64,000 bases of DNA, taken from the NCBI GenBank assembly GCA_021735445.1, contig JAIPHA010000003.1:903-64902 (forward strand), given 5' to 3'. The stretch is from Candidatus Omnitrophota bacterium (GTDB taxonomy: Bacteria > Omnitrophota > Gorgyraeia > Duberdicusellales > 4484-171). Of the stretch, positions 1 through 64,000 are shown piece after piece. The position numbers were made by a program, and so were the translations under genes. Positions within the stretch are counted from its first letter, which is position 1. Every line of letters starts with the position of its first letter. The notes under the pieces are model-generated. The model did no database searches. It was not told the DNA's origin and saw only the letters and a list, made by a program, of their open reading frames with translations.

Positions 1-98
1 TACTCGTTTAGAAATAAAACGAGTGATAAATTAATTTTTCTTTCTCTGTGTTCTCTGTAAAGCATGTTATTGACTGGATTTTGTGCAATTTGTGGCTT
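1..98 (+). repeat. Conserved tRNA-upstream flank, copy A (tail of a GxxExxY-type ORF reading TRLEIKRVIN-stop at 2-34, then a spacer running up to the tRNA)
   Basis: nt 1-72 are identical to 55570-55641 and nt 73-98 are about two-thirds identical to 55642-55668. Both copies end at the first base of a tRNA gene (Gly here, Arg there). Confidence 0.9.
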
Positions 99-171
99 GC
101 GGGTGTAGCTCAGCTGGTAGAGCGTCACGTTGCCAACGTGAAGGTCGGGGGTTCGAAACCCCTCGCCCGCT
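99..171 (+). tRNA. tRNA-Gly (anticodon GCC)
   Basis: Cloverleaf read by eye: acceptor GCGGGTG/CGCCCGC, D arm GCTC-AGCTGGTA-GAGC, anticodon stem TCACG/CGTGA with loop TTGCCAA, T arm GGGGG-TTCGAAA-CCCCT. No CCA is encoded. Confidence 0.95.
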
Positions 172-174
172 TTT

Positions 175-306
175 TCTGTTTTTTGATTATAAGAGGTTTT
201 GAGATAGCCGGAGGCAATTCGGGAGAGTTTTTCGGCAACAATTATTGTCCCTTCGGGACGCTTCGCCTGCGGCGAAGATTGTTTGCGAAACCCCTCGCCC
301 GCTTTT
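175..306 (+). repeat. tRNA-trailer module A: 111-nt insert (175-285) ending in a 7-bp hairpin (261-277), then a second copy of the tRNA-Gly 3' segment (286-306)
   Basis: The 21-nt exact direct repeat cgaaacccctcgcccgctttt occurs at 154-174 and 286-306. The insert is homologous to 55762-55863 downstream of tRNA-Arg (shared ttcggYaaYaRttat and gcttcgSctgcgScgaagatt blocks). Confidence 0.85.
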
Positions 307-363
307 CCATTATAAAATGGTTAATTGGTGAGTAGTTAATTAACCAATTAACTAATTAACTAA

Positions 364-840
364 TTGAATATGAATGTAGTTAACTACCTTGATAAAGACA
401 GTATCCTTTTTAGCTCTAAGCAAAGAGATAAAAAAAATATCATCTCTTTTATGCTGGATAATTTGGTGTCTTGCGGCAAAATAAACAAAAAAAATAAAAA
501 AAATATCTTAGCTACTATAATTCAAAGGGAAGAGATGGGTTCAACCGCGATAGGCGGCAATATTGCTCTTCCTCATGCCCGGATTAATTCGGTCAAAAGC
601 ATTCTTCTTTCTTTATCTATCACCAAGGAAGGGGTTGATTTTGATTCGCTTGACGAAAAACCGGTTAATATCATAGTTTTACTCCTTTCAAATAAAATGC
701 AGGCAGGCGCTCATCTTAAGGCTTTGGCCTTTTTAGCCAGGATGCTAAGAGATAATTTTTTTGTCCAGAGCTTGAAGAAAGCAAAAGACAAAGAAGAAGT
801 CTTGAGCTTATTGAACAAGCAGCAACAGGCTGTTAGTTAA
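364..840 (+). CDS. ptsN: PTS EIIA type-2 domain protein, nitrogen-regulatory PtsN-like
   Basis: GSTAIGGNIALPHARI phospho-His motif; clustered with ptsH and ptsI. The start is TTG at 364, with ATG at 370 also possible. Confidence 0.8.
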   Translation: MNMNVVNYLDKDSILFSSKQRDKKNIISFMLDNLVSCGKINKKNKKNILATIIQREEMGSTAIGGNIALPHARINSVKSILLSLSITKEGVDFDSLDEKPVNIIVLLLSNKMQAGAHLKALAFLARMLRDNFFVQSLKKAKDKEEVLSLLNKQQQAVS

Positions 841-848
841 TTTTTCCA

Positions 849-2114
849 ATGAAAAAATTCATAAAATTCATAAAATGGTTTTATCCGGGTTTACGGGTGA
901 AAAGATGGGTGAGCTTACTTTTAATTAGTTTGTTTTTTCTTGTTTTTTCCGCGGTCCGCCTTTCTTTCGATACTATTTTACTGTTAAAAATTTTTGATGT
1001 CTGCCTTCTCTTTATCTCTTTTATAGGAGTAATCGTAGGGTTTTCTTCATTGATGCATAGCTTTTTTCAAGTGGTTTACCCTCAAAACCAACGCGGGATG
1101 ATTGATCTTATCTATGAAAAAAGGTTTTTATCGAAAGGGCCCAGGATTGTCGCGATTGGAGGCGGGACCGGGCTTTCGACCCTGCTTGAGGGGCTAAAAA
1201 AATACACCGCAAATATTACCGCTATTGTTACCGTAGCTGACGAAGGAGGTTCTTCCGGCCGCCTGCGTGAAGAGTTTGGAATATTGCCTCCGGGCGATAT
1301 CAGAAATTGCCTTGTTTCTTTAGCTGAAACCCCTCAACTTATGCGTGATTTATTCCAATACCGTTTTAAAGAGGGAGAAGGGATGAAAGGCCACAGTTTT
1401 GGCAATATCTTTATTACCGCCATGACTCAGGTTAGCGGAAATTTTAAAGATGCAATCAAAGAGTCCAGTATTGTTTTAGCGATAAGAGGAAAAGTTTTGC
1501 CTTCTTCGCTTTTAAGCTTACGAATTAAAGCTGATTATTTGGATGGGACCACTATTAAAGGCGAAGACAGGATTCCTAAAAATAAAAGCAATATCAAAAA
1601 GTTATATTTAATGCCGGAAGACGCAAAATCTAATCCGGAAGCAATAGCGGCGGTTAACCAAGCCGATATAATAATTTTTGGGCCAGGCAGTTTATTTACA
1701 AGCGTAATTCCCAATCTACTGCTTAAAGATTTAGGCGATGCGATTTCCCGGCGGCAGGTGATGAAACTTTATATTTGTAATGTAATGACCCAAAAAGGAG
1801 AAACTGACGACTATACCGCATCTGACCACTTACGGCAAATTATATCTCATACCAATAAAAATATTATTAACTGTTGTTTAGTAAATTCGGGGAGGTTAAC
1901 TTCGGATTTATTATCTAAATACGCCAAGCAGAAATCATTTCCCGTTTTGTTTGACCGTAAGCGGTTAAGAGAAATGGGGATATCCGTTTATGAGGCAGAT
2001 GTAATAAACAGGACTGATTATCTAAGGCATAATCCTTATAAGACAGCCCGTGAAATAATCCGTATTTATAATAAAAGAAGGAAAAAATGGCTAGGCTTGA
2101 GAAACAAGTTTTAA
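849..2114 (+). CDS. yvcK: YvcK/CofD-like gluconeogenesis-factor family protein with an N-terminal membrane extension
   Basis: IVAIGGGTGLSTLLEGLK, VADEGGSSGRLR and PPGDIRNCL motifs. The first ~95 aa contain two hydrophobic helices that are absent from typical ~320-aa YvcK proteins. Confidence 0.85.
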   Translation: MKKFIKFIKWFYPGLRVKRWVSLLLISLFFLVFSAVRLSFDTILLLKIFDVCLLFISFIGVIVGFSSLMHSFFQVVYPQNQRGMIDLIYEKRFLSKGPRIVAIGGGTGLSTLLEGLKKYTANITAIVTVADEGGSSGRLREEFGILPPGDIRNCLVSLAETPQLMRDLFQYRFKEGEGMKGHSFGNIFITAMTQVSGNFKDAIKESSIVLAIRGKVLPSSLLSLRIKADYLDGTTIKGEDRIPKNKSNIKKLYLMPEDAKSNPEAIAAVNQADIIIFGPGSLFTSVIPNLLLKDLGDAISRRQVMKLYICNVMTQKGETDDYTASDHLRQIISHTNKNIINCCLVNSGRLTSDLLSKYAKQKSFPVLFDRKRLREMGISVYEADVINRTDYLRHNPYKTAREIIRIYNKRRKKWLGLRNKF

Positions 2115-2350
2115 TAAAACGAAAACATGGATTGCATGCAAGGCCGGCTACCTTATTTGTACAATTAGCTAACAAGTTTGATTCTTCGGTAAAAGTAAAA
2201 GCTGGCAAGGAAACCATTGACGCAAAATCGATAATAGCTATCTTAAGTTTAGGATTAAATAAGGATGCAAAGATTACTATTATAGCCGAAGGCGAAGACG
2301 CAAAAGAAGCCTTAGGGGAGTTGGCAAATTTTATCGAAGAAGAAGAATAG
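2087..2350 (+). CDS. ptsH: Phosphocarrier protein HPr
   Basis: 87 aa with KHGLHARPATLFV (His-15 region); lies directly upstream of ptsI. Confidence 0.9.
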   Translation: MARLEKQVLIKRKHGLHARPATLFVQLANKFDSSVKVKAGKETIDAKSIIAILSLGLNKDAKITIIAEGEDAKEALGELANFIEEEE

Positions 2351-2413
2351 CCGCCTAAGGCTATTTGATCCGGGTATTAATTAATTATACCTGATATTAT
2401 ACCAGGGGGTTTT

Positions 2414-4171
2414 ATGGTTAAGTATAAAGGAATTGTTGCTTCTGGAGGCGTGGGAATAGGCGAAACTTATCTGATAAGAGAAGATGAGCTTTTTGTTCCT
2501 AAGAAAAAAATAGATTATAGCAAAATATCACGGGAAATTTATAGATTTGAAGAAGCTTTAATCAAAACCCGGCGTCAAATATCAAGCATACAGGAGAAGA
2601 TATCTAAAGAAATAGGTTTTGACCATGGCAGGATCTTTGAAGCTCATTTTTTAGTTTTAGAAGATAGGATGTTAATTGAAGATGTAATAAAACAGATAAA
2701 AAATAACCGGGTAAATGTAGAATACGCTTTTTCCCAAAGCATAAAAAAATATATAGATACTCTGCTTAAGCTTAACGATGAATACCTGAGGGAAAGAGTC
2801 GTGGACATAAAAGATATTGCCCGCCGGGTGATAAAGGTGATGCTTAAGGAGAAAAGCGCGAGTTTGATAAATTTGAAAAACAAAAGAGTTATTGTCGCTC
2901 ATGACTTAACTCCTTCCCAAACAGCTGATATTCCTAAAGAAAAAGTTGTAGCCTTTATTACCGATGTAGGCGGAAGAACTTCTCATACTGCGATAATCGC
3001 AAGAAGTTTGGGTATTCCGGCTGTGGTAGGGCTTAAAAATATTTCAAAGAAGATAAATGAAAATGATAAGGTAATAGTTGACGGATTTTCCGGCACGGTA
3101 ATAGTTAAACCCAGCAAAAAAATAGTCGGTGATTATAAGAAAAAGATAGCGAAATACTCTAAAGAGATAAAAGCAGCTAAAAAACCTAAAATTGGCAAGG
3201 CAGTTACCAAAGACGGTAAGCAAATAGATGTTTCGGCAAATATAGAATTACCGGAGGAGTTGAATTTAGTTAAAAAATATGGGGCTGACGGGATCGGGCT
3301 TTACCGGACAGAGTACATTTTTTTAGGCAAAAGAAAGCTGCCCACAGAAGAAGAGCAATACAAAGCTTATTCCAATGTTGCAAAAAAAAGCAAGCCTGAA
3401 TCAGTGATAATCAGAACTATCGATATCGGCGGGGATAAATTCTTATCGCGTCCTGATGTGCCTCAAGAGATGAGCCCTTTTTTAGGCTGGAGAGCAATAA
3501 GGTTTTGTTTAGCCCGGCCGGCAATATTTAAGGCTCAAATTAGGGCAATCCTCAGGGCTTCCGCCGAAGGAAACGTTAAAATGATGTTTCCGATGATTTC
3601 CGGCGTCGAAGAACTGCTTAAGGCAAAAAAAATGGTTTCTCTTTGTAAGAAAGAGCTCTCCGGAGAAAAGAAAAAATTTGATAAGAATATTAAGATCGGA
3701 GCGATGATTGAAGTTCCTTCAGCGGCTTTAACCGCCGATGTCTTGGCAAAAGAATGCGATTTTTTTAGTATTGGCACCAATGATTTAATTCAATACTCCC
3801 TGGCTGTTGACCGGGCAAATGAAAAAGTTGCTTATTTATACGAACCAGGCCATCCAGGGGTTTTGCGGTTAATCAAAAATATTATTAACGGCGCCTATGG
3901 AGCCAAGATTTGGGTGGGGATGTGCGGAGAGATGTCTGCGGAGCCTAGCCTGGCTTTTTTACTTTTAGGATTGGGGCTTGACGAGTTCAGCATGCCGCCT
4001 CCGCAGGTATTAAAGATCAAAGAGTTGATTCAAAGAGTAACTTTTAAAGATGCTCAGGCTGCCGCGGAGAAGGCTCTGAATCTTTCTACGGCTAAAGAAA
4101 TAGAAAAATACTTAAAAGGACGGTTGAGAAAATTATTAGATAAAGATTTTTTTAACTTCCTGAATATATAG
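2414..4171 (+). CDS. ptsI: Phosphoenolpyruvate-protein phosphotransferase (Enzyme I)
   Basis: 585 aa with the GGRTSHTAIIARSLGIPAVVG active-site His region and a C-terminal PEP-utilising domain (GTNDLIQY, MCGE). Confidence 0.95.
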   Translation: MVKYKGIVASGGVGIGETYLIREDELFVPKKKIDYSKISREIYRFEEALIKTRRQISSIQEKISKEIGFDHGRIFEAHFLVLEDRMLIEDVIKQIKNNRVNVEYAFSQSIKKYIDTLLKLNDEYLRERVVDIKDIARRVIKVMLKEKSASLINLKNKRVIVAHDLTPSQTADIPKEKVVAFITDVGGRTSHTAIIARSLGIPAVVGLKNISKKINENDKVIVDGFSGTVIVKPSKKIVGDYKKKIAKYSKEIKAAKKPKIGKAVTKDGKQIDVSANIELPEELNLVKKYGADGIGLYRTEYIFLGKRKLPTEEEQYKAYSNVAKKSKPESVIIRTIDIGGDKFLSRPDVPQEMSPFLGWRAIRFCLARPAIFKAQIRAILRASAEGNVKMMFPMISGVEELLKAKKMVSLCKKELSGEKKKFDKNIKIGAMIEVPSAALTADVLAKECDFFSIGTNDLIQYSLAVDRANEKVAYLYEPGHPGVLRLIKNIINGAYGAKIWVGMCGEMSAEPSLAFLLLGLGLDEFSMPPPQVLKIKELIQRVTFKDAQAAAEKALNLSTAKEIEKYLKGRLRKLLDKDFFNFLNI

Positions 4172-4183
4172 CTGGGAGGCGGT

Positions 4184-5242
4184 ATGGAAATTGATCCTAT
4201 CAGAGAAAAAATAGACAAGATTGATGAAAAAATATTAAATAACCTCAACCAAAGGGCTAAGCAGGTTTTGAAAATATCAAATATTAAGAAAAAGAAAAAA
4301 ATAAGAAGGTATTCTCCGGAACGGGAAAGTAAGATCCTGAAAAAATTAAGCAGAATCAATAAAGGGCCTCTCGGGGCCGAAGATATAAGAAATATATTTA
4401 CTGAGATTCTTTCTGTTTCGAGGTCGCAAAAAGGCCAGCTCGATATAGCTTATCTTGGCCCGGAAGGGACCTTTACCCATTTAGCGGCCAGAAAAAAGTT
4501 TGGCAAAAAATGCCGGTATTTACCCGCAGAAGGGATATCAGACGTATTTTATGAAATAGAAAAAGGAAAAGCTGATTTTGGGGTAGTGCCTGTAGAAAAT
4601 TCTACCGAGGGAGTGGTCAACCATACTCTCGATATGTTTTTTACCTCTAATTTAAGCATTTGCGCAGAAATTACTTTAAATATTTCTCATTTTCTCCTGG
4701 GCAGGCTTAACTCTAAGATAAAAAGAGTTTATTCTAATCCACAGGTTTTTTCACAATGCAGAAGATGGCTTGCCGCCAACTTGCCTGAGGCGGAGTTAAT
4801 TTCCGCTAGTTCAACCGCGGCCGCGGCAAAAAAAGCTAAAAGTGACCGTTGGGGGGCTTGTATCGGAGGTAAGATTTTGGCTGATTTATACGGGCTAGAT
4901 TTAATAGCCAGCTCAATTGAAGATTTATCTTCTAACTATACAAGGTTTTTGATTATAGCTTCTTGTGATAGCGCTGTTTCGGGGTCTGATAAAACTTCTT
5001 TATTGTTTTCTGTAAAAGATGAGGTAGGGGCTTTATATGATGTTTTGTCTTTTTTTCGGCAGCATAATATAAATCTTACCAAAATTGAATCCCGTCCTTC
5101 TAAGAAAAAACCGTGGGAATATTATTTTTTTGTAGATTTAGAAGGCCATCGGGAATCAACCCGGCTTAAAAAATCCTTAGAAGATTTAAACAAAAAGTGT
5201 GTTTTTGTTAAAGTATTGGGTTCGTACCCTCGTGAAAAATAA
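4184..5242 (+). CDS. pheA: Bifunctional chorismate mutase / prephenate dehydratase (P-protein)
   Basis: N-terminal CM type-2 helix region, a prephenate dehydratase core (IAYLGPEGTFTH) and a C-terminal ACT domain (ESRPSKKKPWEYYFFVD). Confidence 0.9.
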   Translation: MEIDPIREKIDKIDEKILNNLNQRAKQVLKISNIKKKKKIRRYSPERESKILKKLSRINKGPLGAEDIRNIFTEILSVSRSQKGQLDIAYLGPEGTFTHLAARKKFGKKCRYLPAEGISDVFYEIEKGKADFGVVPVENSTEGVVNHTLDMFFTSNLSICAEITLNISHFLLGRLNSKIKRVYSNPQVFSQCRRWLAANLPEAELISASSTAAAAKKAKSDRWGACIGGKILADLYGLDLIASSIEDLSSNYTRFLIIASCDSAVSGSDKTSLLFSVKDEVGALYDVLSFFRQHNINLTKIESRPSKKKPWEYYFFVDLEGHRESTRLKKSLEDLNKKCVFVKVLGSYPREK

Positions 5243-5251
5243 AATAGATTT

Positions 5252-6340
5252 ATGCAATACCGGAAAGAACTAGATAAAATCAACAGTTACAAACCAGGCA
5301 AGCCCATTGAAGAATTAAGGCGGCAGAAAAAGTTAACTAAAATTTATAAATTAGCTTCTAATGAAATACCTTTTCAGCCGGCCTTTATCAAAAATGTGGT
5401 TAATAAGGAGTTAAAGAATATAAATCGTTATCCGGAAAGCACTTGTTTTTATTTAAGGGATAAGCTGGCTAAAAATTTTAAAATAAATCCGGATTCAATA
5501 GTATTTGGAAATGGTTCGGATGAAATTATTACTTTGGCTTTGAAGGCTTTTATCGATAAAAAAGATGAAGTGATAATAGCTTATCCTTCTTTTTTGGTTT
5601 ATCAAATTCAGGCAGAAATTTTCGGAGCTAAGGTAATAAAGGTACCTTTGGAAAATTATTCGTATTGTTTAGGAAAAATAGCAAAAAAAATAACAAAAAA
5701 AACCAAAATTATTTTTATTGCTAATCCGGATAACCCTACCGGAACTTATATTAACCAAGAGAAGATGGATGATTTCTTAAAAAAGGTTCCTAAAGATGTG
5801 CTTTTATTTTTTGATGAGGCTTATTTTGAGTTTGCGCCCGAAGATTTTCCAAAATCGATTGAGATTCTCACTCGGAGAAAAAATATGATAATAGCCAGAA
5901 CTTTTTCTAAGGCTTACGGCTTGGCTGGTTTAAGGATTGGTTACGGGATAACCAGCAAAAAAATAGCTCAATTACTTAATAAAGTCAGAGAACCTTTTAA
6001 TGTAAATCGTATCGCTCAAGTTTCAGCTCAAGCTGCATTGGAAAATAAAGATTTTGTGAAAAAAGTGGTTAGTTTTATCAATAAAGAAAAATCTTATCTT
6101 TATAAAAATTTAGATAGGCTGGGTGTTTTTTACCCAAAGAGCGCTACTAATTTTATTTTAGTAGATTTTAAAAAAGACACTAAGAAGCTTTATGAATATA
6201 TGCTCGACCAAGGCATAATTATAAGGGAATTAAGCGGATGGGGTTTAGGCAATTTTTTTAGGGTTACTGTAGGGACAAGGACTCAAAATAGAAAGTTTAT
6301 TAAATCTTTTGAGAATTACATAAGGAGGATCAGGAAATGA
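5252..6340 (+). CDS. hisC: Histidinol-phosphate/aromatic aminotransferase (class II)
   Basis: NPDNPTG and TFSKAYGLAGLRIGY (PLP-Lys) motifs. It sits inside an aromatic amino-acid operon, so it may serve both pathways. Confidence 0.85.
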   Translation: MQYRKELDKINSYKPGKPIEELRRQKKLTKIYKLASNEIPFQPAFIKNVVNKELKNINRYPESTCFYLRDKLAKNFKINPDSIVFGNGSDEIITLALKAFIDKKDEVIIAYPSFLVYQIQAEIFGAKVIKVPLENYSYCLGKIAKKITKKTKIIFIANPDNPTGTYINQEKMDDFLKKVPKDVLLFFDEAYFEFAPEDFPKSIEILTRRKNMIIARTFSKAYGLAGLRIGYGITSKKIAQLLNKVREPFNVNRIAQVSAQAALENKDFVKKVVSFINKEKSYLYKNLDRLGVFYPKSATNFILVDFKKDTKKLYEYMLDQGIIIRELSGWGLGNFFRVTVGTRTQNRKFIKSFENYIRRIRK

Positions 6341-7353
6341 TTATTGTTTTAAAAAAAGGCACAGAACAAAAAGACATCGATAATTTATTAAAAAAGGTAA
6401 AAAGTTTAGGGCTTAAGCCAATGGTTTCCCAAGGGCAAGAAAGGACAATTATCGGAGTAATCGGCCCGGAAGATGTGATTCGCTTTCAGCCACTTGAGGC
6501 TTATCCCGGTGTAGATAAAGTAATGCCGGTGTTGGCGCCTTATAAGCTGGTTTCCAGAGAATTTAAGCAACAAGATAGTGTAGTTAAAGTAAAGGACTCG
6601 CTTGAGTTTGGTTCAGAAAAAATAAATATTGTTGCCGGGCCCTGTTCAATTGAAACAAAGGCGCAGCTTCAAGAAATAGCCGGTAAGATTAAGGATTCGG
6701 GGGCTTCTTTGATTCGCGGAGGAGCTTTTAAGCCAAGGACTTCTCCTTATAGTTTTCAGGGTTTAGGCGAAGAAGGGTTAAAAATTTTACAGGATGTTTC
6801 CAACCAGTTTGGCATAGCAGCTGTTACCGAAGTTATGGATACAAGAGATGTCGAGCTTGTTGCCCGTTATGCGGATGTGCTCCAAATAGGCGCCCGGAAT
6901 ATGCAGAATTTTAATTTGCTAAAAGAAGTAGGCCAGACTAAAAAGCCGATTATTTTAAAAAGAGGGTTAAGCGCTACCGTAAAAGAACTTTTGATGAGCG
7001 CAGAGTATATCTTATCCGAAGGTAATTTTAACGTAATTCTCTGCGAAAGGGGAATTAGGACTTTTAGCGAATTTACCCGTAATACTTTGGATATAAGCGC
7101 TGTGCCGGTTATTAAAATGTGTTCTCATTTGCCGGTCATCGTTGACCCTTCTCATGCTGCCGGTAAGTGGGGTTTAGTTAACCCCTTAAGCAAGGCAGCC
7201 GTGGCAGCCGGAGCCGACGGGCTTTTGGTTGAGGTGCATCCTAATCCTAAAGAAGCTTTAAGTGATGGCCCTCAGCAGTTATTGCCGGAAAATTTTGCAA
7301 TTTTGATGAAGGAATTAAAGCAGGTAGCTGAATCGGTGGGAAGAGAATTATAA
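6337..7353 (+). CDS. aroF: 3-deoxy-7-phosphoheptulonate (DAHP) synthase, type I-beta, with an N-terminal ferredoxin-like regulatory domain
   Basis: 338 aa with GPCSIE, KPRTSPYSFQGLG and VDPSHA motifs; ATGA overlap with hisC. Confidence 0.88.
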   Translation: MIIVLKKGTEQKDIDNLLKKVKSLGLKPMVSQGQERTIIGVIGPEDVIRFQPLEAYPGVDKVMPVLAPYKLVSREFKQQDSVVKVKDSLEFGSEKINIVAGPCSIETKAQLQEIAGKIKDSGASLIRGGAFKPRTSPYSFQGLGEEGLKILQDVSNQFGIAAVTEVMDTRDVELVARYADVLQIGARNMQNFNLLKEVGQTKKPIILKRGLSATVKELLMSAEYILSEGNFNVILCERGIRTFSEFTRNTLDISAVPVIKMCSHLPVIVDPSHAAGKWGLVNPLSKAAVAAGADGLLVEVHPNPKEALSDGPQQLLPENFAILMKELKQVAESVGREL

Positions 7354-7402
7354 GTAATAAGTAATAAGTCATAGGTCATATGACTTATGGACTTATGACA
7401 TA
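7354..7402. repeat. Heptamer-periodic array in palindromic arrangement (gtaataa gtaataa gtcatag gtcatat / gacttat ggactta tgacata)
   Basis: The 7-nt register was read directly, with the symmetry centre at catatg near 7380. It fills the aroF-tyrA spacer. Confidence 0.75.
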
Positions 7403-7407
7403 ATGTT

Positions 7408-8244
7408 ATGGAACTTAAAAAAATTAAAAAAGTAGGTATCATCGGAGTTGGGTTTATGGGGGGTTCTCTGGCCCTAGCCCTTAAGAAAAGTTTTAGTAAC
7501 TTTGAGATTATAGGGCATGCCAGAAGCGATAAGGCATTTAGGCGCCTTAAGAAAGTTAAAGTTTTAGATAGGATAGAAAGATCCGGTAAAAAGATAGCCA
7601 AAGAGGCAGATATCTTGATTTTAGCTACTCCAGTTGGAGTCATTATTGATTTTTTAAAAAGAGCAGGCTCCTGTTTAAAAAAAGGATCAATTGTTTTTGA
7701 TTTAGGAAGCACTAAAGAGGAGATAGAAAAAGTGGCTAAGAAGAAACTTCCTAAAGGAGTTTCTTTTGTGGGTTGTCATCCTTTTTGTGGTTCGGAAAAG
7801 GAAGGAGTAGAGGAAGCCAGGGAAGACCTTTATCGAGGTTCATTGTGTTTTATTACCTCAGCCAATAGAAGTTCCTATCTGGTTGAAAGAATTTGGAAAA
7901 AAGTTGGATCTAAAGTCGTCCGGACTACTCCGGCCGGCCACGACAGAATTGTTGGTTTTGTGTCCCACCTGCCTCACCTTATTTGTTTTTCTTTAACTAA
8001 TGCGATACCAGCTAAATATCTAGAATTTAGTTCTTCAGGTTTTCGTGATTTAACCAGAATTGCATCTTCTTCTTCTGATTTGTGGGCAGATATTTTTTTA
8101 ACTAATGCAGCTAAAATGCTAAAAGATATAGATAAATACAACGAGAGTTTAAATGAATTCAGGGATTTAATCGTCAAAAGAGATAGGCAAAAATTAAAAA
8201 GGCTGATAAAAAAAGCCAATAAAAGACGGGGTAAGTTATCATGA
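7408..8244 (+). CDS. tyrA: Prephenate (arogenate) dehydrogenase
   Basis: N-terminal Rossmann VGIIGVGFMGGSLA and the GCHPFCG / SHLPH motifs of the TyrA family. Confidence 0.85.
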   Translation: MELKKIKKVGIIGVGFMGGSLALALKKSFSNFEIIGHARSDKAFRRLKKVKVLDRIERSGKKIAKEADILILATPVGVIIDFLKRAGSCLKKGSIVFDLGSTKEEIEKVAKKKLPKGVSFVGCHPFCGSEKEGVEEAREDLYRGSLCFITSANRSSYLVERIWKKVGSKVVRTTPAGHDRIVGFVSHLPHLICFSLTNAIPAKYLEFSSSGFRDLTRIASSSSDLWADIFLTNAAKMLKDIDKYNESLNEFRDLIVKRDRQKLKRLIKKANKRRGKLS

Positions 8245-8885
8245 TTGTAGCGATAGACGGGCCGGCCGGTTCCGGTAAAACTACGGTGGCTGAACAACTG
8301 GCCAAACGGTTAAGTTTTTCTTTTTTAGATACCGGAGCGACTTACCGGGTTTTAACCTATGCTGTGTTAGAGAAAGGCGTTAATCCAGAGGATGAAGAGG
8401 GGTTAACCAATCTGGCTAAGAGCCTGGATTTAAAAATAGATAATAATAAAGTATATTTAAAAGACGCAGATATCAGCAAAGAGATTCGTAAACCGCGGAT
8501 AGATAAAAATATTTCTAAGATAGTAGGGTTTAAAAGGGTGAGAGAAATTATGAATGGGCTACAGAGAAAAGAAGCTGCCGGGAAAAATTATGTTGTTGAA
8601 GGCAGAGACATAACTACAGTAGTTTTCCCGGATGCTGAATTCAAATTTTATCTTGACGCTAATCAAAAAATAAGAATTGAGAGAAGAGTCCAGCAGCTTT
8701 TAAAAGAAGGTGAAGTTGTTAACCAGCAAGAAGTTGCCGATGACTTGGTAAAAAGGGATAAGGCAGATAAGAACCGCGAAGTAGGGTCGCTTAGATTGAC
8801 CGAAGGCACTCGCTATATCGACACAACTCATCTTTTAATCCCGGAAGTAATCGAGAAATTATTTGCTATTATCAAAGAAAAATAA
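8241..8885 (+). CDS. cmk: Cytidylate kinase
   Basis: IAIDGPAGSGKTTVA P-loop and typical Cmk length (214 aa). Confidence 0.9.
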   Translation: MIVAIDGPAGSGKTTVAEQLAKRLSFSFLDTGATYRVLTYAVLEKGVNPEDEEGLTNLAKSLDLKIDNNKVYLKDADISKEIRKPRIDKNISKIVGFKRVREIMNGLQRKEAAGKNYVVEGRDITTVVFPDAEFKFYLDANQKIRIERRVQQLLKEGEVVNQQEVADDLVKRDKADKNREVGSLRLTEGTRYIDTTHLLIPEVIEKLFAIIKEK

Positions 8886-8887
8886 AA

Positions 8888-10681
8888 ATGGAACAAAAAA
8901 GAAAAACCAGGAATTTTTGCATTATAGCCCATATAGACCATGGTAAATCTACCTTAGCGGATAGATTTTTAGAAATTGCCGGAACCGTTAAAGGAAAAAT
9001 TTCTCAGCAGATGCTAGACAGTATGGAATTAGAAAGAGAAAGAGGGATTACGATTAAGGCAAAAGCAGTGCGCTTGGTCTATTCTTCCGGCGGAGATAGT
9101 TATATTTTAAATTTAATCGATACTCCCGGCCATGTTGATTTCAGTTATGAAGTCGCAAAATCTTTAAAAGGCTGTGAGGGAGCAATTCTTTTAGTTGATG
9201 CCGCTCAGGGAGTTGAAGCGCAAACCGTAGCTAACTTTCATTTAGCTTTAGAAGGCAATTTAAAAATTATTCCTGTTCTTAACAAAATAGACTTACCCGG
9301 CGCGGATTTAGAAAAAGGGTACCGGCAGTTGTTTGATATTTTTGGTTTTAAAAAGGAAGAAGTCTCGGCGGTTTCTGCTAAAGACGGGTCTGGGGTAGGA
9401 GAGTTGCTGGATAGGTTAATCAAAGAAATTCCCCCGCCTTCCGGAGATCCGGAAAAACCAACCAGAGCAGTACTTTTTGATTCTGCTTATGATTTATACC
9501 GGGGCGTTGTACTTTTTTTAAGAATTTTTGACGGGAAAATTAAACAAGGCGACAGAATTTTATTGATGCACCAAAAGAAAGAATACCGGGTCGAGGAGAT
9601 AGGTATTTTTTCACCTCAACCTGTAAAAAAGGAGAGTCTTGCTTGCGGCCAGGTTGGTTATATTTGCTGCAACATAAAAAATCCTAACGAGGTTGATGTG
9701 GGAGATACCGTTACCTTAAGTGCAAATCCCGCTTCTTCTCCTTTCGAAAGTTATCAGAAAATGTCGCCGATGGTTTTTGCGGGGATATTCCCTTCTTCCT
9801 CGCAGGACTATATAAGTTTGCGTGAAGCTATCGAAAAGCTAAATCTTTCCGACTCCTCTTTTAGCTATGAGCCGGATAGTTTAGGCGGCCTGGGCCATGG
9901 GTTCCGCTGCGGCTTTTTAGGCCTTCTCCATATGGATATTGTCCAGGAAAGGCTGGAGAGAGAATATGATCTTGATCTTATAGTTACATCGCCTAATGTT
10001 AAATATAAAATAAGACAAAAAGGGTCTAGGAAAACCAAAGAGATTGAAAGCGCTCATCAATTTCCCGATTTGCAAGAAATTGACCACGTTTATGAACCAT
10101 TTGTCACCGCTACGATTATGGTGCCGGTTGATTTTATTGATTCGGTGTGTGATTTAGCTAAGTCAAGGCGAGGGAATTTTAAAAAAATGGATTATCTGGG
10201 CAAAGACCGCCTTAACATAATGTTTGACATACCTTTATCTGAAATAGTTATTGATTTTTATGATAAAATAAAGTCTGTGACTCGCGGATACGGTTCTTTT
10301 GATTATGAGTTTACAGGGTATAAGGAAACAGATATCGTTCAGCTGGATATTCTTTTTAATCAAAAAAAAGTAGATGCTTTTTCTCTTTTAGTTCATAGAA
10401 CCAAAGCAGAGAGTAAAGGGCGGGCTGTGGCAGAGAAGTTAAAAGAGCTAATCCCCCGCCAGATGTATGAGGTTAAAGTGCAAGCTGCTATAGGCTCAAA
10501 AATAATAGCTTCTGCTAAGGTCCGGGCTATGAAAAAGAATGTTACGGCAAAATGTTACGGTGGCGATGTGAGCAGAAAAAGAAAACTTTGGGAAAAACAA
10601 AAAAAAGGCAAAAAGAAGATGAAACAGCTGGGAAATGTTTCTGTACCCCGGGGGGCTTTTTTGGAAGTCCTGAAGATGTAA
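8888..10681 (+). CDS. lepA: Translation elongation factor 4 (LepA)
   Basis: 597 aa with NFCIIAHIDHGKSTLADR, DTPGHVDF and NKID GTPase motifs and the LepA-specific C-terminal domain. Confidence 0.97.
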   Translation: MEQKRKTRNFCIIAHIDHGKSTLADRFLEIAGTVKGKISQQMLDSMELERERGITIKAKAVRLVYSSGGDSYILNLIDTPGHVDFSYEVAKSLKGCEGAILLVDAAQGVEAQTVANFHLALEGNLKIIPVLNKIDLPGADLEKGYRQLFDIFGFKKEEVSAVSAKDGSGVGELLDRLIKEIPPPSGDPEKPTRAVLFDSAYDLYRGVVLFLRIFDGKIKQGDRILLMHQKKEYRVEEIGIFSPQPVKKESLACGQVGYICCNIKNPNEVDVGDTVTLSANPASSPFESYQKMSPMVFAGIFPSSSQDYISLREAIEKLNLSDSSFSYEPDSLGGLGHGFRCGFLGLLHMDIVQERLEREYDLDLIVTSPNVKYKIRQKGSRKTKEIESAHQFPDLQEIDHVYEPFVTATIMVPVDFIDSVCDLAKSRRGNFKKMDYLGKDRLNIMFDIPLSEIVIDFYDKIKSVTRGYGSFDYEFTGYKETDIVQLDILFNQKKVDAFSLLVHRTKAESKGRAVAEKLKELIPRQMYEVKVQAAIGSKIIASAKVRAMKKNVTAKCYGGDVSRKRKLWEKQKKGKKKMKQLGNVSVPRGAFLEVLKM

Positions 10682-10728
10682 ATTTTGCTAAAAACGAAAA
10701 AGAATAATGTTGTGTTAACAGGAGAAAA

Positions 10729-11316
10729 ATGAAGAAAAAAAGTTCAACAAGAGAATGGATTGAATCAATAGTAGTTGCCGCGCTTTTAGTCGTAGTTTTA
10801 AAAACATTTTTTTTCCAAATGTATAAGATTCCTACTACTTCAATGGTTCCTACTCTTAAGCCTAAAGATAAGATATTTGTAAGCAAGTTAAGCTATGGGC
10901 CGAAGATGCCTTTTAATTTAGGCCGGCTGCCTGGATTCGCTGATCCGGAGAGAGGAGATGTGATAGTTTTTATACCGCCTCAAGAGGTAAAACAACCTTG
11001 GTATAGAAGAAAACCATATATAAAAAGAGTTGTTGGCTTACCCGGGGAGACTATCGAAATAAATAAAGGAAATATTCAGATTAACGGCGAGGAAGTTATT
11101 ATGCCGGAAGTTGCGGCTTTTTTTTATTATAACCAAGGCGAATACGCAAGAACAGGCAAAAAAGTAGTTGTTCCGGAGAAAAAATATTTTTGTTTGGGAG
11201 ATAATAGCATTAGTTCCAAGGATAGCCGTTACTGGGGTTTTGTCGATAAAGAGCAAATTATCGGAGAAGCAATTTTTATCTGGTGGCCGCCAAAAAGGAT
11301 CGGGATGATAGAATGA
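10729..11316 (+). CDS. lepB: Signal peptidase I
   Basis: N-terminal TM helix, catalytic Ser in the IPTTSMVPTL region, and GDNSISSKDSRYWGFV box E. Confidence 0.9.
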   Translation: MKKKSSTREWIESIVVAALLVVVLKTFFFQMYKIPTTSMVPTLKPKDKIFVSKLSYGPKMPFNLGRLPGFADPERGDVIVFIPPQEVKQPWYRRKPYIKRVVGLPGETIEINKGNIQINGEEVIMPEVAAFFYYNQGEYARTGKKVVVPEKKYFCLGDNSISSKDSRYWGFVDKEQIIGEAIFIWWPPKRIGMIE

Positions 11317-11633
11317 TTAAAAGTCCAACGTCTGAAGTCCAAAGTCTGAAGTCAATAAAGAATATTGGGTTATTGTTAGTGATCGGTTTGTTTTTAGCCG
11401 GTTGCGTCACAACTCAGGAATATGTCTATGAAGATGATGTTTTCAGAAAGAAGAGCGAGGTTTTAGACGAAAATCAAATTAAAGAAAAAAAGAAAGAGTG
11501 GATAGGCTCCTATTTAAAAGAAGATAGTTTGCCTAAACAGTGCCCAGTGTGCCGGAGAAGATATCAAATTTCTTTAGAAAAATGCCCTTATGATGGTACT
11601 GAGTTAGAGGAAATAGCAGAGGATAAACTCTGA
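11313..11633 (+). CDS. Hypothetical lipoprotein with a C-terminal CxxC...CxxxG zinc-ribbon-like motif
   Basis: Lipobox LFLAGC. The ATG at 11313 overlaps the lepB stop (ATGA), whereas the ORF-track start at 11283 lies inside lepB. The N-terminal 13 codons are encoded by a heptamer array. Confidence 0.45.
   Translation: MIKSPTSEVQSLKSIKNIGLLLVIGLFLAGCVTTQEYVYEDDVFRKKSEVLDENQIKEKKKEWIGSYLKEDSLPKQCPVCRRRYQISLEKCPYDGTELEEIAEDKL
11323..11353. repeat. Heptamer array gtccaac gtctgaa gtccaaa gtctgaa gtc
   Basis: The 7-nt register was read directly. It lies at the lepB/lipoprotein junction and is translated as SPTSEVQSLKS. Confidence 0.8.
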
Positions 11634-11682
11634 ATCCCAAATATTAAACTTTAAATAAACTCAAAGCTAGGGGGTAACTAAT

Positions 11683-12234
11683 ATGAGTTTTGCCGATAAA
11701 ATTAGCTCGATAAGAATAATTCTTATTCCTGTTTTTGTGTCTTTGCTTATTTATTCTGAAACTCACCCGGCTATGAGATATTTTGCTGTGGCAGTTTTTG
11801 TTTTAGCAGTTTTAAGTGATTTTTTTGACGGGATGGTAGCCAGGATAAAGAAAGAAAAATCTGAATTAGGCCAGATTATCGATCCGTTAGCAGACAAACT
11901 CCTTCTTCTAACTGCCTTTATAACATTGTTGCTTTTAAAAGAATATCCTATGTATTTATGGCTGGTTTTAATTGTGGTAAGCAGGGATTTGATTATATCG
12001 TTTGGTTTCGCAATTTTAAAAATGCTCAAAATAGAAATAGAAATTTCTCCTTCATTTTGGGGAAAATTCACAACCTTTTCTCAAATGATAACTATTTTTT
12101 GGATTTTATTAAAAGTACCTTATCACTTTTATATCTCGCTGGTGGCCGCAGCTTTTACATTAATATCCGGTTTAGATTATTTTTTACGGGGGGTAAGAGC
12201 ATTAAATGCTAAAATCAATCCTTCTTCTCGCTAG
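11683..12234 (+). CDS. pgsA: CDP-diacylglycerol--glycerol-3-phosphate 3-phosphatidyltransferase (CDP-alcohol phosphatidyltransferase family)
   Basis: The DFFDGMVAR...G...DPLADK signature of CDP-alcohol phosphatidyltransferases; polytopic membrane protein. Confidence 0.85.
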   Translation: MSFADKISSIRIILIPVFVSLLIYSETHPAMRYFAVAVFVLAVLSDFFDGMVARIKKEKSELGQIIDPLADKLLLLTAFITLLLLKEYPMYLWLVLIVVSRDLIISFGFAILKMLKIEIEISPSFWGKFTTFSQMITIFWILLKVPYHFYISLVAAAFTLISGLDYFLRGVRALNAKINPSSR

Positions 12235-12805
12235 TTTTTTCCTGGGGTCTATCCCCTTTGGATATATTGCCGCCCGAAAGATTAAACATATCGATATTCG
12301 CAGTTATGGCTCCGGTAATATCGGAGCGACTAATGTTTTTAGGGTGGTTGGCAAAAAATGGGGCATATTTGTATTTTTCTTTGATTTTTTAAAAGGGTTT
12401 ATAGTTCCTTTTTTAGTTTATTTTTTCGGTCATTTCGAATCTTATTTTTTAATTATTTTAGGAGCCGCAGCAATCGCAGGCCATAATTGGCCGCCTTTTT
12501 TAAAATTTAAAGGAGGCAAGGGGGTGGCTACCAGCCTTGGGGTGCTGGCTGCTTTGTGTTTTTCGTTTGTTTCTTTAAAAATAATATTATTGATTAGTTT
12601 AATAACTTGGTTAATTATATTTTTATTAACCAGAATAGTTTCTTTAGCTTCTATTTTAGCCTCTTTTTCTTTTGTAATTTTTTCTTTTATTTTATCTCAA
12701 GCAACGGAGTTGAAAGTATTAGGCGTTTTGCTTTTTTTATTTATTGTAATCAGGCATAAAAAAAATATAAAAATGATTTTGAAAGGCAAGGAGAATAAAT
12801 TTTAA
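12206..12805 (+). CDS. plsY: Glycerol-3-phosphate acyltransferase PlsY
   Basis: GSGNIGATNVFR and KGGKGVAT motifs; ~200-aa membrane protein. Confidence 0.9.
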   Translation: MLKSILLLASFFLGSIPFGYIAARKIKHIDIRSYGSGNIGATNVFRVVGKKWGIFVFFFDFLKGFIVPFLVYFFGHFESYFLIILGAAAIAGHNWPPFLKFKGGKGVATSLGVLAALCFSFVSLKIILLISLITWLIIFLLTRIVSLASILASFSFVIFSFILSQATELKVLGVLLFLFIVIRHKKNIKMILKGKENKF

Positions 12806-12842
12806 TTTCACAGATTGTTCTTTAGGGCAGACGCAGGGAAGT

Positions 12843-12871
12843 TTGACACTTTAGTTTTGTAAAGGTATAAT
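12843..12871 (+). promoter_or_regulatory. Sigma-70-type promoter upstream of recA (TTGACA-17 nt-TATAAT)
   Basis: TTGACA at 12843-12848 and TATAAT at 12866-12871 with a 17-nt spacer, both consensus hexamers. Confidence 0.6.
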
Positions 12872-12934
12872 TCTAAATACAAACTGTATGGCGGAAGCTA
12901 AAAACGTCAAATATTAAATTCTCGATAGATTAAA

Positions 12935-12974
12935 GTTAAGACACTTCGCTAAATAAAATCATTTTCAATGGAGG
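12935..12974 (+). promoter_or_regulatory. 40-nt conserved leader/RBS block, copy 1 (upstream of recA)
   Basis: gttaagacacttcgctaaataaaatcattttcaatggagg matches 24341-24380 at 37 of 40 positions. It ends in the GGAGG Shine-Dalgarno sequence. Confidence 0.7.
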
Positions 12975-12979
12975 TATGT

Positions 12980-14017
12980 ATGGCTCAAAAACAAAAGAAA
13001 ATAAACAATCAGGATGGTAAAAAAAAGGCGTTGAATTTGGCCCTTTCACAAATTGAAAAACAATTTGGCAAGGGCGCAATTATGAGAATGGGTGAGGGCC
13101 GCAGCCTGGATGTGTCGGTAATACCTACCGGAATCTATTCCTTAGACGAAGCCTTGGGAGCCGGAGGCTTGCCGCGCGGCAGAGCGATGGAGATTTACGG
13201 CCCGGAAGGTTCGGGTAAAACCACTCTCACTTTAAGCATTATCGCTGAAGCTCAAAAGAATGATGGGGTAGCTGCTTTTATTGATGCTGAGCATAGTTTT
13301 GACCCTAAATACGCAAAATTAATCGGAGTTAAATTGGATGATCTTTTAATCTCTCAGCCCGATACCGGAGAACAGGCTTTAGATATAGTAGAGGCTTTGG
13401 TGCGTTCAAATGCAGTGGATATGATAGTGGTGGATTCGGTAGCAGCGCTTGTTCCTAAGGCTGAAATCGAAGGCCAGATGGGAGATTCCCAGATTGCCCT
13501 TCAAGCCAGGCTAATGAGCCAGGCTATGCGCAAGTTAACCGCGGTGGTAAGCAAATCAAAGACTTGTGTTGTTTTCATTAACCAGATTAGGGAAAAAGTT
13601 GGTGTTATGTTTGGCTCTCCTGAGGTAACTCCGGGTGGCAGGGCGTTAAAGTTTTATTCATCGGTGAGAATTGATCTTAGGAAAAGAGCAACTTTGACTA
13701 CGAGCGAAGGCGTTGTGGGAATGAGAGTCCGGGCAAAAATTGTTAAAAATAAAGTAGCGCCTCCTTTCCGTGAAGCTATGTTTGAAATCATGTATGACGA
13801 AGGCGTTTCTAAAACCGGCGCTTTAATCGATGCCGCGATGGAAAAAGGGATATTAAAGCAATCCGGAAGCTGGTTTTCCTGGAAGGATGAAAATGTAGCC
13901 CAAGGTAAGGAAAATTTACGCAAAGTCCTCAAAGAAAATAATCAACTAAAAGAAAAACTGGAAAAAGAGCTAACCAAAGAAATGGCAAGCGAAGAGACAG
14001 AGGGCAAGGAGGGGTAA
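12980..14017 (+). CDS. recA: Recombinase RecA
   Basis: [12 protein letters not shown] Walker A motif and the full-length RecA pattern. ATG at 12980 follows GGAGG at 12970-12974; the ORF-track start at 12968 overlaps the RBS. Confidence 0.97.
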
Positions 14018-14018
14018 T

Positions 14019-15431
14019 ATGAAAAAAATAATCATCACTTTAATTTTAACGGGTTGCTTTATCCAAACCGGTTACTCTGCCAGAGCGGTAGGGCTGGAGG
14101 AGGCAACCGTAAAGGTCGCTGAAGATGTCGGTAAATCGGTTGTGTCGATAAGTTCTGTGATTAAGGAAAAAGTTGGCACTCAGTTTTATTTTGGGTCTCC
14201 TTTTGAAGGAGAGACTGATGACCCTTTCCAAAAGTTTTTCGAAGATTTTTTCGAAAGATCTCCCGAACGGGAATATGAAAGAATGGGGCTGGGCAGCGGT
14301 GTAATTATTAAAAAAGACGGTTATATCCTTACTAATGCGCATGTGGTTTCTAAAGCTGAAGATGTAGTAGTTAAATTGTCAGATGGCAGGGAGTTTGACG
14401 CCGAGGTAGCCGGAGTCGACCCTAAAAGCGATTTAGCTGTGATAAAGATAGATGCCGATGACCTTCCTGTTTCTGATTTAGGAGATTCATCTGATTTAAA
14501 AATAGGAAATTGGGTAGTTGCAATTGGAAACCCTTTTGGTTTTGCGATTGAAAACCCTGAACCAACCGTTACTGTCGGAGTAGTTAGCGCACTGCAGAGA
14601 TATCTACCGGCTTTGGGAGACCGGAGGATTGGCTATGATGGTTTAATCCAGACCGATGCCGCAATTAATCCCGGCAATAGCGGAGGGCCGCTTGTTAATT
14701 TAAAAGGGGAAGTGGTAGGGATAAACGTAGCTATTCTTACCCGTACCGGAGGTTATCAAGGCCTTGGTTTTGCGATTCCGATAAATAAAGCTAAAAAAAT
14801 AATCGACAAGCTTATAAAAGGCCAGGAAGTATTATACGGATGGTTAGGGGTAAGCATTCAGGATTTAAACCAGGATTTGCGCAACTATTTTGGCATAAAG
14901 AAAAAAGAAGGGGTGATAATTGTTAAAGTTTACCAAGATTCTCCGGCTAAAAAAGCCGGCTTAAAAGAAGGAGATTTGATTTTAACTTATAATCAAAAAT
15001 CAGTAAAAACCACCCGGGATTTAGTAAGAATGGTCACCGATAGCGAGGTCGGCCAAAAGGCGAATTTAGTAATTTTGCGGAATGGAAAGGAAAAAAATAT
15101 CGATATAGAAGTTGGTAAAAGGCCCGAAGATGTTAGAAGGCTTAAGCAGTTAACCAACCAAGATAAAGCTAATTTTCGGGGAATGTCAGTTAAAAACCTG
15201 GATTCTTATCTTAAGCAAAAGCTAGGGGTTAAGCAGAATTCAGGAGTTGTTGTTATTGAGTTAGAAGATGATTCTCCTGCCGAGGCTAGTGGTTTGCAGC
15301 GTGGGGATTTAATCGAAGAGATCGAAAACAAAGATATAAAGAATATCCAGAACTTTAAAGAAGTTACGGATTCAGTCAAGGGCAGTTGTTTAATTAAGAC
15401 CAACAGAGGCTATATAGTCCTTAAAGAATAG
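14019..15431 (+). CDS. htrA: HtrA/DegP-family periplasmic serine protease with two PDZ domains
   Basis: Signal peptide, the His/Asp/Ser triad (TNAHV, DLAVIK, GNSGGPL) and two PDZ-like repeats. Confidence 0.9.
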   Translation: MKKIIITLILTGCFIQTGYSARAVGLEEATVKVAEDVGKSVVSISSVIKEKVGTQFYFGSPFEGETDDPFQKFFEDFFERSPEREYERMGLGSGVIIKKDGYILTNAHVVSKAEDVVVKLSDGREFDAEVAGVDPKSDLAVIKIDADDLPVSDLGDSSDLKIGNWVVAIGNPFGFAIENPEPTVTVGVVSALQRYLPALGDRRIGYDGLIQTDAAINPGNSGGPLVNLKGEVVGINVAILTRTGGYQGLGFAIPINKAKKIIDKLIKGQEVLYGWLGVSIQDLNQDLRNYFGIKKKEGVIIVKVYQDSPAKKAGLKEGDLILTYNQKSVKTTRDLVRMVTDSEVGQKANLVILRNGKEKNIDIEVGKRPEDVRRLKQLTNQDKANFRGMSVKNLDSYLKQKLGVKQNSGVVVIELEDDSPAEASGLQRGDLIEEIENKDIKNIQNFKEVTDSVKGSCLIKTNRGYIVLKE

Positions 15432-15435
15432 TAAA

Positions 15436-15918
15436 TTGAAAAGTTTCAGCAAGGCTTTAAGTTATGCCTACCTGCTCCTTCGCTATCGGCCAAGGAGTGA
15501 ATATGAAATTCGCCTGCGCCTAAGAAAAAAAGAGTTTTCTAAAGCAATTATCAGAAAAGTAGTCAGAAGCCTAAAAGATTATAATTATATAGATGATCAA
15601 GAGTTTGTAAAAAATTATGTTGAGAGTTCTGTTGCTAAAGGCTGGGGGCCGGTAAAGGTTGAATTTAACCTGAAAAAATTTAAGGTTGCAGCTAGATTAC
15701 GGAAGAAAGCTTTAGAGGAAATAGAAAGCCAAAGCGATAAGCTAATAGAAAAACTTTTTAAAGAAAAAATTTATTCTCTAAAGAAAAGTAAACCGGATCT
15801 AGATCAAAAAAAGCTAAAAGAAAAGGCAATAAGGTTTTTAGCAAATAAAGGGTTTTATTATAAAGATATATTTGTTTATTTAAACAGAATCGACCGGCAA
15901 GCAGATGAAAACAGATAA
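15436..15918 (+). CDS. recX: RecA regulator RecX
   Basis: LLRYRPRSEYEIRLRL and repeated three-helix modules; recA-linked position. TTG start. Confidence 0.8.
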   Translation: MKSFSKALSYAYLLLRYRPRSEYEIRLRLRKKEFSKAIIRKVVRSLKDYNYIDDQEFVKNYVESSVAKGWGPVKVEFNLKKFKVAARLRKKALEEIESQSDKLIEKLFKEKIYSLKKSKPDLDQKKLKEKAIRFLANKGFYYKDIFVYLNRIDRQADENR

Positions 15919-18580
15919 ATTACGCCAAGAATATATAGATTTTTTTAAAGAAAAAAACCATAAATTTTTTCCTTCGGATAGTTTGGTACCCGGCGATGCG
16001 TCGGTTCTTTTTACTTCAGCCGGCATGAACCGCTTTAAGCCTTATTTCTTAGGCGAAGTTAAAGGAGTAGGTTCTGCGGTATCTTGTCAACGATGTTTGC
16101 GGACCGGCGATATCGAAAGAGTCGGCAAGACTCCTTATCATCATACTTTTTTTGAGATGCTAGGTAATTTTTCCTTTGGGGATTACTTTAAGAAAGAAGC
16201 GATTGAGATGGCCTGGGAGTTTTTGGTTGAAAAGTTAAGGATTAATAAGGAAAATCTTTGGGTTTCTGTATATAAAAATGACCAGGAATCTTTTGATATC
16301 TGGAAAGATAAGATAGGAATTCCGGTTGATAAAATCGTAAAGTTTGGCCAAAGCGAAAATTTTTGGCCGGCTAATGTTATCGACGCCGGCCCCTGCGGAC
16401 CCTGCGGCCCCTGCGCCGAGATTTTTTTTGACCGGGGTAAAAACAAAGGGTGCCAGAAAGATTCTTGCAATCCCTCTTGTGGTTGCGCTAGATTTGTCGA
16501 AATTTGGAATCTTGTTTTCACTCAGTTTGACCGGCAGCCGGATGGAAGCCTTAAGGCATTGCCACAGAAAAATATCGATACCGGCATGGGATTGGAAAGA
16601 ATGGCTTCAGTTTTGCAAAATAAAGATTCTAATTTTGAAATCGATATACTGGCTCCGGCTTGCGCTAAGGTAAAAGAAATTTTAGGATTGTCAGCTGATT
16701 TTAATAAAGATTATTTAGTTAATTCTATAGTTGACCATGCCAGAGCTGTTATCTTTTCGGTAGCAGACGGAGTTTATCCTTCTAATGAAGAGCGCGGTTA
16801 TGTGGTCCGTAAGTTGTTAAGAAAAGCTTTGTGGGCTGCTAATCTTATAGGCTATAAAAGGGCGTTTATTTATCAATTAATACCTTTGTTTGTTGAGTTG
16901 ATGCAGGGGGCTTATCCTTTTATTGCGGAAAAAGCGCAGATAGTAGAAAAAGTGGTAAAGGCAGAAGAGGAGAAATTCATATTAACCCTTGATGAAGGTA
17001 AAAGTAAACTTAAGGAATACCTGGATCAGCTAAAAAAAGAAAAGAAAAAAATATTATCGGCTGATAAACTTTTTTTTCTTTATGATACCTACGGATTCCC
17101 TTTTGAATTGAGTGAAGCTGCTGCTGGGGAATTTGGGGCGGAGATAGATAAAAAAGGGGCAATTAAGCTTTTAGCCAAACAAAAAGAACGTTCCCGGGCC
17201 GGAAGCAAATTTTCTCCGGAGATATTTAAAAAAGGTTGCCCTTTGTTGGCTGAAAAAGAGGCTACTCAATTTACCGGATACGAAAACTGTGAAATTTCTG
17301 CTAAGATAACTGATATTTTTCCCTTAAAAGGCACAAAAGTCAATTGGGAAGATAAACGAGAATGCCTTGAAAAAGGGCAAAAGGGGGTAGTGATTTTAGA
17401 TAAAACTCCTTTTTATACTGAATCCGGCGGCCAGCTTTCCGACCGGGGAATTATTAAAACAAATCAAGGTAAATTTTATGTTAAAAATGCTTATAGGATA
17501 GGGGCCGAATCCGTTGCGCTTCATCAAGGCGAGGTTATAGAGGGCGTAATTAAAGAAGAGAAAGCAAGGGCAAGGGTAGACAACAAAAGGAGAAAAGCGT
17601 TATCCCGGGCCCATACCGCAACCCATCTCCTCCAGGCATCTTTACGGGAAGTTTTGGGAGAACACGTAAGCCAGCAGGGTTCGTTGGTTGATGAAGACCG
17701 TCTTCGTTTTGATTTTACCCACTTTAAAGGGTTGGATTTTTTTCAAATAGAAAAGATTGAAAATTTAGTAAATTTTTATATTTTAAAAGCAGATAAGGTT
17801 TGTAAAGAGAATTTATCTTTTCAAACAGCTAAGGAAAAAGGCGCTTTGGCGTTTTTTAAAGAAAAATATGACAATGAAGTAAGAATGGTATCTATATCAG
17901 ATTATAGCAAGGAATTATGCGGCGGCACACACCTTGATAATAGTTCAGAGATAGCGGGTTTTATGATAGTTTCCGAAGGCTCGGTAAGCAGCGGAATAAG
18001 AAGGATTGAGGCGGTAGTCGGCAGCAAATTTTACCAGGCCTTTAAAGATCAAAAGAATAAACTGATTGAGCTAGCTAAAATGCTTAAATCTAGTACCGCT
18101 AAGATTAAACCGGCCTTAGAAAAAGAATTAAAAAGTTATAAAGATTGCAAGAGCAGAGTAGTAAAATTAGAAAAAGAGAAAGTATCGGGCATTGCCAAAA
18201 AGTTAATTGACAAGCACCTAGAGCAGGCTGCCGGAAAAAATTTATTAATTTATGATTTTACAGAAATTAATAGTCTCGATTTAAATTATTCGAATTTTTT
18301 TGATTTAGCTGATTTGCTTAAGGATAAATTAGATTCTTTTTTTGCTTTTTTTATTGGCAAACAAAACAATAAATTGAGATTTTTATCTTTTTGTTCAAAA
18401 AAATTAAATGACCAGGGAATAAGTTGTAAAGATTTTATAGACAGCGTTAAGGATGATCTGTCCTTAAAAGGCGGGGGGACTGATAAGCTGGTTCAGGGAG
18501 TAGTTGCCAAAAAAGAGGCAGGCTTAACGCTTAAAATTAAAAGTTATTTTGTGAGGTTTTTAAACAATGAGAGTAATTAG
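15905..18580 (+). CDS. alaS: Alanine--tRNA ligase
   Basis: 891 aa with class II core motifs, GPCGPC-type zinc region, HTATHLL editing domain and a C-terminal DHHA1-like region. Confidence 0.97.
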   Translation: MKTDKLRQEYIDFFKEKNHKFFPSDSLVPGDASVLFTSAGMNRFKPYFLGEVKGVGSAVSCQRCLRTGDIERVGKTPYHHTFFEMLGNFSFGDYFKKEAIEMAWEFLVEKLRINKENLWVSVYKNDQESFDIWKDKIGIPVDKIVKFGQSENFWPANVIDAGPCGPCGPCAEIFFDRGKNKGCQKDSCNPSCGCARFVEIWNLVFTQFDRQPDGSLKALPQKNIDTGMGLERMASVLQNKDSNFEIDILAPACAKVKEILGLSADFNKDYLVNSIVDHARAVIFSVADGVYPSNEERGYVVRKLLRKALWAANLIGYKRAFIYQLIPLFVELMQGAYPFIAEKAQIVEKVVKAEEEKFILTLDEGKSKLKEYLDQLKKEKKKILSADKLFFLYDTYGFPFELSEAAAGEFGAEIDKKGAIKLLAKQKERSRAGSKFSPEIFKKGCPLLAEKEATQFTGYENCEISAKITDIFPLKGTKVNWEDKRECLEKGQKGVVILDKTPFYTESGGQLSDRGIIKTNQGKFYVKNAYRIGAESVALHQGEVIEGVIKEEKARARVDNKRRKALSRAHTATHLLQASLREVLGEHVSQQGSLVDEDRLRFDFTHFKGLDFFQIEKIENLVNFYILKADKVCKENLSFQTAKEKGALAFFKEKYDNEVRMVSISDYSKELCGGTHLDNSSEIAGFMIVSEGSVSSGIRRIEAVVGSKFYQAFKDQKNKLIELAKMLKSSTAKIKPALEKELKSYKDCKSRVVKLEKEKVSGIAKKLIDKHLEQAAGKNLLIYDFTEINSLDLNYSNFFDLADLLKDKLDSFFAFFIGKQNNKLRFLSFCSKKLNDQGISCKDFIDSVKDDLSLKGGGTDKLVQGVVAKKEAGLTLKIKSYFVRFLNNESN

Positions 18581-19805
18581 AAATATCGATAGCCTGCGAA
18601 AAATAATTAAGAAAAGAAGAGTCCGTAGAGATAGTGTTGATCTTAAAGTTTCTAAGATTATAGATAAAGTAAAGGACTGCGGGGATAAGGCGCTAATTGA
18701 CTACACCAAAAAGTTCGATAAAGTAAAAATATCCGCTAAAAATATTCAAGTTAGCGAATCGGAGATAAGCGCGGCTTTTGGAGACTTAAATTCATCGCTT
18801 ATCTCGAGTTTTAAGGTGGCTATTGAAAATATTACTAAATTCTATAAGAGCCAAATTCCTAAAACCAAAAGAGTAAAGGACCCAAATGGCAAAAAGCTTA
18901 TTAGCCGCTATATTCCTTTAGCCAGGGTCGGAGTTTATATCCCGGCCGGGACCGCTCCTTTGGTTTCTTCGGTCTATATGTCTGTAATCCCAGCTTTGGT
19001 AGCTGGTGTTGGTGAAGTTGTTTTAGTCTCTCCTCCTGATCAGGAAGGAAGAGTTAACCCTTTTATTTTAGCTATTGCTTCTCTTTTAAAAATAAAAAAA
19101 ATATATCGAGCCGGTGGGGCTCAAGCTATTGCAGCTATGGCTTACGGCACAGAAACCATTCAAAGAGTCGATAAAATTATCGGGCCGGGGAATGAATATG
19201 TGACTGAGGCAAAAAGACAGGTTTTTGGCCAGGTAGATATCGATATGTTGGCCGGCCCCTCTGAGGTTGTGGTGGTTGCCTCCAGCAATTCAAATGTAGA
19301 TTATATAATTGCTGATTTAGAAGCCCAGATAGAGCACCATAAGGGCTTAGGTATTGTGGTTACGAATTCAAAACGAATTATCAGGGCTTTGCGCCGGAGT
19401 AAAGTCAAAGGGTATGCCTTGCGGGTGAGGAATTTAGATAAGGCGGCCCAGATTGTAAATGAAATTGCTCCCGAGCATCTAGCCATTCTGACTAAAAAGC
19501 CACATGCTTTGGTTTCAAAAATTAAAAATGCCGGAGCCATATTTTTAGGAGATTATAGTCCGGTTGCATTAGGTGATTATACCGCTGGCCCTTCACATGT
19601 TTTGCCGACCGGAGGAAGCAGCCGGTTTTTTTCTACACTCTCAGTTAAAGATTTTTTAAAAGAAAATCACATTATTCGCTATACAAAAAAGGCTGTGTTA
19701 GAGGAGTATGAAATCTTAGAAAAAATTGCCGGTTTAGAAGGTATGAAGAAACATATTGAGAGCGTGCGCAAGCGGATAGAAAACGAGCTAAACAAAGGAG
19801 CATAA
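18567..19805 (+). CDS. hisD: Histidinol dehydrogenase
   Basis: 412 aa with the GPGNEYV, AGPSE and IAPEHL motifs. Confidence 0.95.
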
Positions 19806-20434
19806 TGTTTAATAAAAAAAGGCAAACGCAATTACAAAGAAAAACCAATGAAGTGGATATCCGGGGCCGATTTAGTTTAGAGGGAGCAGGAAATGCTAAA
19901 ATAGACACCGGTTTTGAGCCATTAAACCATTTACTTGCTTTGTTTGCTTTTCATGGTTTTTTTGATCTAGAGCTTAAAGCTGAGGGTGACCTTCAGCATC
20001 ATATAATTGAGGATATTGGGATCGCCTTAGGCAAAGGCTTAAAAGAATCGTTAGGAGATAAACAAGGGATAAATAGGTATGGCAGTTTTTCTGTTACTAT
20101 GGATAAAGTGGTAGTCGAAGCCAATCTTGATATTAGCGGCAGGCCTTCTTTATTGAAAAAAGTATCTTTTGGGGATAAAGAGATGGTCGATGCTTTGTTG
20201 GCCAATAGCAGATTTGATGATACAAAATTTGGTTTTAGCCATGCAGAAGAGTTTCTGGAAGCCTTTATCCAGCATTCGGGGCTAAGCCTGGTTTATATAA
20301 TTAAATCCGGTGAAGGGGATCTGCATCATATACTTGAAGCTTTATTTAAGGCTTTAGGTAAATCTTTAGATCAAGCTACTCAAGTTGATTCACGCCGCCG
20401 TGGTATCCCCTCAACTAAAGGAATTATTGATTAA
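19805..20434 (+). CDS. hisB: Imidazoleglycerol-phosphate dehydratase
   Basis: GFFDLELKAEGDLQHHIIEDIGIALG and HHILEALFKALG (both His-rich IGPD motifs). Confidence 0.92.
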   Translation: MFNKKRQTQLQRKTNEVDIRGRFSLEGAGNAKIDTGFEPLNHLLALFAFHGFFDLELKAEGDLQHHIIEDIGIALGKGLKESLGDKQGINRYGSFSVTMDKVVVEANLDISGRPSLLKKVSFGDKEMVDALLANSRFDDTKFGFSHAEEFLEAFIQHSGLSLVYIIKSGEGDLHHILEALFKALGKSLDQATQVDSRRRGIPSTKGIID

Positions 20435-20437
20435 AAA

Positions 20438-20451
20438 GTCCAAAGTCCTAT
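20438..20451. repeat. Heptamer pair gtccaaa gtcctat at the left edge of the hisB-hisH insert
   Basis: Read directly. The inverted partner gactttagac lies at 20792-20801 (reverse complement gtctaaagtc). Confidence 0.65.
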
Positions 20452-20491
20452 GTTGGATGTATAATTCAGTAGATGTGTTTACAAATACTCA

Positions 20492-20700
20492 AGAAACAAA
20501 ATTTTTTCGCACTGGTATGATTTTTTCTCTAAGTTTTAGCTGGAAACACAGAAAAATGCCTAAAAATCTCCTCCCAGCGCTTCGCGGCTCGTCGATGCTT
20601 CGATAATACTCAGCATCGACCCTGAGCGAAGTCGAATGGGTCGATTTTTTTAACGGCATTTTACTGTTAAAATCATAGAGCGCTCAAAAATTTGTTTTTT
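20492..20700. repeat. Long imperfect palindrome (~210 nt; MITE-like insert or structured RNA) between hisB and hisH
   Basis: Nested inverted repeats: 20492-20512 with 20678-20697, 20549-20568 with 20643-20666, cttcgc 20580-85 with gcgaag 20626-31, and tcgatgct 20592-99 with agcatcga 20612-19. Confidence 0.7.
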
Positions 20701-20791
20701 ATAACTTCGTTTCTTTTGTTTGTCAACATTAGCTGTGAATAGTACATGTTGGAAAAATAATTAAGAAAGTTTTTATAAAATATAAAAAGAT

Positions 20792-20801
20792 GACTTTAGA
20801 C
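20792..20801. repeat. Inverted heptamer-family motif gactttagac at the right edge of the hisB-hisH insert
   Basis: The reverse complement gtctaaagtc matches gtccaaagtc at 20438-20447 in 9 of 10 positions. Confidence 0.6.
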
Positions 20802-20809
20802 TAAGTATT

Positions 20810-21442
20810 ATGATAGTAATTATTGACTATGGGATGGGTAATTTAGAAAGCGTAAAAAATGCTGTTTTATTTTTGGGGAAGGAAGCAGTTGTTACCGCTT
20901 CACCCGAAAGGCTACAATCTGCCAAAAAAATAATTTTTCCCGGGGTGGGTCATTTTGCCCAAGCCGTCAAGCAGTTAGAATCAAGAAGGTTGATTGATCC
21001 TCTAAAGGAAAAGATAAAAGAGGGAGTGCCTTTTTTGGGGATTTGTTTAGGGATGCATCTGTTGTTTGAAAAAAGCAGTGAAGCGCAAGGTGTTTCGGGC
21101 CTGGGGGTTATAAAAGGAAAAGTATCAAGATTTGACGATAACGGCTTGATTGTACCGCATATGGGTTGGAATCAAATTAAAAAAGTCCAAAGTCCAAAGT
21201 CCAAAGTCCAAAGTCAAGATGAAATGGTAGATTTGTTTGAAGGGATAGAAGATGGCAGTTATTTTTATTTTGCTCACTCTTATTTTTGCCAACCCCGCGA
21301 GAAAGTTGCCTTAGCGACTACCGATTACGGCCAAGAGTTTGTTTCTGCCCTGGGGAAGAAAAATATTTGGGGGATTCAGTTCCATCCGGAGAAAAGCCAA
21401 AAAAAAGGCTTAAAAGTGTTAGAAAATTTTTTAAAGGCTTAG
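20810..21442 (+). CDS. hisH: Imidazole glycerol phosphate synthase, glutamine amidotransferase subunit
   Basis: Class I GATase triad context (GICLGMHLL, PHMGWN, FHPEKS). It contains a ~10-aa insertion encoded by a heptamer array. Confidence 0.92.
   Translation: MIVIIDYGMGNLESVKNAVLFLGKEAVVTASPERLQSAKKIIFPGVGHFAQAVKQLESRRLIDPLKEKIKEGVPFLGICLGMHLLFEKSSEAQGVSGLGVIKGKVSRFDDNGLIVPHMGWNQIKKVQSPKSKVQSQDEMVDLFEGIEDGSYFYFAHSYFCQPREKVALATTDYGQEFVSALGKKNIWGIQFHPEKSQKKGLKVLENFLKA
21185..21215 (+). repeat. Perfect tandem (GTCCAAA)x4 plus gtc inside the hisH coding sequence
   Basis: gtccaaagtccaaagtccaaagtccaaagtc read directly; translated in frame as VQSPKSKVQS. Confidence 0.95.
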
Positions 21443-21453
21443 GACTAGAAAAA

Positions 21454-22164
21454 ATGATAATAATTCCCGCTATTGATTTATATCAAAAAAAAGTAGTAAG
21501 ATTGACTAAAGGAAATAAATCTGACTGTAAGGTTTACGGCCGGGATCCGGTTTCTTTTGCAAAAAAATGGCAGCAAAAAGGGGCCGGTTGGATTCATTTG
21601 GTAGACTTGTCTGCTGCTTTTTCTGAAGGAGATAACAAAGATATTATAGCAAATATTATTTCTGAGCTAAGCATCCCGGTTGAGGTCGGCGGCGGGATAA
21701 GGAGCCTGGATAGAGTAAGAGAACTTCTTGCGATTGGAGTAGAAAGGCTGATTATCGGGACCAAGGCGGTTGATCCCGGTTTTTTAAAAAAAGCCCTAAA
21801 AATCGGCGGTTCTAAAATTGCAGTTGCTGTAGATGAATCAGAAGGAAGGTTGGCGATAAAAGGCTGGCAAAAAAACACTGATTTACCAATAATGCAATAT
21901 TTAAAATATTTAAAAGACCAGGGAGTGAGTTGGGTTATCTATACCGATATCTCCAGAGACGGTACTCTGGAAGGTTTTAATTTAAGTAGAATAAAAGAAC
22001 TTTCAGAGGCCAGCCAATTTAATTTGATTTTTTCCGGAGGGGTTTCGTCTCTCGAAGATATAAAAAAGCTAAAAAAAATTGCTCCGCAAGCAGCCGGCGT
22101 AATCGTGGGAAAAGCTTTATATGAGCAAAATTTTAGTTTGGAGCAGGCAATTGCCTGCCAATAG
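21454..22164 (+). CDS. hisA: ProFAR isomerase HisA
   Basis: MIIIPAIDLYQKKVVRL start, VGGGIRS and GVIVGKALY motifs. The ORF-track start at 21286 is an upstream extension overlapping hisH. Confidence 0.9.
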   Translation: MIIIPAIDLYQKKVVRLTKGNKSDCKVYGRDPVSFAKKWQQKGAGWIHLVDLSAAFSEGDNKDIIANIISELSIPVEVGGGIRSLDRVRELLAIGVERLIIGTKAVDPGFLKKALKIGGSKIAVAVDESEGRLAIKGWQKNTDLPIMQYLKYLKDQGVSWVIYTDISRDGTLEGFNLSRIKELSEASQFNLIFSGGVSSLEDIKKLKKIAPQAAGVIVGKALYEQNFSLEQAIACQ

Positions 22165-22182
22165 GTAAAATCTAAGTTTAGC

Positions 22183-22210
22183 TTGACAAGACTCTAAAAT
22201 ATGGTATAAA
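22183..22210 (+). promoter_or_regulatory. Sigma-70-type promoter upstream of rplM (TTGACA-16 nt-TATAAA)
   Basis: TTGACA at 22183-22188 and TATAAA at 22205-22210. Only 8 nt separate the -10 hexamer from the rplM ATG, and there is no SD sequence. Confidence 0.5.
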
Positions 22211-22218
22211 AAGTGCCT

Positions 22219-22650
22219 ATGCGTAAGACTAAGTTTTATAAAAAAGATGATAAAGATTGGGTTTTAATTAATGCTCAAGGAAAAATTTTGGGCCGTCTGG
22301 CTACCCGTATCGCTAAAATATTACAAGGCAAGCACAAAGCAGATTATACTCCTAATTCTATTTGCGGGGATAAAGTAGTTGTTATTAACGCTAAGAAGAT
22401 AAAGGTAACCGGCAAAAAAGAGAAAGATAAAAAATATGATAAATATTCAGGTTATCCCGGCGGCAGGAAGGAAATCAGCCTAGAGGAACTATCGGAAAAG
22501 AATCCCAGCAAAGTTTTATTTTATGCAGTGGGGGGGATGTTGCCTAAGAATTTATTAAGAAAAAATATGCTCAGATCTCTAAAGATTTATCCTGACTCTA
22601 ACCATGAACAAACAGCTCAACAACCAAAAGAGATTTATCCTGTAAAATAA
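22219..22650 (+). CDS. rplM: 50S ribosomal protein L13
   Basis: WVLINAQGKILGRLATRIAKILQGKHK, typical of L13. ATG at 22219 is preferred over GTG at 22213. Confidence 0.95.
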   Translation: MRKTKFYKKDDKDWVLINAQGKILGRLATRIAKILQGKHKADYTPNSICGDKVVVINAKKIKVTGKKEKDKKYDKYSGYPGGRKEISLEELSEKNPSKVLFYAVGGMLPKNLLRKNMLRSLKIYPDSNHEQTAQQPKEIYPVK

Positions 22651-22670
22651 TTTTTAAAAATAAGGTTAAG

Positions 22671-23075
22671 ATGGAAAAAAAAGAACAAAAAAAATATAGC
22701 GCTACCGGCAGGCGGAAGGAGTCGGTAGCAAGAGTTAAATTAATACCGGAAGCGACCGGTGCTATGAAAGTAAACGGTAAAGAAATAGATAGCTATTTTA
22801 CTACTGTTGATAGCCGGAATCAGGCAAAAAGGCCTTTAATAGCAACAGAGCTGGATAAAAAAGTAGACGTAGAAGCAAAGGTAACCGGCGGAGGCTTAAG
22901 CGGCCAGGCTGGTTCGATATCTTTAGGGATAGCCCGTTGTTTAATTGATTGGAGGCCTGAGTTGAAGGCTGTTTTAAAAGAACAAAGTTTTCTTACCCGC
23001 GACCCACGCGCAAAAGAACGCAAGAAATATGGCCGTAAAGGCGCCCGCAAAAGATTTCAGTGGACAAAACGATAA
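22671..23075 (+). CDS. rpsI: 30S ribosomal protein S9
   Basis: GGGLSGQAGSISLGIARCL and the C-terminal KKYGRKGARKRFQWTKR. Confidence 0.95.
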   Translation: MEKKEQKKYSATGRRKESVARVKLIPEATGAMKVNGKEIDSYFTTVDSRNQAKRPLIATELDKKVDVEAKVTGGGLSGQAGSISLGIARCLIDWRPELKAVLKEQSFLTRDPRAKERKKYGRKGARKRFQWTKR

Positions 23076-23100
23076 TCTTTCCTCTCAAAACGCAAAGTAC

Positions 23101-23129
23101 TTGACAACTTTTACCTTGTGAGTTAGAGT
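23101..23129 (+). promoter_or_regulatory. Sigma-70-type promoter upstream of ribBA (TTGACA-17 nt-TAGAGT)
   Basis: TTGACA at 23101-23106 and TAGAGT at 23124-23129. Only 10 nt separate the -10 hexamer from the ATG, and there is no SD sequence. Confidence 0.45.
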
Positions 23130-23139
23130 ATTTGACTCT

Positions 23140-24327
23140 ATGACTAATACGATTGAAGAAATTATTGAAGATATTAAAAAAGGCAAACCGGTGATTGTGG
23201 TTGATGATGAATCCCGCGAGAACGAAGGGGATATTGTCATTGCAGCTCAATTTGCGACTCCTGAGATTATTAATTTTATGATCAAGGAGGCAAGAGGCTT
23301 GGTGTGTGTGCCTTTGACGAAACAACGGATAGCCGAACTTCAGCTGAATCCGATGGCGGATAAAGGTTCGTCGGATAAGTTCGAAACTGCCTGGCGGATT
23401 TCAGTGGATGCAAAGGCGGGAGTTACAACCGGAATTTCCGCTTATGACCGGGCCAGGACAATTAAGGTATTAATCGATCCAAAAAGCAATCCTGATTCTT
23501 TTAACAAACCCGGACATCTTTTTCCGCTTGAAGCTCAGGATGGAGGGGTTTTAGTTAGAGCAGGGCATACCGAAGCTGCAGTTGACCTTGCAAGGTCAGC
23601 CGGCCTTAATCCGGCCGGAGTTATTTGTGAGATAATCAAAGCAGATGGATCGATGGCAAGGTTCCCTGATTTAGTTGAGTTTTCCAGGAAGTACGAATTA
23701 AAGATTTGTACTATTGCTTCCCTGATTGAATATCGAAGGAGGAAGGAAAAACTGGTTAGTTTGCTGGAAAAAGTAAACCTCCCTACTTCCTATGGAGATT
23801 TTTCTTTATTTCTCTATCAGTCCAGGATAGATAAAAGCCAACATCTTGCTTTGACAAAAGGGTTAAAAAAAGATAAACCTACTCTGGTGCGGGTTCATTC
23901 GGAATGCTTGACCGGAGATGTGCTTTCTTCATTACGCTGCGATTGCGGAAATCAACTTAATACATCATTAAAGATGATTGGTGAGTCCGGGGGTGTACTT
24001 TTATATATGCGCCAAGAAGGCAGGGGAATTGGTTTAGCTAATAAGATCAGGGCTTATAAACTACAAGAGGAAGGCAAAGATACGGTTGAAGCTAATACTG
24101 ATTTAGGATTTGAGCCTGATTTGCGGGATTATGGAATTGGGGCTCAAATTCTTGAGGATTTAGGAGTTAAAAAGATACGGCTTTTGACGAATAATCCGCG
24201 AAAAATCGTAGGCCTTGAAGGCTATGGTTTAGAGATAGCCGAAAGAGTGCCGATGAAAATAAAATCTTGCAAAGATAACAGCCATTATTTAAATACAAAA
24301 AAAGATAAATTAGACCATATCTTGTGA
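23140..24327 (+). CDS. ribBA: Bifunctional 3,4-dihydroxy-2-butanone-4-phosphate synthase / GTP cyclohydrolase II
   Basis: [10 protein letters not shown] and GHTEAAVDL (RibB half); VHSECLTGD...CDCG and RQEGRGIGL (RibA half). Confidence 0.95.
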
Positions 24328-24340
24328 TATAATTTTGTTT

Positions 24341-24380
24341 GTTAAGGTACTTTGCTAAATAAAATCATTTTCAATGGAGG
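24341..24380 (+). promoter_or_regulatory. 40-nt conserved leader/RBS block, copy 2 (upstream of ribH)
   Basis: gttaaggtactttgctaaataaaatcattttcaatggagg matches 12935-12974 at 37 of 40 positions. Confidence 0.7.
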
Positions 24381-24385
24381 GGGCT

Positions 24386-24844
24386 ATGAAACAACTCAAA
24401 GGAAAATTTGACGGTAGAGGTAAAAAAATAGCAATAGTGGTTTCTCGTTTTAATGAAGTAATCAGCAAGCGGCTGCTGGAAGGCTGTATGGATACTTTAA
24501 AAAAATGCGGCACAGATGATAAAAATATTTCTCTCTACTGGTCTCCGGGGTCTTTTGAAATTCCCCAAATTTTATCAAAATTACAGGTCAACAAATTTGA
24601 TGCAGTAATAACCTTAGGCGCGGTTATAAGGGGCGATACTCCTCATTTTGAATATATATCATCCGAGGTAACAAAAGGTATAGCTAAAATAGCCCAAGAC
24701 AAAAAAATTCCTATAGCCTTTGGAATAATTACAGCTGATACTATCGAACAGGCAACGGAAAGATCCGGGACCAAACAAGGGAATAAAGGTTCTGATGCAG
24801 CTTTTTCAGCTCTTGAAATGGCAAATTTATACAGCCAACTATAA
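24386..24844 (+). CDS. ribH: 6,7-dimethyl-8-ribityllumazine synthase
   Basis: IAIVVSRFNE, PGSFEIP and GAVIRGDTPHFEY motifs. The ATG at 24386 follows the GGAGGG RBS. Confidence 0.95.
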   Translation: MKQLKGKFDGRGKKIAIVVSRFNEVISKRLLEGCMDTLKKCGTDDKNISLYWSPGSFEIPQILSKLQVNKFDAVITLGAVIRGDTPHFEYISSEVTKGIAKIAQDKKIPIAFGIITADTIEQATERSGTKQGNKGSDAAFSALEMANLYSQL

Positions 24845-24847
24845 AAA

Positions 24848-24878
24848 GTCCTAGGTCCAACGTCCAATGTCCAAAGTC
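24848..24878. repeat. Heptamer array gtcctag gtccaac gtccaat gtccaaa gtc (left arm)
   Basis: The 7-nt register was read directly. The inverted partner array lies at 24915-24945 across an AT-only 36-nt spacer. Confidence 0.85.
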
Positions 24879-24914
24879 AAAAAATAATCTTTATTATTTA
24901 TTTTTAAAAATAAT

Positions 24915-24945
24915 GACTTAGGACTTCGGACATAAGACTATGGAC
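24915..24945. repeat. Inverted heptamer array gac ttaggac ttcggac ataagac tatggac (right arm)
   Basis: The reverse complement reads gtccata gtcttat gtccgaa gtcctaa gtc, the same GTCNNNN register as the left arm. Confidence 0.85.
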
Positions 24946-24970
24946 TAGTTAATTAACTTTCGTTCTAAAT

Positions 24971-25387
24971 ATGAGATCTCGATCCAAAGCACGTGATATT
25001 GCTCTCTGCCTCCTTTACCAGATAGAGTTATCTAAAATCACTCCCCAGGATGCCCTCCTAAGCAGCTTAGCTGCAACTATAGAAGATGAGTCAATAGTTA
25101 TTTTTTTTTCCCGATTAATTAAAGGAGTAGACTCTAATAAAGGGAAAATCGATTCTATAATCAAAAAATATGCAAAAAATTGGGAGATTAGCCGAATGGC
25201 AGTTATCGATAGAAATATTTTGAGGTTAGCAGTTTTTGAGCTATTTTTTTTAGACGATATCCCTCCCAAAGTTTCAATCAATGAAGGAATTGAATTAGCC
25301 AAGCGTTATGGTGATTTGGATTCAGCCCGTTTTGTAAATGGTATTTTAGATAAGATCTATAAAACCGAAAAATCAATAAAAAAATAA
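24971..25387 (+). CDS. nusB: Transcription antitermination factor NusB
   Basis: 138 aa with the ARDIALCLLYQ start and the AVIDRNILRLAVFEL / INEGIELAKRYG motifs; rib-linked, as in many bacteria. Confidence 0.9.
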   Translation: MRSRSKARDIALCLLYQIELSKITPQDALLSSLAATIEDESIVIFFSRLIKGVDSNKGKIDSIIKKYAKNWEISRMAVIDRNILRLAVFELFFLDDIPPKVSINEGIELAKRYGDLDSARFVNGILDKIYKTEKSIKK

Positions 25388-25397
25388 GAGTTAATAA

Positions 25398-26264
25398 GTG
25401 GGTAAAAAATCAAAAAAAAGATGTGATTTGCATTTGCACTCCTTTTATTCGGACGGGTCTCTTTCTCCTCAAGAATTAGTCAAGGAAGCCTTAAGAAAAG
25501 AAGTATTTTGTATATCTATAACTGATCACGACAGCATTAAAGCTATTAAAGAGCTTAAAGGCAAAGGCTATCCGGATTGCTTAAAGCTGATAGAAGGGGT
25601 TGAGTTGACAGCGTCTTATCAGGATAATGAGCTCCATATTTTAGGCTATTTAATAGATAGTGAAAATGATTATTTAAATAAAGGGCTGGCAGAGGCTTAT
25701 CAGGTTAGGCAGACTAGGTTTAGGGAGATGTCAGAAAGATTAGCTTTGCAAGGGGTAAGAATTGATAAAGAAAGCTTATTTGAAGATATAAAAAATATTA
25801 CGCCAACCCGGCTGCATCTGGCCGAATACCTCCTTAAAACAAGGCAGGTTAATTCTATCTATGAGGCTTTTAAAAGGTATCTTAATCCTAAGAAGCCCGG
25901 CTATGTTTGCAGAAGCCGGTTTGGCCTAAAAGAGGCCATAGATTTTATTCATCGTTGCCGGGGCTTAGCTTTTTTAGCCCATCCTCATAAGTTAGCAAAT
26001 CAAGATTGGATACCTAGATGCGTATCCTTTGGCATAGATGGTTTTGAAGTTTCTTATCCTACGATGAGCAGTCAGGAGCAGTCTTTTTATAAAAAATACG
26101 CTTTGGAAAACAAACTTTTATTAAGCGGAGGATCTGACTTTCATCAATTCTTTAATAAATCCCGTGAAATCGGATCTGTGGATGTCCCTTATCAGTGGGT
26201 TTTAGAAATGGAGAAAAAAAGGAGAAAAATAATCGAATCAAAAGAAGCTGTGAAGATAAAATGA
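25398..26264 (+). CDS. PHP-domain phosphoesterase (TrpH/YciV-like)
   Basis: CDLHLHSFYSDGS metal-binding start, ITDHDS, AHP and GSDFH motifs. GTG start. Confidence 0.8.
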   Translation: MGKKSKKRCDLHLHSFYSDGSLSPQELVKEALRKEVFCISITDHDSIKAIKELKGKGYPDCLKLIEGVELTASYQDNELHILGYLIDSENDYLNKGLAEAYQVRQTRFREMSERLALQGVRIDKESLFEDIKNITPTRLHLAEYLLKTRQVNSIYEAFKRYLNPKKPGYVCRSRFGLKEAIDFIHRCRGLAFLAHPHKLANQDWIPRCVSFGIDGFEVSYPTMSSQEQSFYKKYALENKLLLSGGSDFHQFFNKSREIGSVDVPYQWVLEMEKKRRKIIESKEAVKIK

Positions 26265-27334
26265 AAGAACGTGATATCTCTTTTATGCAAAAGGCTATAA
26301 GGCTAGCCAGGAAAGGGGCAGGGAGCGTTTCTCCCAATCCTTTAGTCGGGGCGGTAGTTGTTAAAAATAATAAAATAATCTCAGAGGGTTTTCACAGGAA
26401 AGCCGGTTTGGCCCACGGGGAAGCTGAGGCTTTAGATAAGGCGGGTCTTTATGCCCAGAAAGCGACTTTGTACGTCAATCTTGAGCCATGTTGCTATTTT
26501 GGCAGAACGCCGCCTTGTGTGGATAAGATAATTAAAGCTGGCATAAAGAGAGTAGTTATTGGGACAAAAGACCCTAATCCTAAAGTTGACGGACGGTCTA
26601 TTAGAAAATTAAGAGACCACAAAATAGAGGTAACTAACGGTGTTTGCCGAGAAGAGGCAAAAAAAATAAATGAAGTTTTTTTTAAAAATATGAAAGAAAG
26701 GCTCCCTTTTGTTGTTGCTAAAACAGCACAAACTCTGGATGGAAAAATCGCAACCAGCTTAGGCCAGTCAAAATGGATAACTACAGATAAATCTAGAAAA
26801 TTTTCTCGTAAACTCCGCGATAGGTATGATGCGGTTTTAATAGGGGCAAAAACCCTGCGGGAGGATAACCCGAAACTTAACGGTTTGAAAAAGAAACCTT
26901 ATAAAGTTATAATTTCATCTAGCTTGGATCTGCCTAAAAATTCATATATTTTAAAAAATTTTGCCGATAAAACCATTATTTTTACTTTATCAAAATTAAA
27001 GACAAAAGGTGATTTGCCCGGCCCGGTAAAAATTTTTACTTTAAAGAAAATTAAAAAAGGCATTTCTTTAAAGCAAGTTTTAAAAAAATTATATTCTTAT
27101 GGAATTATGTCTGTGTTTGTCGAGGGAGGCTCTTATACTCTGGGTAGATTTTTTGAGGAAAAAATGGTTGATAAAGTTTATTTTTTTATCGCCCCTAAGA
27201 TTTGCGGCGGAAAAAATTCTATAACTTCGGTGGGGGCAACCGGAGTTAAAAAAATCGAAAAGTGCCTTAGAATTCAAAAATTAAAAATAAAGAAGATAGG
27301 CGAAGACATCCTTATTCGGGGGTATTTACGGTAA
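26261..27334 (+). CDS. ribD: Bifunctional riboflavin biosynthesis deaminase/reductase RibD
   Basis: HGEAEAL...PCCYFGRTPPC deaminase zinc motif plus the reductase half. ATG at 26261 overlaps the PHP stop (ATGA); the ORF-track start at 26195 is an extension. Confidence 0.92.
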   Translation: MKERDISFMQKAIRLARKGAGSVSPNPLVGAVVVKNNKIISEGFHRKAGLAHGEAEALDKAGLYAQKATLYVNLEPCCYFGRTPPCVDKIIKAGIKRVVIGTKDPNPKVDGRSIRKLRDHKIEVTNGVCREEAKKINEVFFKNMKERLPFVVAKTAQTLDGKIATSLGQSKWITTDKSRKFSRKLRDRYDAVLIGAKTLREDNPKLNGLKKKPYKVIISSSLDLPKNSYILKNFADKTIIFTLSKLKTKGDLPGPVKIFTLKKIKKGISLKQVLKKLYSYGIMSVFVEGGSYTLGRFFEEKMVDKVYFFIAPKICGGKNSITSVGATGVKKIEKCLRIQKLKIKKIGEDILIRGYLR

Positions 27335-28017
27335 TGGATGAATTTGACCAATTAGTTAAGGTTGTAAAAATATTACGTTCTCCGGATGGTTGCCCCTGGG
27401 ACCGGGCTCAAACAATAGCTGACATGAAAAAATATTTACTTGAAGAAACCTATGAACTTATTGATGCTTTATCGGATAAAGATTACAAAGCAGCAGAAGA
27501 AGAGCTGGGGGATGTAATATTGATAATTATTGTGATGGCCGAAATGCTGGATAAAGAAGGAAAGGCAAATCTTAAAAAAATACTACAATTGGTAAAAGAT
27601 AAGATGGTTCTCCGCCATCCCCATGTATTTTCAGAAAATAAATTAGGCACTAAAGAAGAAGTTTTAAAAGTTTGGGTGGACAAGAAGGCTAATGATAAAA
27701 ATCGAAAATCGGTAAAAGACAGATTGCCCAAAATGGCTCCTGCTTTATTGTTATCTTATCTATTTTTAAAAGAATATAAAGTTTTAGGAAAAAAGGTTAA
27801 TGATTTAAAGGATTTTGAAGATATTGCCTTGACAATATCCGCTAAGTTAGATAAGCTTAAAAAAGAAACAAAAGGCAAACAAAAGGGGCTGTTAATTTCA
27901 GAGATATTATTTTATGTTACAAAATTATCATTTATTTCCGGCCTAGACCCCGAAGAGCTTCTTCGGCAAAAAATATTCAGGGAGGCGGAAAAAGTTTCTT
28001 ATGGCAAGGATAAATAA
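27334..28017 (+). CDS. mazG: Nucleoside triphosphate pyrophosphohydrolase MazG
   Basis: LRSPDGCPWDRAQT and EETYELIDA...EELGDV MazG motifs. Confidence 0.85.
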   Translation: MDEFDQLVKVVKILRSPDGCPWDRAQTIADMKKYLLEETYELIDALSDKDYKAAEEELGDVILIIIVMAEMLDKEGKANLKKILQLVKDKMVLRHPHVFSENKLGTKEEVLKVWVDKKANDKNRKSVKDRLPKMAPALLLSYLFLKEYKVLGKKVNDLKDFEDIALTISAKLDKLKKETKGKQKGLLISEILFYVTKLSFISGLDPEELLRQKIFREAEKVSYGKDK

Positions 28018-28046
28018 ACCGGGTAATTATGCTATAATTTATTGTT

Positions 28047-28397
28047 ATGGATAATCAAAGAAGGTTAATTAGATTAGATTCTTCTGATTTTTTGCAAATT
28101 CAGCCGGTAAATGAGGTAGGTGAAATTTATGAGGCGGAAGCTCAGGATTTTACCTTTATGGGTATTTGTTTTTGTTCTTCAATTGAATGGAAAAAAGGGC
28201 AAGTACTTGCGCTAAACTATTTTATTCCCGAAGACAACGAACCGGTGAAGATGAAAATGGTAGTAATTTGGTCTGAGTTTATCAGTTCAAGCCAGGGTTA
28301 TTTTTGCGGCGGCCAAATTACAGATATCGAAGAAAAAAGCCAAGCCCAATTCGCTCATTACTACTACAAGAAACTTAAAGAAAAATTTTCGCAATAG
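28047..28397 (+). CDS. PilZ-domain-like protein (putative c-di-GMP receptor)
   Basis: N-terminal RRLIR (RxxxR) followed by DFTFMG (a D/NxSxxG-like motif) with the spacing expected for PilZ; 116 aa. Confidence 0.5.
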   Translation: MDNQRRLIRLDSSDFLQIQPVNEVGEIYEAEAQDFTFMGICFCSSIEWKKGQVLALNYFIPEDNEPVKMKMVVIWSEFISSSQGYFCGGQITDIEEKSQAQFAHYYYKKLKEKFSQ

Positions 28398-28505
28398 ATT
28401 GATATCTAAGTTTGATTTCCTCCTGATTTTTTAAGGTCTTTCTGCCTTTAACTAACTTTTTTAATAAAGCAGGTAATTGTTACAGCTGATGCCCGCAGTA
28501 GAGTT

Positions 28506-31500
28506 ATGACAGAAAATAAAGATTCTTTGCGATTTAGGCCTCCTCAAATAGCTATTGTCGAGGCTTCTGCCGGATCAGGAAAAACTTATGCTTTAGCTAA
28601 ACGTTTTCTCCAACTTTTAATCAATCGTTCTGACCCTCCTGCCAGCGATTTAAGCACAATTTTAGCGATTACTTTTACCAATAAAGCTGCTTGTGAGATG
28701 AAAGAAAGGATATTGGAAATCCTTAAAAACCTCGCTCTTGATTCTTTTGCGGCCCCAGATCAAAAAAAAGATATTATCGACAGTTTGGGAGTTGAATATG
28801 ATTTTGCCCGCCGCAAAGCTCATCTATTAATCGAAGAAGTTATCCGTCATTACAGCTTTTTTGGAGTTAAAACTATAGATAGTTTTATTAATTCTTTGTT
28901 GTTGGGATGTTCGTTGCATATCAGCCGTTCAGCATCTTTTCGAATAAAGAGAAACTATAGAGAAGCTCTCCTTTATTCTCTTGATACTTTAATAGATAAA
29001 TCATTAACCGATCCAGGCTTAGGCAAAGACCTAAATACCTTTTTACGCCATTATTTATTTGTAGAAAATAGAGGCAGCTGGTTTCCTAAGGACCAAATTC
29101 TGGAATTGATGACAGCTCTTTTTGAGTTAGTGAACCGGTACGGTAAAGGCTTCTCTAAGTATGAAATTGATATAGATTCTTTATTTAAGGGAAAAAGCGA
29201 TATATATAAAGATATTAAGGAATTAGCAGAAATTTTGCCTTCTAATATTAATAAACGCAGCAGAAAATCTATTTTAAGTTTTCTTCAGAAAGAGGAGCAT
29301 CAATTTGAAATAAGTAATTTACCCAATAGTTTAGCTAAGCCGGAGCCTCCTTTAAATAAAGGGGAAACGGCCAGCGATGATTTCCTAAAACAATGGGGCC
29401 GGATTTACCGGAAAATCAAAAAAATGGTGGAATTGGAAGCGGAAGTTTCCTATAATCCTTATATTGGGTTGTTTAATAAGGTAAAAGATATTTTTGAATC
29501 TTTTTCGGAAAAAGAAGATGTTTTATTTTTAAATCAACTCAACCATCAAGCCCGTTTTCTTTTTTCCCGGCAAGGCATAACGGTTGCTGAGCTTTATTAT
29601 CGCTTGGCTACCCAATTCCGGCATTATTTGATTGATGAATTTCAGGATACCAGTTGTCTTCAATGGAATAATTTGGAAAAAATGGTTGAAGAAGGCTTGT
29701 CTACCGGCGGCACTCTCTTTTATGTAGGAGATAAAAAACAAGCAATTTATCGATTTCGCGGCGGGCAAAGTCAGCTTTTCGGGGAAATCAAAAATAAATT
29801 CCAACATTATAATCCTGTTACTTTGTCTTTACAGAAGAATTGGCGGAGCCATAAACAAATAGTTGAATTTAATAATTTTATTTTTTCTTCTCAAAATATC
29901 CTCAGGTTTTTAAAAAAATCAAAAATATCAGAAAAGCTGGAAGAAGATAAATATCTAGAGCCAATTGTTGATAATTTTTCCGATTCAGGGCAAAGCCACA
30001 AAGAAGGTAATGACTGTGGTTATGTTTACGCCGAAAAGTTAAATGAAGCCAACCAAACTGAACGGGATAAAGTAGTTAGAAAGAAGATAGTAAATTTGAT
30101 TAATGAGTTAAAGAAGCGTTTTTCTTTAGCCGACATAGCTTTGTTGACTCGGGATAATCGCGAGCTGGAGCTTTTGACGGGTTGGCTGTTGGAAGAAGGG
30201 TTTTCTGTTGAATCCGAAAAAACTCTGAATGTGTTAAAACATCCACAAATTAAAGAAATAATTAGTTTTTTGCAATTTCTTCATTCTCCGGTAGATGATT
30301 TAAGTTTTGCTTCATTTATCTTGGGAGATATTTTTAACAAAAAAACTGAACTGGGCAAGGATGAAATAAAAAAATTTCTTTTTAGGCTAAATAGGAATAA
30401 AAAAAAGGCAAAAATTAATCTTTACCGAAAATTTGCGGATCAATTTCCCGAAATTTGGACGAGAGAAATCGCTCCCTTTTTTAAAACTGTGGGGTTCATT
30501 TCGCCTTATCAGCTGCTTATCGCCGTTTATAGGCAGTTTGAACTTTCGAAAAATTTTCCTCAAGTTCAAGCTTTTTTTAAAAAATTCCTCCAACTTTGTA
30601 AGGATAGCCAAGAAGAAGAGTCCGGGCTTTGGGGGTTTTTATCTTACCTTAAAGAGCCTGATCCTGAAAAGCCCTATGTTAAGATAGTCGCAAAAAACTC
30701 CTTGAAGATTTTAACTATCCATAAATCAAAAGGTTTAGAATTCCCGGTAGTAATAATACCGTTTTTAAAAATGAGCATTTCTGCAGAGACAGGTACAACC
30801 GGGACGAAATCTTATCTGGAAGAAAGGGGGCAAGGCAGCGATTTAAAATTACATCTTTTAAGGATCACCAAGGAGTACCGGCGTTATTCGAGGCGCTTAA
30901 GCAGGATTTATCAAAGCAGTTATCAGCAAAGCTGCATTGATGAGCTTAATAATATCTATGTAGCCTTAACCAGGCCAAAAAATGAGTTGTATATTTTTAT
31001 TCCTCGAAAAAGCGGAAACTCCATTAATCAGGCTTCATTTTTGCTGGATCAAGAAACAATAGAGAAAGGTAAAAAGATTAAATATCCCTCGCCGCAGTTT
31101 TGGCCAAAGATAGAAAAAATAGAAGCTTCGCTTTATAAAGATTGGGCTAAGTGTTTAAGCGAAGATTTTAGCGGCCAAGTTTTGGGCCAGCAAAGAGCCG
31201 AGGCCAAAGAAGGCATAATTCTTCATCGGGCTTTGTCGGTTATAGGAGATTGTTCCAAAGGTAATCTCGAAGCCTATATTGACGCTGCGCTAACTCAAAT
31301 AAAGAATATTTTTTTTATTAAAAATATCAGTATTTACCGGGATAAGCTAAAAAAGATTGTAACTAGTAAAAATTTAAAAGAGATATTCTTTCAGCCACAA
31401 GCCGTCTGTTATTGCGAAAAAGAATTAGTTGATAAAATGGGTTTCACCAAAAGGATAGACCGGCTTTTGGTTTTTGAAAATAAAGCAGTTATTATTGATT

Positions 31501-31643
31501 ATAAAAAAAACCGCGGCTTTGAAGAAAAACATTATAACCAACTGAAAGATTATGCTAAAGCTGTAGCTGATATCTATCCCGGCAAGATAGTAAAAGGGGT
31601 TGTTGTTTATTTAGAAGAGCTAGAAAAAGAATATTTATTTTAA
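28506..31643 (+). CDS. addA: UvrD-type helicase with a C-terminal PD-(D/E)XK nuclease (AddA/RecB-like)
   Basis: ASAGSGKTYALAKRF Walker A, DEFQDTS and YRFRGG helicase motifs, and the C-terminal IDRLLV...IIDYKKN nuclease motif. Confidence 0.8.
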   Translation: MTENKDSLRFRPPQIAIVEASAGSGKTYALAKRFLQLLINRSDPPASDLSTILAITFTNKAACEMKERILEILKNLALDSFAAPDQKKDIIDSLGVEYDFARRKAHLLIEEVIRHYSFFGVKTIDSFINSLLLGCSLHISRSASFRIKRNYREALLYSLDTLIDKSLTDPGLGKDLNTFLRHYLFVENRGSWFPKDQILELMTALFELVNRYGKGFSKYEIDIDSLFKGKSDIYKDIKELAEILPSNINKRSRKSILSFLQKEEHQFEISNLPNSLAKPEPPLNKGETASDDFLKQWGRIYRKIKKMVELEAEVSYNPYIGLFNKVKDIFESFSEKEDVLFLNQLNHQARFLFSRQGITVAELYYRLATQFRHYLIDEFQDTSCLQWNNLEKMVEEGLSTGGTLFYVGDKKQAIYRFRGGQSQLFGEIKNKFQHYNPVTLSLQKNWRSHKQIVEFNNFIFSSQNILRFLKKSKISEKLEEDKYLEPIVDNFSDSGQSHKEGNDCGYVYAEKLNEANQTERDKVVRKKIVNLINELKKRFSLADIALLTRDNRELELLTGWLLEEGFSVESEKTLNVLKHPQIKEIISFLQFLHSPVDDLSFASFILGDIFNKKTELGKDEIKKFLFRLNRNKKKAKINLYRKFADQFPEIWTREIAPFFKTVGFISPYQLLIAVYRQFELSKNFPQVQAFFKKFLQLCKDSQEEESGLWGFLSYLKEPDPEKPYVKIVAKNSLKILTIHKSKGLEFPVVIIPFLKMSISAETGTTGTKSYLEERGQGSDLKLHLLRITKEYRRYSRRLSRIYQSSYQQSCIDELNNIYVALTRPKNELYIFIPRKSGNSINQASFLLDQETIEKGKKIKYPSPQFWPKIEKIEASLYKDWAKCLSEDFSGQVLGQQRAEAKEGIILHRALSVIGDCSKGNLEAYIDAALTQIKNIFFIKNISIYRDKLKKIVTSKNLKEIFFQPQAVCYCEKELVDKMGFTKRIDRLLVFENKAVIIDYKKNRGFEEKHYNQLKDYAKAVADIYPGKIVKGVVVYLEELEKEYLF

Positions 31644-31647
31644 AATC

Positions 31648-34479
31648 ATGAAAGATTCTAAAGTATTTAATTATAGTTTTGGTTGTGACCTTATCGAAGA
31701 AATTGCAGATGTTTTATATAAGGATTTTTATAAAAATAATAGATCGTTAGAAAGGGTAGCTTGTGTATTTGGGGGTAAACGCCCGGGTTTATTTTTAAAA
31801 GACAGGCTTTGGCGGAAAATAAAGAAGAGTTTTATCCCGCCGGTCATTTTTTCTATGGATCAGTTTATGCATTATATAGTATCTAAGCAAAGCCCTGTCA
31901 CCAAGATGCCTGATTTAGAACTTTATCATTTTATCTATCAGGTTTCCAGGAAAAAACTAAAATTTTTAAATAGCAAACAGTTAAATTTTTCTAAATTTCT
32001 AAGCTGGGCAAAAGAAATAGCCGCTTTTATAGAACAACTTGATTTAGAAGGGATAAAAGACGTTTCTTTGCTGGATGTTCAAAAAAGCGCGGCAATTGGA
32101 TATGAAATACCCGAAAGCATGAATTATCTTTTAAAAAATATCGTATCAGTCAGGAAGGATTACCATAAATATTTACGAAAAAATAAGCTATATTCGCGGG
32201 GGATGATCTATTTAGAGGCTGCAAACCGGGCTAATAAAGAAAAACTTAAAGAGTTTGATCAAATATTTTTTTGTGATCTTTTTTATCTTCATAAGACCGA
32301 AAAAGAAGTTGTAAATAAATTTTATAAAACCGGAAAAACTAGCTGTGTTTTTCAAGGTTCCAACAAAAGGTGGCCTATCTTGGATAAAAATTTTAAATTA
32401 TTGGCAGAACCGGTAAAATTTTCTAAAAAAACCCAAAGCCATTGTAGGTTAAAATTCTATCAAGGATTTGATTCACAATCCCAGGTTGGCTTGGCCAAAA
32501 AGATATTAAAAAGCATAAAAAATAAGGATGAAACTTTAATTTTGCTTCCTAATCCGGAAACTTTAATTCCTTTACTTTCGGAAGCAAGTTGTCAGCTTGA
32601 TGAATTTAACGTATCGTTGGGTTATCCTTTGGCCAAAACCTCTTTGGCGGCTCTTTTTAGCTATCTGTTTGATGTTCATCATCAACCGAAGGCAGGCAGC
32701 TATTATGCTAAAGATTATTTAAAAGTATTAAGGCATCCTTTAATCAAAAATATATCGATAAAAGAAGCCTCTTTAACAACTCGAATACTGGTGCATAAAA
32801 TAGAGGAGGCATTAACCGGAACGATTAAATCTTCGATTGGAGGAAGTCTTTTTATATCGCTTAGCTCTATAGAAAACGATCAGGATATCTACAATGAATA
32901 TAAAAAAACTCTTAATTCGCTTGGTTATGGCTTAAATAAATCTGATTATTATAAAACAATTAAGCAAATTCATAATTTATTTTTTCGAAATTGGGAAAAG
33001 GTCGATAGTTTCGGTAAATTTTCAAAACAACTTAAAACAACCCTGGATTGCTTATCTACCCATCAGCTGCTTGCAAAATTTCCTCTTGAATTGAAAAGTT
33101 TGGATGCTTTATATAAAATCGAAGAAAATTTTAGTTCTTTATCCTTTGCGGTAGAGGCTTTCGGCGCCGAACAGATTTGGAATATTTTTAAACAAAGCGT
33201 TGAAGCAACACAAATATCTTTTATTGGTTCTCCTTTACGGGGGGCTCAAATTTTGGGTTTATTCGAAACAAGAGCCTTGCAATTTAAAAATGTTATCGTT
33301 TTAGACGCTAATGAGGGAATCTTGCCCAAGCTGAAAATAACCGAGCCTTTGGTTCCAGCGGAGGTAAAGATGAGCTTGGGGTTGCCTGCTTTGGGCAAGG
33401 AAGAGGAGATTCAACGTTATCATTTTATGCGTCTTGTTGAATCTGCAGAAAATGTATTTTTGATTTGGGCCAAAAACCAGGCTTTAGAAAAGAGCAGGTT
33501 TATCGAAAAGATAATTTGGAACCGGCAGAAAAAAGAAAATAAAATTGATCTGGACTCAATACCCCAGGCTTCTTTTTTATTGTCTTTCCCCAAGCCTGCT
33601 AAGCCGGTTAAAAAGAATTCTCAAATTATAAAATTTCTAAAAAACTCGACTTATTCGGCTTCCCGGATTAATACTTATCTAAATTGCCCTTTGCAGTTTT
33701 ATTATAAATATGTATTGGGGCTGGCCGAAAAAGAAAATTTATTAGAAGGGGTAAAAGATTCACAGATTGGGAACTTTATCCATCAATTCCTTTTCGAAGC
33801 TTATAGTAAATTTTTAGGGAAAAAGCCGGTTTTTGACCAAAAGTTTAATAAATACTTTCAAGAAAATTTTAACCGGAAATACGAAAAAGAATTAAAACCC
33901 CGGATGCAATCCGATTCTTTTTTGCTTAAAGAAATTATTAAAGCCCGGATCGATAAATTTTTTCAGGAAGAAAGAGAAAGAGCTGTAGATATTGTCAGAA
34001 TTGAGGCTTTAGAACAAGAGTGTTTTGACCAGCTGGAACTGGGAAAATTGACTTTAGATTTCAGGTATACTGTTGACAGGATAGATTTGTTTAAAGGAAA
34101 TCGCCTTTGCGTGATAGATTATAAAACCGGCGGCAGTGATGTAATTCCGGCTAAGCTAAATAATTTAGAAAAAATGGATTATTGCCGGAAAGAGATAAAA
34201 AATAAAATTAAATCATTTCAATTGCCTCTCTATTATTATTTTACCCAAAAGAATTTTAAAGAAAAAGAAGTGAATGCCTATATTTATAATTTACGGACCG
34301 CAGAAAGAAAGCCTTTTATCTCTTACCGGGATTATCAGAAAAAAGATAAAGTTCTTGACTATTGCCTAAATGCCCTTAAATTTATATTTAATCAGATGTT
34401 TGATCCCAATATAGATTTTGAAGCGGATAAAGATTCAAGAAGGTGTAATTATTGCCCTTTTTATAGCTTATGTAGTTAA
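31648..34479 (+). CDS. addB: AddB-like helicase-nuclease subunit (PD-(D/E)XK nuclease with a Cys cluster)
   Basis: C-terminal DRIDL...VIDYKTG nuclease motif flanked by Cys residues (YLNCPLQFY ... CNYCPFYSLC), as in iron-sulfur AddB; adjacent to addA. Confidence 0.75.
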   Translation: MKDSKVFNYSFGCDLIEEIADVLYKDFYKNNRSLERVACVFGGKRPGLFLKDRLWRKIKKSFIPPVIFSMDQFMHYIVSKQSPVTKMPDLELYHFIYQVSRKKLKFLNSKQLNFSKFLSWAKEIAAFIEQLDLEGIKDVSLLDVQKSAAIGYEIPESMNYLLKNIVSVRKDYHKYLRKNKLYSRGMIYLEAANRANKEKLKEFDQIFFCDLFYLHKTEKEVVNKFYKTGKTSCVFQGSNKRWPILDKNFKLLAEPVKFSKKTQSHCRLKFYQGFDSQSQVGLAKKILKSIKNKDETLILLPNPETLIPLLSEASCQLDEFNVSLGYPLAKTSLAALFSYLFDVHHQPKAGSYYAKDYLKVLRHPLIKNISIKEASLTTRILVHKIEEALTGTIKSSIGGSLFISLSSIENDQDIYNEYKKTLNSLGYGLNKSDYYKTIKQIHNLFFRNWEKVDSFGKFSKQLKTTLDCLSTHQLLAKFPLELKSLDALYKIEENFSSLSFAVEAFGAEQIWNIFKQSVEATQISFIGSPLRGAQILGLFETRALQFKNVIVLDANEGILPKLKITEPLVPAEVKMSLGLPALGKEEEIQRYHFMRLVESAENVFLIWAKNQALEKSRFIEKIIWNRQKKENKIDLDSIPQASFLLSFPKPAKPVKKNSQIIKFLKNSTYSASRINTYLNCPLQFYYKYVLGLAEKENLLEGVKDSQIGNFIHQFLFEAYSKFLGKKPVFDQKFNKYFQENFNRKYEKELKPRMQSDSFLLKEIIKARIDKFFQEERERAVDIVRIEALEQECFDQLELGKLTLDFRYTVDRIDLFKGNRLCVIDYKTGGSDVIPAKLNNLEKMDYCRKEIKNKIKSFQLPLYYYFTQKNFKEKEVNAYIYNLRTAERKPFISYRDYQKKDKVLDYCLNALKFIFNQMFDPNIDFEADKDSRRCNYCPFYSLCS

Positions 34480-34487
34480 TTAAAATT

Positions 34488-35516
34488 ATGTCAAAAGCAA
34501 AAATTATCGCTACTTTAGGGCCTGCCAGCCGGGACAAGGCCACTATATCTGAAATGGCCTGCCAGGGGATGGATGTTGTGCGCCTTAACTTTTCTCATGG
34601 GTCAAGAGAATCCCACCTTCGGAAAATTAAAGCTATCTCTGCGCTCAATAAAAAAAGGGAAAAAAAGATAAAAATAATGCAGGATTTAGAAGGGTACCGG
34701 ATAAGGGTGGGAAAACTAAAGAATGAAAAGGTATTTTTAAAAAATAACTCGATAGTTTATCTTAGCCAGGAAGATCTAATAGGAAACCAGAGGATCATAC
34801 CTTTTGATTACAGAGGGTCTTTAGAAGGGATTAAAAAAGAAAATGCTGTTTATATAGATGATGGGAAAATTATAGTCAAAATACAAGCTGTCGGCAGAAA
34901 AAGGATTAAAGGTAAAGTCATAAGGGGCGGGGAAGTTGGGGAAAAAAAAGGAATTAATATAGTTGGCGCAGAATTGGAATTTGACCCTCTAACTGAAAAA
35001 GATAAGAAAGATTTAGGTTTTACCCGGAATTACCCAATTGATTATATTGCTCAATCTTTTGTAAGAAGCAAGGAAGATTTATTAATTTTAAAACAATTAT
35101 TAAAAAGTCAAAAAAGAACTCCTAAGGTATTTGCTAAGGTCGAAAGCCTTCAGGGCTTAGCTAATATTGATGAGCTCATAGATGAGGCCGATGGGATAAT
35201 TGTAGCCAGGGGGGATTTAGGTATTTGCCTTCCTATCTATAAGGTGCCTTATTTTCAGAAAAAGATATTAGAAAAAACCAAAAAAGTTCAGCGGCTTTCT
35301 GTAGTTGCAACTCAGATGTTAGAAAGTATGACTAAAAATATGATTCCTACCCGGGCTGAGGTGTCTGATGTTGCCAATGCGATTTTAGACGGAGCAGATT
35401 TTTTATTATTTTCAGGTGAAACAGCTATAGGTAAATATCCGGTTGAGGTCGTCAAAATAGCTAAAAGTATTATCGATTATACCAGCCGGGGCCAACCAAA
35501 AGATTTATTCAAATGA
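34488..35516 (+). CDS. pyk: Pyruvate kinase, short form lacking the C-terminal regulatory domain
   Basis: KIIATLGPAS, VVRLNFSHG, ARGDLG and MLESM motifs. The protein ends after the A-domain (342 aa against ~470 aa typical). Confidence 0.85.
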   Translation: MSKAKIIATLGPASRDKATISEMACQGMDVVRLNFSHGSRESHLRKIKAISALNKKREKKIKIMQDLEGYRIRVGKLKNEKVFLKNNSIVYLSQEDLIGNQRIIPFDYRGSLEGIKKENAVYIDDGKIIVKIQAVGRKRIKGKVIRGGEVGEKKGINIVGAELEFDPLTEKDKKDLGFTRNYPIDYIAQSFVRSKEDLLILKQLLKSQKRTPKVFAKVESLQGLANIDELIDEADGIIVARGDLGICLPIYKVPYFQKKILEKTKKVQRLSVVATQMLESMTKNMIPTRAEVSDVANAILDGADFLLFSGETAIGKYPVEVVKIAKSIIDYTSRGQPKDLFK

Positions 35517-36259
35517 GTCCGGTTATTTCATCTCTTCAAAAAGGCAGGGGAAAAGTAAAATTAAGAGGAAAAGTCAGGACTGTTTATAAGCAAATGGGTA
35601 AAGCCATCTATAATTATAAGATGCTTGCTCCCGAAGATAGGGTTTTGGTCGCTGTATCCGGCGGGGCAGACAGTTTAGCTTTGCTTAAGCTTTTTTTGAT
35701 GCGGCAAAGAAGAGTCCCCTTTAATTTTGAAATTATTGCTTGTTTTGTTGACACAAATTTTGTAAAAGTAGACAAAGATCTGCTTATACAATATTTTAAG
35801 GATAACGGAATTAATTATCTAATTAAAGAATTGGAGATTGAAGAGGAAAACCGGAATTGTTTTTGGTGTTCTTGGTCAAGGCGAAAAATATTATTTGAAA
35901 CAGCTAAGCGCTTTAGCTGCAATAAAATTGCCTTAGGCCATAATTTAGATGATATAACGGAAACAATTTTGATGAATATGTTTTTCTTTTCCCAAATTAG
36001 CTCTGCGCCTCCGGCTCTGGATATGTTTTCCGGCCGAGTTAAATTGATTAGGCCTTTGGCTTATTTAAAAAAGAAAGATATTTTGGAGTTTGCCCGGCAA
36101 CTTTTGCTGCCCTTTGCAAGCCATAACTGTATCTATGGGGAAGGGACCCGCCGGGAAAAGGTAAAAAATTTAATTAATGATTTAGAAGGTATTTGCCCTC
36201 AAGTAAAAAAGAATATTTTTCGTTCTTTGGGTAAAATAAGAAAAGATTATTTAGTTTAA
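35513..36259 (+). CDS. ttcA: PP-loop ATPase, TtcA-like tRNA 2-thiocytidine synthetase family
   Basis: VAVSGGADSLALL PP-loop, CFWCSWSRR Cys motif and LGHNLDD. Confidence 0.75.
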   Translation: MSPVISSLQKGRGKVKLRGKVRTVYKQMGKAIYNYKMLAPEDRVLVAVSGGADSLALLKLFLMRQRRVPFNFEIIACFVDTNFVKVDKDLLIQYFKDNGINYLIKELEIEEENRNCFWCSWSRRKILFETAKRFSCNKIALGHNLDDITETILMNMFFFSQISSAPPALDMFSGRVKLIRPLAYLKKKDILEFARQLLLPFASHNCIYGEGTRREKVKNLINDLEGICPQVKKNIFRSLGKIRKDYLV

Positions 36260-36263
36260 AATT

Positions 36264-36878
36264 ATGGAAATATTAATTACAGCCGGGCCTACCTGGGCGC
36301 AAATCGATAAGGTGAGAATTTTAACCAACCGATTTACGGGTAAAACCGGTCTTTACCTAGCCAATAAGCTAACGGCAGCAGGCCATAAGGTTACTTTGAT
36401 CGTAAACCCTTATTCACTCGGTAAGGTTGCAGGTATAAAAAGTTATTATTTTCATTATTTTGATCAGTTTAAAGATAAAATAACGGATTTGTTAAAAAAT
36501 AATAAATTTGATGCGGTAGTGCATATGGCAGCAGTAAGCGATTATTTACCTAAGTTTAAAGGCGAAGGAAAAATTCCTTCCGGGAAAAAAGATTTTGATA
36601 TTTCTTTGGTTCCGGCTCCAAAAATAATTAAAATTATTCGTAAACTGGCTAAAGAATCTATATTAATTCAATTTAAACTGGAAGTAGAAGAAAAAGGTAT
36701 TATTGATAAGGCCTACGAAAGCCTTAAAAAAAACGATTCAGATTATGTAGTAGCCAATGCTTTAGAATCTTTGGAAGAAGGCTATCAAGCACAATTGATC
36801 GATAAGCAAAAAAATATAATTAGAATCAACTCAAAAGACGATTTAGCCAAAGAAATTAATAACCTCTTAGCTCTATAA
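36264..36878 (+). CDS. coaB: Phosphopantothenate--cysteine ligase (stand-alone CoaB)
   Basis: ITAGPTWAQIDKVRILTNRFTGKTG and AAVSDY motifs of the CoaB half of Dfp. Confidence 0.85.
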   Translation: MEILITAGPTWAQIDKVRILTNRFTGKTGLYLANKLTAAGHKVTLIVNPYSLGKVAGIKSYYFHYFDQFKDKITDLLKNNKFDAVVHMAAVSDYLPKFKGEGKIPSGKKDFDISLVPAPKIIKIIRKLAKESILIQFKLEVEEKGIIDKAYESLKKNDSDYVVANALESLEEGYQAQLIDKQKNIIRINSKDDLAKEINNLLAL

Positions 36879-36880
36879 CC

Positions 36881-36915
36881 TACCAACTGTCCACACCCGG
36901 TGTGGACAGTTGGTA
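36881..36915. repeat. REP-like perfect hairpin (16-bp stem, 3-nt loop) upstream of the RAYT gene
   Basis: taccaactgtccacac ccg gtgtggacagttggta, with the arms exactly complementary. Confidence 0.9.
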
Positions 36916-36937
36916 TCAGGGGTGGGTAGGAGTAATT

Positions 36938-37597
36938 ATGGCGCAAAGAAAAGTACCTTTAGAGATCGGGCGAGTTTATCATCTGTTTTCAAAAAGCATC
37001 GCTGGGTTTACGATATTTCGGAATAATTCGGAATATCAAAGGATGAGAGATTTACTCATTTATTATAATTTTATAAATTTACCTTGGAAATTTTCTCGTT
37101 TTTGCGAGAGGAAAGACAAAGAAATTGCCTATGACAGATATTTTACCAAAACGGAGAAGTTGGTAGATATAATTGGTTACTGTATAATGCCTACCCATAT
37201 CCATTTAATCCTAAGGAATTTAGATTATAAGGCAATATCAACCTTTATGAGAAAAATCCTTAATAGTTACGCTAAATATTTTAATATTAAAACTAAAAGA
37301 AGAGGGCCTTTATGGCAATCTCGTTTTAAGAACGTTCTTGTTGAAACCGATCAACAACTTATTCATTTAACCAGGTATCTGCATTTAAATCCCGTAACAG
37401 CCCGTTTGGTGGATCAACCAGAAAATTGGGGTTTTTCATCTTACAAAGAATTTTTAGATGATATAGAGAAAAATAAAAGAATTTGCAGTTATTCAGGCAT
37501 TCTAAATATAAACCCTAAAGAATATAAGGATTTCGTAAATTCCCAGATAAATTATCAGAAAGAGCTGGCTGAATTGAAAAAAATGTGGATAGAATAA
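36938..37597 (+). mobile_element. REP-associated tyrosine transposase (RAYT; IS200/IS605 Y1 HUH family)
   Basis: HUH motif CIMPTHIHLIL and the catalytic-Tyr region LTRYLHLNPVTARLV...WGFSSY. It is flanked by related hairpins. ATG at 36938 is preferred, because the GTG at 36902 lies inside the hairpin. Confidence 0.85.
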
Positions 37598-37600
37598 GAC

Positions 37601-37634
37601 CTTACTGTCTGCACCCGGTGTGGACAGTGGTAGG
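37601..37634. repeat. REP-like imperfect hairpin downstream of the RAYT gene
   Basis: cttactgtctgcac ccg gtgtggacagtggtagg. The right arm is near-identical to the right arm of the 36881-36915 hairpin. Confidence 0.8.
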
Positions 37635-37674
37635 GGTTTACAGAGGGGGCCGGAGGTATTAGAATAGGATTGCT

Positions 37675-38235
37675 ATGAAGAAGAAAGGGAATATTTTGAT
37701 TGGGATTTGTGGGGGGATAGCTGCTTACAAAATATGTCAGTTGGTGAGGCTTTTGGTAAAGAATGGCTATTTAGTTAAGGTAATGATGACTCCTGCGGCA
37801 ACTGAATTCATCCGGCCGTTGGTATTTAAAGAATTAACAGGCCAGCCGGTTTACCAAAAGATGTTTTCTTTAGGCAATCAGGATGCCCAGCATATAAGTT
37901 TATCAGAGTGGGCAGACCTGGCGATTATCGCTCCTTTGTCAGCCAATACGCTTTCAAAAGTGGCTTGCGGAATTTGTGACAATTTATTAACCTCAGTTGT
38001 TTGCGCGCTAACTTCTTCGAAGCCAGTTTTACTTGCGCCCGCGATGAATGAAGGTATGTGGAAAAATCCTCTAATTCAAGAAAATTTATTTCGTTTAAAA
38101 AAAATAAAAAATTATACAGTTCTTTCTCCCGAGAGAGGAGAACTTGCTTGTAAAACTATAGGAATTGGCAGGATGGCTGAACCAGGCAAAATTTATAAAA
38201 AGGCCGAAGCCATTCTTAAAAAACCTAAAAGCTGA
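37675..38235 (+). CDS. coaC: Phosphopantothenoylcysteine decarboxylase flavoprotein (stand-alone CoaC)
   Basis: ILIGICGGIAAYK, MTPAATEFI and APLSANTLSKVACGICDNLL motifs. Confidence 0.88.
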   Translation: MKKKGNILIGICGGIAAYKICQLVRLLVKNGYLVKVMMTPAATEFIRPLVFKELTGQPVYQKMFSLGNQDAQHISLSEWADLAIIAPLSANTLSKVACGICDNLLTSVVCALTSSKPVLLAPAMNEGMWKNPLIQENLFRLKKIKNYTVLSPERGELACKTIGIGRMAEPGKIYKKAEAILKKPKS

Positions 38236-38263
38236 TTAAATCTGTTTTAATTGATAGCTTAAT

Positions 38264-39202
38264 ATGAATATACTTTTTTTTGCTGTTGTAATTTTTATCC
38301 TCTTGGTAATCCTTGTGATTTTGCTGGTTTTCTTAAAGAAGAATCCCAGAGAAGATTTTATTGGAAAAATTGATTCTTTAAAAGAGGAGTTTTCAAAAAG
38401 CTTAAATCAAGCCCAAACAAATCAACTGAATTCTTTTAATTCTATTTTTTCTCAGTTATCCGGGCTGTATGAAAAATTAGGCGGCCTGGATAAAGAGAGT
38501 AAAGAAATTCATAGCCTTACCAAGGCTTTCCAAAATATTTTAATACCTACCAAGAAACGGGGAACTCTGGGGGAAAACCTGGTTGAAAATTTATTACGGG
38601 AAGTGTTACCGGATGAAACTATATTAAGCCAGCATACGTTTCGAGACGGGAAAAGGGTTGATTTTGTAATTAAACTGCCGGATGCTTTAGTCCCTATTGA
38701 TGCGAAGTTCTCTTTGGATACTTTTAGAAGCTACATAGAGGCAGACCAGGGAGAAAAGAAACAAAGACGCAAGGTGTGTATAGATAGTATCAAAAAAAGA
38801 ATCCTGGAAACTTCTCAATATATTTATCCTGACGAAGGAACGGTTGATTTTTCTTTAATGTATGTTCCTTCCGAGGCGGTATATTATTTCATAATCACAG
38901 ATACTAATTTATTGGAGTTTGCCCGGCGGAAGAAAGTGTTTATCGCCGGCCCAAACACCTTATATACTTATCTTAAAACTTTATGTATTGGCTTTCGGGC
39001 TTTAAAGATAGAAAAGAGCGCTAAGCAAATTTATGATATTTTAGGCAGGCTGGAGAAAGATGTGGAATCTTTTATAAAAGAATACAATGTTTTAGGAACC
39101 CATTTGCGTTCAGCGACTTCAAAATATCAGGAGCTTAACCGAAAAATCGAAAATGTGGCCTTACAACTAAATAATATTGAAAATAAAAGAAGTGAAGCTT
39201 AA
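38264..39202 (+). CDS. rmuC: DNA recombination protein RmuC
   Basis: N-terminal TM helix and coiled coil; RGTLGENLVENLL...VDFVIKLPD...IDAKF nuclease-like core. Confidence 0.88.
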   Translation: MNILFFAVVIFILLVILVILLVFLKKNPREDFIGKIDSLKEEFSKSLNQAQTNQLNSFNSIFSQLSGLYEKLGGLDKESKEIHSLTKAFQNILIPTKKRGTLGENLVENLLREVLPDETILSQHTFRDGKRVDFVIKLPDALVPIDAKFSLDTFRSYIEADQGEKKQRRKVCIDSIKKRILETSQYIYPDEGTVDFSLMYVPSEAVYYFIITDTNLLEFARRKKVFIAGPNTLYTYLKTLCIGFRALKIEKSAKQIYDILGRLEKDVESFIKEYNVLGTHLRSATSKYQELNRKIENVALQLNNIENKRSEA

Positions 39203-39410
39203 GATAAGAGTTATCCCGAATGCCAAAAAAATTAAAGTAAAACTATCCGGGGACTCAGCCAGAATTTACCTTACTGCTCAGGCTAAAGACGGAGCAGCCA
39301 ATAAGCAATTAAAAAAGGTTTTAGCTGATTACTTAAATACCAAAAAGAGCAATGTTCATATAGCCAGAGGCCAGAAATCCCGGGATAAGGTCGTTGAGAT
39401 AAATAAATAG
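39177..39410 (+). CDS. DUF167 (YggU-like) small protein
   Basis: KIRVIPNAKK...AQAKDGAANKQLKKVLADYL...GQKSRDKVVEI matches the YggU family pattern. The start is uncertain (TTG at 39177 or GTG at 39192). Confidence 0.7.
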   Translation: MKIKEVKLKIRVIPNAKKIKVKLSGDSARIYLTAQAKDGAANKQLKKVLADYLNTKKSNVHIARGQKSRDKVVEINK

Positions 39411-39432
39411 ATATTTTGTTCCAAAATGATAA

Positions 39433-40107
39433 ATGTTCAATAAAGGTATTAAGCTAAACGAAACTAGGTTTTGTTTTTTTATTGAAAACCTCTTCTCTCC
39501 TAATATAATTTCCGGTTTCAGCAAATCTTCCCTGCCCGGGGAGCTCCCCGGTGATTTTAATAAATTAATATCATATATAGGTAAGAAAAACAGTTTTAGT
39601 TACATGGACCAGAAGCATTCAGCCGGGTTGGCTTTAGCCCAAAAACCGGGCCTTTATGACGCCGATGGTTTGTTTACCAAGGATAAGAATCATTTTTTGG
39701 TGGTAAAAACGGCTGATTGCCTCCCTTTACTTTTAGCAAATGGAGATGGTTTAGCCGGGGTTATTCATATGGGATGGCGTTCAGCAAAGAAAGGGATATT
39801 AAAGAACATCTCTTTTGATTTAACTGATTTCAAGGTAGTAGCCGGATTAGGTTTAAGAAGCTGCTGTTATCAGGTTGGGGCTGAGTTTAGAGAGTTTAGT
39901 GAACTATCTTCTTATTTAAGAACGACCCCAAAGGGAGTTTTTTTTGAGCCGGTTCGATTTGCCCGGGATAAGTTAATTGCTCAAGGTTTAAAAAAAGATA
40001 ATTTTTTTGACCTCAGTTTGTGCAGCTATTGTTCAGGAGGTGATTTTTTTTCTTACCGAAGAGATAAAACCAGTAAACGTAATTTGTCTTTTATTGGATT
40101 GAGGTAA
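39433..40107 (+). CDS. pgeF: YfiH/PgeF family (laccase-domain) protein
   Basis: TADCLPLLL, HMGWRS and CSYC...FFSYRRD motifs. Confidence 0.85.
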   Translation: MFNKGIKLNETRFCFFIENLFSPNIISGFSKSSLPGELPGDFNKLISYIGKKNSFSYMDQKHSAGLALAQKPGLYDADGLFTKDKNHFLVVKTADCLPLLLANGDGLAGVIHMGWRSAKKGILKNISFDLTDFKVVAGLGLRSCCYQVGAEFREFSELSSYLRTTPKGVFFEPVRFARDKLIAQGLKKDNFFDLSLCSYCSGGDFFSYRRDKTSKRNLSFIGLR

Positions 40108-40210
40108 AGAATTTATAAAATTATTAATTATCGATAACCCAAGATATTGGGGGGTTGTCCAAAACTATACAATATATAGTAAAGTTATTAAAAATTATAC
40201 TAAATTATAC

Positions 40211-40241
40211 TTGACAAGGTTTAATATAACGTTTTTAATAT
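40211..40241 (+). promoter_or_regulatory. Possible promoter of the pilus cluster (TTGACA plus an AT-rich -10 region)
   Basis: TTGACA at 40211-40216; -10 candidates are tttaat at 40234-39 and taatat at 40236-41. Confidence 0.35.
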
Positions 40242-40264
40242 AAACATAGGAAAAAAGGTAAAAA

Positions 40265-40447
40265 ATGAAAAAGAAAAGACTACCAAGATTAATGACGGTC
40301 GAAGAGCTAGCTGATTATCTGGGCTTGCAGAAGCAGACTATCTATAATTGGCTGCATCAAAAAAAGATTTCCGGAATCAAAATTGGAAAAGTATGGAGAT
40401 TCGACAGAAAATATATCGATAAATGGCTTAAGGAGATGCAAAAATAG
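40265..40447 (+). CDS. Excisionase-family (MerR-like) helix-turn-helix DNA-binding protein
   Basis: TVEELADYLGLQKQTIYNWLHQKKISGIKIGKVWRFDRKYIDKWL; 60 aa and the first gene of the pilus cluster. Confidence 0.75.
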   Translation: MKKKRLPRLMTVEELADYLGLQKQTIYNWLHQKKISGIKIGKVWRFDRKYIDKWLKEMQK

Positions 40448-40450
40448 AAA

Positions 40451-41947
40451 ATGGCTAAAAAAGAACAAGTAGGATTGTATTTGGGCGTAAATTCTGTAGC
40501 AGCTTCTTTGGTAGAAGCAAAAAAGCTGGTGTCTTCTTCTTATGCCGAGGTGTCTTCTGACCAGGATTCAGTTGAAAAACTCCAAGAAAATGTGAGAATT
40601 CAGGCTTCTTTGAATAAAATAATGCGGGAAGCGCATATCGAAAGTAAAAAAATCCATTTGTCTGCTGCCGATAAAAATTTTATTTTCCGTTACCTGGAAT
40701 TACCTTTAATGAGAAAAAAGGATATAGAATCAGCTTTATTTTTTGAAATAGAAAAATATATTCCTTTTAAGACCAAAGAGCTGATTTGGGATTATCAATA
40801 TGTCCAGTCCAGAAGAGACAAAAAAACAAAAGTTTCTTTTGTGGGGATGAGAGAAAGTAATTACAAACAAATCGGAGAGATACTTTCACAATTAGATTTA
40901 TCTTTGCAATCCCTGGAGCCTGCGTCTATTTCTTTGGCTCGTTTGGTTAAATCTAATAAAAATTTTTCTAAAGATAAAGACTTTGTTATTTTAGATGTAA
41001 GCTATCATGAAGGTTACCTTACTTTTTTCCAGGATGATTTACCCGTTTTTAACCGCCACTTTGATGTTTCGAAAACAGAAGGTAAGTTTGATAAAGATAA
41101 GTTTGTTGAAGCGGTTAATTATTCATTCCAATATTTTCGAAGAGAATACAAAAAGGCCGATATCGGGAAAATTATAGCTGTTGGTAATGTTTTAGATGAA
41201 GAAGTAATAGGTTCTTTAGAGGAAACTCTTCGCTTAGAAGTAAAAAAAGTGTCTTCTTTAGATTTAATTCCTTTCCAAAAAGAACTTTCCGTTGAAGAGG
41301 TCAAATCCTCCGGCGTTGCCTTAAGAAAAACTTTAGCTTATAAATTTGATCCCATTTTAGAAGAAAGGGAGGAAACAGCTGCAACCGAAACAGTCAAGGT
41401 TGTAGATGTTACAGCTGGTTGGCGTTATGGATTATTAGTTGGATTGTTGATTGCCGGCCTCTTAGGTTCTTATTTTTTATGGTCCCGGTTGAATCAGCGG
41501 GTGTGGGCTAAGAAAGAACGCATAATTACCGAAGAAAAGAGCATAGAGGTAACCGATAGCCTGGTAGGCCTCAGCAAGCAGGCAGTAGAAGAAAAGGTAG
41601 CCGAGAAAAAAGAACAAATCGAACATCTAAAAGGCAATGAATCTTCTGATTTAGAAATTTGGCCTTTTTTAGATTTTTTAAGACAAAAAGAAAATATCCC
41701 TCAACAGCTTTGGCTGGAAAGATTAAACATTGAGCAGGCAGGAAACGAATACCGGGGTGAAATGTCAGGGTATGTTTATTTTCAGGATAGTGTAAAAGAA
41801 AGCACTGCGGTAGATGAATTTGTAAGGAACCTAAAAAATGATAGAAGCATTGGCAATATCTTTTCCAGAATTCAGTTAAATTCTGTAAGAAAAGAAAAAT
41901 TAAATAATTATTCTGTAACAAATTTTAAAATTGATTTTAAAAAATAA
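40451..41947 (+). CDS. PilM-like actin-fold protein fused to a PilN-like transmembrane/periplasmic region
   Basis: N-terminal ~320 aa are PilM-like (GLYLGVNSVAASLVE...), followed by a single TM helix (WRYGLLVGLLIAGLLGSYFLW) and a ~150-aa tail. It lies upstream of pilO/Q/B/C. Confidence 0.6.
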   Translation: MAKKEQVGLYLGVNSVAASLVEAKKLVSSSYAEVSSDQDSVEKLQENVRIQASLNKIMREAHIESKKIHLSAADKNFIFRYLELPLMRKKDIESALFFEIEKYIPFKTKELIWDYQYVQSRRDKKTKVSFVGMRESNYKQIGEILSQLDLSLQSLEPASISLARLVKSNKNFSKDKDFVILDVSYHEGYLTFFQDDLPVFNRHFDVSKTEGKFDKDKFVEAVNYSFQYFRREYKKADIGKIIAVGNVLDEEVIGSLEETLRLEVKKVSSLDLIPFQKELSVEEVKSSGVALRKTLAYKFDPILEEREETAATETVKVVDVTAGWRYGLLVGLLIAGLLGSYFLWSRLNQRVWAKKERIITEEKSIEVTDSLVGLSKQAVEEKVAEKKEQIEHLKGNESSDLEIWPFLDFLRQKENIPQQLWLERLNIEQAGNEYRGEMSGYVYFQDSVKESTAVDEFVRNLKNDRSIGNIFSRIQLNSVRKEKLNNYSVTNFKIDFKK

Positions 41948-41958
41948 AAGGAATTGAT

Positions 41959-42459
41959 ATGAGTGACCTTACCCAAATGGATGTAAAAGACCTTCTTTAT
42001 TATAAAAATACTCTGGCAACAATAGCTATAGTGGTTATTTTTGGATTGGTTGCTAAGAATATCGTCGCTGATTATAACCAAAAGATGGCGTCTTTAGATG
42101 AAGAAAAGAAGAAAAACCAAGAATATAAATGGGCGGTGGAGGAGTATAATAGCTTAAAATCCCGTTATGATAGTTTAGCTGAAAAATATTTCCAGAAAGA
42201 TAGCATGGCTTTAAAGAATTACGTTGAAAGGGCCGCAGTTAATCAAGGTATTCAAATTAGTTCTTTGCGGCCAACCCGGGAAGAAGAAGGTTTTTATTGG
42301 GTGGATAAAATAGCTATAGAGATTGACGCTTCTTACTATAACTTTGTCCAATTCGTAAAAGATTTAGAAAGTAAGAAAATAGAAGTGGAAAAAGCACAGA
42401 TGACTCAAAAGGGCGATCAAGTAAGTGTGCAATTATTTATAAAAACGATTAGTTTATGA
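41959..42459 (+). CDS. PilO/GspM-like pilus alignment protein
   Basis: N-terminal TM helix, a coiled coil, then a ferredoxin-like C-terminal region (YYNFVQFVKDLES...VSVQLFIKT), plus operon position. Confidence 0.5.
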   Translation: MSDLTQMDVKDLLYYKNTLATIAIVVIFGLVAKNIVADYNQKMASLDEEKKKNQEYKWAVEEYNSLKSRYDSLAEKYFQKDSMALKNYVERAAVNQGIQISSLRPTREEEGFYWVDKIAIEIDASYYNFVQFVKDLESKKIEVEKAQMTQKGDQVSVQLFIKTISL

Positions 42460-42815
42460 TGAAAACACGATTGAGCCTATTTTTATTTTTTATTTTTTCG
42501 GTTACTGCCGGTTATGCTCAAACCGATTACAAGAACCCTTTTGAATCGGGGCTGCCTCAGGAAGCAGTTGAGGCCGAGACTACTGAATCGACCCAAGAGG
42601 TAGGAGGCAGCGTAGGGAGCTTGCCGGAAGGGATTACTATAGAAGGGGTTTTATGGGGCAGTGAAATGCCGCAGGCGATAATCAATGGAGGGGTATACAA
42701 GCAGGGTGATAAATTAAAAGATAATAAAAGTGTTTCTATTTTTAATATCAAGGATAATACAGTATTCTTTTCATATCAAGGTAAGATTTTTAAAAAAAAG
42801 CCTACAAAACAATAG
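42456..42815 (+). CDS. Secreted PilP/GspC-HR-like small protein
   Basis: Signal peptide and a C-terminal beta-rich block (ITIEGVLWGSEMPQAIINGGVYKQGDKL...) resembling secretin-binding PilP/GspC HR domains; immediately upstream of the secretin gene. Confidence 0.4.
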   Translation: MMKTRLSLFLFFIFSVTAGYAQTDYKNPFESGLPQEAVEAETTESTQEVGGSVGSLPEGITIEGVLWGSEMPQAIINGGVYKQGDKLKDNKSVSIFNIKDNTVFFSYQGKIFKKKPTKQ

Positions 42816-42833
42816 AATAAGGGAGGCGGTAAG

Positions 42834-44384
42834 ATGAAAAAAATAGTATTGATAATATTAGTTGCTCTGGTTTTTATTCCGGGTAAAGTTTTCGCCAAAG
42901 AAAGTAGTTATGACAGTTATTTTTTCGATAGCGAGAAAAGCACTGGCTTAATTTCAGACGATATTTTTGGAGATTATCTTCTATTTAGCAAGGAGCAAAC
43001 AGTTTCTTTGGATTTAGAAGGGGCAAAGTTAGTGAATGTGTTAAAAATGCTTTCTCAGCAGACAGGGCTTAATTTTATCTCGACCGATGCAGTGCGTGGC
43101 AGAGAAATGACCCTTTATATTCAAAATGTGCCCTTGAAAAAGGCAATGGATATAATTTTTCAATCTAACAATTTAAGTTATGATTTTTACCCTGAAGCCG
43201 AGATGTTTGTGATAAAAGAAATGGGCAAGCCCAGCCTTGAGCTTAAAACCAAGGTATACCATCTAAAATACGCCCGGGTTTTAAGTTCGAACATGCAAAA
43301 AGAAATTGACCAAATTCTAAAAGAGATAAAAGAAGGCGGCGCCGCCGGCGGAGGCAGCAGCGGAGGCAGCGGAGCAGCAAGAACCGGGATAAAAAAAGTA
43401 ATCGAGCAAGCATTGAGCGAGTCAGGAAGAGTTGTCGTAAACCAGGCTACCAACTCGATAGTTGTAATCGATGTTCCGTCACAGTTTCCTGTTATCGATG
43501 ATCTTGTTGCCAGGCTGGACACCCCTCCCCAGAAGATTATGATTGAAGTTGAAATTCTCGATGTAAGCAAGGATGTAATCGATAAAATAGGGATTAAACA
43601 TGATGGAAGCGTACGAAGCGGGATTTCCGGTTTATTTACGCCTTTTCCTAATGTTTTTAACCCGAATAAGGGGCCGGTTCCCTGGCGGACTTCAACCATT
43701 GACCTTAGCGATATTAATATAGTTGCTCAGCTTTATAAGCAAGATATGACTGCTAAAATTCTTGCCCGGCCGAGGATTATAACCCTTAACAACGAAACCG
43801 CCGAGATTGATGTTGTAACCGATGAAGTAATTGGTACTAAAATAGAGTATGACGATGACGGGAATATCCAATCAAGCGAAGCTAAAAGAATTTCCGATGT
43901 AGGAGGTTATAAAGGTTCCGGTGTAACTTTAAGAGTCACCCCTCAGGTTAGCCCTTTGACTAATGAGATTACCTTAATAGTATACCCTTCGGTAGTAGAT
44001 ACTACCGCTTCAACTTTTACAGACGAACAGGGCAATACCTATAGAAATATCGAAGACAGAAGCACCCGTTCGGTAGTCAGGCTTGATGAAGGAGAAACTT
44101 TGCTTTTAGGCGGCCTGATAAAAAATGATGAAAAAGCAACCGTAACTAAAGTCCCTTTTTTAGGGGATATTCCTTTATTGGGAGCTTTATTCCGTCATAA
44201 AGACACTACCGGAAGCGGGGATAGAGAGTTACTTGTGTTTTTGACCCCAAGAATTATTAAAGGAAAAAGCTTTAGAGGCAAGACCGATAAAAGGGCCTTT
44301 CTTAGCCGGGAACAGTCAAATCCGGAAAAAGAATTTGCTGTCGACAATACTTTAAACAGATACATGCTGAAAAGAAGAGATTGA
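42834..44384 (+). CDS. pilQ: Secretin (PilQ/GspD family)
   Basis: N-terminal STN-like domain, a Gly/Ser linker, and a C-terminal secretin core with VPFLGDIPLLGALFRHK. Confidence 0.88.
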   Translation: MKKIVLIILVALVFIPGKVFAKESSYDSYFFDSEKSTGLISDDIFGDYLLFSKEQTVSLDLEGAKLVNVLKMLSQQTGLNFISTDAVRGREMTLYIQNVPLKKAMDIIFQSNNLSYDFYPEAEMFVIKEMGKPSLELKTKVYHLKYARVLSSNMQKEIDQILKEIKEGGAAGGGSSGGSGAARTGIKKVIEQALSESGRVVVNQATNSIVVIDVPSQFPVIDDLVARLDTPPQKIMIEVEILDVSKDVIDKIGIKHDGSVRSGISGLFTPFPNVFNPNKGPVPWRTSTIDLSDINIVAQLYKQDMTAKILARPRIITLNNETAEIDVVTDEVIGTKIEYDDDGNIQSSEAKRISDVGGYKGSGVTLRVTPQVSPLTNEITLIVYPSVVDTTASTFTDEQGNTYRNIEDRSTRSVVRLDEGETLLLGGLIKNDEKATVTKVPFLGDIPLLGALFRHKDTTGSGDRELLVFLTPRIIKGKSFRGKTDKRAFLSREQSNPEKEFAVDNTLNRYMLKRRD

Positions 44385-44387
44385 TAT

Positions 44388-46103
44388 ATGGCCAGATATA
44401 AGAGATTAGGAGATGTGCTAATATCCGAAGGCATGATTACCGATGCCCAACTTGGCGAAGCTTTAAAAAAGCAGGAAGGCGGCGGCGGGAAGCTGGGTGA
44501 GTTATTGGTAAAACTGGAATATGTCGATGAAAAGCAAATCGCTGTTGCATTAAGCAAGCAGTTAGGCATTGCCTATATTTCCAAAACTTCCGGCAAACTT
44601 AAACCGGTTTCCGACCAGAACTTAGAAGAGTTAATCCCGCATGATTTTGCTATAAAGAATGTAGTTTTGCCTTTATCCCGCAGCCTGAACTCGATAACTG
44701 TAGTTATGGCTGACCCCCTGGATTTGATTTTAATCGATAATATTAAGAAAATGACCGGTTGTGAGGTTAATATTGTTGTTTCAATTAGGCAGGATATCTT
44801 AGAAGCAATCGAAAAATTTTATGGAAAGGAAAAAATGCTTCGTTCTGCCATTGAAGCCAGCAAGGATGATGAAAGCGAAGGCCTTGGCATAAAAGAGATA
44901 TCATCAGAAGAAACCGATTTAAGTTTAGATAAAATGGTGGCGCAAGCCGAGGAAGCGCCGGTTGTTAAATTAGTAGATTTAATTATTAGGCAAGCTATCG
45001 AAGAAGATGCTTCCGATATTCATATTGAACCGCATCATAATGATCTTAAATTACGTTATCGGATAGATGGTGTGCTTTATGATATGCCGTCACCCTCGGT
45101 GGCTTTATATTTGCCGATAGTTTCAAGAATTAAAATACTTTCCCGGATGGATATAGCTGAGAAACGCCTGCCCCAAGATGGCGGTTTTATGGTAAAAATT
45201 AATAAAAGATTAATTGATTTAAGGGTTTCGATGCTTCCTACTATCTATGGGGAAAAGGCAGTTTTAAGAATTTTAGATAAAAGCAGAGTCCCTCTTGATT
45301 TAGCTAAATTAGGGTTTTTCCCTGAAGAATTAGAGTTAATTCGCAAAGGGATAAAATCTTCCTATGGCCTGGTCCTTCTTACCGGCCCTACTGGTTCCGG
45401 TAAGTCAACAACTCTTTATGCGTCATTAGCCGAAATAAAATCCGCTAAAACCAATATTATTACCGCTGAAGATCCGGTCGAGTATAGGATTGAAGGCATT
45501 AACCAGGTTCAGGTGAAGCCAGATATTGGGCTTACTTTCGCTAATGCTTTAAAGAGCTTTTTGCGCCAGGATCCGGATATAATTTTGGTGGGAGAAACCA
45601 GGGATTTAGAAACTGCCGAGATGACTATTCGAGCCGCTTTAACCGGCCATTTAGTTTTTTCTACTTTGCATACAAATGACGCTCCTTCAACTATCAACCG
45701 TTTGGTAGATATCGGTTTACCAGCCTATTTGGTAACGGCATCATTAAAATTGATTATTGCACAAAGGTTGGCTAGAAAATTATGCCCTCATTGCAAGGAA
45801 CCTTACGAAATCGATAAGGTTGATTTACCGGAAGGAGTTGAATTAGATTCCCAAGTTATTTATCGGCCGAAGGGGTGTGATAAATGTAATTCTATCGGCT
45901 ATAAAGGAAGGACGATAATTTCGGAAGTTATATTGCTTGATGAAGAGACTAAACGTTTAATTCACCAAGGGGCTACTCCTCCTCAGATTATGGAATCGGC
46001 TAAAAAGAAAGGATCTTATACTTTGCTGGAAAGCGGGTTAAAAAGGGTTACCGAGGGGATAACCTCTCTGGAAGAAGTAATTTCCATAGCAGCAGCCACT
46101 TAA
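44388..46103 (+). CDS. pilB: GspE/PilB-family assembly ATPase with an N-terminal MshEN domain
   Basis: RLGDVLISEGMITDAQLGEALKKQ N-domain, GPTGSGKSTT Walker A, GETRD and a tetracysteine motif (CPHC...CDKC). Confidence 0.92.
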   Translation: MARYKRLGDVLISEGMITDAQLGEALKKQEGGGGKLGELLVKLEYVDEKQIAVALSKQLGIAYISKTSGKLKPVSDQNLEELIPHDFAIKNVVLPLSRSLNSITVVMADPLDLILIDNIKKMTGCEVNIVVSIRQDILEAIEKFYGKEKMLRSAIEASKDDESEGLGIKEISSEETDLSLDKMVAQAEEAPVVKLVDLIIRQAIEEDASDIHIEPHHNDLKLRYRIDGVLYDMPSPSVALYLPIVSRIKILSRMDIAEKRLPQDGGFMVKINKRLIDLRVSMLPTIYGEKAVLRILDKSRVPLDLAKLGFFPEELELIRKGIKSSYGLVLLTGPTGSGKSTTLYASLAEIKSAKTNIITAEDPVEYRIEGINQVQVKPDIGLTFANALKSFLRQDPDIILVGETRDLETAEMTIRAALTGHLVFSTLHTNDAPSTINRLVDIGLPAYLVTASLKLIIAQRLARKLCPHCKEPYEIDKVDLPEGVELDSQVIYRPKGCDKCNSIGYKGRTIISEVILLDEETKRLIHQGATPPQIMESAKKKGSYTLLESGLKRVTEGITSLEEVISIAAAT

Positions 46104-46116
46104 AACAAATTATTTT

Positions 46117-47343
46117 ATGCCAAGGTTCAATTATAAAGTTAAAAATAAATCCGGTGATACTTTAAAAGACTCTCAAGAAGCGATCTCTAAGGCGGAGATG
46201 ATTTCACGCTTGAGGCGGGAAGGGTATTTTATAATATCTATATCGGAAGAAAAAAGCAAAAAGAAAAAAAGATCCTCTCTTTTTAAAAAAAAGCAAAAAA
46301 AGCGCCAATCGGTGAAACTTGCCGACTTAACTTTTTTAGCCCGGAATTTGGCCACTACCTTATCTAGCGGGATTACTCTATTAAGAGGCCTTGAGCTTGT
46401 GTCGTATCAATCACAAAGCGGAAAACTTGAATCTATTTTAAAGGAGTGTTCTGCCCATATTCGGGATGGATTGAGTTTGGCCGAGGCGATTGCCAAATAT
46501 CCTAAAATCTTTTCTCAGTTTTGGCTGGGTATTGTCAAAGTGGGGGAATCATCCGGTAACCTTCCTTTTGTTTTGAACCAGCTGGCAGATTATCTTGAAA
46601 TGAGGATGGAGTTTGAGAGAAAGATTCAAAGCGCTTTGGTTTATCCGGTCATTTTAAGCGTCGCCGCTGTGGCTGCGGTATTTGTTTTTTTAAAATTTAT
46701 TTTCCCAAAATTTGGCGAACTTTTTGAATCTTTTGATATAGAGCTGCCTGCTCTTACTCAATGGATTTTTTCTTTGAGTAAATTTGTCGAACATAATTGG
46801 TTTATTATTTTTGCTGCTTTGGCCGGAGCATATTTTGTATTTAGAAATTTACGGCACAGGCCGGAAGTAAAAAAGATTATCGACCGGATAATTTTTAAAA
46901 TTCCTATTTTTGGAAACATTATTTTTTTAATATATATTGAAAGGTTTACTTCAATAGTTCATATTATGCTTGAAAGCGGTTTAACTCTGGTTTATACTTT
47001 AGATATTACCGCCGACAGCATCGGCAATACTGTTTTTCAAAAGAAACTCCGTTTGGCGGCGGAAAAAGTAAGGGAAGGCGGATCTCTTTCTGAACAGCTT
47101 TCTCAAGAGGGGATTTTCCCCCTTCTTGTTTCGGAGATGTCGAAAATAGGCGAAGAAACCGGGACTATGCCGGATGTTTTTAAAAAAGTAAGCGATTATT
47201 ACCTTAAAGAGCTTAGCTCGAAGGTTGAAAGTTTGGTGGCGGCTTTTGAGCCTATAATGATTGTCGTAATGGGAATTACGATTGGAATTTTAGTTATAGC
47301 TTTATTTTTACCCTTATTTAAGTTGTCTAGTTTAGGCGTATAG
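46117..47343 (+). CDS. pilC: Type IV pilus / T2SS platform protein (PilC/GspF family)
   Basis: 408 aa with two GspF repeats (LATTLSSGITLL..., MLESGLTLV...) and three TM segments. Confidence 0.92.
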   Translation: MPRFNYKVKNKSGDTLKDSQEAISKAEMISRLRREGYFIISISEEKSKKKKRSSLFKKKQKKRQSVKLADLTFLARNLATTLSSGITLLRGLELVSYQSQSGKLESILKECSAHIRDGLSLAEAIAKYPKIFSQFWLGIVKVGESSGNLPFVLNQLADYLEMRMEFERKIQSALVYPVILSVAAVAAVFVFLKFIFPKFGELFESFDIELPALTQWIFSLSKFVEHNWFIIFAALAGAYFVFRNLRHRPEVKKIIDRIIFKIPIFGNIIFLIYIERFTSIVHIMLESGLTLVYTLDITADSIGNTVFQKKLRLAAEKVREGGSLSEQLSQEGIFPLLVSEMSKIGEETGTMPDVFKKVSDYYLKELSSKVESLVAAFEPIMIVVMGITIGILVIALFLPLFKLSSLGV

Positions 47344-47352
47344 CCTTATCTA

Positions 47353-47381
47353 TTGACATTAGAGATTAAATATGCTATATA
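47353..47381 (+). promoter_or_regulatory. Sigma-70-type promoter of the major pilin gene (TTGACA-17 nt-TGc-TATATA)
   Basis: TTGACA at 47353-47358, extended -10 tgcTATATA at 47373-47381. This predicts a ~120-nt leader before the ATG at 47509. Confidence 0.55.
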
Positions 47382-47508
47382 AAAATTGGGTAAGGTTTAT
47401 AGAGATGGGTTTATTGGTGCAAGCTGGGCCATTGGAAAAAGTATTAATAGTAGGTACAGTCAGGTATAGTCCAGCGGATGCCTGATAGTTATTTGAAAGG
47501 AGGTTTAG

Positions 47509-47901
47509 ATGAGAAAAGGGTTTACCTTAATTGAGCTTATAGTCGTAGTTATTGTAATTGCGATTCTGGCTAGCTTTGCCGTGCCTCAGTATATAACGTC
47601 AATTGAGCGGGCTAAAAAAGCAAAGGCTGAAAATGCGTTAGGTATTATTGCTCAGGCAGAAAAGATGTATCGAGCCGAAAATGATACTTATGTAAATTTT
47701 GCGTCCGGGGCTGCTGACGCGACATTAGGGAGTTATGTGGAGCTTGATGAAGTAGATAATGATACTGATTGGAATTATCAAGTAACAGGCGCAACAACTA
47801 CCGCTTTTACTGCGACCGCGACAAGAAGCGGCGGAAGCAATAACGGAGAAACTGTTACCGTGGATCAATCCGGAAATTGGGGCGGCGATTTTACTCCTTG
47901 A
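47509..47901 (+). CDS. Type IV pilin / pseudopilin (probable major subunit)
   Basis: Prepilin leader MRKG|FTLIELIVVVIVIAILA with Glu+5; strong RBS (AAGGAGG); own promoter and a downstream hairpin. Confidence 0.88.
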   Translation: MRKGFTLIELIVVVIVIAILASFAVPQYITSIERAKKAKAENALGIIAQAEKMYRAENDTYVNFASGAADATLGSYVELDEVDNDTDWNYQVTGATTTAFTATATRSGGSNNGETVTVDQSGNWGGDFTP

Positions 47902-47933
47902 TTTTTTACTTAGATAAGCGAAAAAAATAATTT

Positions 47934-47960
47934 AGCAGCATTGGAAACAATGCTGCTTTT
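47934..47960 (+). terminator. Rho-independent terminator/attenuator after the major pilin gene
   Basis: 10-bp stem agcagcattg/caatgctgct with a GAAA loop, followed by ttt. The next gene starts 7 nt later, so termination is probably partial. Confidence 0.6.
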
Positions 47961-47966
47961 AATATT

Positions 47967-48338
47967 GTGATAAAAACTAAAAAAGCAGTATCTTTAATGG
48001 AAATTTTAGCTGCGGCATTAATTTTATCTTTTGTCGTAGGAGGCGTTGTTTCAGCTTTTCTAAGCGTAAGAAGATATATCCGGCATGCTAAAGAGAGGGC
48101 TACAGCGACAGATCTTGCCCGCAGCCATTCAAGGACCCTGCTTAACGAGGTGAGAGCCGATAGCTGGGATTCAGGCGGCCTGGCTCACGGTACAAGCCAA
48201 AGCTTGCCAACTGGCAGCGAAGATTGGACTGACATCGATAACGTTGATTACGAAGACGCAAATACTCAATACCAGGTAAATAATCAGCCTGGCCAAGACT
48301 ATCGCCGGGCAGATATAACAATTGAATATCCTGATTAA
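47967..48338 (+). CDS. Minor pilin-like protein with a degenerate prepilin N-terminus
   Basis: KKA|VSLMEILAAALILSFVVGGV retains Glu+5 and the hydrophobic helix. GTG start. Confidence 0.45.
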   Translation: MIKTKKAVSLMEILAAALILSFVVGGVVSAFLSVRRYIRHAKERATATDLARSHSRTLLNEVRADSWDSGGLAHGTSQSLPTGSEDWTDIDNVDYEDANTQYQVNNQPGQDYRRADITIEYPD

Positions 48339-48340
48339 CT

Positions 48341-48901
48341 ATGTTTGTTAAAAAAACCTTAACTTTAATAGAGCTTCTTATTTCAATGGTTTTATTCGGG
48401 ATAGTTATTCTGGGGGTTTTCGGGCTTTATAATACAACGTCTAAATTTTTTACTTCATCAAAAACAAAATCAATGGTATTAAATGATTTAACTTATGTCC
48501 TAGACCACCTCGATAAAAATGTTTATTTGTCAACCGGTTGGCTGGGTGATCCCGCGATAAGTGTTGTTAGCCCAAGCGCGGGTTTTTTCCGTATTTATTT
48601 AAATCAAGACACCAGTGACACTCCGATTGATTTTTCCGACGATACGACAGTCAGGTATAATTTTAATAGTTCTACCAATAGGATTAGGTTTAGAGATTTA
48701 TCGGGTAGCTGGAATATATTAACCGAGAGGCTGGTAAATACTGCCGGGTTGCTGATAACCTATGATTCAGCTGAAGGTGTTTTATCTGTAGATAACCTTT
48801 GTTTGCGCCGGGACCCTTCTAAGCCCTACGACGCTAAAACTAATCCAGAGATTTGTATTACCGGCCAGAAATTCAGTACTTCAATGCAATCCCTACAATA
48901 A
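48341..48901 (+). CDS. Minor pilin / pseudopilin (prepilin-type N-terminal domain)
   Basis: KKT|LTLIELLISMVLFGIVILGVF N-terminal methylation-type motif. Confidence 0.6.
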   Translation: MFVKKTLTLIELLISMVLFGIVILGVFGLYNTTSKFFTSSKTKSMVLNDLTYVLDHLDKNVYLSTGWLGDPAISVVSPSAGFFRIYLNQDTSDTPIDFSDDTTVRYNFNSSTNRIRFRDLSGSWNILTERLVNTAGLLITYDSAEGVLSVDNLCLRRDPSKPYDAKTNPEICITGQKFSTSMQSLQ

Positions 48902-48910
48902 ACATAACTA

Positions 48911-49450
48911 ATGAAAAAAGAACTACTTGATTTATTAAAGCAAAAGGCTTACCGGAAAAAAGAAGTAAGGCTTTCTTCGGGAAAGGTTAGCGATTTCTAT
49001 ATCGATGTAAGGAAAGTTTCTTTGAGTTCAAGAGGGATATATCTGATTTCACAACTATTTTTTCAACATATAGTTAAAAAAGAAGCTGTAGCTTTTGGCG
49101 GCCCTACTTTAGGGGCAGATCCAATAGTGGGGGGCGTGTGTTTTTTGGCGCAAAGCAGTAATAAAGATTTACCGGGTTTTTTAATTCGAAAGAGCCCTAA
49201 AAAACATGGAGAACAAAGATTAATCGAAGGGCCAAATCTTAAAAATGGTTCAAAGGTAATCCTTTGTGATGATGTTGCCACCAGCGGAGGCTCTCTGCTC
49301 CAGGCTAAAAAAGCCTTAGATAGCGAAGGTGTTGGGGTAGAAGAGGTAATGGTAGTCGTTGACCGGGATGAAGGCGCCCGGGAAGCCTTAGCGAAAGCTG
49401 GCTGCAACCTTTTTTCTTTATTTACTAAGAATGATTTCCTAATTAAATGA
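48911..49450 (+). CDS. pyrE: Orotate phosphoribosyltransferase
   Basis: SSGKVSDFYID and the PRPP-binding VILCDDVATSGGSL motif. Confidence 0.88.
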   Translation: MKKELLDLLKQKAYRKKEVRLSSGKVSDFYIDVRKVSLSSRGIYLISQLFFQHIVKKEAVAFGGPTLGADPIVGGVCFLAQSSNKDLPGFLIRKSPKKHGEQRLIEGPNLKNGSKVILCDDVATSGGSLLQAKKALDSEGVGVEEVMVVVDRDEGAREALAKAGCNLFSLFTKNDFLIK

Positions 49451-50238
49451 GAAAGGTATTTTTTCTATTTTCTAACTTCTACTTTCTAATTTCTATTTTC
49501 TCAATCTCCGGCTGCATGACTACCGAATATAATCTTGGGACTCATAGCCAAGATATCTATTTTTTTTCAAGCGAAAAAGAGGCCGCAATGGGGAGAAATA
49601 TTTCGCGGCAGGTTGCAAAAGAGTTTGAGATATCGGCTAATCCTTACGATTTAGAGAGAGTGGAAAAAATCGCCGGCAATATAATCGAGGTTTCCGACAG
49701 AGGAGAGCTTAATTATTACTTTTACGTAATCGATAAAAAAGAGAAAAAAGAAGAAATAATTAACGCTTTTAGTTTGCCGGGTGGTTATATTTATATTTTT
49801 AAGGATTTATTGGATATCTTAGATGAGGATGAACTTGCTTTTGTCTTATGCCACGAGATGGCCCATATCGTAAGCCGGCATCATATAAAGAGGCTTCAGG
49901 CGGCAATGGGGTATAACCTGGCCCTTGTTGCTTCGGCCGCGGCGCCTTCAGACGATAATTTTACCGGCGGGCTTTCCTTTGCTTTAGCCCAGATTATATC
50001 TGCCTATTCCCGTCAAGATGAATTTAATGCCGATAGCCTGGCAGTTAAATATTGTAAAAAGGCCGGTTATAATCCAAAAGCCGGCTTAAGAGTATTGGAG
50101 AAGCTTTATGAAAAAAGTAAAGAAAAAATAAGGCCTCTTTCCTATTTTAAAACCCATCCTTATCCAGCTCAACGGATTGGAAATATAAAAAGACAACTTT
50201 ACCTTCCTTTAGATGCGGAAGATTACATCAATCAATAA
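49447..50238 (+). CDS. M48-family zinc metalloprotease lipoprotein
   Basis: HEMAHIVSRH zinc motif and lipobox SISGC. Confidence 0.85.
   Translation: MRKVFFLFSNFYFLISIFSISGCMTTEYNLGTHSQDIYFFSSEKEAAMGRNISRQVAKEFEISANPYDLERVEKIAGNIIEVSDRGELNYYFYVIDKKEKKEEIINAFSLPGGYIYIFKDLLDILDEDELAFVLCHEMAHIVSRHHIKRLQAAMGYNLALVASAAAPSDDNFTGGLSFALAQIISAYSRQDEFNADSLAVKYCKKAGYNPKAGLRVLEKLYEKSKEKIRPLSYFKTHPYPAQRIGNIKRQLYLPLDAEDYINQ
49463..49502 (+). repeat. Heptamer array ttctatt ttctaac ttctact ttctaat ttctatt ttctc within the M48 signal-peptide codons
   Basis: The 7-nt TTCTANN register was read directly; it lies just after the pyrE/M48 junction. Confidence 0.8.
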
Positions 50239-50248
50239 AAAATAAAAG

Positions 50249-51196
50249 CTAGATTTTAGTCCCTAAGAAAAACAAAAGGGTTACGGCATTATGGAGCGCG
50301 TGGAAGGCAAAAGCTGTGCCTATTTTTTGAGTTGTTTCGTAAACATAACAGAGAGTAAAGCTTATTGCAAAAAGTCCGATTGTTCCTGAAGGGGAGCGGT
50401 GGAGGAAGGAAAAGAACAAAGATACAGCGGCAGCAGAGATAAAAAAAGAATATTTTTTCCGCAGCAATTTATAAAAGATGCCCCGGAAAATTAATTCTTC
50501 CGCAAAAGGAGCGATAAGGATTACCTGAAGCGCAAAAAGAAAAAGGGCTATTTTTGTGTTAATTAACGGCATTAGTTTTATTAGAGGAGAAGGGGGAGGC
50601 GTTATCCCCAAAGATTTAAGGAGAAATAAATTAATAAAAATGGATGCAACTAAAATCGGAGCAAGGGCAGTATAGGTTTCCAGAAGGAAACCTAATTCTT
50701 TTTTTTCTAAGCGGAAGTCAAAAAAATCAGGTTTTATATAATAGAATATAATAAAAACCGTTCCAATTTGGAATAGATAGTTTGCTCCCAGTATTATATA
50801 TATCGGATTTAATCCGCTAAGTGATAGAAAAGGGCCGGGCAAAAGGTAAGTCAACAGCGTTAAAAGGCTGATTGAAAAGATTAACTCCGCAATTTTATCC
50901 TGGCTTAAAGGCAATTTCTTTTTGGGATAGTTTAGATTAGTAATGGGATAACCATTTATCTTGCGGATAAAAAAGAGCCCTAGGTTGATCAAGCCGGCAA
51001 AAAAAATGAAAGCATACAGAAGGCTGGCAAAAATGAGGATAGGGTTTTTGAAACCGAAAGCAGCGGGGATTTTTTGAGCAGAAATTGAGCTGATCTTTTT
51101 AAAGGAAGGAGAAGGTGCGCTGGGAAAATTATTCAGTAATATTAGCGAAAGGATACAAAGGACAGTTAAAATAATATATCTATTTCGTTTTCGCAT
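50249..51196 (-). CDS. CPBP-family intramembrane glutamic endopeptidase (CAAX protease-like)
   Basis: PFAEELIFRG, FSFLHR and AFHALHNA motifs; polytopic membrane protein. Confidence 0.8.
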   Translation of the reverse strand: MRKRNRYIILTVLCILSLILLNNFPSAPSPSFKKISSISAQKIPAAFGFKNPILIFASLLYAFIFFAGLINLGLFFIRKINGYPITNLNYPKKKLPLSQDKIAELIFSISLLTLLTYLLPGPFLSLSGLNPIYIILGANYLFQIGTVFIIFYYIKPDFFDFRLEKKELGFLLETYTALAPILVASIFINLFLLKSLGITPPPSPLIKLMPLINTKIALFLFALQVILIAPFAEELIFRGIFYKLLRKKYSFFISAAAVSLFFSFLHRSPSGTIGLFAISFTLCYVYETTQKIGTAFAFHALHNAVTLLFFLGTKI

Positions 51197-51246
51197 TTTT
51201 ATTGCGCTGCTGTTATTTAACGAGGTAAAAATTAATTTTAAAATAT

Positions 51247-51338
<92 letters not shown>

Positions 51339-51341
51339 GTA

Positions 51342-51426
51342 TGCCCTCGAGAGGATTCGAACCTCCATTTCCTTTTAGGAAACTAGCTCCTGAAGCTAGC
51401 GTGTCTGCCAGTTCCACCACGAGGGC
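51342..51426 (-). tRNA. tRNA-Leu (anticodon CAG)
   Basis: The reverse complement gives acceptor GCCCTCG/CGAGGGC, anticodon stem CTAGC/GCTAG with loop TTCAGGA, a long variable arm TTTCCTAAAAGGAAA and T arm GGAGG-TTCGAAT-CCTCT. It lies 3 nt from tRNA-Ser. Confidence 0.93.
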
Positions 51427-51435
51427 GCAAATAAA

Positions 51436-51470
51436 GTCCATAGTCAACGGTCTATTGTCCATAGTCAAAG
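51436..51470. repeat. Heptamer array gtccata gtcaacg gtctatt gtccata gtcaaag
   Basis: The 7-nt GTCNNNN register was read directly; it lies immediately upstream (in gene sense) of tRNA-Leu. Confidence 0.8.
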
Positions 51471-51495
51471 AATATTAATTTACAAGATTTCAGGC

Positions 51496-51513
51496 ATTGG
51501 ACTTAGGACTTAT
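51496..51513. repeat. Inverted heptamer units attggac ttaggac ttat
   Basis: The reverse complement reads gtcctaa gtccaat. It faces the 51436-51470 array across an AT-rich spacer. Confidence 0.65.
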
Positions 51514-51573
51514 TTCTTTATAGCCAAGTTTATTGTTTTTGTCAATAAAATATCCTATGTTATAATTTTAACT

Positions 51574-52521
51574 ATGATTATTATCTCAATGTCGGTTATA
51601 AAATTGTCGTTGATTGCTTGTTTTGGATTTATCCTTTATAAGCAGAGAATTATTGACAAAAGAGTGTTGAAATTTTTAACTTCATTTGTAATTAATTTTT
51701 CAATACCCTGTTTATTTTTCTCCCAACTGGTTAAGGACTATAAAACAGTTTTGTCGTATCCGGTTTGGGTTTTTTTGGCAGCGAGTTTGGCTATATTTTT
51801 GATAGGGTTGGTTTTAGGTATTTTAATTAGCCTAGGACGAAAAAAGAATTTACGAAGAGAGTTTTTCAGCGTAGTTAGTTTTCAAAATGCCGGTTATTTA
51901 CCGATGAATATCGCGCTTTTTCTTTTTAGCAAGGCTCTAAGAGACGAATTCCTGATTTACGTTTTTCTTTTTCTTCTTGGTTTTAACATCCTAATGTGGT
52001 CAATTGGGACTTTCTTTATCTTTAAAAGAAAAGATGAGCCTTTTAGCTTTAAAACTCTATTGAATCCACCGGTTACGGCAACCCTTGCGGCTTTATTTTT
52101 TATATACACAAATTTAGCCCGGTTTGTGCCGGCAGTATTGCTTAACCCGATGGAAATGGTTGGAGAAACTAGTTTTGTTTTATCGATGCTTGTCCTGGGG
52201 TGCTGGCTGGCAAAAGTTGAGCTGCAGGATATTTATAAAAGATGGTTTATCCTTTTAGAAGCCAGCTTTCTAAAATTAGTAATTCTGCCTTTGTTAGTAT
52301 TTCTGATTGTGCTAAGGTTTGAACTTTTTTCTCTTTTTGGTTTATTTATAATATTAGAGGCTGCTATGCCTTCGGCTGCGTCACTTCCGATTATTGTGGA
52401 TATAAGAGGCGCAGATAGCAAATTTGTATCTCAGTGCGTATTTATTACTCACCTTTTTAGCGTAGTAACGGTTCCTTTGTGGTTGGGACTATACTTAAAA
52501 TTTACGCCTTATTCTTTATAA
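51574..52521 (+). CDS. AEC (auxin efflux carrier) family transporter
   Basis: ~10 TM segments with the Mem_trans-like blocks FQNAGYLP and AAMPSAASLPIIV. Confidence 0.7.
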   Translation: MIIISMSVIKLSLIACFGFILYKQRIIDKRVLKFLTSFVINFSIPCLFFSQLVKDYKTVLSYPVWVFLAASLAIFLIGLVLGILISLGRKKNLRREFFSVVSFQNAGYLPMNIALFLFSKALRDEFLIYVFLFLLGFNILMWSIGTFFIFKRKDEPFSFKTLLNPPVTATLAALFFIYTNLARFVPAVLLNPMEMVGETSFVLSMLVLGCWLAKVELQDIYKRWFILLEASFLKLVILPLLVFLIVLRFELFSLFGLFIILEAAMPSAASLPIIVDIRGADSKFVSQCVFITHLFSVVTVPLWLGLYLKFTPYSL

Positions 52522-52545
52522 CTAGTTTAAAATATCATAAAAAAG

Positions 52546-52998
52546 ATGCAAATAGCCGGCCAAAATAAAAAAGCAAAAAGAGATTATAATATTCTCCAGA
52601 CCTTTGAGGCAGGAATTGTGCTTTACGGCGATGAGGTAAAATCTCTTCGTTCAAAAAGCTGTTCCCTCCAGGATAGTTTTGCCAGAGTCGAAGGCGAAGA
52701 AGCGTATTTATATAATATGCATATCCCGGAGTTCGGCCAAAGCTCTTACTTTAAAAGCGAACCGAAAAGAAGGAGAAAACTTCTTTTACATAAAAAAGAA
52801 ATTAAAAAACTTATGGGCCGCACTACTCAACAGGGATTAACTATTGTGCCTTTAAAGGTTTATCTTAACAAAAGAGGGTTGGTTAAGGTAGAAATCGCCC
52901 TGGCTAAGGGCAGGCATACCTACGACAAAAGAAGGAAACTAAAAGAAAAAGCAGAAAAAAGGGAAGCTCAAAGAGAGATGAAAGACTTTAACCGATAG
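52546..52998 (+). CDS. smpB: SsrA-binding protein SmpB
   Basis: NKKAKRDYNILQTFEAGIVLYGDEVKSLR and the basic C-terminal tail. Confidence 0.93.
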   Translation: MQIAGQNKKAKRDYNILQTFEAGIVLYGDEVKSLRSKSCSLQDSFARVEGEEAYLYNMHIPEFGQSSYFKSEPKRRRKLLLHKKEIKKLMGRTTQQGLTIVPLKVYLNKRGLVKVEIALAKGRHTYDKRRKLKEKAEKREAQREMKDFNR

Positions 52999-53051
52999 AA
53001 AGCAAAGGTTGAGATAAAGCAGGATAAAAAACTTATAGAAAGGGGGCAAGG

Positions 53052-53846
53052 ATGTCTGAAATTTTAGATACAGCGATAGCGGCGGCTCAAGAAGCGGGGG
53101 ACTTTTTATTGGATAATTTTGGGAAAGTTGATAAGGTGGAATCTAAAGGCGATAGAAATTTAGTTACTAATTTAGATAAGAAAGCAGAAACCATGATTCG
53201 GGCAAAAATCGAGAGTAAATTTTCAAATCATGGCATACTTGGCGAAGAAGACGGTAAAAAAAACGGAGAGAGTGATTATCTTTGGATCATAGACCCTCTA
53301 GACGGAACTCATAACTATATTAGAAAGATAAATATTTTTGGAGTTTCGATTGGCATTGTTTATAAAGATAAATTTGTAGGCGGAGTTGTTTATATGCCAA
53401 AAGACGGTGAAATGTATTGGGCAGAATCCGGGGCGGGAGCTTATAAAAATGGAGAAAAGATTTCTGTATCCTCTCATGGCAGGTTAAAAGATTTATCAAT
53501 TGCTTTTGATTCCAGTATCCGTTATTCTCCCGAAATCATGCTAAAGGTGCTAGGTGATTTATCCAAAGAAGTTTTTAATGTAAGGATGTTTGGTTCATCA
53601 GTGAGGACTTTAACTTATTTAGCCGAAGGGGTTCTTGATTGTGCGGTGGAATTTCACGATCGTCCCTGGGATTTTTCAGGAAGTGTTGCCATAATCGAAG
53701 AGGCGGGAGGCAAAATTGCTGATTTACGGAAAAACCCGCTTACTTATAAAACTATTGGTTATGTTGCCGCCAACAAGGAAGCCTATGATCAGGTATCAGA
53801 AATAGTAACAGGTTATTTAAATATTAATAGGCTTGACAAAAAATAA
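53052..53846 (+). CDS. suhB: Inositol monophosphatase family protein
   Basis: LGEEDG and WIIDPLDGTHNY motifs, and WDFSGS. Confidence 0.85.
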   Translation: MSEILDTAIAAAQEAGDFLLDNFGKVDKVESKGDRNLVTNLDKKAETMIRAKIESKFSNHGILGEEDGKKNGESDYLWIIDPLDGTHNYIRKINIFGVSIGIVYKDKFVGGVVYMPKDGEMYWAESGAGAYKNGEKISVSSHGRLKDLSIAFDSSIRYSPEIMLKVLGDLSKEVFNVRMFGSSVRTLTYLAEGVLDCAVEFHDRPWDFSGSVAIIEEAGGKIADLRKNPLTYKTIGYVAANKEAYDQVSEIVTGYLNINRLDKK

Positions 53847-53869
53847 TTTTTTGCTAATATAATTTTATC

Positions 53870-54364
53870 ATGTGGTTTGTAATTTTATTTGTATTTATAG
53901 GAATATCGGCTCGGCTTATTCCCCATATTCCTAATTTTGCCCCGATTGCGGCAGTTGCGCTTTTTTCGGGAGTTTATTTTAGGAAAAAGCATGGGTGGCT
54001 ATTGCCGTTAGGTATTTATATGGTTTCGAATTTAATAGTTGGCCTGCATCAGACTATATTTTTTACCTGGGGTTCCATTATACTCATTTATTTTTTAGGC
54101 AAGATTTTACAAACCAAAAAAACAGTTGCTAATGTAGCTGTCTTTGGTTTGGCGTCTTCATTTATATTTTTTCTAATTACTAATTTCGGTGTTTGGCTGA
54201 TTGGTTGGTATCCTAAAAATTTAGCCGGGTTCATCAGCTGTTACATAAACGCCCTTCCTTTTTTCAGAATGTCACTTGTTTCAAACATGGCATATATGGC
54301 AGTTTTTTTTGGTGCTTATGAATATTGCATGAGAAAGACCAAACTCGCCTGCAAAGTTCTTTAG
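53870..54364 (+). CDS. Small polytopic membrane protein (DUF6580-like; function unknown)
   Basis: Five predicted TM helices. The N-terminal ARLIPHIPNFAPIAAVALFSG resembles the DUF6580 family signature, recalled from memory and not searched. Confidence 0.35.
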   Translation: MWFVILFVFIGISARLIPHIPNFAPIAAVALFSGVYFRKKHGWLLPLGIYMVSNLIVGLHQTIFFTWGSIILIYFLGKILQTKKTVANVAVFGLASSFIFFLITNFGVWLIGWYPKNLAGFISCYINALPFFRMSLVSNMAYMAVFFGAYEYCMRKTKLACKVL

Positions 54365-54396
54365 AGATGTTCCAATTTTTTCTTTATTAATCAGCA

Positions 54397-55104
54397 ATGG
54401 AAGTTAAGCTATTATCTTATACCCTTAATCCGAAAAAGGTAATTTATTCAGCGGCCCGCCAGTGTTATTCAAAAATATCTGCTTATAAAATTTATACTAA
54501 TCAAGAGAAACTGGATTTAGAAAAATTAAAAAAATTTATTAGCCATTTGGTAAAAAGAGGGCATCTTTCCCCTCTTGAGCATGTTAACTTTACTTATTCG
54601 GCAACAGGTATTTCCCGGGTATGCACTCATCAACTAGTAAGGCACAGAATTGCTTCCTATTCTCAGCAAAGCCAGCGGTATGTTAGCATGGATGATTTTC
54701 AGTATGTAGTTCCTAAGGCGGTTAAAGAGAATAAAGAAGCAGAAGAAAATTTTATAGAGGCAGTTAACTATTTAAAAGGTAAGTGCCGGCAGATTCGGGA
54801 AATTTTGAAAAAAAATCCGCAATTAGACAAAGAAAAAATAAATCAAGACTTACGTTTTCTTCTTCCCCAAGCCTGCCAGACTAAAATCGTAATAACCATG
54901 AATACTCGCCAGCTTCTCCATTTTTTTTCAGAGCGTTTATGTTTGCGAGCCCAGTGGGAAATAAGAGAATTATCAGCCAGGATGCTTCCTTTGGCTAAAG
55001 AAGTTTTGCCGGAAGTCTTTGATCTAGCCGGCCCCAAATGCAAAAAATTAGGTTTTTGCCCTGAATCAGCCGATGATTGCCCCCTTAATCCCCAGAAGAA
55101 GTGA
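54397..55104 (+). CDS. thyX: FAD-dependent thymidylate synthase ThyX
   Basis: ThyX signature RHRIASYSQQSQRY. Confidence 0.93.
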   Translation: MEVKLLSYTLNPKKVIYSAARQCYSKISAYKIYTNQEKLDLEKLKKFISHLVKRGHLSPLEHVNFTYSATGISRVCTHQLVRHRIASYSQQSQRYVSMDDFQYVVPKAVKENKEAEENFIEAVNYLKGKCRQIREILKKNPQLDKEKINQDLRFLLPQACQTKIVITMNTRQLLHFFSERLCLRAQWEIRELSARMLPLAKEVLPEVFDLAGPKCKKLGFCPESADDCPLNPQKK

Positions 55105-55311
55105 TTTGTATGGCTGTATTATAAAATATCTTTACACTCAATAAAATACCGATATAATAAAATTCTAATTTAAGTTGAAGATGCTTCAATGAGACTTATC
55201 CGCCACAGGCGGATGAAGTATCTCATTTTAAGTATTTAGGCACTTCGCCGGGGAAATCGGCTCAGTGCCGATTGTCATTAAGGGAAAACGCCTGGATAAA
55301 TGCATGATAAT

Positions 55312-55387
55312 CGGGAGGTGGCGCAGTTTGGTTTAGCGCACTTGCTTTGGGAGCAAGGGGTCGTGGGTTCGAATCCCACTCTCCCGA
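55312..55387 (+). tRNA. tRNA-Pro (anticodon TGG)
   Basis: Acceptor CGGGAGG/TCTCCCG, anticodon stem CTTGC/GCAAG with loop TTTGGGA, and T arm GTGGG-TTCGAAT-CCCAC. Confidence 0.93.
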
Positions 55388-55392
55388 TTACC

Positions 55393-55627
55393 ACAGAGAA
55401 CACAAAATGCAGGGGGCAGCCGTTTTACAGAAGACACAGATAAGGTGTTGGCGTAGATGGTACAGATTGCAAGAGATAATTTAGATAGCCTTAATAAACT
55501 TACAGAGAAAATAATTGGGTTAGCAATAGAGGTAGATAAAAAAATAGGGCTAATATTAAATTTTGCAAATACTCGTTTAGAAATAAAACGAGTGATAAAT
55601 TAATTTTTCTTTCTCTGTGTTCTCTGT
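55393..55627 (+). repeat. Inverted-repeat-bounded cassette holding the GxxExxY gene remnant
   Basis: acagagaacaca at 55393-55404 is the exact reverse complement of tgtgttctctgt at 55616-55627. The right repeat recurs at window nt 47-58. Confidence 0.7.
55498..55603 (+). pseudogene. Remnant of a GxxExxY-family (PD-(D/E)XK-like) gene: N-terminal and C-terminal ends joined, with a frameshift
   Basis: It reads LTEKIIGLAIEVDKKIGLILNF, then shifts +1 in the T-run at 55561-64 to ANTRLEIKRVIN-stop. The ~90 central codons that carry the GxxExxY motif in intact family members are missing. Confidence 0.6.
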
Positions 55628-55668
55628 AAAGCATGTTATTGTTCGGATTCAGTGTAATCTGTGAGTTA
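55570..55668 (+). repeat. Conserved tRNA-upstream flank, copy B
   Basis: 55570-55641 is identical to window nt 1-72, and the remainder is partly conserved up to the tRNA-Arg start. Confidence 0.9.
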
Positions 55669-55742
55669 GCGCCCGTAGCTCAATCGGATAGAGCATCGGC
55701 CTTCTAAGCCGAGGGTTGCAGGTTCGATTCCTGCCGGGCGCG
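55669..55742 (+). tRNA. tRNA-Arg (anticodon TCT)
   Basis: Acceptor GCGCCCG/CGGGCGC, D arm GCTC-AATCGGATA-GAGC, anticodon stem TCGGC/GCCGA with loop CTTCTAA, and T arm GCAGG-TTCGATT-CCTGC. Confidence 0.95.
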
Positions 55743-55761
55743 TGTTCATTTTAGTTTGATA

Positions 55762-55902
55762 AGCGTTTTGCCAAGTGAGGCTTGATTTTGTTCGGTAATA
55801 GTTATCGGAACAAATAAAATCAGTTAAGGTAAGCAGGAAGCTTCGGCTGCGCCGAAGATTTGTTTCGATTCCTGCCGGGCGCGTGTTCATTTTAGTTTGA
55901 TA
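55762..55902 (+). repeat. tRNA-trailer module B: 102-nt insert (55762-55863) with hairpin 55841-55857, then a second copy of the tRNA-Arg 3' part plus its 3' flank (55864-55902)
   Basis: The 39-nt exact direct repeat ttcgattcctgccgggcgcgtgttcattttagtttgata occurs at 55723-55761 and 55864-55902. A copy of the T-stem 5' strand (gcagg) also lies at 55833-55837, 26 nt before the repeated T-loop. Confidence 0.88.
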
Positions 55903-55932
55903 GCCGATAAACTATCAGAAGGAGGAGAAAAA

Positions 55933-57168
55933 GTGAAAAATTTTTTTATAGCTATTTTAGTGGTCTTGTTTATAGTTGCGGTTTTATATATCGGCCTTTT
56001 CGCTCTCATAAATACAAAGGGAAAAGATATAGCAATCAACAGAATAGAAGATTCTTTAGGAGTAAGGCCAAAGATTGGCTCGGTTAGTTTACGTTTTCCT
56101 TTTATTTTAGAAATTGTTGATTTCCGCCTTGAGAATTTATCTTTTTCAGATGCCGAAATCTATTTTGGGGGTTTTAACCTATTTAAGCCTTCTTTGAAGT
56201 TGGAGAGGGTTTATTTAGAGAGATTAAATGTTGAAGTAACTAAAAAAGATGGAAAAATCAGAGCGGGAGGGATCCCTTTAAAGGAAGCTACTGGCAAGGG
56301 CCAATCAGAAGAGAATCAAGAAAGTAAAAACGGATCAGATGAAAAAACCAGAGAAGGAGTTAATAAAAAAGAAAACAAAAATATTTCTATAGAGGTAAAA
56401 AATTTCTACCTTAACGATAGTACAATCAAATACAGTGATCAGAGCCGCCCTGAGCCGGTTGATTTGGCATTATTAGACGTAAACCTGACGGCTAAAAATA
56501 TTTCTTATCCAAAACTTTCAAAGCTATCCTTTTATTTTTCCTCTTCCTTAAAAACAGATATAGTTTTAAAAGATTTAATTGCGGCAAAGGGATGGATAAA
56601 TTATCTTGATAAAAGCATGGATGTTGATTTGACAGTTGATTCATTTAAATACAGTGCTGTTTCTGATTTTTGCCCTTCTCCTTGGCGTGCTGAAAATTTG
56701 GGTATTGAAGAAGCGTTTCTATCTTTAGAATCGAAACTTAAAGCCGAAGAGAATAATCTTATAGTTGACAGTACTTTGATTTTAGATGAGATTGAATTTA
56801 TGGAAATAAAAGAAGAAAATAAAAAAGTATTGTCACGGCAAAGGTTTGCCAAAACCGTTGTCGCTTTGCTCAAAGATGAACAAGATGTAGCTAAAATACG
56901 GATAAAATTAACGACAAAAATGGATAAGCCGGAATTAAAGATCAGTTCGATTCAAAAGAGTTTGCGAAAATCTTTACCGATTGGAGCCGGAGTAATCACC
57001 GGGCAGTTAATGCATAAAACCGGAGATGCTGTTAAGGGAGGATTCGGCAAGGCAAAAGATATACCGAAAAATACGTTGGAGGCAACAGTAGATACAATCA
57101 AAGATACGCTGGGTAGAATAAAAGACATCATCGTCGGTCCGAAACCAGACGATAAGCAATCAGAATAA
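55933..57168 (+). CDS. AsmA-like/DUF748-like membrane-anchored protein
   Basis: N-terminal TM anchor followed by repetitive beta-rich segments. GTG at 55933 follows AGGAGG; the ORF-track start at 55897 lies inside the tRNA repeat. Confidence 0.45.
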   Translation: MKNFFIAILVVLFIVAVLYIGLFALINTKGKDIAINRIEDSLGVRPKIGSVSLRFPFILEIVDFRLENLSFSDAEIYFGGFNLFKPSLKLERVYLERLNVEVTKKDGKIRAGGIPLKEATGKGQSEENQESKNGSDEKTREGVNKKENKNISIEVKNFYLNDSTIKYSDQSRPEPVDLALLDVNLTAKNISYPKLSKLSFYFSSSLKTDIVLKDLIAAKGWINYLDKSMDVDLTVDSFKYSAVSDFCPSPWRAENLGIEEAFLSLESKLKAEENNLIVDSTLILDEIEFMEIKEENKKVLSRQRFAKTVVALLKDEQDVAKIRIKLTTKMDKPELKISSIQKSLRKSLPIGAGVITGQLMHKTGDAVKGGFGKAKDIPKNTLEATVDTIKDTLGRIKDIIVGPKPDDKQSE

Positions 57169-57192
57169 AGAGGCAAATCCAGAGGAAATAAA

Positions 57193-58170
57193 ATGCGAAT
57201 AGTTTTTTTAGGTTTTCAAAAATGGGGCTGGGCAGCCTTAAAAGGTTTAATAGAGTCAAGGCATCAAGTGAGCCTGGTTGTAACCCATCCTCAAAATAAA
57301 TCTATTTATAAAGGTTCTTTTATCGATAAATCAGTAAGAGAGCTGGCTGAATCAAATAATATAGCGACCTCAGAATGCCGAAGGCTGGATCAAAAGGAAA
57401 TAATTGATGAGATAAAAGATGCTAAGCCAGACGTTATTGTTTCTTCTGATTGGGAAACCTGGATTGCCCCCGAGGTTACGGGATTAGCGAAGAAGGCGGC
57501 AATTAATATTCATGATGCGTTATTGCCAAAATACGCTGGTTTTTCTCCGGTAAATTGGGCAATAATCAATGGAGAAAAAGAGGTAGGAATTACAGTTCAT
57601 TATATTGAAAAGATACTTGATCAGGGGAAAATCATATTGCAGGAAGCAGTGCTGGTCCAGGAGAGTGATACGGTCGTTGAAGTCCTTGAGAAAATATTTG
57701 AAAAAATACCGGATGTAACCTTAAAATCTTTAGATTTGATAGAAAATGATAAAGTAGAAGCTAAAAAGCAAGATCTTAACCAAGCTTCTTTTTATCACAA
57801 GATTACAGGAAAGGATTGCGAAATTAACTGGCAGAGCCCCTATCAGGCTGTCTACAATTTTATTCGCGCTTTATTTGACCCATTTTCTAATGCTTATACC
57901 TATTTTCAAGGTAAAAAAATAAAGATAAAAAAAGCTTCAATTCCTAAAAAAATATATTGTGGCATTCCCGGGCGTTTGGCTTGCCGGCAAGAAAGCGGGG
58001 TAGTTGCTTTATGTGGCAATACCGGCGCTAATCAGCCCCAAGGCATAGTAATAGAAGAGGTTGAAGATGAGCAAGGTAAGCTAATACCGGCTAACCGTTA
58101 TTTCTTAAAGATGGGGGGATATTTGGGAAGAGCCGCCGGAATCGAAAATATAAAAAGTAAAAATTTCTGA
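57193..58170 (+). CDS. Formyltransferase family protein (Fmt-like)
   Basis: N-terminal formyl-transferase fold with INIHDALLPKYAGFSP (Asn/His) and LDQGKII (Asp), plus a C-terminal Fmt-type beta-barrel. The SLLP/RG motif is divergent, so the substrate is uncertain. Confidence 0.6.
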   Translation: MRIVFLGFQKWGWAALKGLIESRHQVSLVVTHPQNKSIYKGSFIDKSVRELAESNNIATSECRRLDQKEIIDEIKDAKPDVIVSSDWETWIAPEVTGLAKKAAINIHDALLPKYAGFSPVNWAIINGEKEVGITVHYIEKILDQGKIILQEAVLVQESDTVVEVLEKIFEKIPDVTLKSLDLIENDKVEAKKQDLNQASFYHKITGKDCEINWQSPYQAVYNFIRALFDPFSNAYTYFQGKKIKIKKASIPKKIYCGIPGRLACRQESGVVALCGNTGANQPQGIVIEEVEDEQGKLIPANRYFLKMGGYLGRAAGIENIKSKNF

Positions 58171-58178
58171 AATAATAG

Positions 58179-58207
58179 TTGACTTTGATTAATCAATATA
58201 GTAGATT
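58179..58207 (+). promoter_or_regulatory. Candidate promoter TTGACT-17 nt-TAGATT
   Basis: TTGACT at 58179-58184 and TAGATT at 58202-58207; it would drive the 58.21-58.43 kb micro-ORF transcript. Confidence 0.4.
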
Positions 58208-58327
58208 TTGTTTAGCTTAGATAATAATATTTCTCTTAAGCTTGTTAAGGATCCGGAATTATATCATGCCTCTTGAGGGAGAGGAAAGTTGCCCTCAACA
58301 TTAACCTTCTAAGTTAAGGAGGTAGAG

Positions 58328-58372
58328 ATGGCAGGAAAACGCAAGCCGAAGAAAGAAAAAGATAAAAAATAG
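58328..58372 (+). CDS. 14-codon lysine-rich micro-ORF (MAGKRKPKKEKDKK)
   Basis: A perfect AAGGAGG sequence lies 5 nt upstream of the ATG. A candidate promoter lies upstream and a terminator downstream. There is no homology evidence. Confidence 0.3.
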   Translation: MAGKRKPKKEKDKK

Positions 58373-58389
58373 GAAGTCTGATTTTCCAA

Positions 58390-58430
58390 AAAGGGCAGCT
58401 TTTTTTAAAGTTGCCCTTTTTATTTTTTAT
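58390..58430 (+). terminator. Rho-independent terminator
   Basis: 10-bp stem aaagggcagc/gttgcccttt (one G-U pair) followed by a T-rich tract, ttattttttat. Confidence 0.6.
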
Positions 58431-58450
58431 CAAAAGACAGATTCCTTCCT

Positions 58451-58478
58451 TTACAGTTTTATTAAATATATGTATAAT
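58451..58478 (+). promoter_or_regulatory. Candidate promoter of tRNA-His (TTACAG-16 nt-TG-TATAAT)
   Basis: TTACAG at 58451-56 and extended -10 tgTATAAT at 58471-78, ~70 nt upstream of the tRNA. Confidence 0.45.
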
Positions 58479-58549
58479 ATTTTCACTTTAGCCTATAGTT
58501 ATTAGCTATAATTTAATTGGTAAGGAATATTCTCAATAAATTCATTTTC

Positions 58550-58625
58550 GGTGGGTGTAGCTCAGGGGCAGAGCTCTTGATTGTGGTTCAAGTGGCCGGG
58601 GGTTCAAATCCCCTCACCCACCCCA
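58550..58625 (+). tRNA. tRNA-His (anticodon GTG) with encoded G-1 and CCA
   Basis: GGTGGGT/ACCCACC acceptor including the G-1:C73 pair, anticodon stem CTTGA/TCAAG with loop TTGTGGT, T arm with TTCAAAT loop, and a terminal CCA. Confidence 0.93.
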
Positions 58626-60101
58626 GTTTGGATACAAGGAGCGTTCAGCCAATAGGTTGAACGCTTTTTTGTAATGTGGGTTTAGTTTTTTTCCATCGAG
58701 GGTGCAGTTCGAAAGTACGATATTTAACATTTTAGCTCTTTCGAACTTATTTTGGCGTAAATAGAGGGGGAGGATCTTATTGGCAAATTCAAGAATCTTT
58801 AATCCTTCTTCTGTATAATCAAAATCTTTATTTTGATAATTTATAAGTTTTTCATTGATATTCTTTAATTCTTCCTGCCAATCCGAGCTTAAACTATCAT
58901 AAGTTTCTTCGGGTATTTTTCCGTCTATCTTATCAACATAAATTTTCTCAAGGCGTTTTTTAAGTAAATTCTTTCTTTTTTCAAGATTTTCTGATTGAGC
59001 TTTCCGGTATTCACATTGATCTTTATTTTCATTTTTAAAAACTTTCCGGCAATGATTTAATAATTCTTCATCTATACTTATTTTTTTTATTGCCTGAAAC
59101 AACATATCTGCGATCTTTTCTTCTCTTACATAAGTTAACTTACAGCCTCTATAACCTGTACAGCGATAATAAATAAATTTTTCTTTATGTATTTCTGCAG
59201 TAATAGAGGAACCACATTTAGCGCACTTTAGAAGGCCGGCATAGGCAAACCTCCTTTTTCGTAGTCTATGGGGCTTATTGAAGCGCTGAAATGATTTTTG
59301 GACCATATTAAAAAGCTTCTTAGATATCAGAGGAATATGCTTTCCTTGGCAAAGTTTTCCACTCCAATAGAAAGAACCAGTATAAAAAATATTTTTTAGC
59401 ATTTTATCAATAAAAGAAGTATGGATTTTTTTACCGGTCCTTGAACGAAGGCCTTCTTCATTAGCTATATCTCTCATCCTTTTAAGCGAATATTGTCCTG
59501 TAGAATATAATTCAAATAATCTCTTTATAAGGGGAGCTCGAGTTTGATCAATTTCAATTGTTTTTAAAACCCGATCATTTTCTTTTTTAGTTACATTTTT
59601 ATAACCTAGTGGAGCAAGGCCGGGGAATATTCCTTCCTGGGCTTTTTGATTCATCCCTTTCTTGCTTTCTTCAGAAAGGTTATCAATATAATGTTTAGCT
59701 ATTAAAGCTTTAAAGCCAAACATAAGTTTATCGCTTGATCTGGAATGTTTATCTAAAACAAAATTCTCTTTTACTAAGATGATTTTTATATCGGATTCAT
59801 TAATTAATGAATCTAATGTAGCTATATCTTTGAAATTGCGAGATAGCCGATCAGTTTTTTCACAAAGAACAATTTTAATTTGACGATTTTTCTTTAAGAA
59901 CTTGACCATATCAACAAAATTTTTCCGTCCGGATTGTTTTGCTGATTCTATATCAACAAATTCTTTAACTACAGAATATTTATTTTTTAATGCATGATCA
60001 TAAAGATATTTTTTCTGGGCAGGAATAGAATAACCTTCTTGTTCTTGCTCTTTGCTTGAAACTCGGGCATATAGGATTGCTTTTTCCATCTTAATTTGCA
60101 T
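58614..60101 (-). CDS. Large serine recombinase (integrase)
   Basis: N-terminal resolvase domain with catalytic Ser (AILYARVSSKEQ), a recombinase domain, a zinc ribbon (CAKCGSS...YYRCTGYRGC) and a coiled coil. The last 12 nt lie inside tRNA-His. Confidence 0.9.
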   Translation of the reverse strand: MQIKMEKAILYARVSSKEQEQEGYSIPAQKKYLYDHALKNKYSVVKEFVDIESAKQSGRKNFVDMVKFLKKNRQIKIVLCEKTDRLSRNFKDIATLDSLINESDIKIILVKENFVLDKHSRSSDKLMFGFKALIAKHYIDNLSEESKKGMNQKAQEGIFPGLAPLGYKNVTKKENDRVLKTIEIDQTRAPLIKRLFELYSTGQYSLKRMRDIANEEGLRSRTGKKIHTSFIDKMLKNIFYTGSFYWSGKLCQGKHIPLISKKLFNMVQKSFQRFNKPHRLRKRRFAYAGLLKCAKCGSSITAEIHKEKFIYYRCTGYRGCKLTYVREEKIADMLFQAIKKISIDEELLNHCRKVFKNENKDQCEYRKAQSENLEKRKNLLKKRLEKIYVDKIDGKIPEETYDSLSSDWQEELKNINEKLINYQNKDFDYTEEGLKILEFANKILPLYLRQNKFERAKMLNIVLSNCTLDGKKLNPHYKKAFNLLAERSLYPNWGG

Positions 60102-60140
60102 TATATTAATTTAATTATTTATATCAAGTTTAATTTATTT

Positions 60141-60437
60141 TTAAAAGCAAGGCCAAATATCATTTTTAATTTCTTCACACCTTAAACATTTTTTGCTATT
60201 GCAACCTTTTTTGTCTAAATATGCTAGTCTAATTTCTCCTTTTTGACTTAATTTATACCTACCAAAGCAATCTTTTTTAACTAGATTTTGTTTTTCTAAA
60301 AAAAGTAAATAAGATATTGCTCCTGATTTACTATGGTTAAAGTCTTTTATAATGTCTTTATAGTCTATAACTTCTTTTTCGTTTATAAAAGCTAAAACCA
60401 AATGTTTAATTTTTTTATTTTGTTTTTGCATTTTCAT
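60141..60437 (-). CDS. Small winged-helix DNA-binding protein with a C-terminal Cys cluster
   Basis: MarR/ArsR-like recognition region (GAISYLLFLEKQNLVKKDCFGRYKLSQKGE) and CNSKKCLRCEE...WPC. Confidence 0.5.
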   Translation of the reverse strand: MKMQKQNKKIKHLVLAFINEKEVIDYKDIIKDFNHSKSGAISYLLFLEKQNLVKKDCFGRYKLSQKGEIRLAYLDKKGCNSKKCLRCEEIKNDIWPCF

Positions 60438-60484
60438 ACCTCCTTTTAAGCTAGTTTAATTTTCTATATTAAATCGATTTATTT

Positions 60485-61267
60485 TTAATTAAGATTTATA
60501 TTTTTGTAATCATTTTTATTTAAGCGAAAGTCTTTTAATTCTTTTTCTAATTCAAATTCAATTATCCAACTATCGTTCCCACATTTTTCACATTTGAGTT
60601 TACTTTTTAAAGGTTTATTGCCATACAAGCTTCCAAATGGTTGTATCAAACGACTTTTCTTAAGAACTCTGTTATATACTTCTTCTTTTCCGTTTACTTT
60701 AGGTGGTTTAAAAAAATACTTAAGAATATACTTAAGGCCTTTTTTAGGGGTATGAGCTTTTCTTATATCTACTATGGGGCTGTCTCCAGTTAATTCTAAC
60801 CAATCCCTTGATATTTTTTGTTGGGGAAGATATCCTTCCTTTTTTGAGCTAGCTTCAATTAGAGCATGAATATGAATATTCCAACCTCGTCCTTTATTCG
60901 TTATTTCAATTACATACAGTCCGCCTTTGATTCTTCTTTTATAATATTTTTTTCTTAAGAACTTGTTAAAACATTTTCTAATAAACTTTATATCTTTTTT
61001 ATCTAAATAAGATTTATTTTTAATAGTTAAAGTTAACAATTTCGGATTAACCATAGGTTTAACTAATTCCAACCAACCTTTTAAAAGTTTAAAATAAGTT
61101 CTTCTGCGACATTCCGGACAAGTTCGATCGCTGCATTTAAGTTTTACCATTACCGGTTCTCCACATTGTCCACAATAGAGAGTTATAGTCCGATGTGAAC
61201 TTATTCCAGTATTATCAAGTGAAGAACTATTATCATTATTAATTAATTTAAATTCATCTGTAATCAT
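60485..61267 (-). CDS. HUH rolling-circle replication initiator-like endonuclease with zinc ribbons
   Basis: The three RCR motifs occur in order: KLLTLTIKN (motif 1), WNIHIHALIE (HUH) and LKYILKYFFKP (YxxxY). There is an N-terminal CGQCG...CPEC and a C-terminal CEKCG. Confidence 0.65.
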   Translation of the reverse strand: MITDEFKLINNDNSSSLDNTGISSHRTITLYCGQCGEPVMVKLKCSDRTCPECRRRTYFKLLKGWLELVKPMVNPKLLTLTIKNKSYLDKKDIKFIRKCFNKFLRKKYYKRRIKGGLYVIEITNKGRGWNIHIHALIEASSKKEGYLPQQKISRDWLELTGDSPIVDIRKAHTPKKGLKYILKYFFKPPKVNGKEEVYNRVLKKSRLIQPFGSLYGNKPLKSKLKCEKCGNDSWIIEFELEKELKDFRLNKNDYKNINLN

Positions 61268-61282
61268 AATATAGCCTCACTG

Positions 61283-61392
61283 AAGGGATTCTTTTGGGCC
61301 AATGCACCCGGAAAGCCCTGGCGGGCTCCCCGGGTCCCTGCATTGACCGGCCACCCCAATTGGGTCTGGCCCCTTCGGGAGAGAAGATCCCT
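61283..61392. other. GC-rich structured island (candidate ncRNA/leader, or double-strand origin for the adjacent Rep)
   Basis: Closing stem aagggat 61283-89 with atccctt 61386-92; a three-tier hairpin at 61297-61352 (agccc-tggc-gggct tip); palindrome cccaattggg at 61355-64; a c-ttcg-g mini-hairpin near 61373-78. The base composition is far more GC-rich than the flanks. Confidence 0.6.
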
Positions 61393-61417
61393 TTTAGAAA
61401 CTCTGTCCGAAGGATTT

Positions 61418-61693
61418 TTAATTTTTACTGTTTTCATATTCTTCTAGGATGTCTTTTGTTAATTCTGCTTTTAAGCCTTTGCTTAATTCCAGAAGATCAA
61501 AGTATTTAGTTTGTCCATTTTTTCGGTAAACTATTTGAGGAAAACCAACCCAGGGGCCGGAGCCTTCTCCTTCAATAACCCGGAAGCTTTTAATACTTAT
61601 CTCTCCCTGTTCTGTAATCCAGGAAACACTAGCAAAAGCCTTAAGTGCTCCTGAATTTTCTAATCTTTTTAAACTTATTGTTTTGTTTTTCAT
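61418..61693 (-). CDS. SpoVG-like nucleic-acid-binding protein
   Basis: LKAFASVSW...FRVIEGEGSGPWVGFP...LTKDILEEY aligns by eye with the B. subtilis SpoVG pattern RMRAIASITL...IRVIDGNNGLFVAMP...AVLNEY. Confidence 0.6.
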   Translation of the reverse strand: MKNKTISLKRLENSGALKAFASVSWITEQGEISIKSFRVIEGEGSGPWVGFPQIVYRKNGQTKYFDLLELSKGLKAELTKDILEEYENSKN

Positions 61694-61773
61694 TTTTTCT
61701 CCTTTTTTAAAATTAGTTATTATTTTTAATCCTAAAAATTAACGGGGGATGGAGGTGACCTTATACAATACAT

Positions 61774-61923
61774 TTAATCTCCTTTTTTGCTTTGCCATTC
61801 GATTAACAACTTGATAAACTCCAGACAGTCCCGATTTATTTCTTCCGCCTCAGCTTCTGAAATACGATAGCCAAGCCGGCGTGAGAAAATTTCGATTGTT
61901 TTTTGAATAAGTTTTTGATTCAT
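61774..61923 (-). CDS. 49-aa hypothetical protein (below the ORF-track size cut-off)
   Basis: The minus strand reads MNQKLIQKTIEIFSRRLGYRISEAEAEEINRDCLEFIKLLIEWQSKKGD-stop. It is co-directional with, and lies between, two element genes. Confidence 0.4.
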   Translation of the reverse strand: MNQKLIQKTIEIFSRRLGYRISEAEAEEINRDCLEFIKLLIEWQSKKGD

Positions 61924-62017
61924 TTTTTACCAAAGAATTATTTATCCCTCGGTAAAAAATATATCATCTGAATAGGATATTGAAGAGGTGATAGTAAGGG
62001 GAGGGGGGTTATTTTTC

Positions 62018-62851
62018 TTAAATTAGATCTTTGTAGCCGCTATTTATTAAATCAAGACACTTGTTATAACCAATCATAACTTTTCTTTTAGTATTCTCCG
62101 GAAATATTTCTTTAGGATATACTTTCTTTGCTATTTTTCTCCAACCTATACCGGATTCTCTTAGATCGTAGATAGCGAGGTAATTAAGGTATTCTTCAAG
62201 TCTTGCCCTTGTATTTTTTTTCTTTGGTTGGCTTCTTTTGGCACTATCTATAAAAAATTCAACTGTGGCTAAAATCATCGGTTTTGGATATTTTAAATTT
62301 ATAGAAACATTCAGGATATTTTGATTTGTCTTTTTTTTGTTCATTAGATGAGGAAGAATTATAAAAGCCGGTAAAATTGCATTATCTCCTAAAGAAGTTT
62401 TTTGCGCACTTTGTAAAAATCCCATAAGTAGAAAGAAAAAATACTCGAACTTATCAATAAAAATGGTTTCCCCCAAATTGGTTACCCATTTTTCAGGATC
62501 GTCAATAACAAGTTCATCTATGTTTTCAATTCCAAAAGAGGGGCTAAATAAAACAGGCATTTCCCATTTTTTTAGTAATTCTAAATAACGGGTGAGAGCT
62601 TTCTCCCATTGTCGGTGATCTCCGAAAATTTTTTCCCATTGCTGCATTTGTTCGAATGGAGGTGTTTTATTCTTGTAAGAGCTATTAACTATTTTTTTTA
62701 TCTTTTTTCTATCTATTTTTACGTTACCAAAAAATTCATCTATAGGTTTAAAGTCTTTTATAAAATCAGTGTTTCTCCTTAAAAATTCCCATTTATACAG
62801 AAAAACTAGTAATTCACGTTTCCCGGCTTCAATCTTTTCTTTTTTACGCAT
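62018..62851 (-). CDS. Mobile-element regulator-like protein with an N-terminal WEFLRRN motif and a C-terminal HTH-like region
   Basis: YKWEFLRRNTDF resembles the DUF6499-type motif of ICE regulators. The C-terminal LEEYLNYLAIYDLRESGIGWRKIAKKV resembles a DUF2285-type HTH. Both are recalled family patterns and were not searched. Confidence 0.4.
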   Translation of the reverse strand: MRKKEKIEAGKRELLVFLYKWEFLRRNTDFIKDFKPIDEFFGNVKIDRKKIKKIVNSSYKNKTPPFEQMQQWEKIFGDHRQWEKALTRYLELLKKWEMPVLFSPSFGIENIDELVIDDPEKWVTNLGETIFIDKFEYFFFLLMGFLQSAQKTSLGDNAILPAFIILPHLMNKKKTNQNILNVSINLKYPKPMILATVEFFIDSAKRSQPKKKNTRARLEEYLNYLAIYDLRESGIGWRKIAKKVYPKEIFPENTKRKVMIGYNKCLDLINSGYKDLI

Positions 62852-63066
62852 ATTTATTATTATAGCAATATTTCATATTATTTAAACTAGCTTATAAGTA
62901 TACAAAATTTATTATTTTTTAGGGTTTGAGCTTTAGATGTAAAGGTGGTAAAATTAACAAAAAGCATGTTTTTTGATTACATTCAGTTATGGGAGTAGGG
63001 TTTTTATTGCTTTGTTTAAAATTTGAGCATCTGGATTTTATTTTTTATAAGTAATAATATATTATT

Positions 63067-64000
63067 ATGGCAAAAAAAAGAATAGCGCTTGTAACTCCAT
63101 CAGTTTTAAAATGGGCTAGAAAATATAGAAATTTTTCTGAAGAAGAAGTTGCCAAGAGATTAAAGCGCTCAAAAAAAGAAATTATAGCCTGGGAGGGGGG
63201 TAAAGATAGCCCTTCTCTTGCTCAAGCTCGCAGAATTTCTGAAATATATAAAGTTCCATTAGCTGTATTTTACTTACAATCTCCTCCTAAGAAATTTTCG
63301 ATATTAAAAGATTATAGAAAAGTACCAACTGATTATCCAAGGAAAGACACTCCTCAATTATCTTTCCTAATTAGTGAACTCGAAAACAAGCAGGCGTGGC
63401 TTAAAGAATATTTCTCTTTTGAACAAAAAAAGAAGCTAAATTTTATAGGGAGCGCTAAGCAGGAGGATCCGATCCGATCCGTAGTAAAAAGTATGCGTAA
63501 GAATTTATCAATTTCTGTATCTAACCAAATAAAGATATCAAAAAAAAGTGATTTTCTAAGATTTCTGATCAGAAAAATAGAAGAAGCTGGGATATCAGTA
63601 TCTAGGCAAGGAAGAGTGGGGAGGACAAGAATAGAATGCATTGAAATCAGAGGTCTTGCTATATGCGATCAATTAGCTCCTTTTATTTTTATTAATTCAA
63701 ATGATGCAAAATCAGGTCAGATTTTTACTCTAATTCATGAATTAGCACACCTTTGGATTAATAAATCTGGTATATCAAATATTTCATATATCGATAGAAA
63801 AAATTTTAATTCAATTGAAATTTACTGCAATAAAGTTGCTGCTGAATTCTTAATGGATTCTGATTATTTTTGGGATATGTACAATCATGAAAAGAATAAA
63901 TTGCCCCTTTTAAAACTCATCGAAAAAATAAGTGATAAATTTAAAGTTAGCCCCGAAGCAGTATCTTTAAAACTAAAAAACAAAGGAAAAATAAGTTCAG
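63067..64000 (+). CDS. XRE-type HTH fused to an ImmA/IrrE-family zinc metallopeptidase (3' end beyond the window)
   Basis: ATG at 63067, open to the window end (311 codons), hence absent from the ORF track. It has an N-terminal HTH (SEEEVAKRLKRSKKEIIAWEGGKDSPSLAQARRISEIYKV) and the HEXXH motif FTLIHELAHLW. Confidence 0.8.
   Translation, partial: MAKKRIALVTPSVLKWARKYRNFSEEEVAKRLKRSKKEIIAWEGGKDSPSLAQARRISEIYKVPLAVFYLQSPPKKFSILKDYRKVPTDYPRKDTPQLSFLISELENKQAWLKEYFSFEQKKKLNFIGSAKQEDPIRSVVKSMRKNLSISVSNQIKISKKSDFLRFLIRKIEEAGISVSRQGRVGRTRIECIEIRGLAICDQLAPFIFINSNDAKSGQIFTLIHELAHLWINKSGISNISYIDRKNFNSIEIYCNKVAAEFLMDSDYFWDMYNHEKNKLPLLKLIEKISDKFKVSPEAVSLKLKNKGKISS

Follow-up and report, generated by a model that had tools for sequence, protein, structure and literature searches.

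Why should two different tRNA genes each be followed by a second copy of their own 3' part, and what is the short segment held between the copies? Both genes lie in one 64,000-nt stretch of an Omnitrophota contig, referred to here as the window. The original prediction placed a module of this kind behind tRNA-Gly and another of the same architecture behind tRNA-Arg, and both are borne out. Reading of the sequence recovers the Gly direct repeat as 21 exact nt (cgaaacccctcgcccgctttt; 154-174 and 286-306) around an insert of 111 nt (175-285), and a repeat finder returns the Arg direct repeat as 39 nt with 100% identity (55723-55761 and 55864-55902) around an insert of 102 nt. According to ARAGORN and Rfam, tRNA-Gly(GCC) and tRNA-Arg(TCT) are both intact; the direct repeats that flank the inserts consist of their own 3' parts (Table 1).

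The two inserts had also been described as homologous, which holds: GCTTCGSCTGCGSCGAAGATT is common to both and occurs exactly twice in the 64 kb (260-280 and 55840-55860; expected from shuffles, 0.00), and pairwise alignment yields a second homologous block, ttcggNaacaa. The repeats begin within the T-loop as proposed, the left edge of the tRNA copy being C56 (position 154 in tRNA-Gly) across the whole family described below. The inserts were said to encode nothing, and the units indeed contain no ORF. One structural proposal did not survive. The pentamers gcagg (55833-55837) and tcggg (253-257) are present, the latter within a small hairpin (247-259), but they are not conserved across the family and pairing of the tail is unspecific. 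These pentamers had been taken for T-stem 5' strands and the second copy for a T-arm split by a hairpin; the partner strands that a tRNA-like or split T-arm would give the second copy were not found.

A single recent segmental duplication, named in advance as an outcome that would count against the prediction, does not describe the two loci either, as only the upstream 94 nt form a recent repeat and the tRNAs and units differ. This repeat (1-94 and 55570-55663, 93% identical, with the first 72 nt identical), which was not part of the original prediction, lies ahead of both unit-bearing tRNAs and consists of the 3'-terminal part of a GxxExxY-like ORF, now degenerate (TIGR04256, E = 0.006; ORF at 55457-55603), and the tRNA leader. 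It is not present in the close relatives L067/L068 (L numbers denote comparison loci), which have units without it; thus, we treat it as a separate matter. A 12-nt inverted repeat (55393-55404 and 55616-55627) brackets the GxxExxY-like repeat region, between tRNA-Pro and tRNA-Arg.

Table 1. Coordinates in the window of the two tRNA genes and of the parts of unit A (behind tRNA-Gly) and unit B (behind tRNA-Arg)
Feature	Positions	Strand	Description and basis
tRNA-Gly(GCC)	99..171	+	3' part from C56 (154) on would belong to the cassette in the insertion model; ARAGORN, Rfam RF00005 (68.7 bits)
First Gly direct-repeat copy	154..174	+	T-loop C56 to discriminator, plus ttt; sequence reading, 18-mer found twice
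T-rich spacer, unit A	172..229	+	~58 nt; conserved among tRNA-Gly units of five genomes
antiT, unit A	230..234	+	TTTCG, complement of CGAAA (T-loop nt 56-60) at 286-290; covariation over 16 instances, folding
P1 5' strand, unit A	237..242	+	AACAAT, pairs with ATTGTT at 278-283; alignment, covariation, folding
P2 hairpin, unit A	247..259	+	gtccc-ttc-gggac; alignment, folding
P3 hairpin, unit A	261..277	+	CTTCGCC-tgc-GGCGAAG, abuts P1 3' strand; covariation, folding
P1 3' strand, unit A	278..285	+	ATTGTT, then t and variable last base N (g); alignment, covariation
Second tRNA-Gly 3'-end copy	286..306	+	286-290 pair with antiT, 291-303 unpaired tail; sequence reading, covariation, tail-pairing test
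tRNA-Arg(TCT)	55669..55742	+	ARAGORN, Rfam
First 39-nt repeat copy	55723..55761	+	T54 to G73, plus 19 nt of trailer; repeat finder, family D10
Spacer, unit B	55743..55803	+	Sequence reading
antiT, unit B	55804..55807	+	ATCG, complement of CGAT (T-loop nt 56-59) at 55866-55869; covariation, folding
P1 5' strand, unit B	55809..55815	+	AACAAAT, pairs with ATTTGTT at 55858-55864; alignment, covariation, folding
P3 hairpin, unit B	55841..55857	+	CTTCGGC-tgc-GCCGAAG, C-G to G-C swap relative to unit A; covariation
P1 3' strand, unit B	55858..55865	+	ATTTGTT and last base N (t); alignment, covariation
Second 39-nt repeat copy	55864..55902	+	3' end of tRNA-Arg, displaced, with 19 trailer nt; repeat finder

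Units are uniform in length, with 129 to 143 bp per repeat period and 111 to 125 nt between two copies. A T-rich spacer of ~55 to 66 nt is followed by a conserved core and then by C56 of the tRNA copy. Within the core, the order is antiT (4 to 5 nt), G, the P1 5' strand, either P2 or an unstructured stretch of 20 to 25 nt, P3, the P1 3' strand, and the variable N. The P2 hairpin is limited to the Gly, Leu, and Met types. P1 takes four sequence forms (AACAAT/ATTGTT, AACAAAT/ATTTGTT, GGCAAT/ATTGCC, and ATGCAA(T)/(A)TTGCAT), as does P3 (CTTCGCC/GGCGAAG, CTTCGGC/GCCGAAG, CTTTGAC/GTCAAAG, and CTGCGA/TCGCAG), and the hairpin loops are 3 nt long and closed by C-G. Downstream of the tRNA-Gly tail, the next 64 nt (307-369) contain a 10-bp AT-rich hairpin (ggttaattgg...ccaattaacc) that is kept between host clades; the equivalent stretch is missing at the empty sites L050/L052.

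Pairing of the module with the T-loop copy

The 4 to 5 nt of antiT, which directly precede the module core, are complementary to T-loop nt 56 to 60 of the unit's own tRNA. The two strands (antiT/T-loop) read TTTCG/CGAAA in the Gly units, ATTCG/CGAAT in Val, AATCG/CGATT in Lys, ATCG/CGAT in Arg(TCT), GTCG/CGAC in both Arg(ACG) and Leu, and CTTG/CAAG in Met. In an alignment of 16 instances, 96.7% of the cells are paired and two-sided changes are seen in 9/19 pairs, with top-strand G-U tolerated. The covariation score of this 16-row alignment is 0.396, compared to 0.094 in shuffles (0/500 reach 0.396) and ≤0.08 in slid controls. The pair between antiT and T-loop nt 59 occurs as UA, AU, GC, and CG, with zero unpaired cells among the 16 instances. 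The stem also emerges from energy folding by itself, whichever strand is used (z-scores, -3.0 to -4.6). Together, antiT, P1, and P3 form one long covarying stem, the edge of which coincides with the left edge of the direct repeat. The remainder of the tRNA copy (nt 61 to 73) has no specific partner within the unit; the duplex of a unit with its own tail reaches -10.9 kcal/mol versus -9.3 kcal/mol with foreign tails, and in this tail-pairing test the Met and Val units alone were suggestive of own-tail pairing.

Part of this structure could be mistaken for an intrinsic terminator. In both window units, P3 followed by ATT(T)GTTT fits a simple terminator pattern, so an ordinary terminator of the tRNA operon (P3 plus T tract), next to a tRNA end that was duplicated by chance or by slippage, deserves mention, but we consider it very improbable. 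The Gly and Arg units have the form of a terminator, but it is not shared by the Leu and Met types, in which P3 is followed by ATTGCATA with no T tract, and it does not suit units in the middle of operons, as the Leu units are. Moreover, the T tract is not free but forms one strand of P1, and both antiT and the tRNA copy would be left unexplained. A terminator-only reading was rejected, being contradicted by the Leu and Met types.

The stem could instead act as RNA, which was among the initial explanations and is the main alternative to the reading favored below. A structured RNA that benefits the host, located in the 3' trailer of the tRNA, would be co-transcribed with the tRNA and released by 3' processing, and its copies would have spread by duplication and homologous recombination, not by transposition; we judge this rather unlikely. 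Its possible roles include signalling in processing or folding and action as a sponge or decoy that presents a single-stranded copy of the tRNA 3' end; alternatively, the processed trailer RNA could offer its free 3'-end copy as a decoy or guide. The strong covariation and the tolerance of top-strand G-U are consistent with such an RNA, as is the invariable location of the module on the tRNA strand, directly in the trailer. The Leu units also agree with it, since they lie mid-operon and therefore must be read through. Against it, the energies given above indicate that tail-tRNA identity plays no part in the fold, and the requirement that the tail equal the tRNA goes unexplained. Loops of 3 nt are unusual in functional RNA, and the module is without an Rfam family: only tRNA matches at gathering score, with nothing credible for the units at E ≤ 10.

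Family members, empty sites, and arrays

The absence of further copies had been set as a refuting outcome, but copies were found behind other tRNA species. At least eight tRNA species are counted as carrying the module, those named being Gly(GCC), Arg(TCT), Arg(ACG), Val(TAC), Lys(CTT), Leu(TAG), and Met(CAT), and each instance is followed by a repeat of the segment between C56 and the 3' end of its own tRNA. The hosts are Omnitrophota MAGs and one other MAG; by exact protein matches and a genome scan, the window itself belongs with Candidatus Omnitrophota MAGs of one lake series. A hairpin-pattern genome scan located units of tRNA-Val(TAC) in L012, L013, and L019, of tRNA-Lys(CTT) in L014, of tRNA-Gly(GCC) in L010 and L015, and of tRNA-Arg(TCT) in L008/L022. 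In L009, from a MAG labelled Planctomycetia, tRNA-Met(CAT) is followed by an array of three units. A metagenome scan added tRNA-Arg(ACG) units (L032/L047), and comparison of orthologous loci added tRNA-Leu(TAG) units (L056/L010). A covariance model of the 16 instances (R1) recovers those instances alone in 293 kb, with exactly two in the window, and can be used for a survey of the family.

Other matches were discarded. Except for L009, the 18 matches in non-Omnitrophota genomes were chance hits in G+C-rich genes; 15/17 metagenome matches were likewise due to chance; and six viral-contig matches to the hairpin pattern represent one phage coding sequence. The gapped and Leu-type patterns had no matches in viral contigs, and the scans returned no excised form, plasmid copy, or phage copy of a unit. 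A literature search for a described equivalent of the module found none. Between tRNA types, core identity is ~80%; thus, jumps across tRNAs are not recent, and the Gly and Val units look largely vertically inherited.

Orthologous tRNA loci with and without the module were compared, as had been suggested, and both empty and filled sites were found for Gly and Leu. In L015, L050, and L059, the native flank lies directly 3' of tRNA-Leu(TAG), with no unit. In L056/L010, that flank adjoins the end of an array of two or more 131-nt units (repeat length, 24 nt); as these contigs begin inside the array, they do not show the tRNA-Leu gene. The tRNA-Gly unit is present in five genomes (the window, L010/L056, L015, and L059) and absent from L049, L050-52, L054, and L055, a distribution at odds with the host tree. 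Presence/absence polymorphism at orthologous sites is therein demonstrated for Gly and Leu. A clean empty site for tRNA-Arg(TCT) was not found among the relatives, which have one to three units or a different, "type 2" insert.

Tandem accretion is evident at the same tRNA-Arg(TCT) site, with one unit in the window, two in the genome G24, and three in L067/L068. In G24, the tRNA-proximal unit has an unrelated spacer and the distal unit is orthologous to that of the window. The outermost copies of arrays decay (mutated in L009 and truncated in L022), and in L012 the conserved block stops exactly at A73, beyond which the flank differs from that of L013/L019. A miniature non-autonomous integrative element, one of the explanations first put forward, is supported by the family copies, the empty orthologous sites, the clean insertion of one unit, and the arrays of one to three units. 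Empty sites, one-unit insertion, and decaying tandem arrays together imply that the modules are neither one segmental duplication nor large-island scars.

The latter possibility, deletion scars (attL plus attR) of larger integrase-bearing islands of one family, was also among the initial explanations and is hardly to be expected. The repeats formed by many tRNA-targeting integrases start in the T-loop, as the present ones do, and in L009 there is also a larger and older insertion, at whose boundary stands a tRNA-Met fragment that starts in the anticodon loop. The relatives examined nevertheless have no large island at these sites, and the units are uniform in length (111 to 125 nt), are found in tandem arrays, and are conserved far above neutral expectation instead of decaying. 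The relatives, the conservation, and the arrays already contradict the island-scar reading, which was set aside.

Several other insertions were seen at these tRNA genes. The older one in L009 (1727-2934), 3' of the three tRNA-Met units, carries a nucleotidyltransferase/HEPN-like gene pair without an integrase, and its bounding tRNA-Met fragment (2893-2934) is longer and starts in the anticodon loop. In L049, a 23S_rRNA_IVP (four-helix-bundle) gene with aaagggtaaagg-type flanking repeats (9477-10000) stands where other genomes have the tRNA-Gly unit. Another type of insert lies behind tRNA-Arg(ACG) and tRNA-Arg(TCT) (L014, 5591-5682; L071, 3893-3945; L072, 164-260). It comprises "ttg," a T-loop copy (TTCGAyTC), a CCCGAC...GGAACGAAGTGGAGyGTCGGG hairpin with or without two inner hairpins, and a copy of tRNA nt 62 to 73; that is, it is a second tRNA 3' end split at 61/62, which in L014 is followed by CCA. 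The working tRNA-Arg(TCT) of L072 (90-163) has the T-arm gtgtg ttcaaat cacac, as opposed to ttcgattc...ctgcc in the displaced copy (164-260). Because these T-arms are wholly different, identity to the working gene is not maintained and the downstream copy is a relic.

Sequence conservation sets the units apart from their surroundings. Four-fold degenerate sites of neighbouring genes are ~45 to 52% identical between the two host clades, and unit identity between genomes is 0.84 to 0.97 (Gly units, 84 to 93%; Val units, up to 96.8%). Thus, the units are not decaying. The Val units are, in addition, incongruent with their hosts and flanks: between L012 and L019 the units are 0.968 identical and the flanks 81%, and between L013 and L019 the values are 0.888 and 87.5%. 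Unit conservation and Val incongruence therefore point to strong constraint or to exchange between lineages. Conservation of the Gly tail is 100% in both clades and extends to the 64 nt beyond it, for which selection at the RNA level would account equally well.

The trailer RNA considered above gains from conservation that far exceeds four-fold sites, spacer and tail included, from the conserved tail in single-unit loci, and from a similar degree of conservation in other structured spacers of tRNA operons. It loses from the decay of distal tails, the lack of the unit at the same tRNA in close relatives, the variation in copy number from 1 to 3 among near relatives, and the incongruence of the Val unit tree with the host tree. 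Should the units act as RNA after all, they would represent a new conserved class of tRNA-trailer RNA.

A candidate insertion cassette and its relation to known systems

The reading that we favor, with confidence that stands about midway, is that the family consists of small, non-autonomous, non-coding, tRNA-T-loop-specific insertion cassettes that enter at position 55/56, are recognized as folded single-stranded DNA (ssDNA), and are targeted by base pairing. A unit would comprise a replacement tRNA 3' end (C56 to N73), the T-rich spacer, and the folded module; insertion would displace the original 3' end downstream, where it would appear as the second copy. The guide (antiT) would pair with T-loop nt 56 to 60 right after the junction, placing the junction inside a quasi-continuous ~20-bp stem of P3, P1, and antiT. 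ssDNA would make this fold and present it as the substrate of a structure-specific recombinase or transposase acting in trans, possibly an HUH Y1 enzyme or a tyrosine recombinase working on folded sites, and the T-loop would be selected by guide pairing. Since tRNA identity and guide pairing coincide at the junction, a site-specific reaction on folded ssDNA would account for both, with identity serving to rejoin or restore the tRNA and pairing serving to build the substrate and choose the target. Repeated excision and re-insertion may maintain the perfect displaced copy, and one or two changes of guide base would be predicted to retarget the cassette to another tRNA. We also infer that 3-nt loops and a size of ~130 bp suit ssDNA more than a duplex circle, which is hard to bend when so short.

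The tRNA 3' end may be either supplied by the unit or duplicated on insertion. If it is carried, rare swaps would be needed, because spacer and module are homologous across tRNA species yet each unit has its own tRNA end. We know of no enzyme that produces variable duplications of 18 to 39 bp. Some features of the boundaries would fit a different route, in which a read-through trailer RNA (spacer, module, and tail) uses its tail to pair at a nick within the T-loop of the same tRNA gene and is copied by target-primed reverse transcription. The left boundary is fixed at 55/56 and the right one varies from +0 to +19 nt past nt 73, the unit starts right after nt 73, where the 3' processing cut is expected, and unit length is uniform. 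A retro-copy of this sort is still improbable, as neither the window nor the loci read showed a reverse transcriptase and the antiT pairing would be left without a role. A retro-copied mature tRNA, considered from the CCA that follows three displaced copies, was rejected; native CCA-encoding genes are the simpler source.

Whether the favored cassette amounts to an undescribed class of base-pairing-programmed mobile element, in which ~110 to 125 nt of non-coding DNA (or its RNA) uses a 4- to 5-nt guide to pick the T-loop and leaves the tRNA intact, is more tentative; we regard it as possible but less likely than not. If the favored reading is right, the tRNA genes of an abundant uncultured phylum would host a minimal, protein-less cassette whose target is set by pairing over a few bases. 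Such a cassette would carry the guide-target principle known from single-strand transposons to a site that each cell must preserve, giving a natural case of insertion that is programmable and leaves the gene intact. Breaks of these genome assemblies at tRNA loci would be explained as well.

Candidate enzymes were sought in the window and at the comparison loci. An intact Y1 HUH transposase gene of the IS200-like/REP-associated kind (36938-37597, plus strand; PF01797, E = 5e-7; HIH and YLHLNP motifs) sits between DFP and Flavoprotein (coaBC-like) genes and is flanked by two CTGTCCACACCCGGTGTGGACAG hairpins (36887-36909 and 37605-37627). This hairpin differs from those of the units and has no other occurrence in the window or the loci, so that the Y1 transposase and the units are not linked through a common hairpin. 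A second intact Y1-type protein, a paralogue (315 aa, with a DnaA-C-like tail), is encoded at L022 3206-4153, directly after tRNA-His in G24, and its hairpins likewise differ from those of the units. Apart from RecA, the Y1 gene, and a serine recombinase at tRNA-His, the window holds no recombinases, the remainder being housekeeping genes, and no recombinase adjoins any unit among the loci read. This serine recombinase is large and is encoded on the minus strand (58614-60101), its gene running into the 3' end of tRNA-His (58551-58625), and it belongs to an element separate from the units. A Rep_1 replication gene (60485-61267) comes after it, and 58551-61267 looks like a small replicon that has integrated; the tRNA-His end is not repeated anywhere further along the window.

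The closest precedent for the proposed guide is IS608, in which target choice relies on guide-target pairing (PMC5934647). Like this model of the IS200/IS605 family, the units are small and structure defined, with a subterminal hairpin; in IS608 a short internal guide pairs with 4 to 5 nt at the cleavage or target site, as antiT may do at the T-loop, and a change of guide resets the target (PMC5934647). Y1 HUH transposase genes are, moreover, present in unit-bearing genomes. Unlike the units, IS608 has its guide 5' of the hairpin (PMC5934647) and is without flanking repeats; in the unit, the hairpins separate the putative guide from the junction, and its partner bases follow the junction. IS200/IS605 elements are marked by subterminal hairpins at both ends, no terminal inverted repeats, and no target duplication, whereas the units have a conserved fold at one end only and are flanked by 18- to 39-nt direct repeats of the tRNA end.

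Integron cassettes recombine at folded attC sites, and they resemble the units as small promoter-less elements in tandem, variable in sequence and conserved in structure. Both share an outer helix across the crossover that gives way, past a mismatch, to an inner helix and then to a terminal structure that varies, and in both the newest unit is nearest the entry site. The R''/R' boxes of attC (RYYYAAC/GTTRRRY, crossover G|TT) are, however, not found: AAC...GTT is confined to the AACAA(A)T types, and the Leu and Met types have ATGCAA/TTGCAT or GGCAAT/ATTGCC in its place. No integron integrase, attI, or cassette ORFs occur in the loci read, and the entry site of the unit is a tRNA T-loop, with the unit restoring the tRNA.

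tRNA-targeting integrative elements and their integrase-less derivatives, cis-mobilizable elements (CIMEs), also have direct repeats of the tRNA 3' part from the T-loop and restore the tRNA, and CIMEs share with the units tandem accretion and the lack of a recombinase of their own. They differ in that the unit is ~130 bp rather than kilobases long, has no inverted core-type binding sites around the crossover, sits, as one family, at eight or more different tRNAs, and has its junction within a covarying stem; no cognate tyrosine or serine integrase was detected in or beside the units in the loci read. The delocalized crRNAs with which CRISPR-associated transposons (CASTs) home to tRNA genes likewise pair a structured RNA-like scaffold with a short tRNA-identical segment (PMC11656645). 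In the comparison with CASTs, the tRNA copy comes directly after GGTT in the gene but not so in the module. The first 4 to 5 nt of the unit's "guide" are, in contrast to CAST, paired with antiT, and units stand behind their own targets, in arrays; neither cas nor Tn7-like, Cas12k/TnpB, or Cascade genes occur in the window or the loci read. Compared to MITEs, which as DDE transposon derivatives have terminal inverted repeats and a short target duplication of fixed length, the inverted repeats of the units are internal (antiT/P1), with the T-loop as one arm, and the direct repeats are variable at 18 to 39 nt. We therefore file the units as non-autonomous site-specific insertion elements at tRNA genes, with the covarying guide-T-loop stem as their distinguishing mark.

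Two further observations concern the window at large. ARAGORN calls a 91-nt tRNA-Phe(AAA) at 36540-36630, inside the DFP ORF, which is probably false because it is without Rfam support. Arrays of heptamer repeats (AAAGTCC/ATAGTC...), often forming long hairpins, are found at gene ends and between tRNAs, both in the window (11311-11355, 21173-21231, 24822-24880, and 51424-51468) and at the comparison loci (L014, 5690-5725; L015, 2000-2090; L071, 3950-3985).

Follow-up and report, generated by a model that had tools for sequence, protein, structure and literature searches.

Two hairpins in the window, the whole stretch of 64,000 nucleotides of an Omnitrophota genome that we analysed, are copies of one helix (P3) of a larger conserved three-helix fold and not stand-alone features. 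The fold is found in short units behind tRNA and tmRNA genes, each followed, wherever the context is visible, by a copy of the host gene's 3′ end. We consider that these units probably constitute a family of small non-autonomous mobile elements that enter the T-loop/3′-end region of tRNA-type genes, with the fold as their cis-acting module.

Two hairpins with a paired substitution

Each of the window hairpins lies about 90 nt downstream of a tRNA gene. Copy A (positions 261–277, CTTCGCCTGCGGCGAAG) and copy B (55841–55857, CTTCGGCTGCGCCGAAG) both consist of a 7-bp stem and a TGC loop, have a free energy of −10.4 kcal/mol when each is folded alone, and are identical except at stem position 6 and its partner, a C-G pair in A and a G-C pair in B, exactly as a first-pass annotation of this DNA had read them. 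A pattern search of the window in which three mismatches were allowed, and for which 0.24 matches are expected by chance, returned both hairpins and one coding match with two mismatches at 15508. The same annotation had described the surrounding sequences as diverged, which is true only in part: conservation extends to the G preceding the stem, the ATT after it and, about 25 nt upstream, a segment of 11 nt. It had further taken the swap as the mark of a structure under selection and not of a neutral scar. Because the two copies in the window are too few to establish selection, the test rested on 24 further copies in other genomes, and these bear the idea out, in that the stem is intact in all 24 distinct members and three of its seven pairs carry compensatory changes.

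Insertions between repeated tRNA 3′ ends

Both hairpins lie within insertions flanked by two copies of the 3′ end of the adjacent tRNA gene, with the following features.

99–171, + strand: intact tRNA-Gly(GCC), host or target gene of insertion A (ARAGORN; Rfam tRNA, 68.7 bits)
154–174, + strand: proximal repeat of tRNA-Gly, T-loop C56 to discriminator T73 plus 3 nt, CGAAACCCCTCGCCCGCTTTT (sequence, repeat search)
175–285, + strand: insertion A, 111 nt without an ORF, a T-rich 5′ part and then the structured module (sequence; orthologues L016 and L021)
230–242, + strand: P1 5′ strand of copy A, TT-TCGGCAACAAT (covariation, MFE fold)
247–259, + strand: P2 hairpin of copy A, GUCCC-UUC-GGGAC, containing C(UUCG)G (fold)
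261–277, + strand: P3, hairpin copy A, CUUCGCC-UGC-GGCGAAG (sequence, pattern search, fold; paired in all 24 distinct copies)
278–290, + strand: P1 3′ strand of copy A, the 8-nt linker AUUGUUUG (278–285) plus C56–A60 of the duplicate (286–290) (covariation, fold)
286–306, + strand: distal copy of the tRNA-Gly 3′ end, C56–T73 plus TTT (sequence, repeat search)
55669–55742, + strand: intact tRNA-Arg(TCT), host or target gene of insertion B (ARAGORN, Rfam)
55723–55761, + strand: proximal repeat of tRNA-Arg, T54 to G73 plus 19 nt (repeat search; 39 nt, 100% identical to the distal copy)
55762–55863, + strand: insertion B, 102 nt between the repeats, without an ORF (sequence, locus comparison)
55804–55815, + strand: P1 5′ strand of copy B, A-TCGGAACAAAT (covariation, fold)
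55841–55857, + strand: P3, hairpin copy B, CUUCGGC-UGC-GCCGAAG (sequence, pattern search, covariation, fold)
55858–55869, + strand: P1 3′ strand of copy B, the linker AUUUGUUU plus C56–U59 of the duplicate (covariation, fold)
55864–55902, + strand: distal copy of the tRNA-Arg 3′ end plus 19 nt (repeat search)

At the tRNA-Gly gene, positions 154–174 are identical to positions 286–306 over 21 nt. The distal copy is preceded by no tRNA 5′ part, and Rfam calls no tRNA there at E ≤ 10; the proximal copy is part of the working tRNA. Counterpart sites that lack insertion A occur at four other loci (L046, L047, L049 and L050), and insertion B has a homologue behind the same tRNA in the MAG Tobar14m-G24 (L031), as the outer of two units in an array. 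Repeat searches and a covariance model detected no such repeat or unit at the remaining tRNAs of the window, four of its six real tRNAs.

A second repeat, a 94-nt 'leader', lies upstream of both host tRNAs, and the window starts inside it. In a locus of assembly GCA_021735325.1 from the same organism (L007), the leader is the end of a 129-aa PDDEXK_3 gene with flanking 14-nt inverted repeats, and the window's second copy of this cassette has a 243-nt internal deletion. The leader is the 3′ tail of an unrelated small nuclease-gene cassette that is separate from the element. A 22-mer of the leader had no match in the viral, genome or metagenome collections. We considered a tie between the cassette and the units, which are adjacent in this genome, and rejected it on finding the cassette absent beside the same units in MAG G24.

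A family of units behind tRNA and tmRNA genes

Searching for the exact pattern GCTTNGNCTNCGNCNAAGATTNNNNNCGA, with N at the variable positions, gave 27 loci in species-representative genomes and 9 in metagenomes. True members account for 16 of the genome loci and 3 of the metagenome loci (two are labelled Planctomycetia); the other 11 and 6, respectively, are chance matches in coding sequences. Because the N positions are unpaired in the chance matches from Aquabacterium/Leptothrix, the pattern itself does not impose pairing, and these matches serve as a negative control. A covariance model built from 20 units then added more divergent copies behind tRNA-Ser(GCT) and tRNA-Arg(ACG). Altogether we found 26 copies, nearly all of them from Omnitrophota MAGs. 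Their hosts comprise at least 10 tRNA species as well as tmRNA (Gly-GCC, Arg-TCT, Arg-ACG, Val-TAC, Lys-CTT, Ser-GGA, Ser-GCT, Glu-CTC, Leu-TAG, Pro-GGG and tmRNA); diversity is under-sampled, since most copies were found by an exact pattern that fixes five of the seven P3 pairs. All inserts are 102–130 nt long, and none of the 26 copies contains a gene or ORF. The L007 locus supplies a third hairpin copy, CTTTGAC-TCC-GTCAAAG, which has two additional compensatory pairs, keeps the 8-nt spacing and is then followed by the 3′ end of tRNA-Leu(TAG).

The general hairpin pattern had no match in viral contigs, and the six matches there to a narrow version of it are one phage coding sequence (CFDCDEDF) with an A/A mismatch, which we attribute to chance. 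Plasmid and phage collections searched by blastn with 11-base words gave no match. No Rfam 15 family matches the units: the gathering threshold returns tRNA only, and at E ≤ 10 no match in 90–330 or 55660–55910 covers the module. The element is not described in the literature searched.

A covarying three-helix fold

The fold occupies the 3′ half of the insertion and has the order P1-(P2)-P3. P1 is a closing helix of 11–13 bp with one fixed G mismatch. Its 5′ segment (11 nt, TCGG-A-N-N-C-A-A-U) lies approximately 25–45 nt upstream of P3, and the complementary 3′ strand (A-U-U-G-N-N-U-N-C-G-A) is composed of an 8-nt linker and the CGA of the repeated T-loop, the duplicate's first 3–5 nt making up the end of the helix. 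P2 is an optional and variable hairpin, often UUCG-capped; the C(UUCG)G cap is found in five unit types (Gly, Leu, Ser-GGA, Ser-GCT and Glu). P3 is the 7-bp hairpin, which has a U-N-C loop and is stacked on P1, with zero linker to the P1 3′ strand. The MFE folds of the window copies give P1-(P2)-P3 (z = −4.05 and −3.03), and RNAalifold recovered the same helices unaided from nine whole units, extending P1 by two pairs into T-loop positions 59–60. In copy A, the duplicated T-loop contributes A289 and A290, which pair with T231 and T230, respectively, and in copy B, A55804 pairs with T55869 (T-loop nt 59).

Covariation in an alignment of homologues, which the first-pass annotation had proposed as the deciding evidence, favours a conserved structure. 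Across the 24 distinct copies, standard pairs fill 94.8% of cells, compared with 80.9 ± 1.1% in shuffles; 0 of 500 shuffles reach the observed value, a count that is not a probability because the copies are phylogenetically related. When the partners were slid by 1–3 columns, pairing fell to 26–47%. Eight pairs show double changes among these copies, three in P3 and five in P1. In P3, pair 4 occurs as CG/UA, pair 6 as CG/GC/AU/UA, and pair 3 has one UA to CG change; the P1 types are AU/UA, CG/GC/AU and CG/AU/UA, and no cell is broken at any of its five double-change pairs. The P1 5′ strand lay outside the search pattern, and the covariation of P1 is therefore independent of how the copies were discovered. 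One copy behind tRNA-Ser-GCT, found by the covariance model only (L010), has a wholly different P1, AUAUACU/AGUAUAU, and a third compensatory P3 pair.

On the + strand the helices contain seven G-U pairs and zero A-C pairs. The UUCG caps, together with G-U pairs without A-C pairs on the tRNA-sense strand, favour RNA over a DNA/protein site, and the fold is probably read as RNA on that strand. Two further candidates were rejected. A helix P0, which would pair the 13-nt tail with the unit's 5′ part into a tRNA-like closure, is good in only 4 of 16 units, and overall, cognate tails pair no better than non-cognate ones (Wilcoxon p = 0.23), so that P0 does not characterise the family. An origin of the unit from a tRNA copy was suggested by a D-arm-like stretch seen by eye; alignment to eight tRNA 5′ parts gave z mostly below 2.

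Could the hairpin simply end the tRNA transcription unit as an intrinsic terminator? A consensus scan does call both window hairpins terminator-like (7 bp with five G-C pairs, then ATTGTTTG or ATTTGTTT). In about half of the family, however, the stem is followed by 8 nt that are not rich in U (AUUGCAUA, AAGUAUAU and also AUUGCUUA), and because these 8 nt covary with the upstream strand of P1, it is pairing and not U content that is conserved. A terminator is thus a very unlikely explanation.

Pairing with the duplicated T-loop

In every copy with visible context, the 8 nt 3′ of P3 lead into a copy of the 3′ end of the host tRNA (C56–N73, 18 nt), which may run past N73 by 0–6 nt or more, up to +19. 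The distal repeat starts 109–128 nt past the tRNA or tmRNA end, the exception being the Pro-GGG unit, where it is farther away and P2 is longer. In all cases the unit is co-directional with the tRNA. The repeat always begins at C56, also behind a tRNA with the T-loop TTCAAGT, where it starts with CAAG, so that the junction lies after position 55. In 19 of 21 units, T-loop nt 59 has its pairing partner in the base immediately 5′ of TCGG (U:A, A:U, G:C or C:G, that base named first), and this base tracks the host tRNA even within one scaffold subfamily. Because this base tracks nt 59 and P1 extends to positions 59–60, the first five nt of the duplicate belong to the selected structure. A folded single strand is under selection, with the target-derived T-loop bases included.

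In IS608, a guide pairs with the cleavage site, and the pairing of P1 with the T-loop resembles this arrangement. A single-stranded DNA element moved by an HUH enzyme (IS200/IS605-, REP/RAYT- or IS91-like) would use the hairpins as binding sites and the P1 5′ strand as its guide to a T-loop cleavage site. Consistent with such an element are the strand-specific hairpins near one end, the fixed 8 nt from the hairpin foot to the junction, the internal segment that pairs with and tracks the target-derived nt 56–60, and two proteins encoded in the window.

36902–37597, strand not given: Y1_Tnp-like (Y1 transposase-like) gene (protein annotation of the window)
60485–61267, strand not given: Rep/IS91-like protein gene in an island at tRNA-His (protein annotation of the window)

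Nevertheless, we regard movement by an HUH enzyme as quite improbable. That enzyme family makes no target duplication, and the element would need to carry a tRNA-specific 3′ end. The Y1 gene is flanked by hairpins that are unrelated to P3. P2 has UUCG caps, for which we know of no special role in DNA. Finally, we considered a pC194-type nick motif: a CTTGATA-like sequence lies in the 5′ part of certain units but is not a conserved feature of the family.

Gain and stacking of units

The gene order frr–tRNA-Lys–tRNA-Leu(TAG)–tRNA-Gly–ptsN–yvcK–HPr–ptsI is conserved in relatives, and at tRNA-Leu(TAG) a unit is present in this organism and in G24 and absent from four loci (L021, L046, L047 and L050). 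Without a unit, this site has the sequence ...CGACTCTCCCCCGCGGCA|GTTAGTAAAAAAC; with one, it becomes ...GGCA-GTTAGT-[unit]-CGACTCTCCC(C/T)CGCGGCA, and in G24 the native flank comes next. Because the tRNA-Leu and tRNA-Gly sites are filled here and empty in syntenic relatives, the units are lineage-specific gains that duplicated C56–N73. The tRNA-Leu site hints that native flank was duplicated de novo, although microhomology confounds this: the 5′ ends of the units also begin with (T)AGT, so that the bases duplicated beyond N73 are partly ambiguous. Remnants of older units likewise confound the extent of the duplication past N73.

Units also accumulate beside one another. The tRNA-Arg-TCT gene has one unit in the window versus two different units in G24 (L031/L014), tandem units lie at Ser-GGA and at tmRNA, and one array consists of three identical units with a 138-nt period (L026; other arrays are L031, L010 and L011/L015). 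Repeat copies at the outermost positions are often decayed, and near-identical scaffolds occupy different tRNAs. Units have thus been gained at many tRNA-type genes, and the tRNA was left intact each time.

Integrases that target tRNA and tmRNA genes reportedly have as their classic signature a direct repeat that extends from the T-loop to the tRNA 3′ end. The units might accordingly be integrative elements that have decayed or been miniaturised, comparable to the cis-mobilisable elements that lack an integrase; their repeats would be the attL and attR sites of a T-loop-crossing integrase, and their fold would be an attP arm or a site for the recombinase or an accessory protein. The repeats have this form (C56–N73 plus 0–19 nt), tmRNA is among the targets, newer units stack beside the tRNA and push older ones outward, and within the window an island with a large serine recombinase abuts tRNA-His. 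Partial tRNA genes that arise when genetic elements integrate are documented (PMC9897764). Three observations nonetheless make this origin rather unlikely. First, no gene occurs in the 26 copies, and given inserts of this size, a double-stranded circle of ~130–145 bp is implausible. Second, related scaffolds are located at 10 or more tRNA species with matching repeats, and a repeat borne on attP would need to be rebuilt each time. Third, the UUCG caps and the covariation point to a folded single strand and not to a duplex protein site.

Conservation after insertion

Orthologous units are 84–98% identical, versus 42–80% for their flanks. Between orthologous units of different species, 4 of 306 paired positions and 26 of 227 unpaired positions differ (Fisher p = 4e-7, approximately nine-fold), and two of the four paired differences form one compensatory pair; unpaired stem substitutions at the rate of the flanks, which the first-pass annotation had named as evidence against its idea, are not what we see. 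In the 15-nt tail, 5 of 135 sites differ, four of them in one decayed outer copy. Purifying selection acts on the stems after insertion. Chance similarity or the neutral scar of a local duplication, which the window with its mere two copies might by itself suggest, is made extremely unlikely by the compensatory changes and the stem-specific conservation across the copies of the family.

Conservation of the stems and of the 18-nt tail would be expected of an RNA useful to the host and not of a dead copy of a selfish element, and in this respect it speaks against a mobile element. As part of the tRNA transcript, the coaxial stack of P1 and P3 (~20 bp), tail included, could be a processing site (e.g., for RNase III), a 3′ protection or an insulator. 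Purifying selection on the stems and tail of orthologous copies would agree with such a role, as would the orientation, which always matches that of the tRNA, the position of units between the tRNA and the next gene (ptsN or a DUF748 gene) and the RNA-type tetraloops. A host function would, however, leave the tRNA-specific duplication, the arrays and the empty sites unexplained, and because units are absent from the same tRNAs in close relatives and from four of the six tRNAs in the window, they are dispensable and lineage-specific. We therefore think it unlikely that a host role is the primary explanation; as a secondary (domesticated) function, it is compatible with the units being mobile elements.

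A proposed mode of mobility

How might mobile elements of this kind spread? We propose that the element inserts in the T-loop/3′-end region, where the long target duplication would keep the tRNA intact, and that the fold, whose closing helix pairs with T-loop nt 56–60 of the duplicated target, may be a cis-acting recognition or priming module. Mobility would proceed by a mechanism that generates the duplication: the cut might be staggered, or an RNA might be copied by target priming, with its 3′ end annealed to the conserved T-loop. Because one scaffold family serves at least 10 tRNAs, a duplication made at each site fits better than a tRNA-specific repeat carried by the element.

The ends of the units align at shuffle level (p = 0.24–0.90) and thus show no terminal inverted repeats, and the units have no A-rich tail; no known transposition chemistry is therefore directly indicated. 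None of the copies is linked to a transposase, an integrase or a reverse transcriptase, nothing recurs near units at other loci, and searches of viral, plasmid, phage, genome and metagenome collections gave no autonomous version. The proteins of the window are housekeeping ones, apart from the Y1-transposase-like, large serine recombinase and Rep/IS91-like proteins.

A bolder and more doubtful idea, though a possible one, is that these are the first bacterial short elements of a retroposon-like or otherwise nucleic-acid-guided kind that home to the universally conserved T-loop of tRNA. In the retroposon-like form of this idea, the transcript of a resident copy would end in T-loop sequence (C56–N60...) held in P1; this end could anneal instead to T-loop DNA nicked in any tRNA gene and prime copying of the element, and the resulting 18-nt duplication would rescue the tRNA. 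In that case, the base of P1 that follows nt 59 might be a programmable determinant of specificity.

Implications

The units represent a structured nucleic-acid family with solid covariation, without a match in Rfam 15 or a description in the literature searched, from a phylum known almost only through metagenomes. They exemplify how an insertion can enter an essential tRNA gene and leave it intact; the route seems to be the conserved T-loop and not gene-specific sequence. That these probable small non-autonomous mobile elements use a mechanism not yet known in bacteria is less likely than not, but a real possibility. If the fold does act as RNA and pairs with its target, it may point to a compact, retargetable insertion system and a new enzyme; if it is used by the host, it would be a new kind of processing or insulating element of tRNA transcripts. 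There are also practical consequences. Repeated tRNA ends and units break assemblies, several contigs here starting or ending inside them, and units with their repeats can pass for tRNA fragments in annotation.

Comparison with known systems

Intrinsic terminators share with the units a G+C-rich hairpin and, in one subfamily, the U-rich tract next to it, but the tract after the hairpin is paired in P1 here and is not U-rich in the other subfamilies. MITEs derived from DDE transposases are similarly small; the units differ from them in having no terminal inverted repeats and a duplication of at least 18 nt whose extent varies by site, in place of a short and fixed one.

The ends of IS200/IS605 elements and the PATE/REP elements also have strand-specific sub-terminal hairpins, with an internal sequence that pairs with the target or cleavage site. 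They use tetra- or pentanucleotide targets, make no duplication and have unrelated hairpins, whereas the units have an 18–39-nt repeat at every site.

Integrases of the Cas1 type insert at tRNA 3′ ends or at the leader-proximal repeat, and family-2 casposons and CRISPR spacer integration thereby resemble the units in duplicating a defined segment and in the polarised growth of arrays. Casposons, however, have terminal inverted repeats, genes and duplications of 14–15 bp, and the units, unlike CRISPR spacers, are mutually homologous.

The attC sites of integrons likewise keep their structure while the sequence varies; their closing helix contains a fixed mismatch, their inner structure varies, and they, too, form arrays. 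The P1 strands of the units read TCGGANNCAAU / AUUGNNUNCGA, without the R″/R′ core (RYYYAAC ... GTTRRRY); there is no cassette ORF, and the target is a tRNA with an 18-nt repeat.

Elements that spread by target-primed retroposition, of the SINE/LINE and R2 types, are also short, non-coding and fixed in orientation; their 3′ end is structured, and they duplicate long stretches of the target that vary somewhat in length. As in R2, the 3′ flank of the units could anneal to the target. A SINE-like retroposon would make its target duplication anew at each site and have a structured 3′ end; in the units, every repeat corresponds to its own host tRNA and the 3′ module has been conserved, but the duplication of native flank hinted at by tRNA-Leu is confounded by microhomology. 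The likeness is one of inference: the units have no A-rich tail, no reverse transcriptase has been identified, neither a reverse transcriptase nor an endonuclease being seen in the window, and we know of no such mechanism in bacteria apart from group II introns.

Integrative elements that target tRNA and tmRNA genes resemble the units in using the 3′ part of the gene, in their T-loop-to-end direct repeat, in leaving the gene intact and in forming stacked arrays. The units differ from them in being 102–130 nt long with no gene or recombinase and in having a conserved single-strand fold with RNA-type loops. Moreover, one lineage of integrative elements would be expected to use one or very few tRNAs, whereas related scaffolds are shared here by at least 10 tRNA species and tmRNA.

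Conserved features of the unit

One position of P1, the closing helix of the three-helix fold of the gene-less unit, does not behave as an ordinary base pair. In the alignment of the unit copies (A3, columns 6/76), the 5′ strand carries an invariant G that faces U, A or G, and in the window it appears as G235 opposite G285 and as G55808 opposite T55865. This G forms a G-U pair in only six of 23 copies. It is a conserved mismatch or bulge, and we consider that it might be a recognition feature.

How uniform are units that share a single site? At tRNA-Arg-TCT of the genome Tobar14m-G24, two units are stacked (locus L031, 60-284; compared with window 55743-55885), and their 3′ 62 nt are about 98% identical. 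This segment is the scaffold, the structured 3′ part of the unit, with its unpaired middle part included. In contrast, the 5′ halves of the two units are only about 65% alike, a difference that implies that the scaffold is either strongly constrained throughout or copied locally.

At a tRNA-Val site in another assembly (L017, 4622-4670), the distal repeat copy, the duplicated tRNA 3′ end beyond the unit, is followed by CCA and by a good terminator hairpin (CCACTTTTTTGGGAACAAAAAAGTGG). The proximal copy, which belongs to the working tRNA, has no encoded CCA. This arrangement would fit a distal copy that is the original gene end. Separately, in the tmRNA array of the genome ELA036 (L015, 50-110), a 28-nt palindromic insertion, tgcctacgctaaagctacggcaggcagg, splits the duplicated tmRNA 3′ end of the outer unit.

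Other probable insertions

A small nuclease gene, PDDEXK_3 (PF13366), is carried by a cassette delimited by 14-nt inverted repeats (ACAGAGAACACAGA / TCTGTGTTCTCTGT):

1-98, window: PDDEXK_3 cassette
55389-55668, window: PDDEXK_3 cassette, with a 243-nt deletion between AAAAAAAT(A/T)GGGC repeats
148-670, L007 (GCA_021735325.1, same organism): PDDEXK_3 cassette

The cassette starts 3 nt past the tRNA-Pro 3′ end in the window and 3 nt past the duplicated tRNA-Leu end in L007, and in Tobar14m-G24 (L014) tRNA-Pro is adjacent to tRNA-Arg without it. The cassette has the look of a selfish element in its own right, with tRNA spacers as its targets. The first base of the window falls within a copy, which suggests an assembly break there.

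Short repeats of the AAGTC(C) type, grouped in arrays, make up a second type of structured insertion within tRNA spacers. In relatives, such arrays build long, imperfect palindromes. These are inserted between tRNA-Lys and tRNA-Leu in L021 (1996-2097) and L047 (9593-9677) and are absent there from L046; in L046 (9477-10000), the arrays lie on both sides of a gene for 23S_rRNA_IVP (PF05635), which is located between tRNA-Gly and ptsN. Similar arrays were observed at gene ends in the window (11311-11355, 21173-21231, 24822-24880 and 51424-51468).

A further gene is inserted directly after a DFP/coaBC-like gene:

36902-37597: Y1_Tnp (IS200-like/RAYT-like) gene; whole region 36871-37643

Near-identical 25-nt palindromes (ACTGTCCACACCCGGTGTGGACAGT) flank it in inverted orientation. 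The 'tRNA-Phe(aaa)' that ARAGORN predicted at 36540-36630 is likely a false positive, being located within the DFP/coaBC-like coding gene and having no Rfam confirmation.

The right end of the window contains:

58551-58625: tRNA-His
58614-60101, minus strand: large serine recombinase gene
60485-61267, minus strand: Rep_1/IS91-zinc-like gene, the next gene

No second repeat for a tRNA-His element was found within the window. The recombinase gene abuts or overlaps the tRNA-His 3′ end, and the G+C content falls from about 0.37 to 0.30-0.33 in this region; positions 58551-64000 are probably a plasmid- or phage-like element integrated at tRNA-His.

Follow-up and report, generated by a model that had tools for sequence, protein, structure and literature searches.

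Heptamer arrays between ribH and nusB

The spacer between ribH and nusB (24845-24970) of the 64-kb window, by which is meant the whole stretch of Candidatus Omnitrophota DNA analysed here, holds two facing arrays of heptanucleotide units. The left arm, consisting of four full units of the AAAGTCC type and one partial unit, adjoins the ribH stop codon (24842-24844) without a gap. The right arm comprises five GTC units on the minus strand, read as GGACTTN on the plus strand, and ends 23-25 nt upstream of the nusB ATG (24971). The coordinates and sequence of these arrays are as given in a first-pass annotation of the same DNA. That annotation had further described the stretch separating the arms as 36 nt of pure A/T; the length is right, while the purity is broken by a single C at 24889. 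The complementarity of the arms, put there at about 70%, measures 71% across 38 nt. Gene identities throughout were assigned by Pfam, and the arrays and related features of the window are collected in Table 1.

Table 1. Heptamer arrays and associated features of the window, in order of position
Feature	Position	Strand	Units or composition	Context
Compact inverted pair, aroF (DAHP synthase)-tyrA	7350-7402		ATAAGTA/ATAAGTC x4.4 facing GACTTAT-type units	overlaps stop codon
Solo GTC array	11323-11353	+	5 units	codons 4-14 of lipoprotein ORF 11313-11633; encodes signal-peptide n-region
Left-arm remnant, hisB-hisH pair	20435-20451	+	2 units	directly after hisB stop codon
MITE-like insertion	20459-20755		~297 nt	in loop of hisB-hisH pair
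Right-arm remnant, hisB-hisH pair	20788-20804	-	2 units	
Perfect array	21182-21215	+	(AAAGTCC)x4.9	within hisH (20810-21442)
Left arm, ribH-nusB pair	24845-24878	+	AAAGTCC TAGGTCC AACGTCC AATGTCC AAAGTC	
Loop, ribH-nusB pair	24879-24914		36 nt, A/T at 35/36	loop in predicted fold
Right arm, ribH-nusB pair	24915-24948	-	GACTTAG GACTTCG GACATAA GACTATG GAC (24915-24945)	
TTTTCTA array	49459-49505	+	TTTTCTA x ~6	ORF 49447-50238, M48-peptidase lipoprotein; encodes signal-peptide hydrophobic core
GTC array, tRNA/transporter spacer	51433-51466	+	5 units	divergent spacer between tRNA genes (minus strand, ending 51426) and transporter gene (51574)
Inverted partner of the 51433 array	51496-51513	-	2 units, GGACTTAGGACTT	

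A dispersed family within the window

The GTC core of the ribH-nusB arms belongs to a family found at six loci within the window. A scan for this core returns five arrays with exactly five GTC units at a 7-nt register (11323-53, 21185-215, 24848-78 on the plus strand, 24915-45 on the minus strand and 51436-66), together with two-unit remnants in the same register at 7368/7390, 20438/20792 and 51500, and GTC is thus in phase at every site for which this had been proposed. That the family is dispersed, keeps its register and lies far above chance is evident from 100 dinucleotide-preserving shuffles of the window: arrays of at least five units number five against a shuffle mean of 0.00 (maximum 0), and those of at least three units five against 0.02. 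Runs of three or more GTC units occur at period 7 alone, with none at periods 5, 6, 8, 9 or 10. A lag-autocorrelation scan that takes no account of the unit gives four strong period-7 arrays versus none in 20 shuffles, and 0-1 strong arrays at periods 6 and 8-12; TRF calls the arrays independently. GTC itself is unchanged in 25 of 25 units while the remaining positions vary, such that the units differ at 3-4 of 7 positions, and the arrays are 4.3-5.9 units long. Two additional heptamer families are present in the window, namely ATAAGTM (7350-7402) and TTTTCTA (49459-49505), the latter revealed by the lag-autocorrelation scan. One of the eight phased calls in the window, a weak 'TTA' phase at 52495-52518, is spurious and corresponds to no array.

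The window is 91% coding, almost wholly on the plus strand, and four of the seven array loci lie within the non-coding 8.6%. Each of these four takes up an intergenic spacer, which in three cases stretches from the stop codon of one gene to the start of the following gene; the aroF-tyrA spacer (7354-7407, 54 nt) consists entirely of the hairpin, the hisB-hisH spacer spans 20435-20809, and the divergent tRNA/transporter spacer 51197-51573. The view that the arrays sit at gene boundaries therefore describes four of the seven loci and fails for three, a loop of hisH and two lipoprotein signal peptides, since the array at 11323-53 lies in a lipoprotein ORF and that at 21185-215 in the middle of hisH.

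The three coding arrays occupy particular parts of their proteins. The start of the lipoprotein ORF at 11313-11633 overlaps the upstream stop (ATGA), its product begins MIKSPTSEVQSLKSIKNIG...LAGC, and TRF reports a 14-nt higher-order period at 11321-11353. The hisH array encodes KKVQSPKSKVQS, a surface loop that follows the GWNQ motif and at which distant HisH proteins are 5-8 residues shorter. Taken with the intergenic loci, what the array sites have in common is a tolerance of inserted sequence.

The loop of the hisB-hisH pair contains a MITE-like insertion with duplicated (A)TGTTGGA flanks and imperfect terminal inverted repeats, which is absent from strain L001. It matches no Rfam family and has no second copy among all sequences compared; an Rfam search of the window returned tRNAs only. 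In view of the (A)TGTTGGA duplicated by this MITE, an origin of the arrays as transposon footprints, left by 7-bp target duplications, was considered but is not favoured: the length of the duplication is ambiguous (7 or 8 nt), and its phase does not match that of the array units.

Inverted pairs after genes also recall the DNA-uptake sequences (DUS) of Neisseria, which are often arranged in this way, and a pilin encoded at 47509-47901 scores 42.6 bits with Pfam ComP_DUS, well over its cut-off of 27.3. An uptake role would have such a pilin read the heptamers as DUS. However, AAGTCC outside the arrays is observed 5 times versus ~10.7 expected, and neither tandem 7-nt periodicity nor multiple families is a property of DUS. 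Since AAGTCC is not enriched outside the arrays, this explanation is rejected and its probability is next to negligible.

Strain comparison

Contigs of related strains were retrieved from metagenomes and MAGs by exact-protein look-ups, and their coding DNA is 96-100% identical to the window. RibBA relatives place the host in Candidatus Omnitrophota, the best match, MAG Tobar14m-G24, showing 92% protein and ~89% DNA identity. Three alleles of the ribH-nusB spacer are found among the strain contigs. The window allele, also present in L003, has four GTCCNNN units and a partial unit facing NNNGGAC. The second (L001, L002, L005 and L006) has four GTTCNAC units and a partial unit facing GTNGAAC; it has the layout of the first, but one core base is substituted throughout the units of the two arms (GTCC/GGAC to GTTC/GAAC). 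The third (L004) has 4.3 units of AGATKGG facing 4.4 units of CAATCTN; a 14-nt higher-order period is also seen in L004. Between strains the spacer is 31-55% identical, that is, unrelated, whereas identity in the flanks stays at 97-100% as far as the stop and start codons.

The relative L009 (89% ANI) carries the window's ribH-nusB allele at 98% identity despite flanks of 85-93%, and a tract of ~300 nt (24712-25011) shows raised identity to the window. This suggests that the spacer alleles are old and owe their movement to homologous recombination; selection acting on the spacer as a whole is a conceivable alternative. For the whole-spacer differences, which include the loops, recombination of old alleles would fit at least as well as fast change in situ.

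At other loci, the changes are smaller and can be followed unit by unit. The hisB-hisH pair is compact and intact in L001, and relative to it the window is one unit (7 nt) short on the left side of the pair and three units, exactly 21 nt, short on the right; comparison among strains, which the first-pass annotation had proposed, thus yields copy-number variation in 7-nt steps. The array inside hisH reads (CAAGTCA)2(CAAGTTA)2 in L001 and L002, with the AAGT phase kept, the length unchanged and the flanks 100% identical. The lipoprotein array in L178, L180, L181 and L183 has three AAAGTCC units followed by two TAAGTCC units, five in all as in the window, and keeps the frame. Coding arrays accordingly show unit patterns of the form A-A-B-B and A-A-A-B-B at unchanged length. 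The aroF-tyrA spacer of L092 and L093 is nearly equal in length but holds no array, with only ~1.5 recognisable units. Exact-protein look-ups around 49459, 51436 and rplM returned the window's own allele only, and a metagenome scan with RibH returned only relatives of at most 72% identity, which add no further strain alleles. Overall, between strains the unit sequence changes in concert, whereas the period of 7 nt, an arm length of ~4-5 units and the inverted arrangement persist.

The two arrays in the signal-peptide segment at the 5' end of lipoprotein genes, which resemble the pentamer repeats of the Neisseria opa leader, bring to mind contingency repeats that switch such genes by frameshift. 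However, the coding arrays keep their unit number and open frame in all contigs, albeit of a small strain sample, and phase variation is therefore unsupported. Their units are moreover imperfect, and the GTC family also occurs in hisH and in intergenic spacers, all of which makes a switching role very unlikely.

Predicted hairpins and terminator tests

Facing arrays of one family are predicted to fold into long hairpins. For the three ribH-nusB alleles, the predicted energies are -32, -36 and -53 kcal/mol, with z-scores against shuffles of -6.5, -5.8 and -6.1, respectively; for the remaining pairs z ranges from -2.6 (the 51433/51496 pair) to -4.2 (aroF-tyrA). The predicted stems are series of 4-5-bp helices (GTCC:GGAC) separated every 7 nt by small internal loops. 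By hand count, the variable arm positions compared in register pair at chance level, 5 of 15 in the window and 7 of 15 in L001, and hence there is no covariation support for selection on the hairpin beyond the shared core.

As hairpins downstream of stop codons, the pairs could be taken for ordinary intrinsic (Rho-independent) terminators at operon ends. However, no U-run follows any pair in the window, and a terminator-like scan of the window yields no more than shuffled sequence does and leaves the arrays uncalled. In place of the GC-rich uninterrupted stem and U-tract of an intrinsic terminator, the stems are AT-rich and broken up every 7 nt, and the pairs lie between genes of one pathway or operon, with solo arrays inside ORFs. 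Given the missing U-tract, the scan at shuffle level and the solo arrays in ORFs, the arrays are not intrinsic terminators, as the first-pass annotation had argued, and an ordinary terminator function is a very improbable explanation for them.

Heptamer arrays in other genomes and phages

Across ~1.7 Mb of loci, phased period-7 arrays are concentrated in few lineages, with eight calls in the 64-kb window (one of them the spurious call) versus 27 in the other 1.66 Mb. The array-rich loci include L009, L011 and the Bacteroidia MAG L053. L011 has 12 TRF rows of period 7 or 14 in 15 kb, and its 300-nt ribD-mazG spacer is built from ~8 different heptamer arrays. More distant RibH relatives have arrays of unrelated units at this junction: in L099, a 72%-identical relative, an inverted TAGTATA pair follows the ribH stop in a stop-array-loop-array-start layout, and L104 and L118 carry arrays at or across the ribH stop.

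An exact 20-mer of AAAGTCC repeats matches 22 IMG/VR contigs, where chance would be expected to give fewer than one. Nearly all of these contigs have a GC content of 54-67%, and they are dense in period-7 arrays of many different units, mostly of 4.0-4.9 copies; by hand count their perfect arrays reach ~4.9 copies at most. In some phage contigs, L205, L207 and L189 among them, a single family recurs at more than one junction. L195 is a lambda-like phage head/tail module, with terminase gpA, portal, S49 protease, major capsid protein E and tail tube, in which heptamer arrays or inverted pairs stand at almost all stop-start junctions and one nested array pair encloses a tRNA-Met gene. In L197, a 57%-GC contig, the arrangement stop-[GTCC...]x5-loop-[GGACTTT]x4.7 has the same architecture as in the window. 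Of the 101 arrays in the viral loci, 56 fall outside the masked 65%, a lower bound because the crude high-GC3 ORF mask over-calls coding sequence. An octamer probe matches 3 IMG/VR contigs and is thus 7-fold rarer than the heptamer probe; a hexamer probe matches at least 120, but these are in-frame coding repeats, especially of giant-virus MAGs, which makes it an unfair control. In the pooled TRF calls, period-7 arrays show a second mode at 4-5 copies (73/190) and a sharp fall above 5, while periods 6, 8 and 9 decay monotonically without such a mode.

These comparisons bear on the suggestion of the first-pass annotation that the arrays are periodic protein-binding sites. The protein could be an RHH repressor on 7-bp heptads, like the omega protein of plasmid pSM19035, which reads contiguous 7-bp heptads, or an RNA-binding protein, either an oligomer like HutP, which recognises triplets spaced 7 nt apart, or a cold-shock or S1 protein. 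Such a reader would be suited by a GTC core that stays constant among changing neighbours, by runs of 4-5 adjoining units in either orientation and by a tight length mode, and MacGregor has proposed that S1, Csp and CsrA bind to TAACTGA arrays (PMC4679880). However, one and the same spacer holds GTCC, GTTC or AGATKGG in strains whose flanks are 97-100% identical, and ~8-13 unrelated units coexist in one 300-nt spacer of L011 and in single phage contigs. Moreover, the arrays lie within ORFs and downstream of genes and not at promoters, and they lack the one invariant consensus at promoters that marks the heptad iterons of omega/RHH proteins. As the core differs among near-identical strains and many unrelated units coexist, sequence-specific binding is disfavoured, and protein recognition of either kind appears improbable.

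Relation to known repeat systems

Work on the STRR of cyanobacteria, whose units are CCCCAGT, TTGGTCA and CAACAGT, began around 1990, and in 2008 Elhai reportedly described SDR elements in heptamer repeats. Like STRR, the window arrays are dispersed tandem repeats of 7-nt units, with several families per genome, a mostly intergenic position and inverted hairpins between co-transcribed genes. They differ in their host, which is not a heterocystous cyanobacterium, in their units (AAAGTCC, ATAAGTM and TTTTCTA against the three named above), in the presence of some arrays in protein-coding sequence and in the documented replacement of alleles at strain level. Going by those three units, they are not STRR in the strict sense, that is, STRR1-3 units in Nostocales. 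In cyanobacteria, 7-bp repeats form hairpins between hupS and hupL that have been suggested to stabilise the transcript or to couple translation (PMC2670836), and the title of Vioque (1997), as cited in PMC2858038, places an STRR inside a functional gene, that of RNase P RNA. According to the accounts given in PMC4679880 and PMC4692102, Mrazek et al. (2007) reported that in most genomes no long SSR is as abundant as heptanucleotide repeats and speculated that ~7 nt corresponds to the segment that interacts with the polymerase, favouring slippage.

STRR, named by the first-pass annotation as the only analogue it knew, are thus an apt comparison, especially for the hupS-hupL hairpins, but not the only one: heptamer arrays are also known from Xanthomonas, Beggiatoaceae, Bacteroidetes and Burkholderia (PMC4692102, PMC4679880). 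The GGGAATC repeats of Xanthomonas form ~180 dispersed intergenic arrays per genome, mostly of four units, with frequent convergent plus/minus pairs that are potential stem-loops; their loci are common to related species and vary extensively in length and sequence (Rehm et al., 2015, PMC4692102). Short arrays, convergent pairs and variation at the same locus are shared with the window, whose host has a GC content of 37%. The units GGGAATC and, in Nostoc, GGGGAYT are G-rich and have been interpreted as G-quadruplex formers (PMC4692102), whereas the window units cannot form G4.

The TAACTGA repeats of marine Beggiatoaceae, cyanobacteria and Bacteroidetes occur at many loci in sets of 2-6 copies, which abut start or stop codons and lie occasionally in ORFs at protein termini (MacGregor, 2015, PMC4679880). 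That a single heptamer spans unrelated phyla finds a parallel in the AAAGTCC arrays of unrelated high-GC phage contigs. The TAACTGA sets are, however, almost all direct, with one inverted, and stand just upstream of starts, whereas the window arrays are often paired; TAACTGA carries stops in all frames, whereas AAAGTCC, by our own reading, leaves all six open.

Taken together, the window arrays belong to the known class of heptameric tandem repeats (STRR or long SSR): their 7-nt units are arranged head to tail, above chance and above other periods, and the arrays are dispersed, short, mainly intergenic and polymorphic between relatives. As they match this class, and as no report of heptamer arrays in Omnitrophota was found in the literature searched, the class extends to a further phylum.

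The pairs also resemble REP/BIME/REPIN elements in being inverted doublets of ~100 nt that form hairpins in intercistronic or 3' regions and belong to dispersed families; like these, they serve as a target of IS/MITE insertion, as in the hisB-hisH loop, and protection of mRNA 3' ends has been proposed for REP. REP arms, however, are single conserved imperfect palindromes mobilised by RAYT (PMC3116915), while the window arms, in the same doublet-hairpin geometry, are tandem 7-nt arrays with free variable positions. The likeness raises the question of whether the arrays or pairs are miniature mobile elements, REPIN- or MITE-like, copied among permissive sites by an enzyme acting in trans. Such copying would explain the dispersal of one unit family, with six loci of the same core in 64 kb and single families at several junctions in each of the phage contigs L205, L207 and L189; the replacement of whole spacers is sharply bounded, and the size and position of the pairs resemble those of REPINs (PMC3116915). 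However, the arrays have no conserved ends, and no terminal inverted repeats or target-site duplications surround them; indels inside them come in 7-nt steps, units change in concert in situ between identical flanks, and many unrelated units coexist. A partial scan covering 16 window proteins found no RAYT (IS200/IS605-like) transposase gene. On balance, mobility of this kind is an unlikely source of the arrays.

Origin and turnover of the arrays

Several features of the arrays are directly apparent from the comparisons. They gain and lose sequence in 7-nt steps, as the 7- and 21-nt indels show; their units are homogenised in concert, also across both arms of a pair; their turnover is far faster than that of the flanking genes; and the change is confined to unconstrained sequence. 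The account that we favour, with confidence about evenly balanced, is that these are STRR-class arrays of ~4-5 units (~31-35 nt) that turn over by slippage, are retained at unconstrained sites and, where paired, act as intercistronic RNA hairpins. The turnover would arise from replication slippage, that is, slipped-strand mispairing, together with template switching within and between repeats. Arrays would persist only where sequence is unconstrained, such as spacers from stop to start, segments encoding signal peptides, and a protein surface loop. Where two arrays of the same family face each other, the intercistronic RNA is predicted to fold into a long hairpin, which might act like REP/BIME elements or the hairpins of phage RNase III sites and give the upstream cistron a protected or processed 3' end. 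Alternatively, the hairpin may bring stop and start together and so couple translation. In either case, its role would be neither that of a terminator nor that of a sequence-specific protein site.

The slippage origin put forward in the first-pass annotation is well matched by the turnover, with its indels, 14-nt periods and A-A-B-B patterns, but not by the recurrence of one unit at six loci or by the halt at ~5 units. Slippage from random seeds cannot explain one GTC core at six loci in 64 kb, nor single families dominating phage contigs. The second length mode at 4-5 copies, absent at periods 6, 8 and 9, is likewise not expected from slippage, and the invariance of GTC beside variable positions looks more like constraint than neutral decay. 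The 7-nt preference, the ceiling of ~5 units (~35 nt) and the spread of one family thus fall outside the slippage account and leave room for its rivals, a copying mechanism or a process that writes arrays or constrains their size.

A dedicated or physically constrained process of the latter kind would, in a single step, lay down ~32-35 nt of whichever heptamer is present locally or templated, for instance by reiterative synthesis at stalled or broken ends, and would be common to distant bacteria and act on their phages. It would accommodate the second length mode, seen at period 7 only, the many perfect arrays of 4.1-4.9 copies with none longer, the sharing of one architecture by a 37%-GC Omnitrophota genome and 54-67%-GC phage contigs, and the 7-fold rarity of the octamer probe in IMG/VR. 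Against this, no candidate enzyme is known, ordinary slippage is evident from the stepwise indels of 7 and 21 nt and from the higher-order periods, the length mode may also stem from length-dependent expansion and contraction, and the viral set was itself picked with the AAAGTCC probe. One-step writing of this sort therefore seems unlikely to us. In broader terms, the period, the ceiling of ~5 units and the stop-array-loop-array-start layout shared by Omnitrophota and phages could reflect a conserved process that writes or requires arrays whatever the unit, such as burst-like reiterative synthesis at stalled ends or a spacing device on the scale of the ribosome or an RNase. The arrays would then not be a passive product of slippage, a conjecture that is quite unlikely although slightly less so than one-step writing taken by itself. 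In comparison with these processes, slippage turnover with retention at unconstrained sites remains the explanation around which the present observations are best arranged.

Conclusions

Heptamer repeats are an old class, to which the Omnitrophota, an uncultured group of the PVC bacteria, add a phylum. The strain series separates the features that are kept, namely the period, the arms of ~4-5 units and the inverted layout, from the unit sequence, which is free. There is also evidence that arrays invade coding sequence solely at permissive sites. A matching layout is found at the cistron junctions of unrelated phages, and the combined evidence argues against sequence-specific binding, G-quadruplexes and terminators. 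In practical terms, such arrays break MAG assemblies and mislead gene callers and terminator predictors. Overall, a lineage that offers both a strain series and phage parallels places sharper constraints on this class of repeats than were available before.

Insertions and strain differences around heptamer arrays

The loop of a heptamer pair (two short 7-nt tandem arrays facing each other in inverted orientation) in the hisB-hisH spacer is the location of a MITE-like insertion of about 297 nt, which is missing in the strain contig L001. The sequence (A)TGTTGGA is duplicated on both sides as a 7-8-bp target duplication, the terminal inverted repeats are imperfect (TGTATAATTCA... / ...TGAATAGTACA), and inside the element a run of T residues comes directly after a GC-rich hairpin. 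No second copy was present in any sequence compared, and an Rfam search of the insertion gave no match.

Differences of other kinds are seen in further spacers. Centred on the ribH-nusB spacer, a tract of about 300 nt matches L009, a relative at 89% ANI, with 95-98% identity, and the DNA flanking it is 85-93% identical between the same two sequences; the pattern resembles that of a short segment brought in by recombination, the alternative being selection on the spacer itself. Between the lipoprotein and CDP-alcohol phosphatidyltransferase genes, the strain contigs L178 (1778-2000) and L180 have some 175 nt that are missing from the window counterpart (11634-11682). At the hisH loop, where the window has an AAAGTCC array, the more distant relative L010 (HisH 60% identical) has the loop (8030-8075) filled by a degenerate repeat, rich in A and G and with a unit of about 8 nt, which may be what is left of a repeat that inserted there long ago and has since decayed.

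Arrays in other contigs and beside tRNA genes

In L011, a MAG labelled Planctomycetia (RibBA 68% identical), the ribD-mazG spacer of about 300 nt (14100-14410) consists almost entirely of heptamer arrays, some eight in succession with differing units (AAGGAAA, AAATTGC, ATTTAGC, GAAATGA, AGTCAGG, TCATAAT and TATNGAC). The IMG/VR contig L189 (4728-4933) carries a TTTGGAC/GTTGGAC array of 28 copies, against a usual ceiling of about 5 units. On the IMG/VR phage contig L195 (11944-12212), a tRNA-Met gene (12046-12119) is enclosed by nested inverted arrays, the outer AGGCCGT/CGGCCTA and the inner AGTGATG/GTCACTT; tRNA genes likewise adjoin the window pair 51433/51496.

Mobile element and pilus genes

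At the 3' end of the window, a low-GC (~30%) block of minus-strand genes adjoins a tRNA gene. The block is free of heptamer arrays and probably represents a mobile element that has integrated here.

Features of the window, with other short tandem repeats
Feature	Position	Strand	Context
TAATTAAC x3.6	337-365		between ORFs 1 and 2
CGGCCCCTG x3.2	16387-16415		within 891-aa ORF
MITE-like insertion	20459-20755		
Tract similar to L009	24712-25011		
Pilus/T2SS-like genes	40451-48901		
Type IV minor pilin	47509-47901		
Low-GC block	58551-64000	minus	
tRNA gene	58551-58622		
Large serine recombinase	58614-60101	minus	low-GC block
Rep_1/HUH rolling-circle replication protein	60485-61267	minus	low-GC block
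SpoVG-like protein	within 58551-64000	minus	low-GC block

A type IV minor pilin, clustered with PilM- and T2SSF-like genes, scores 42.6 bits, above threshold, to Pfam ComP_DUS, the DNA-uptake-sequence receptor. No over-represented DUS-like motif was found within the window. The ComP_DUS-type pilin, together with the pilus cluster, is a hint that this Omnitrophota lineage may take up DNA.
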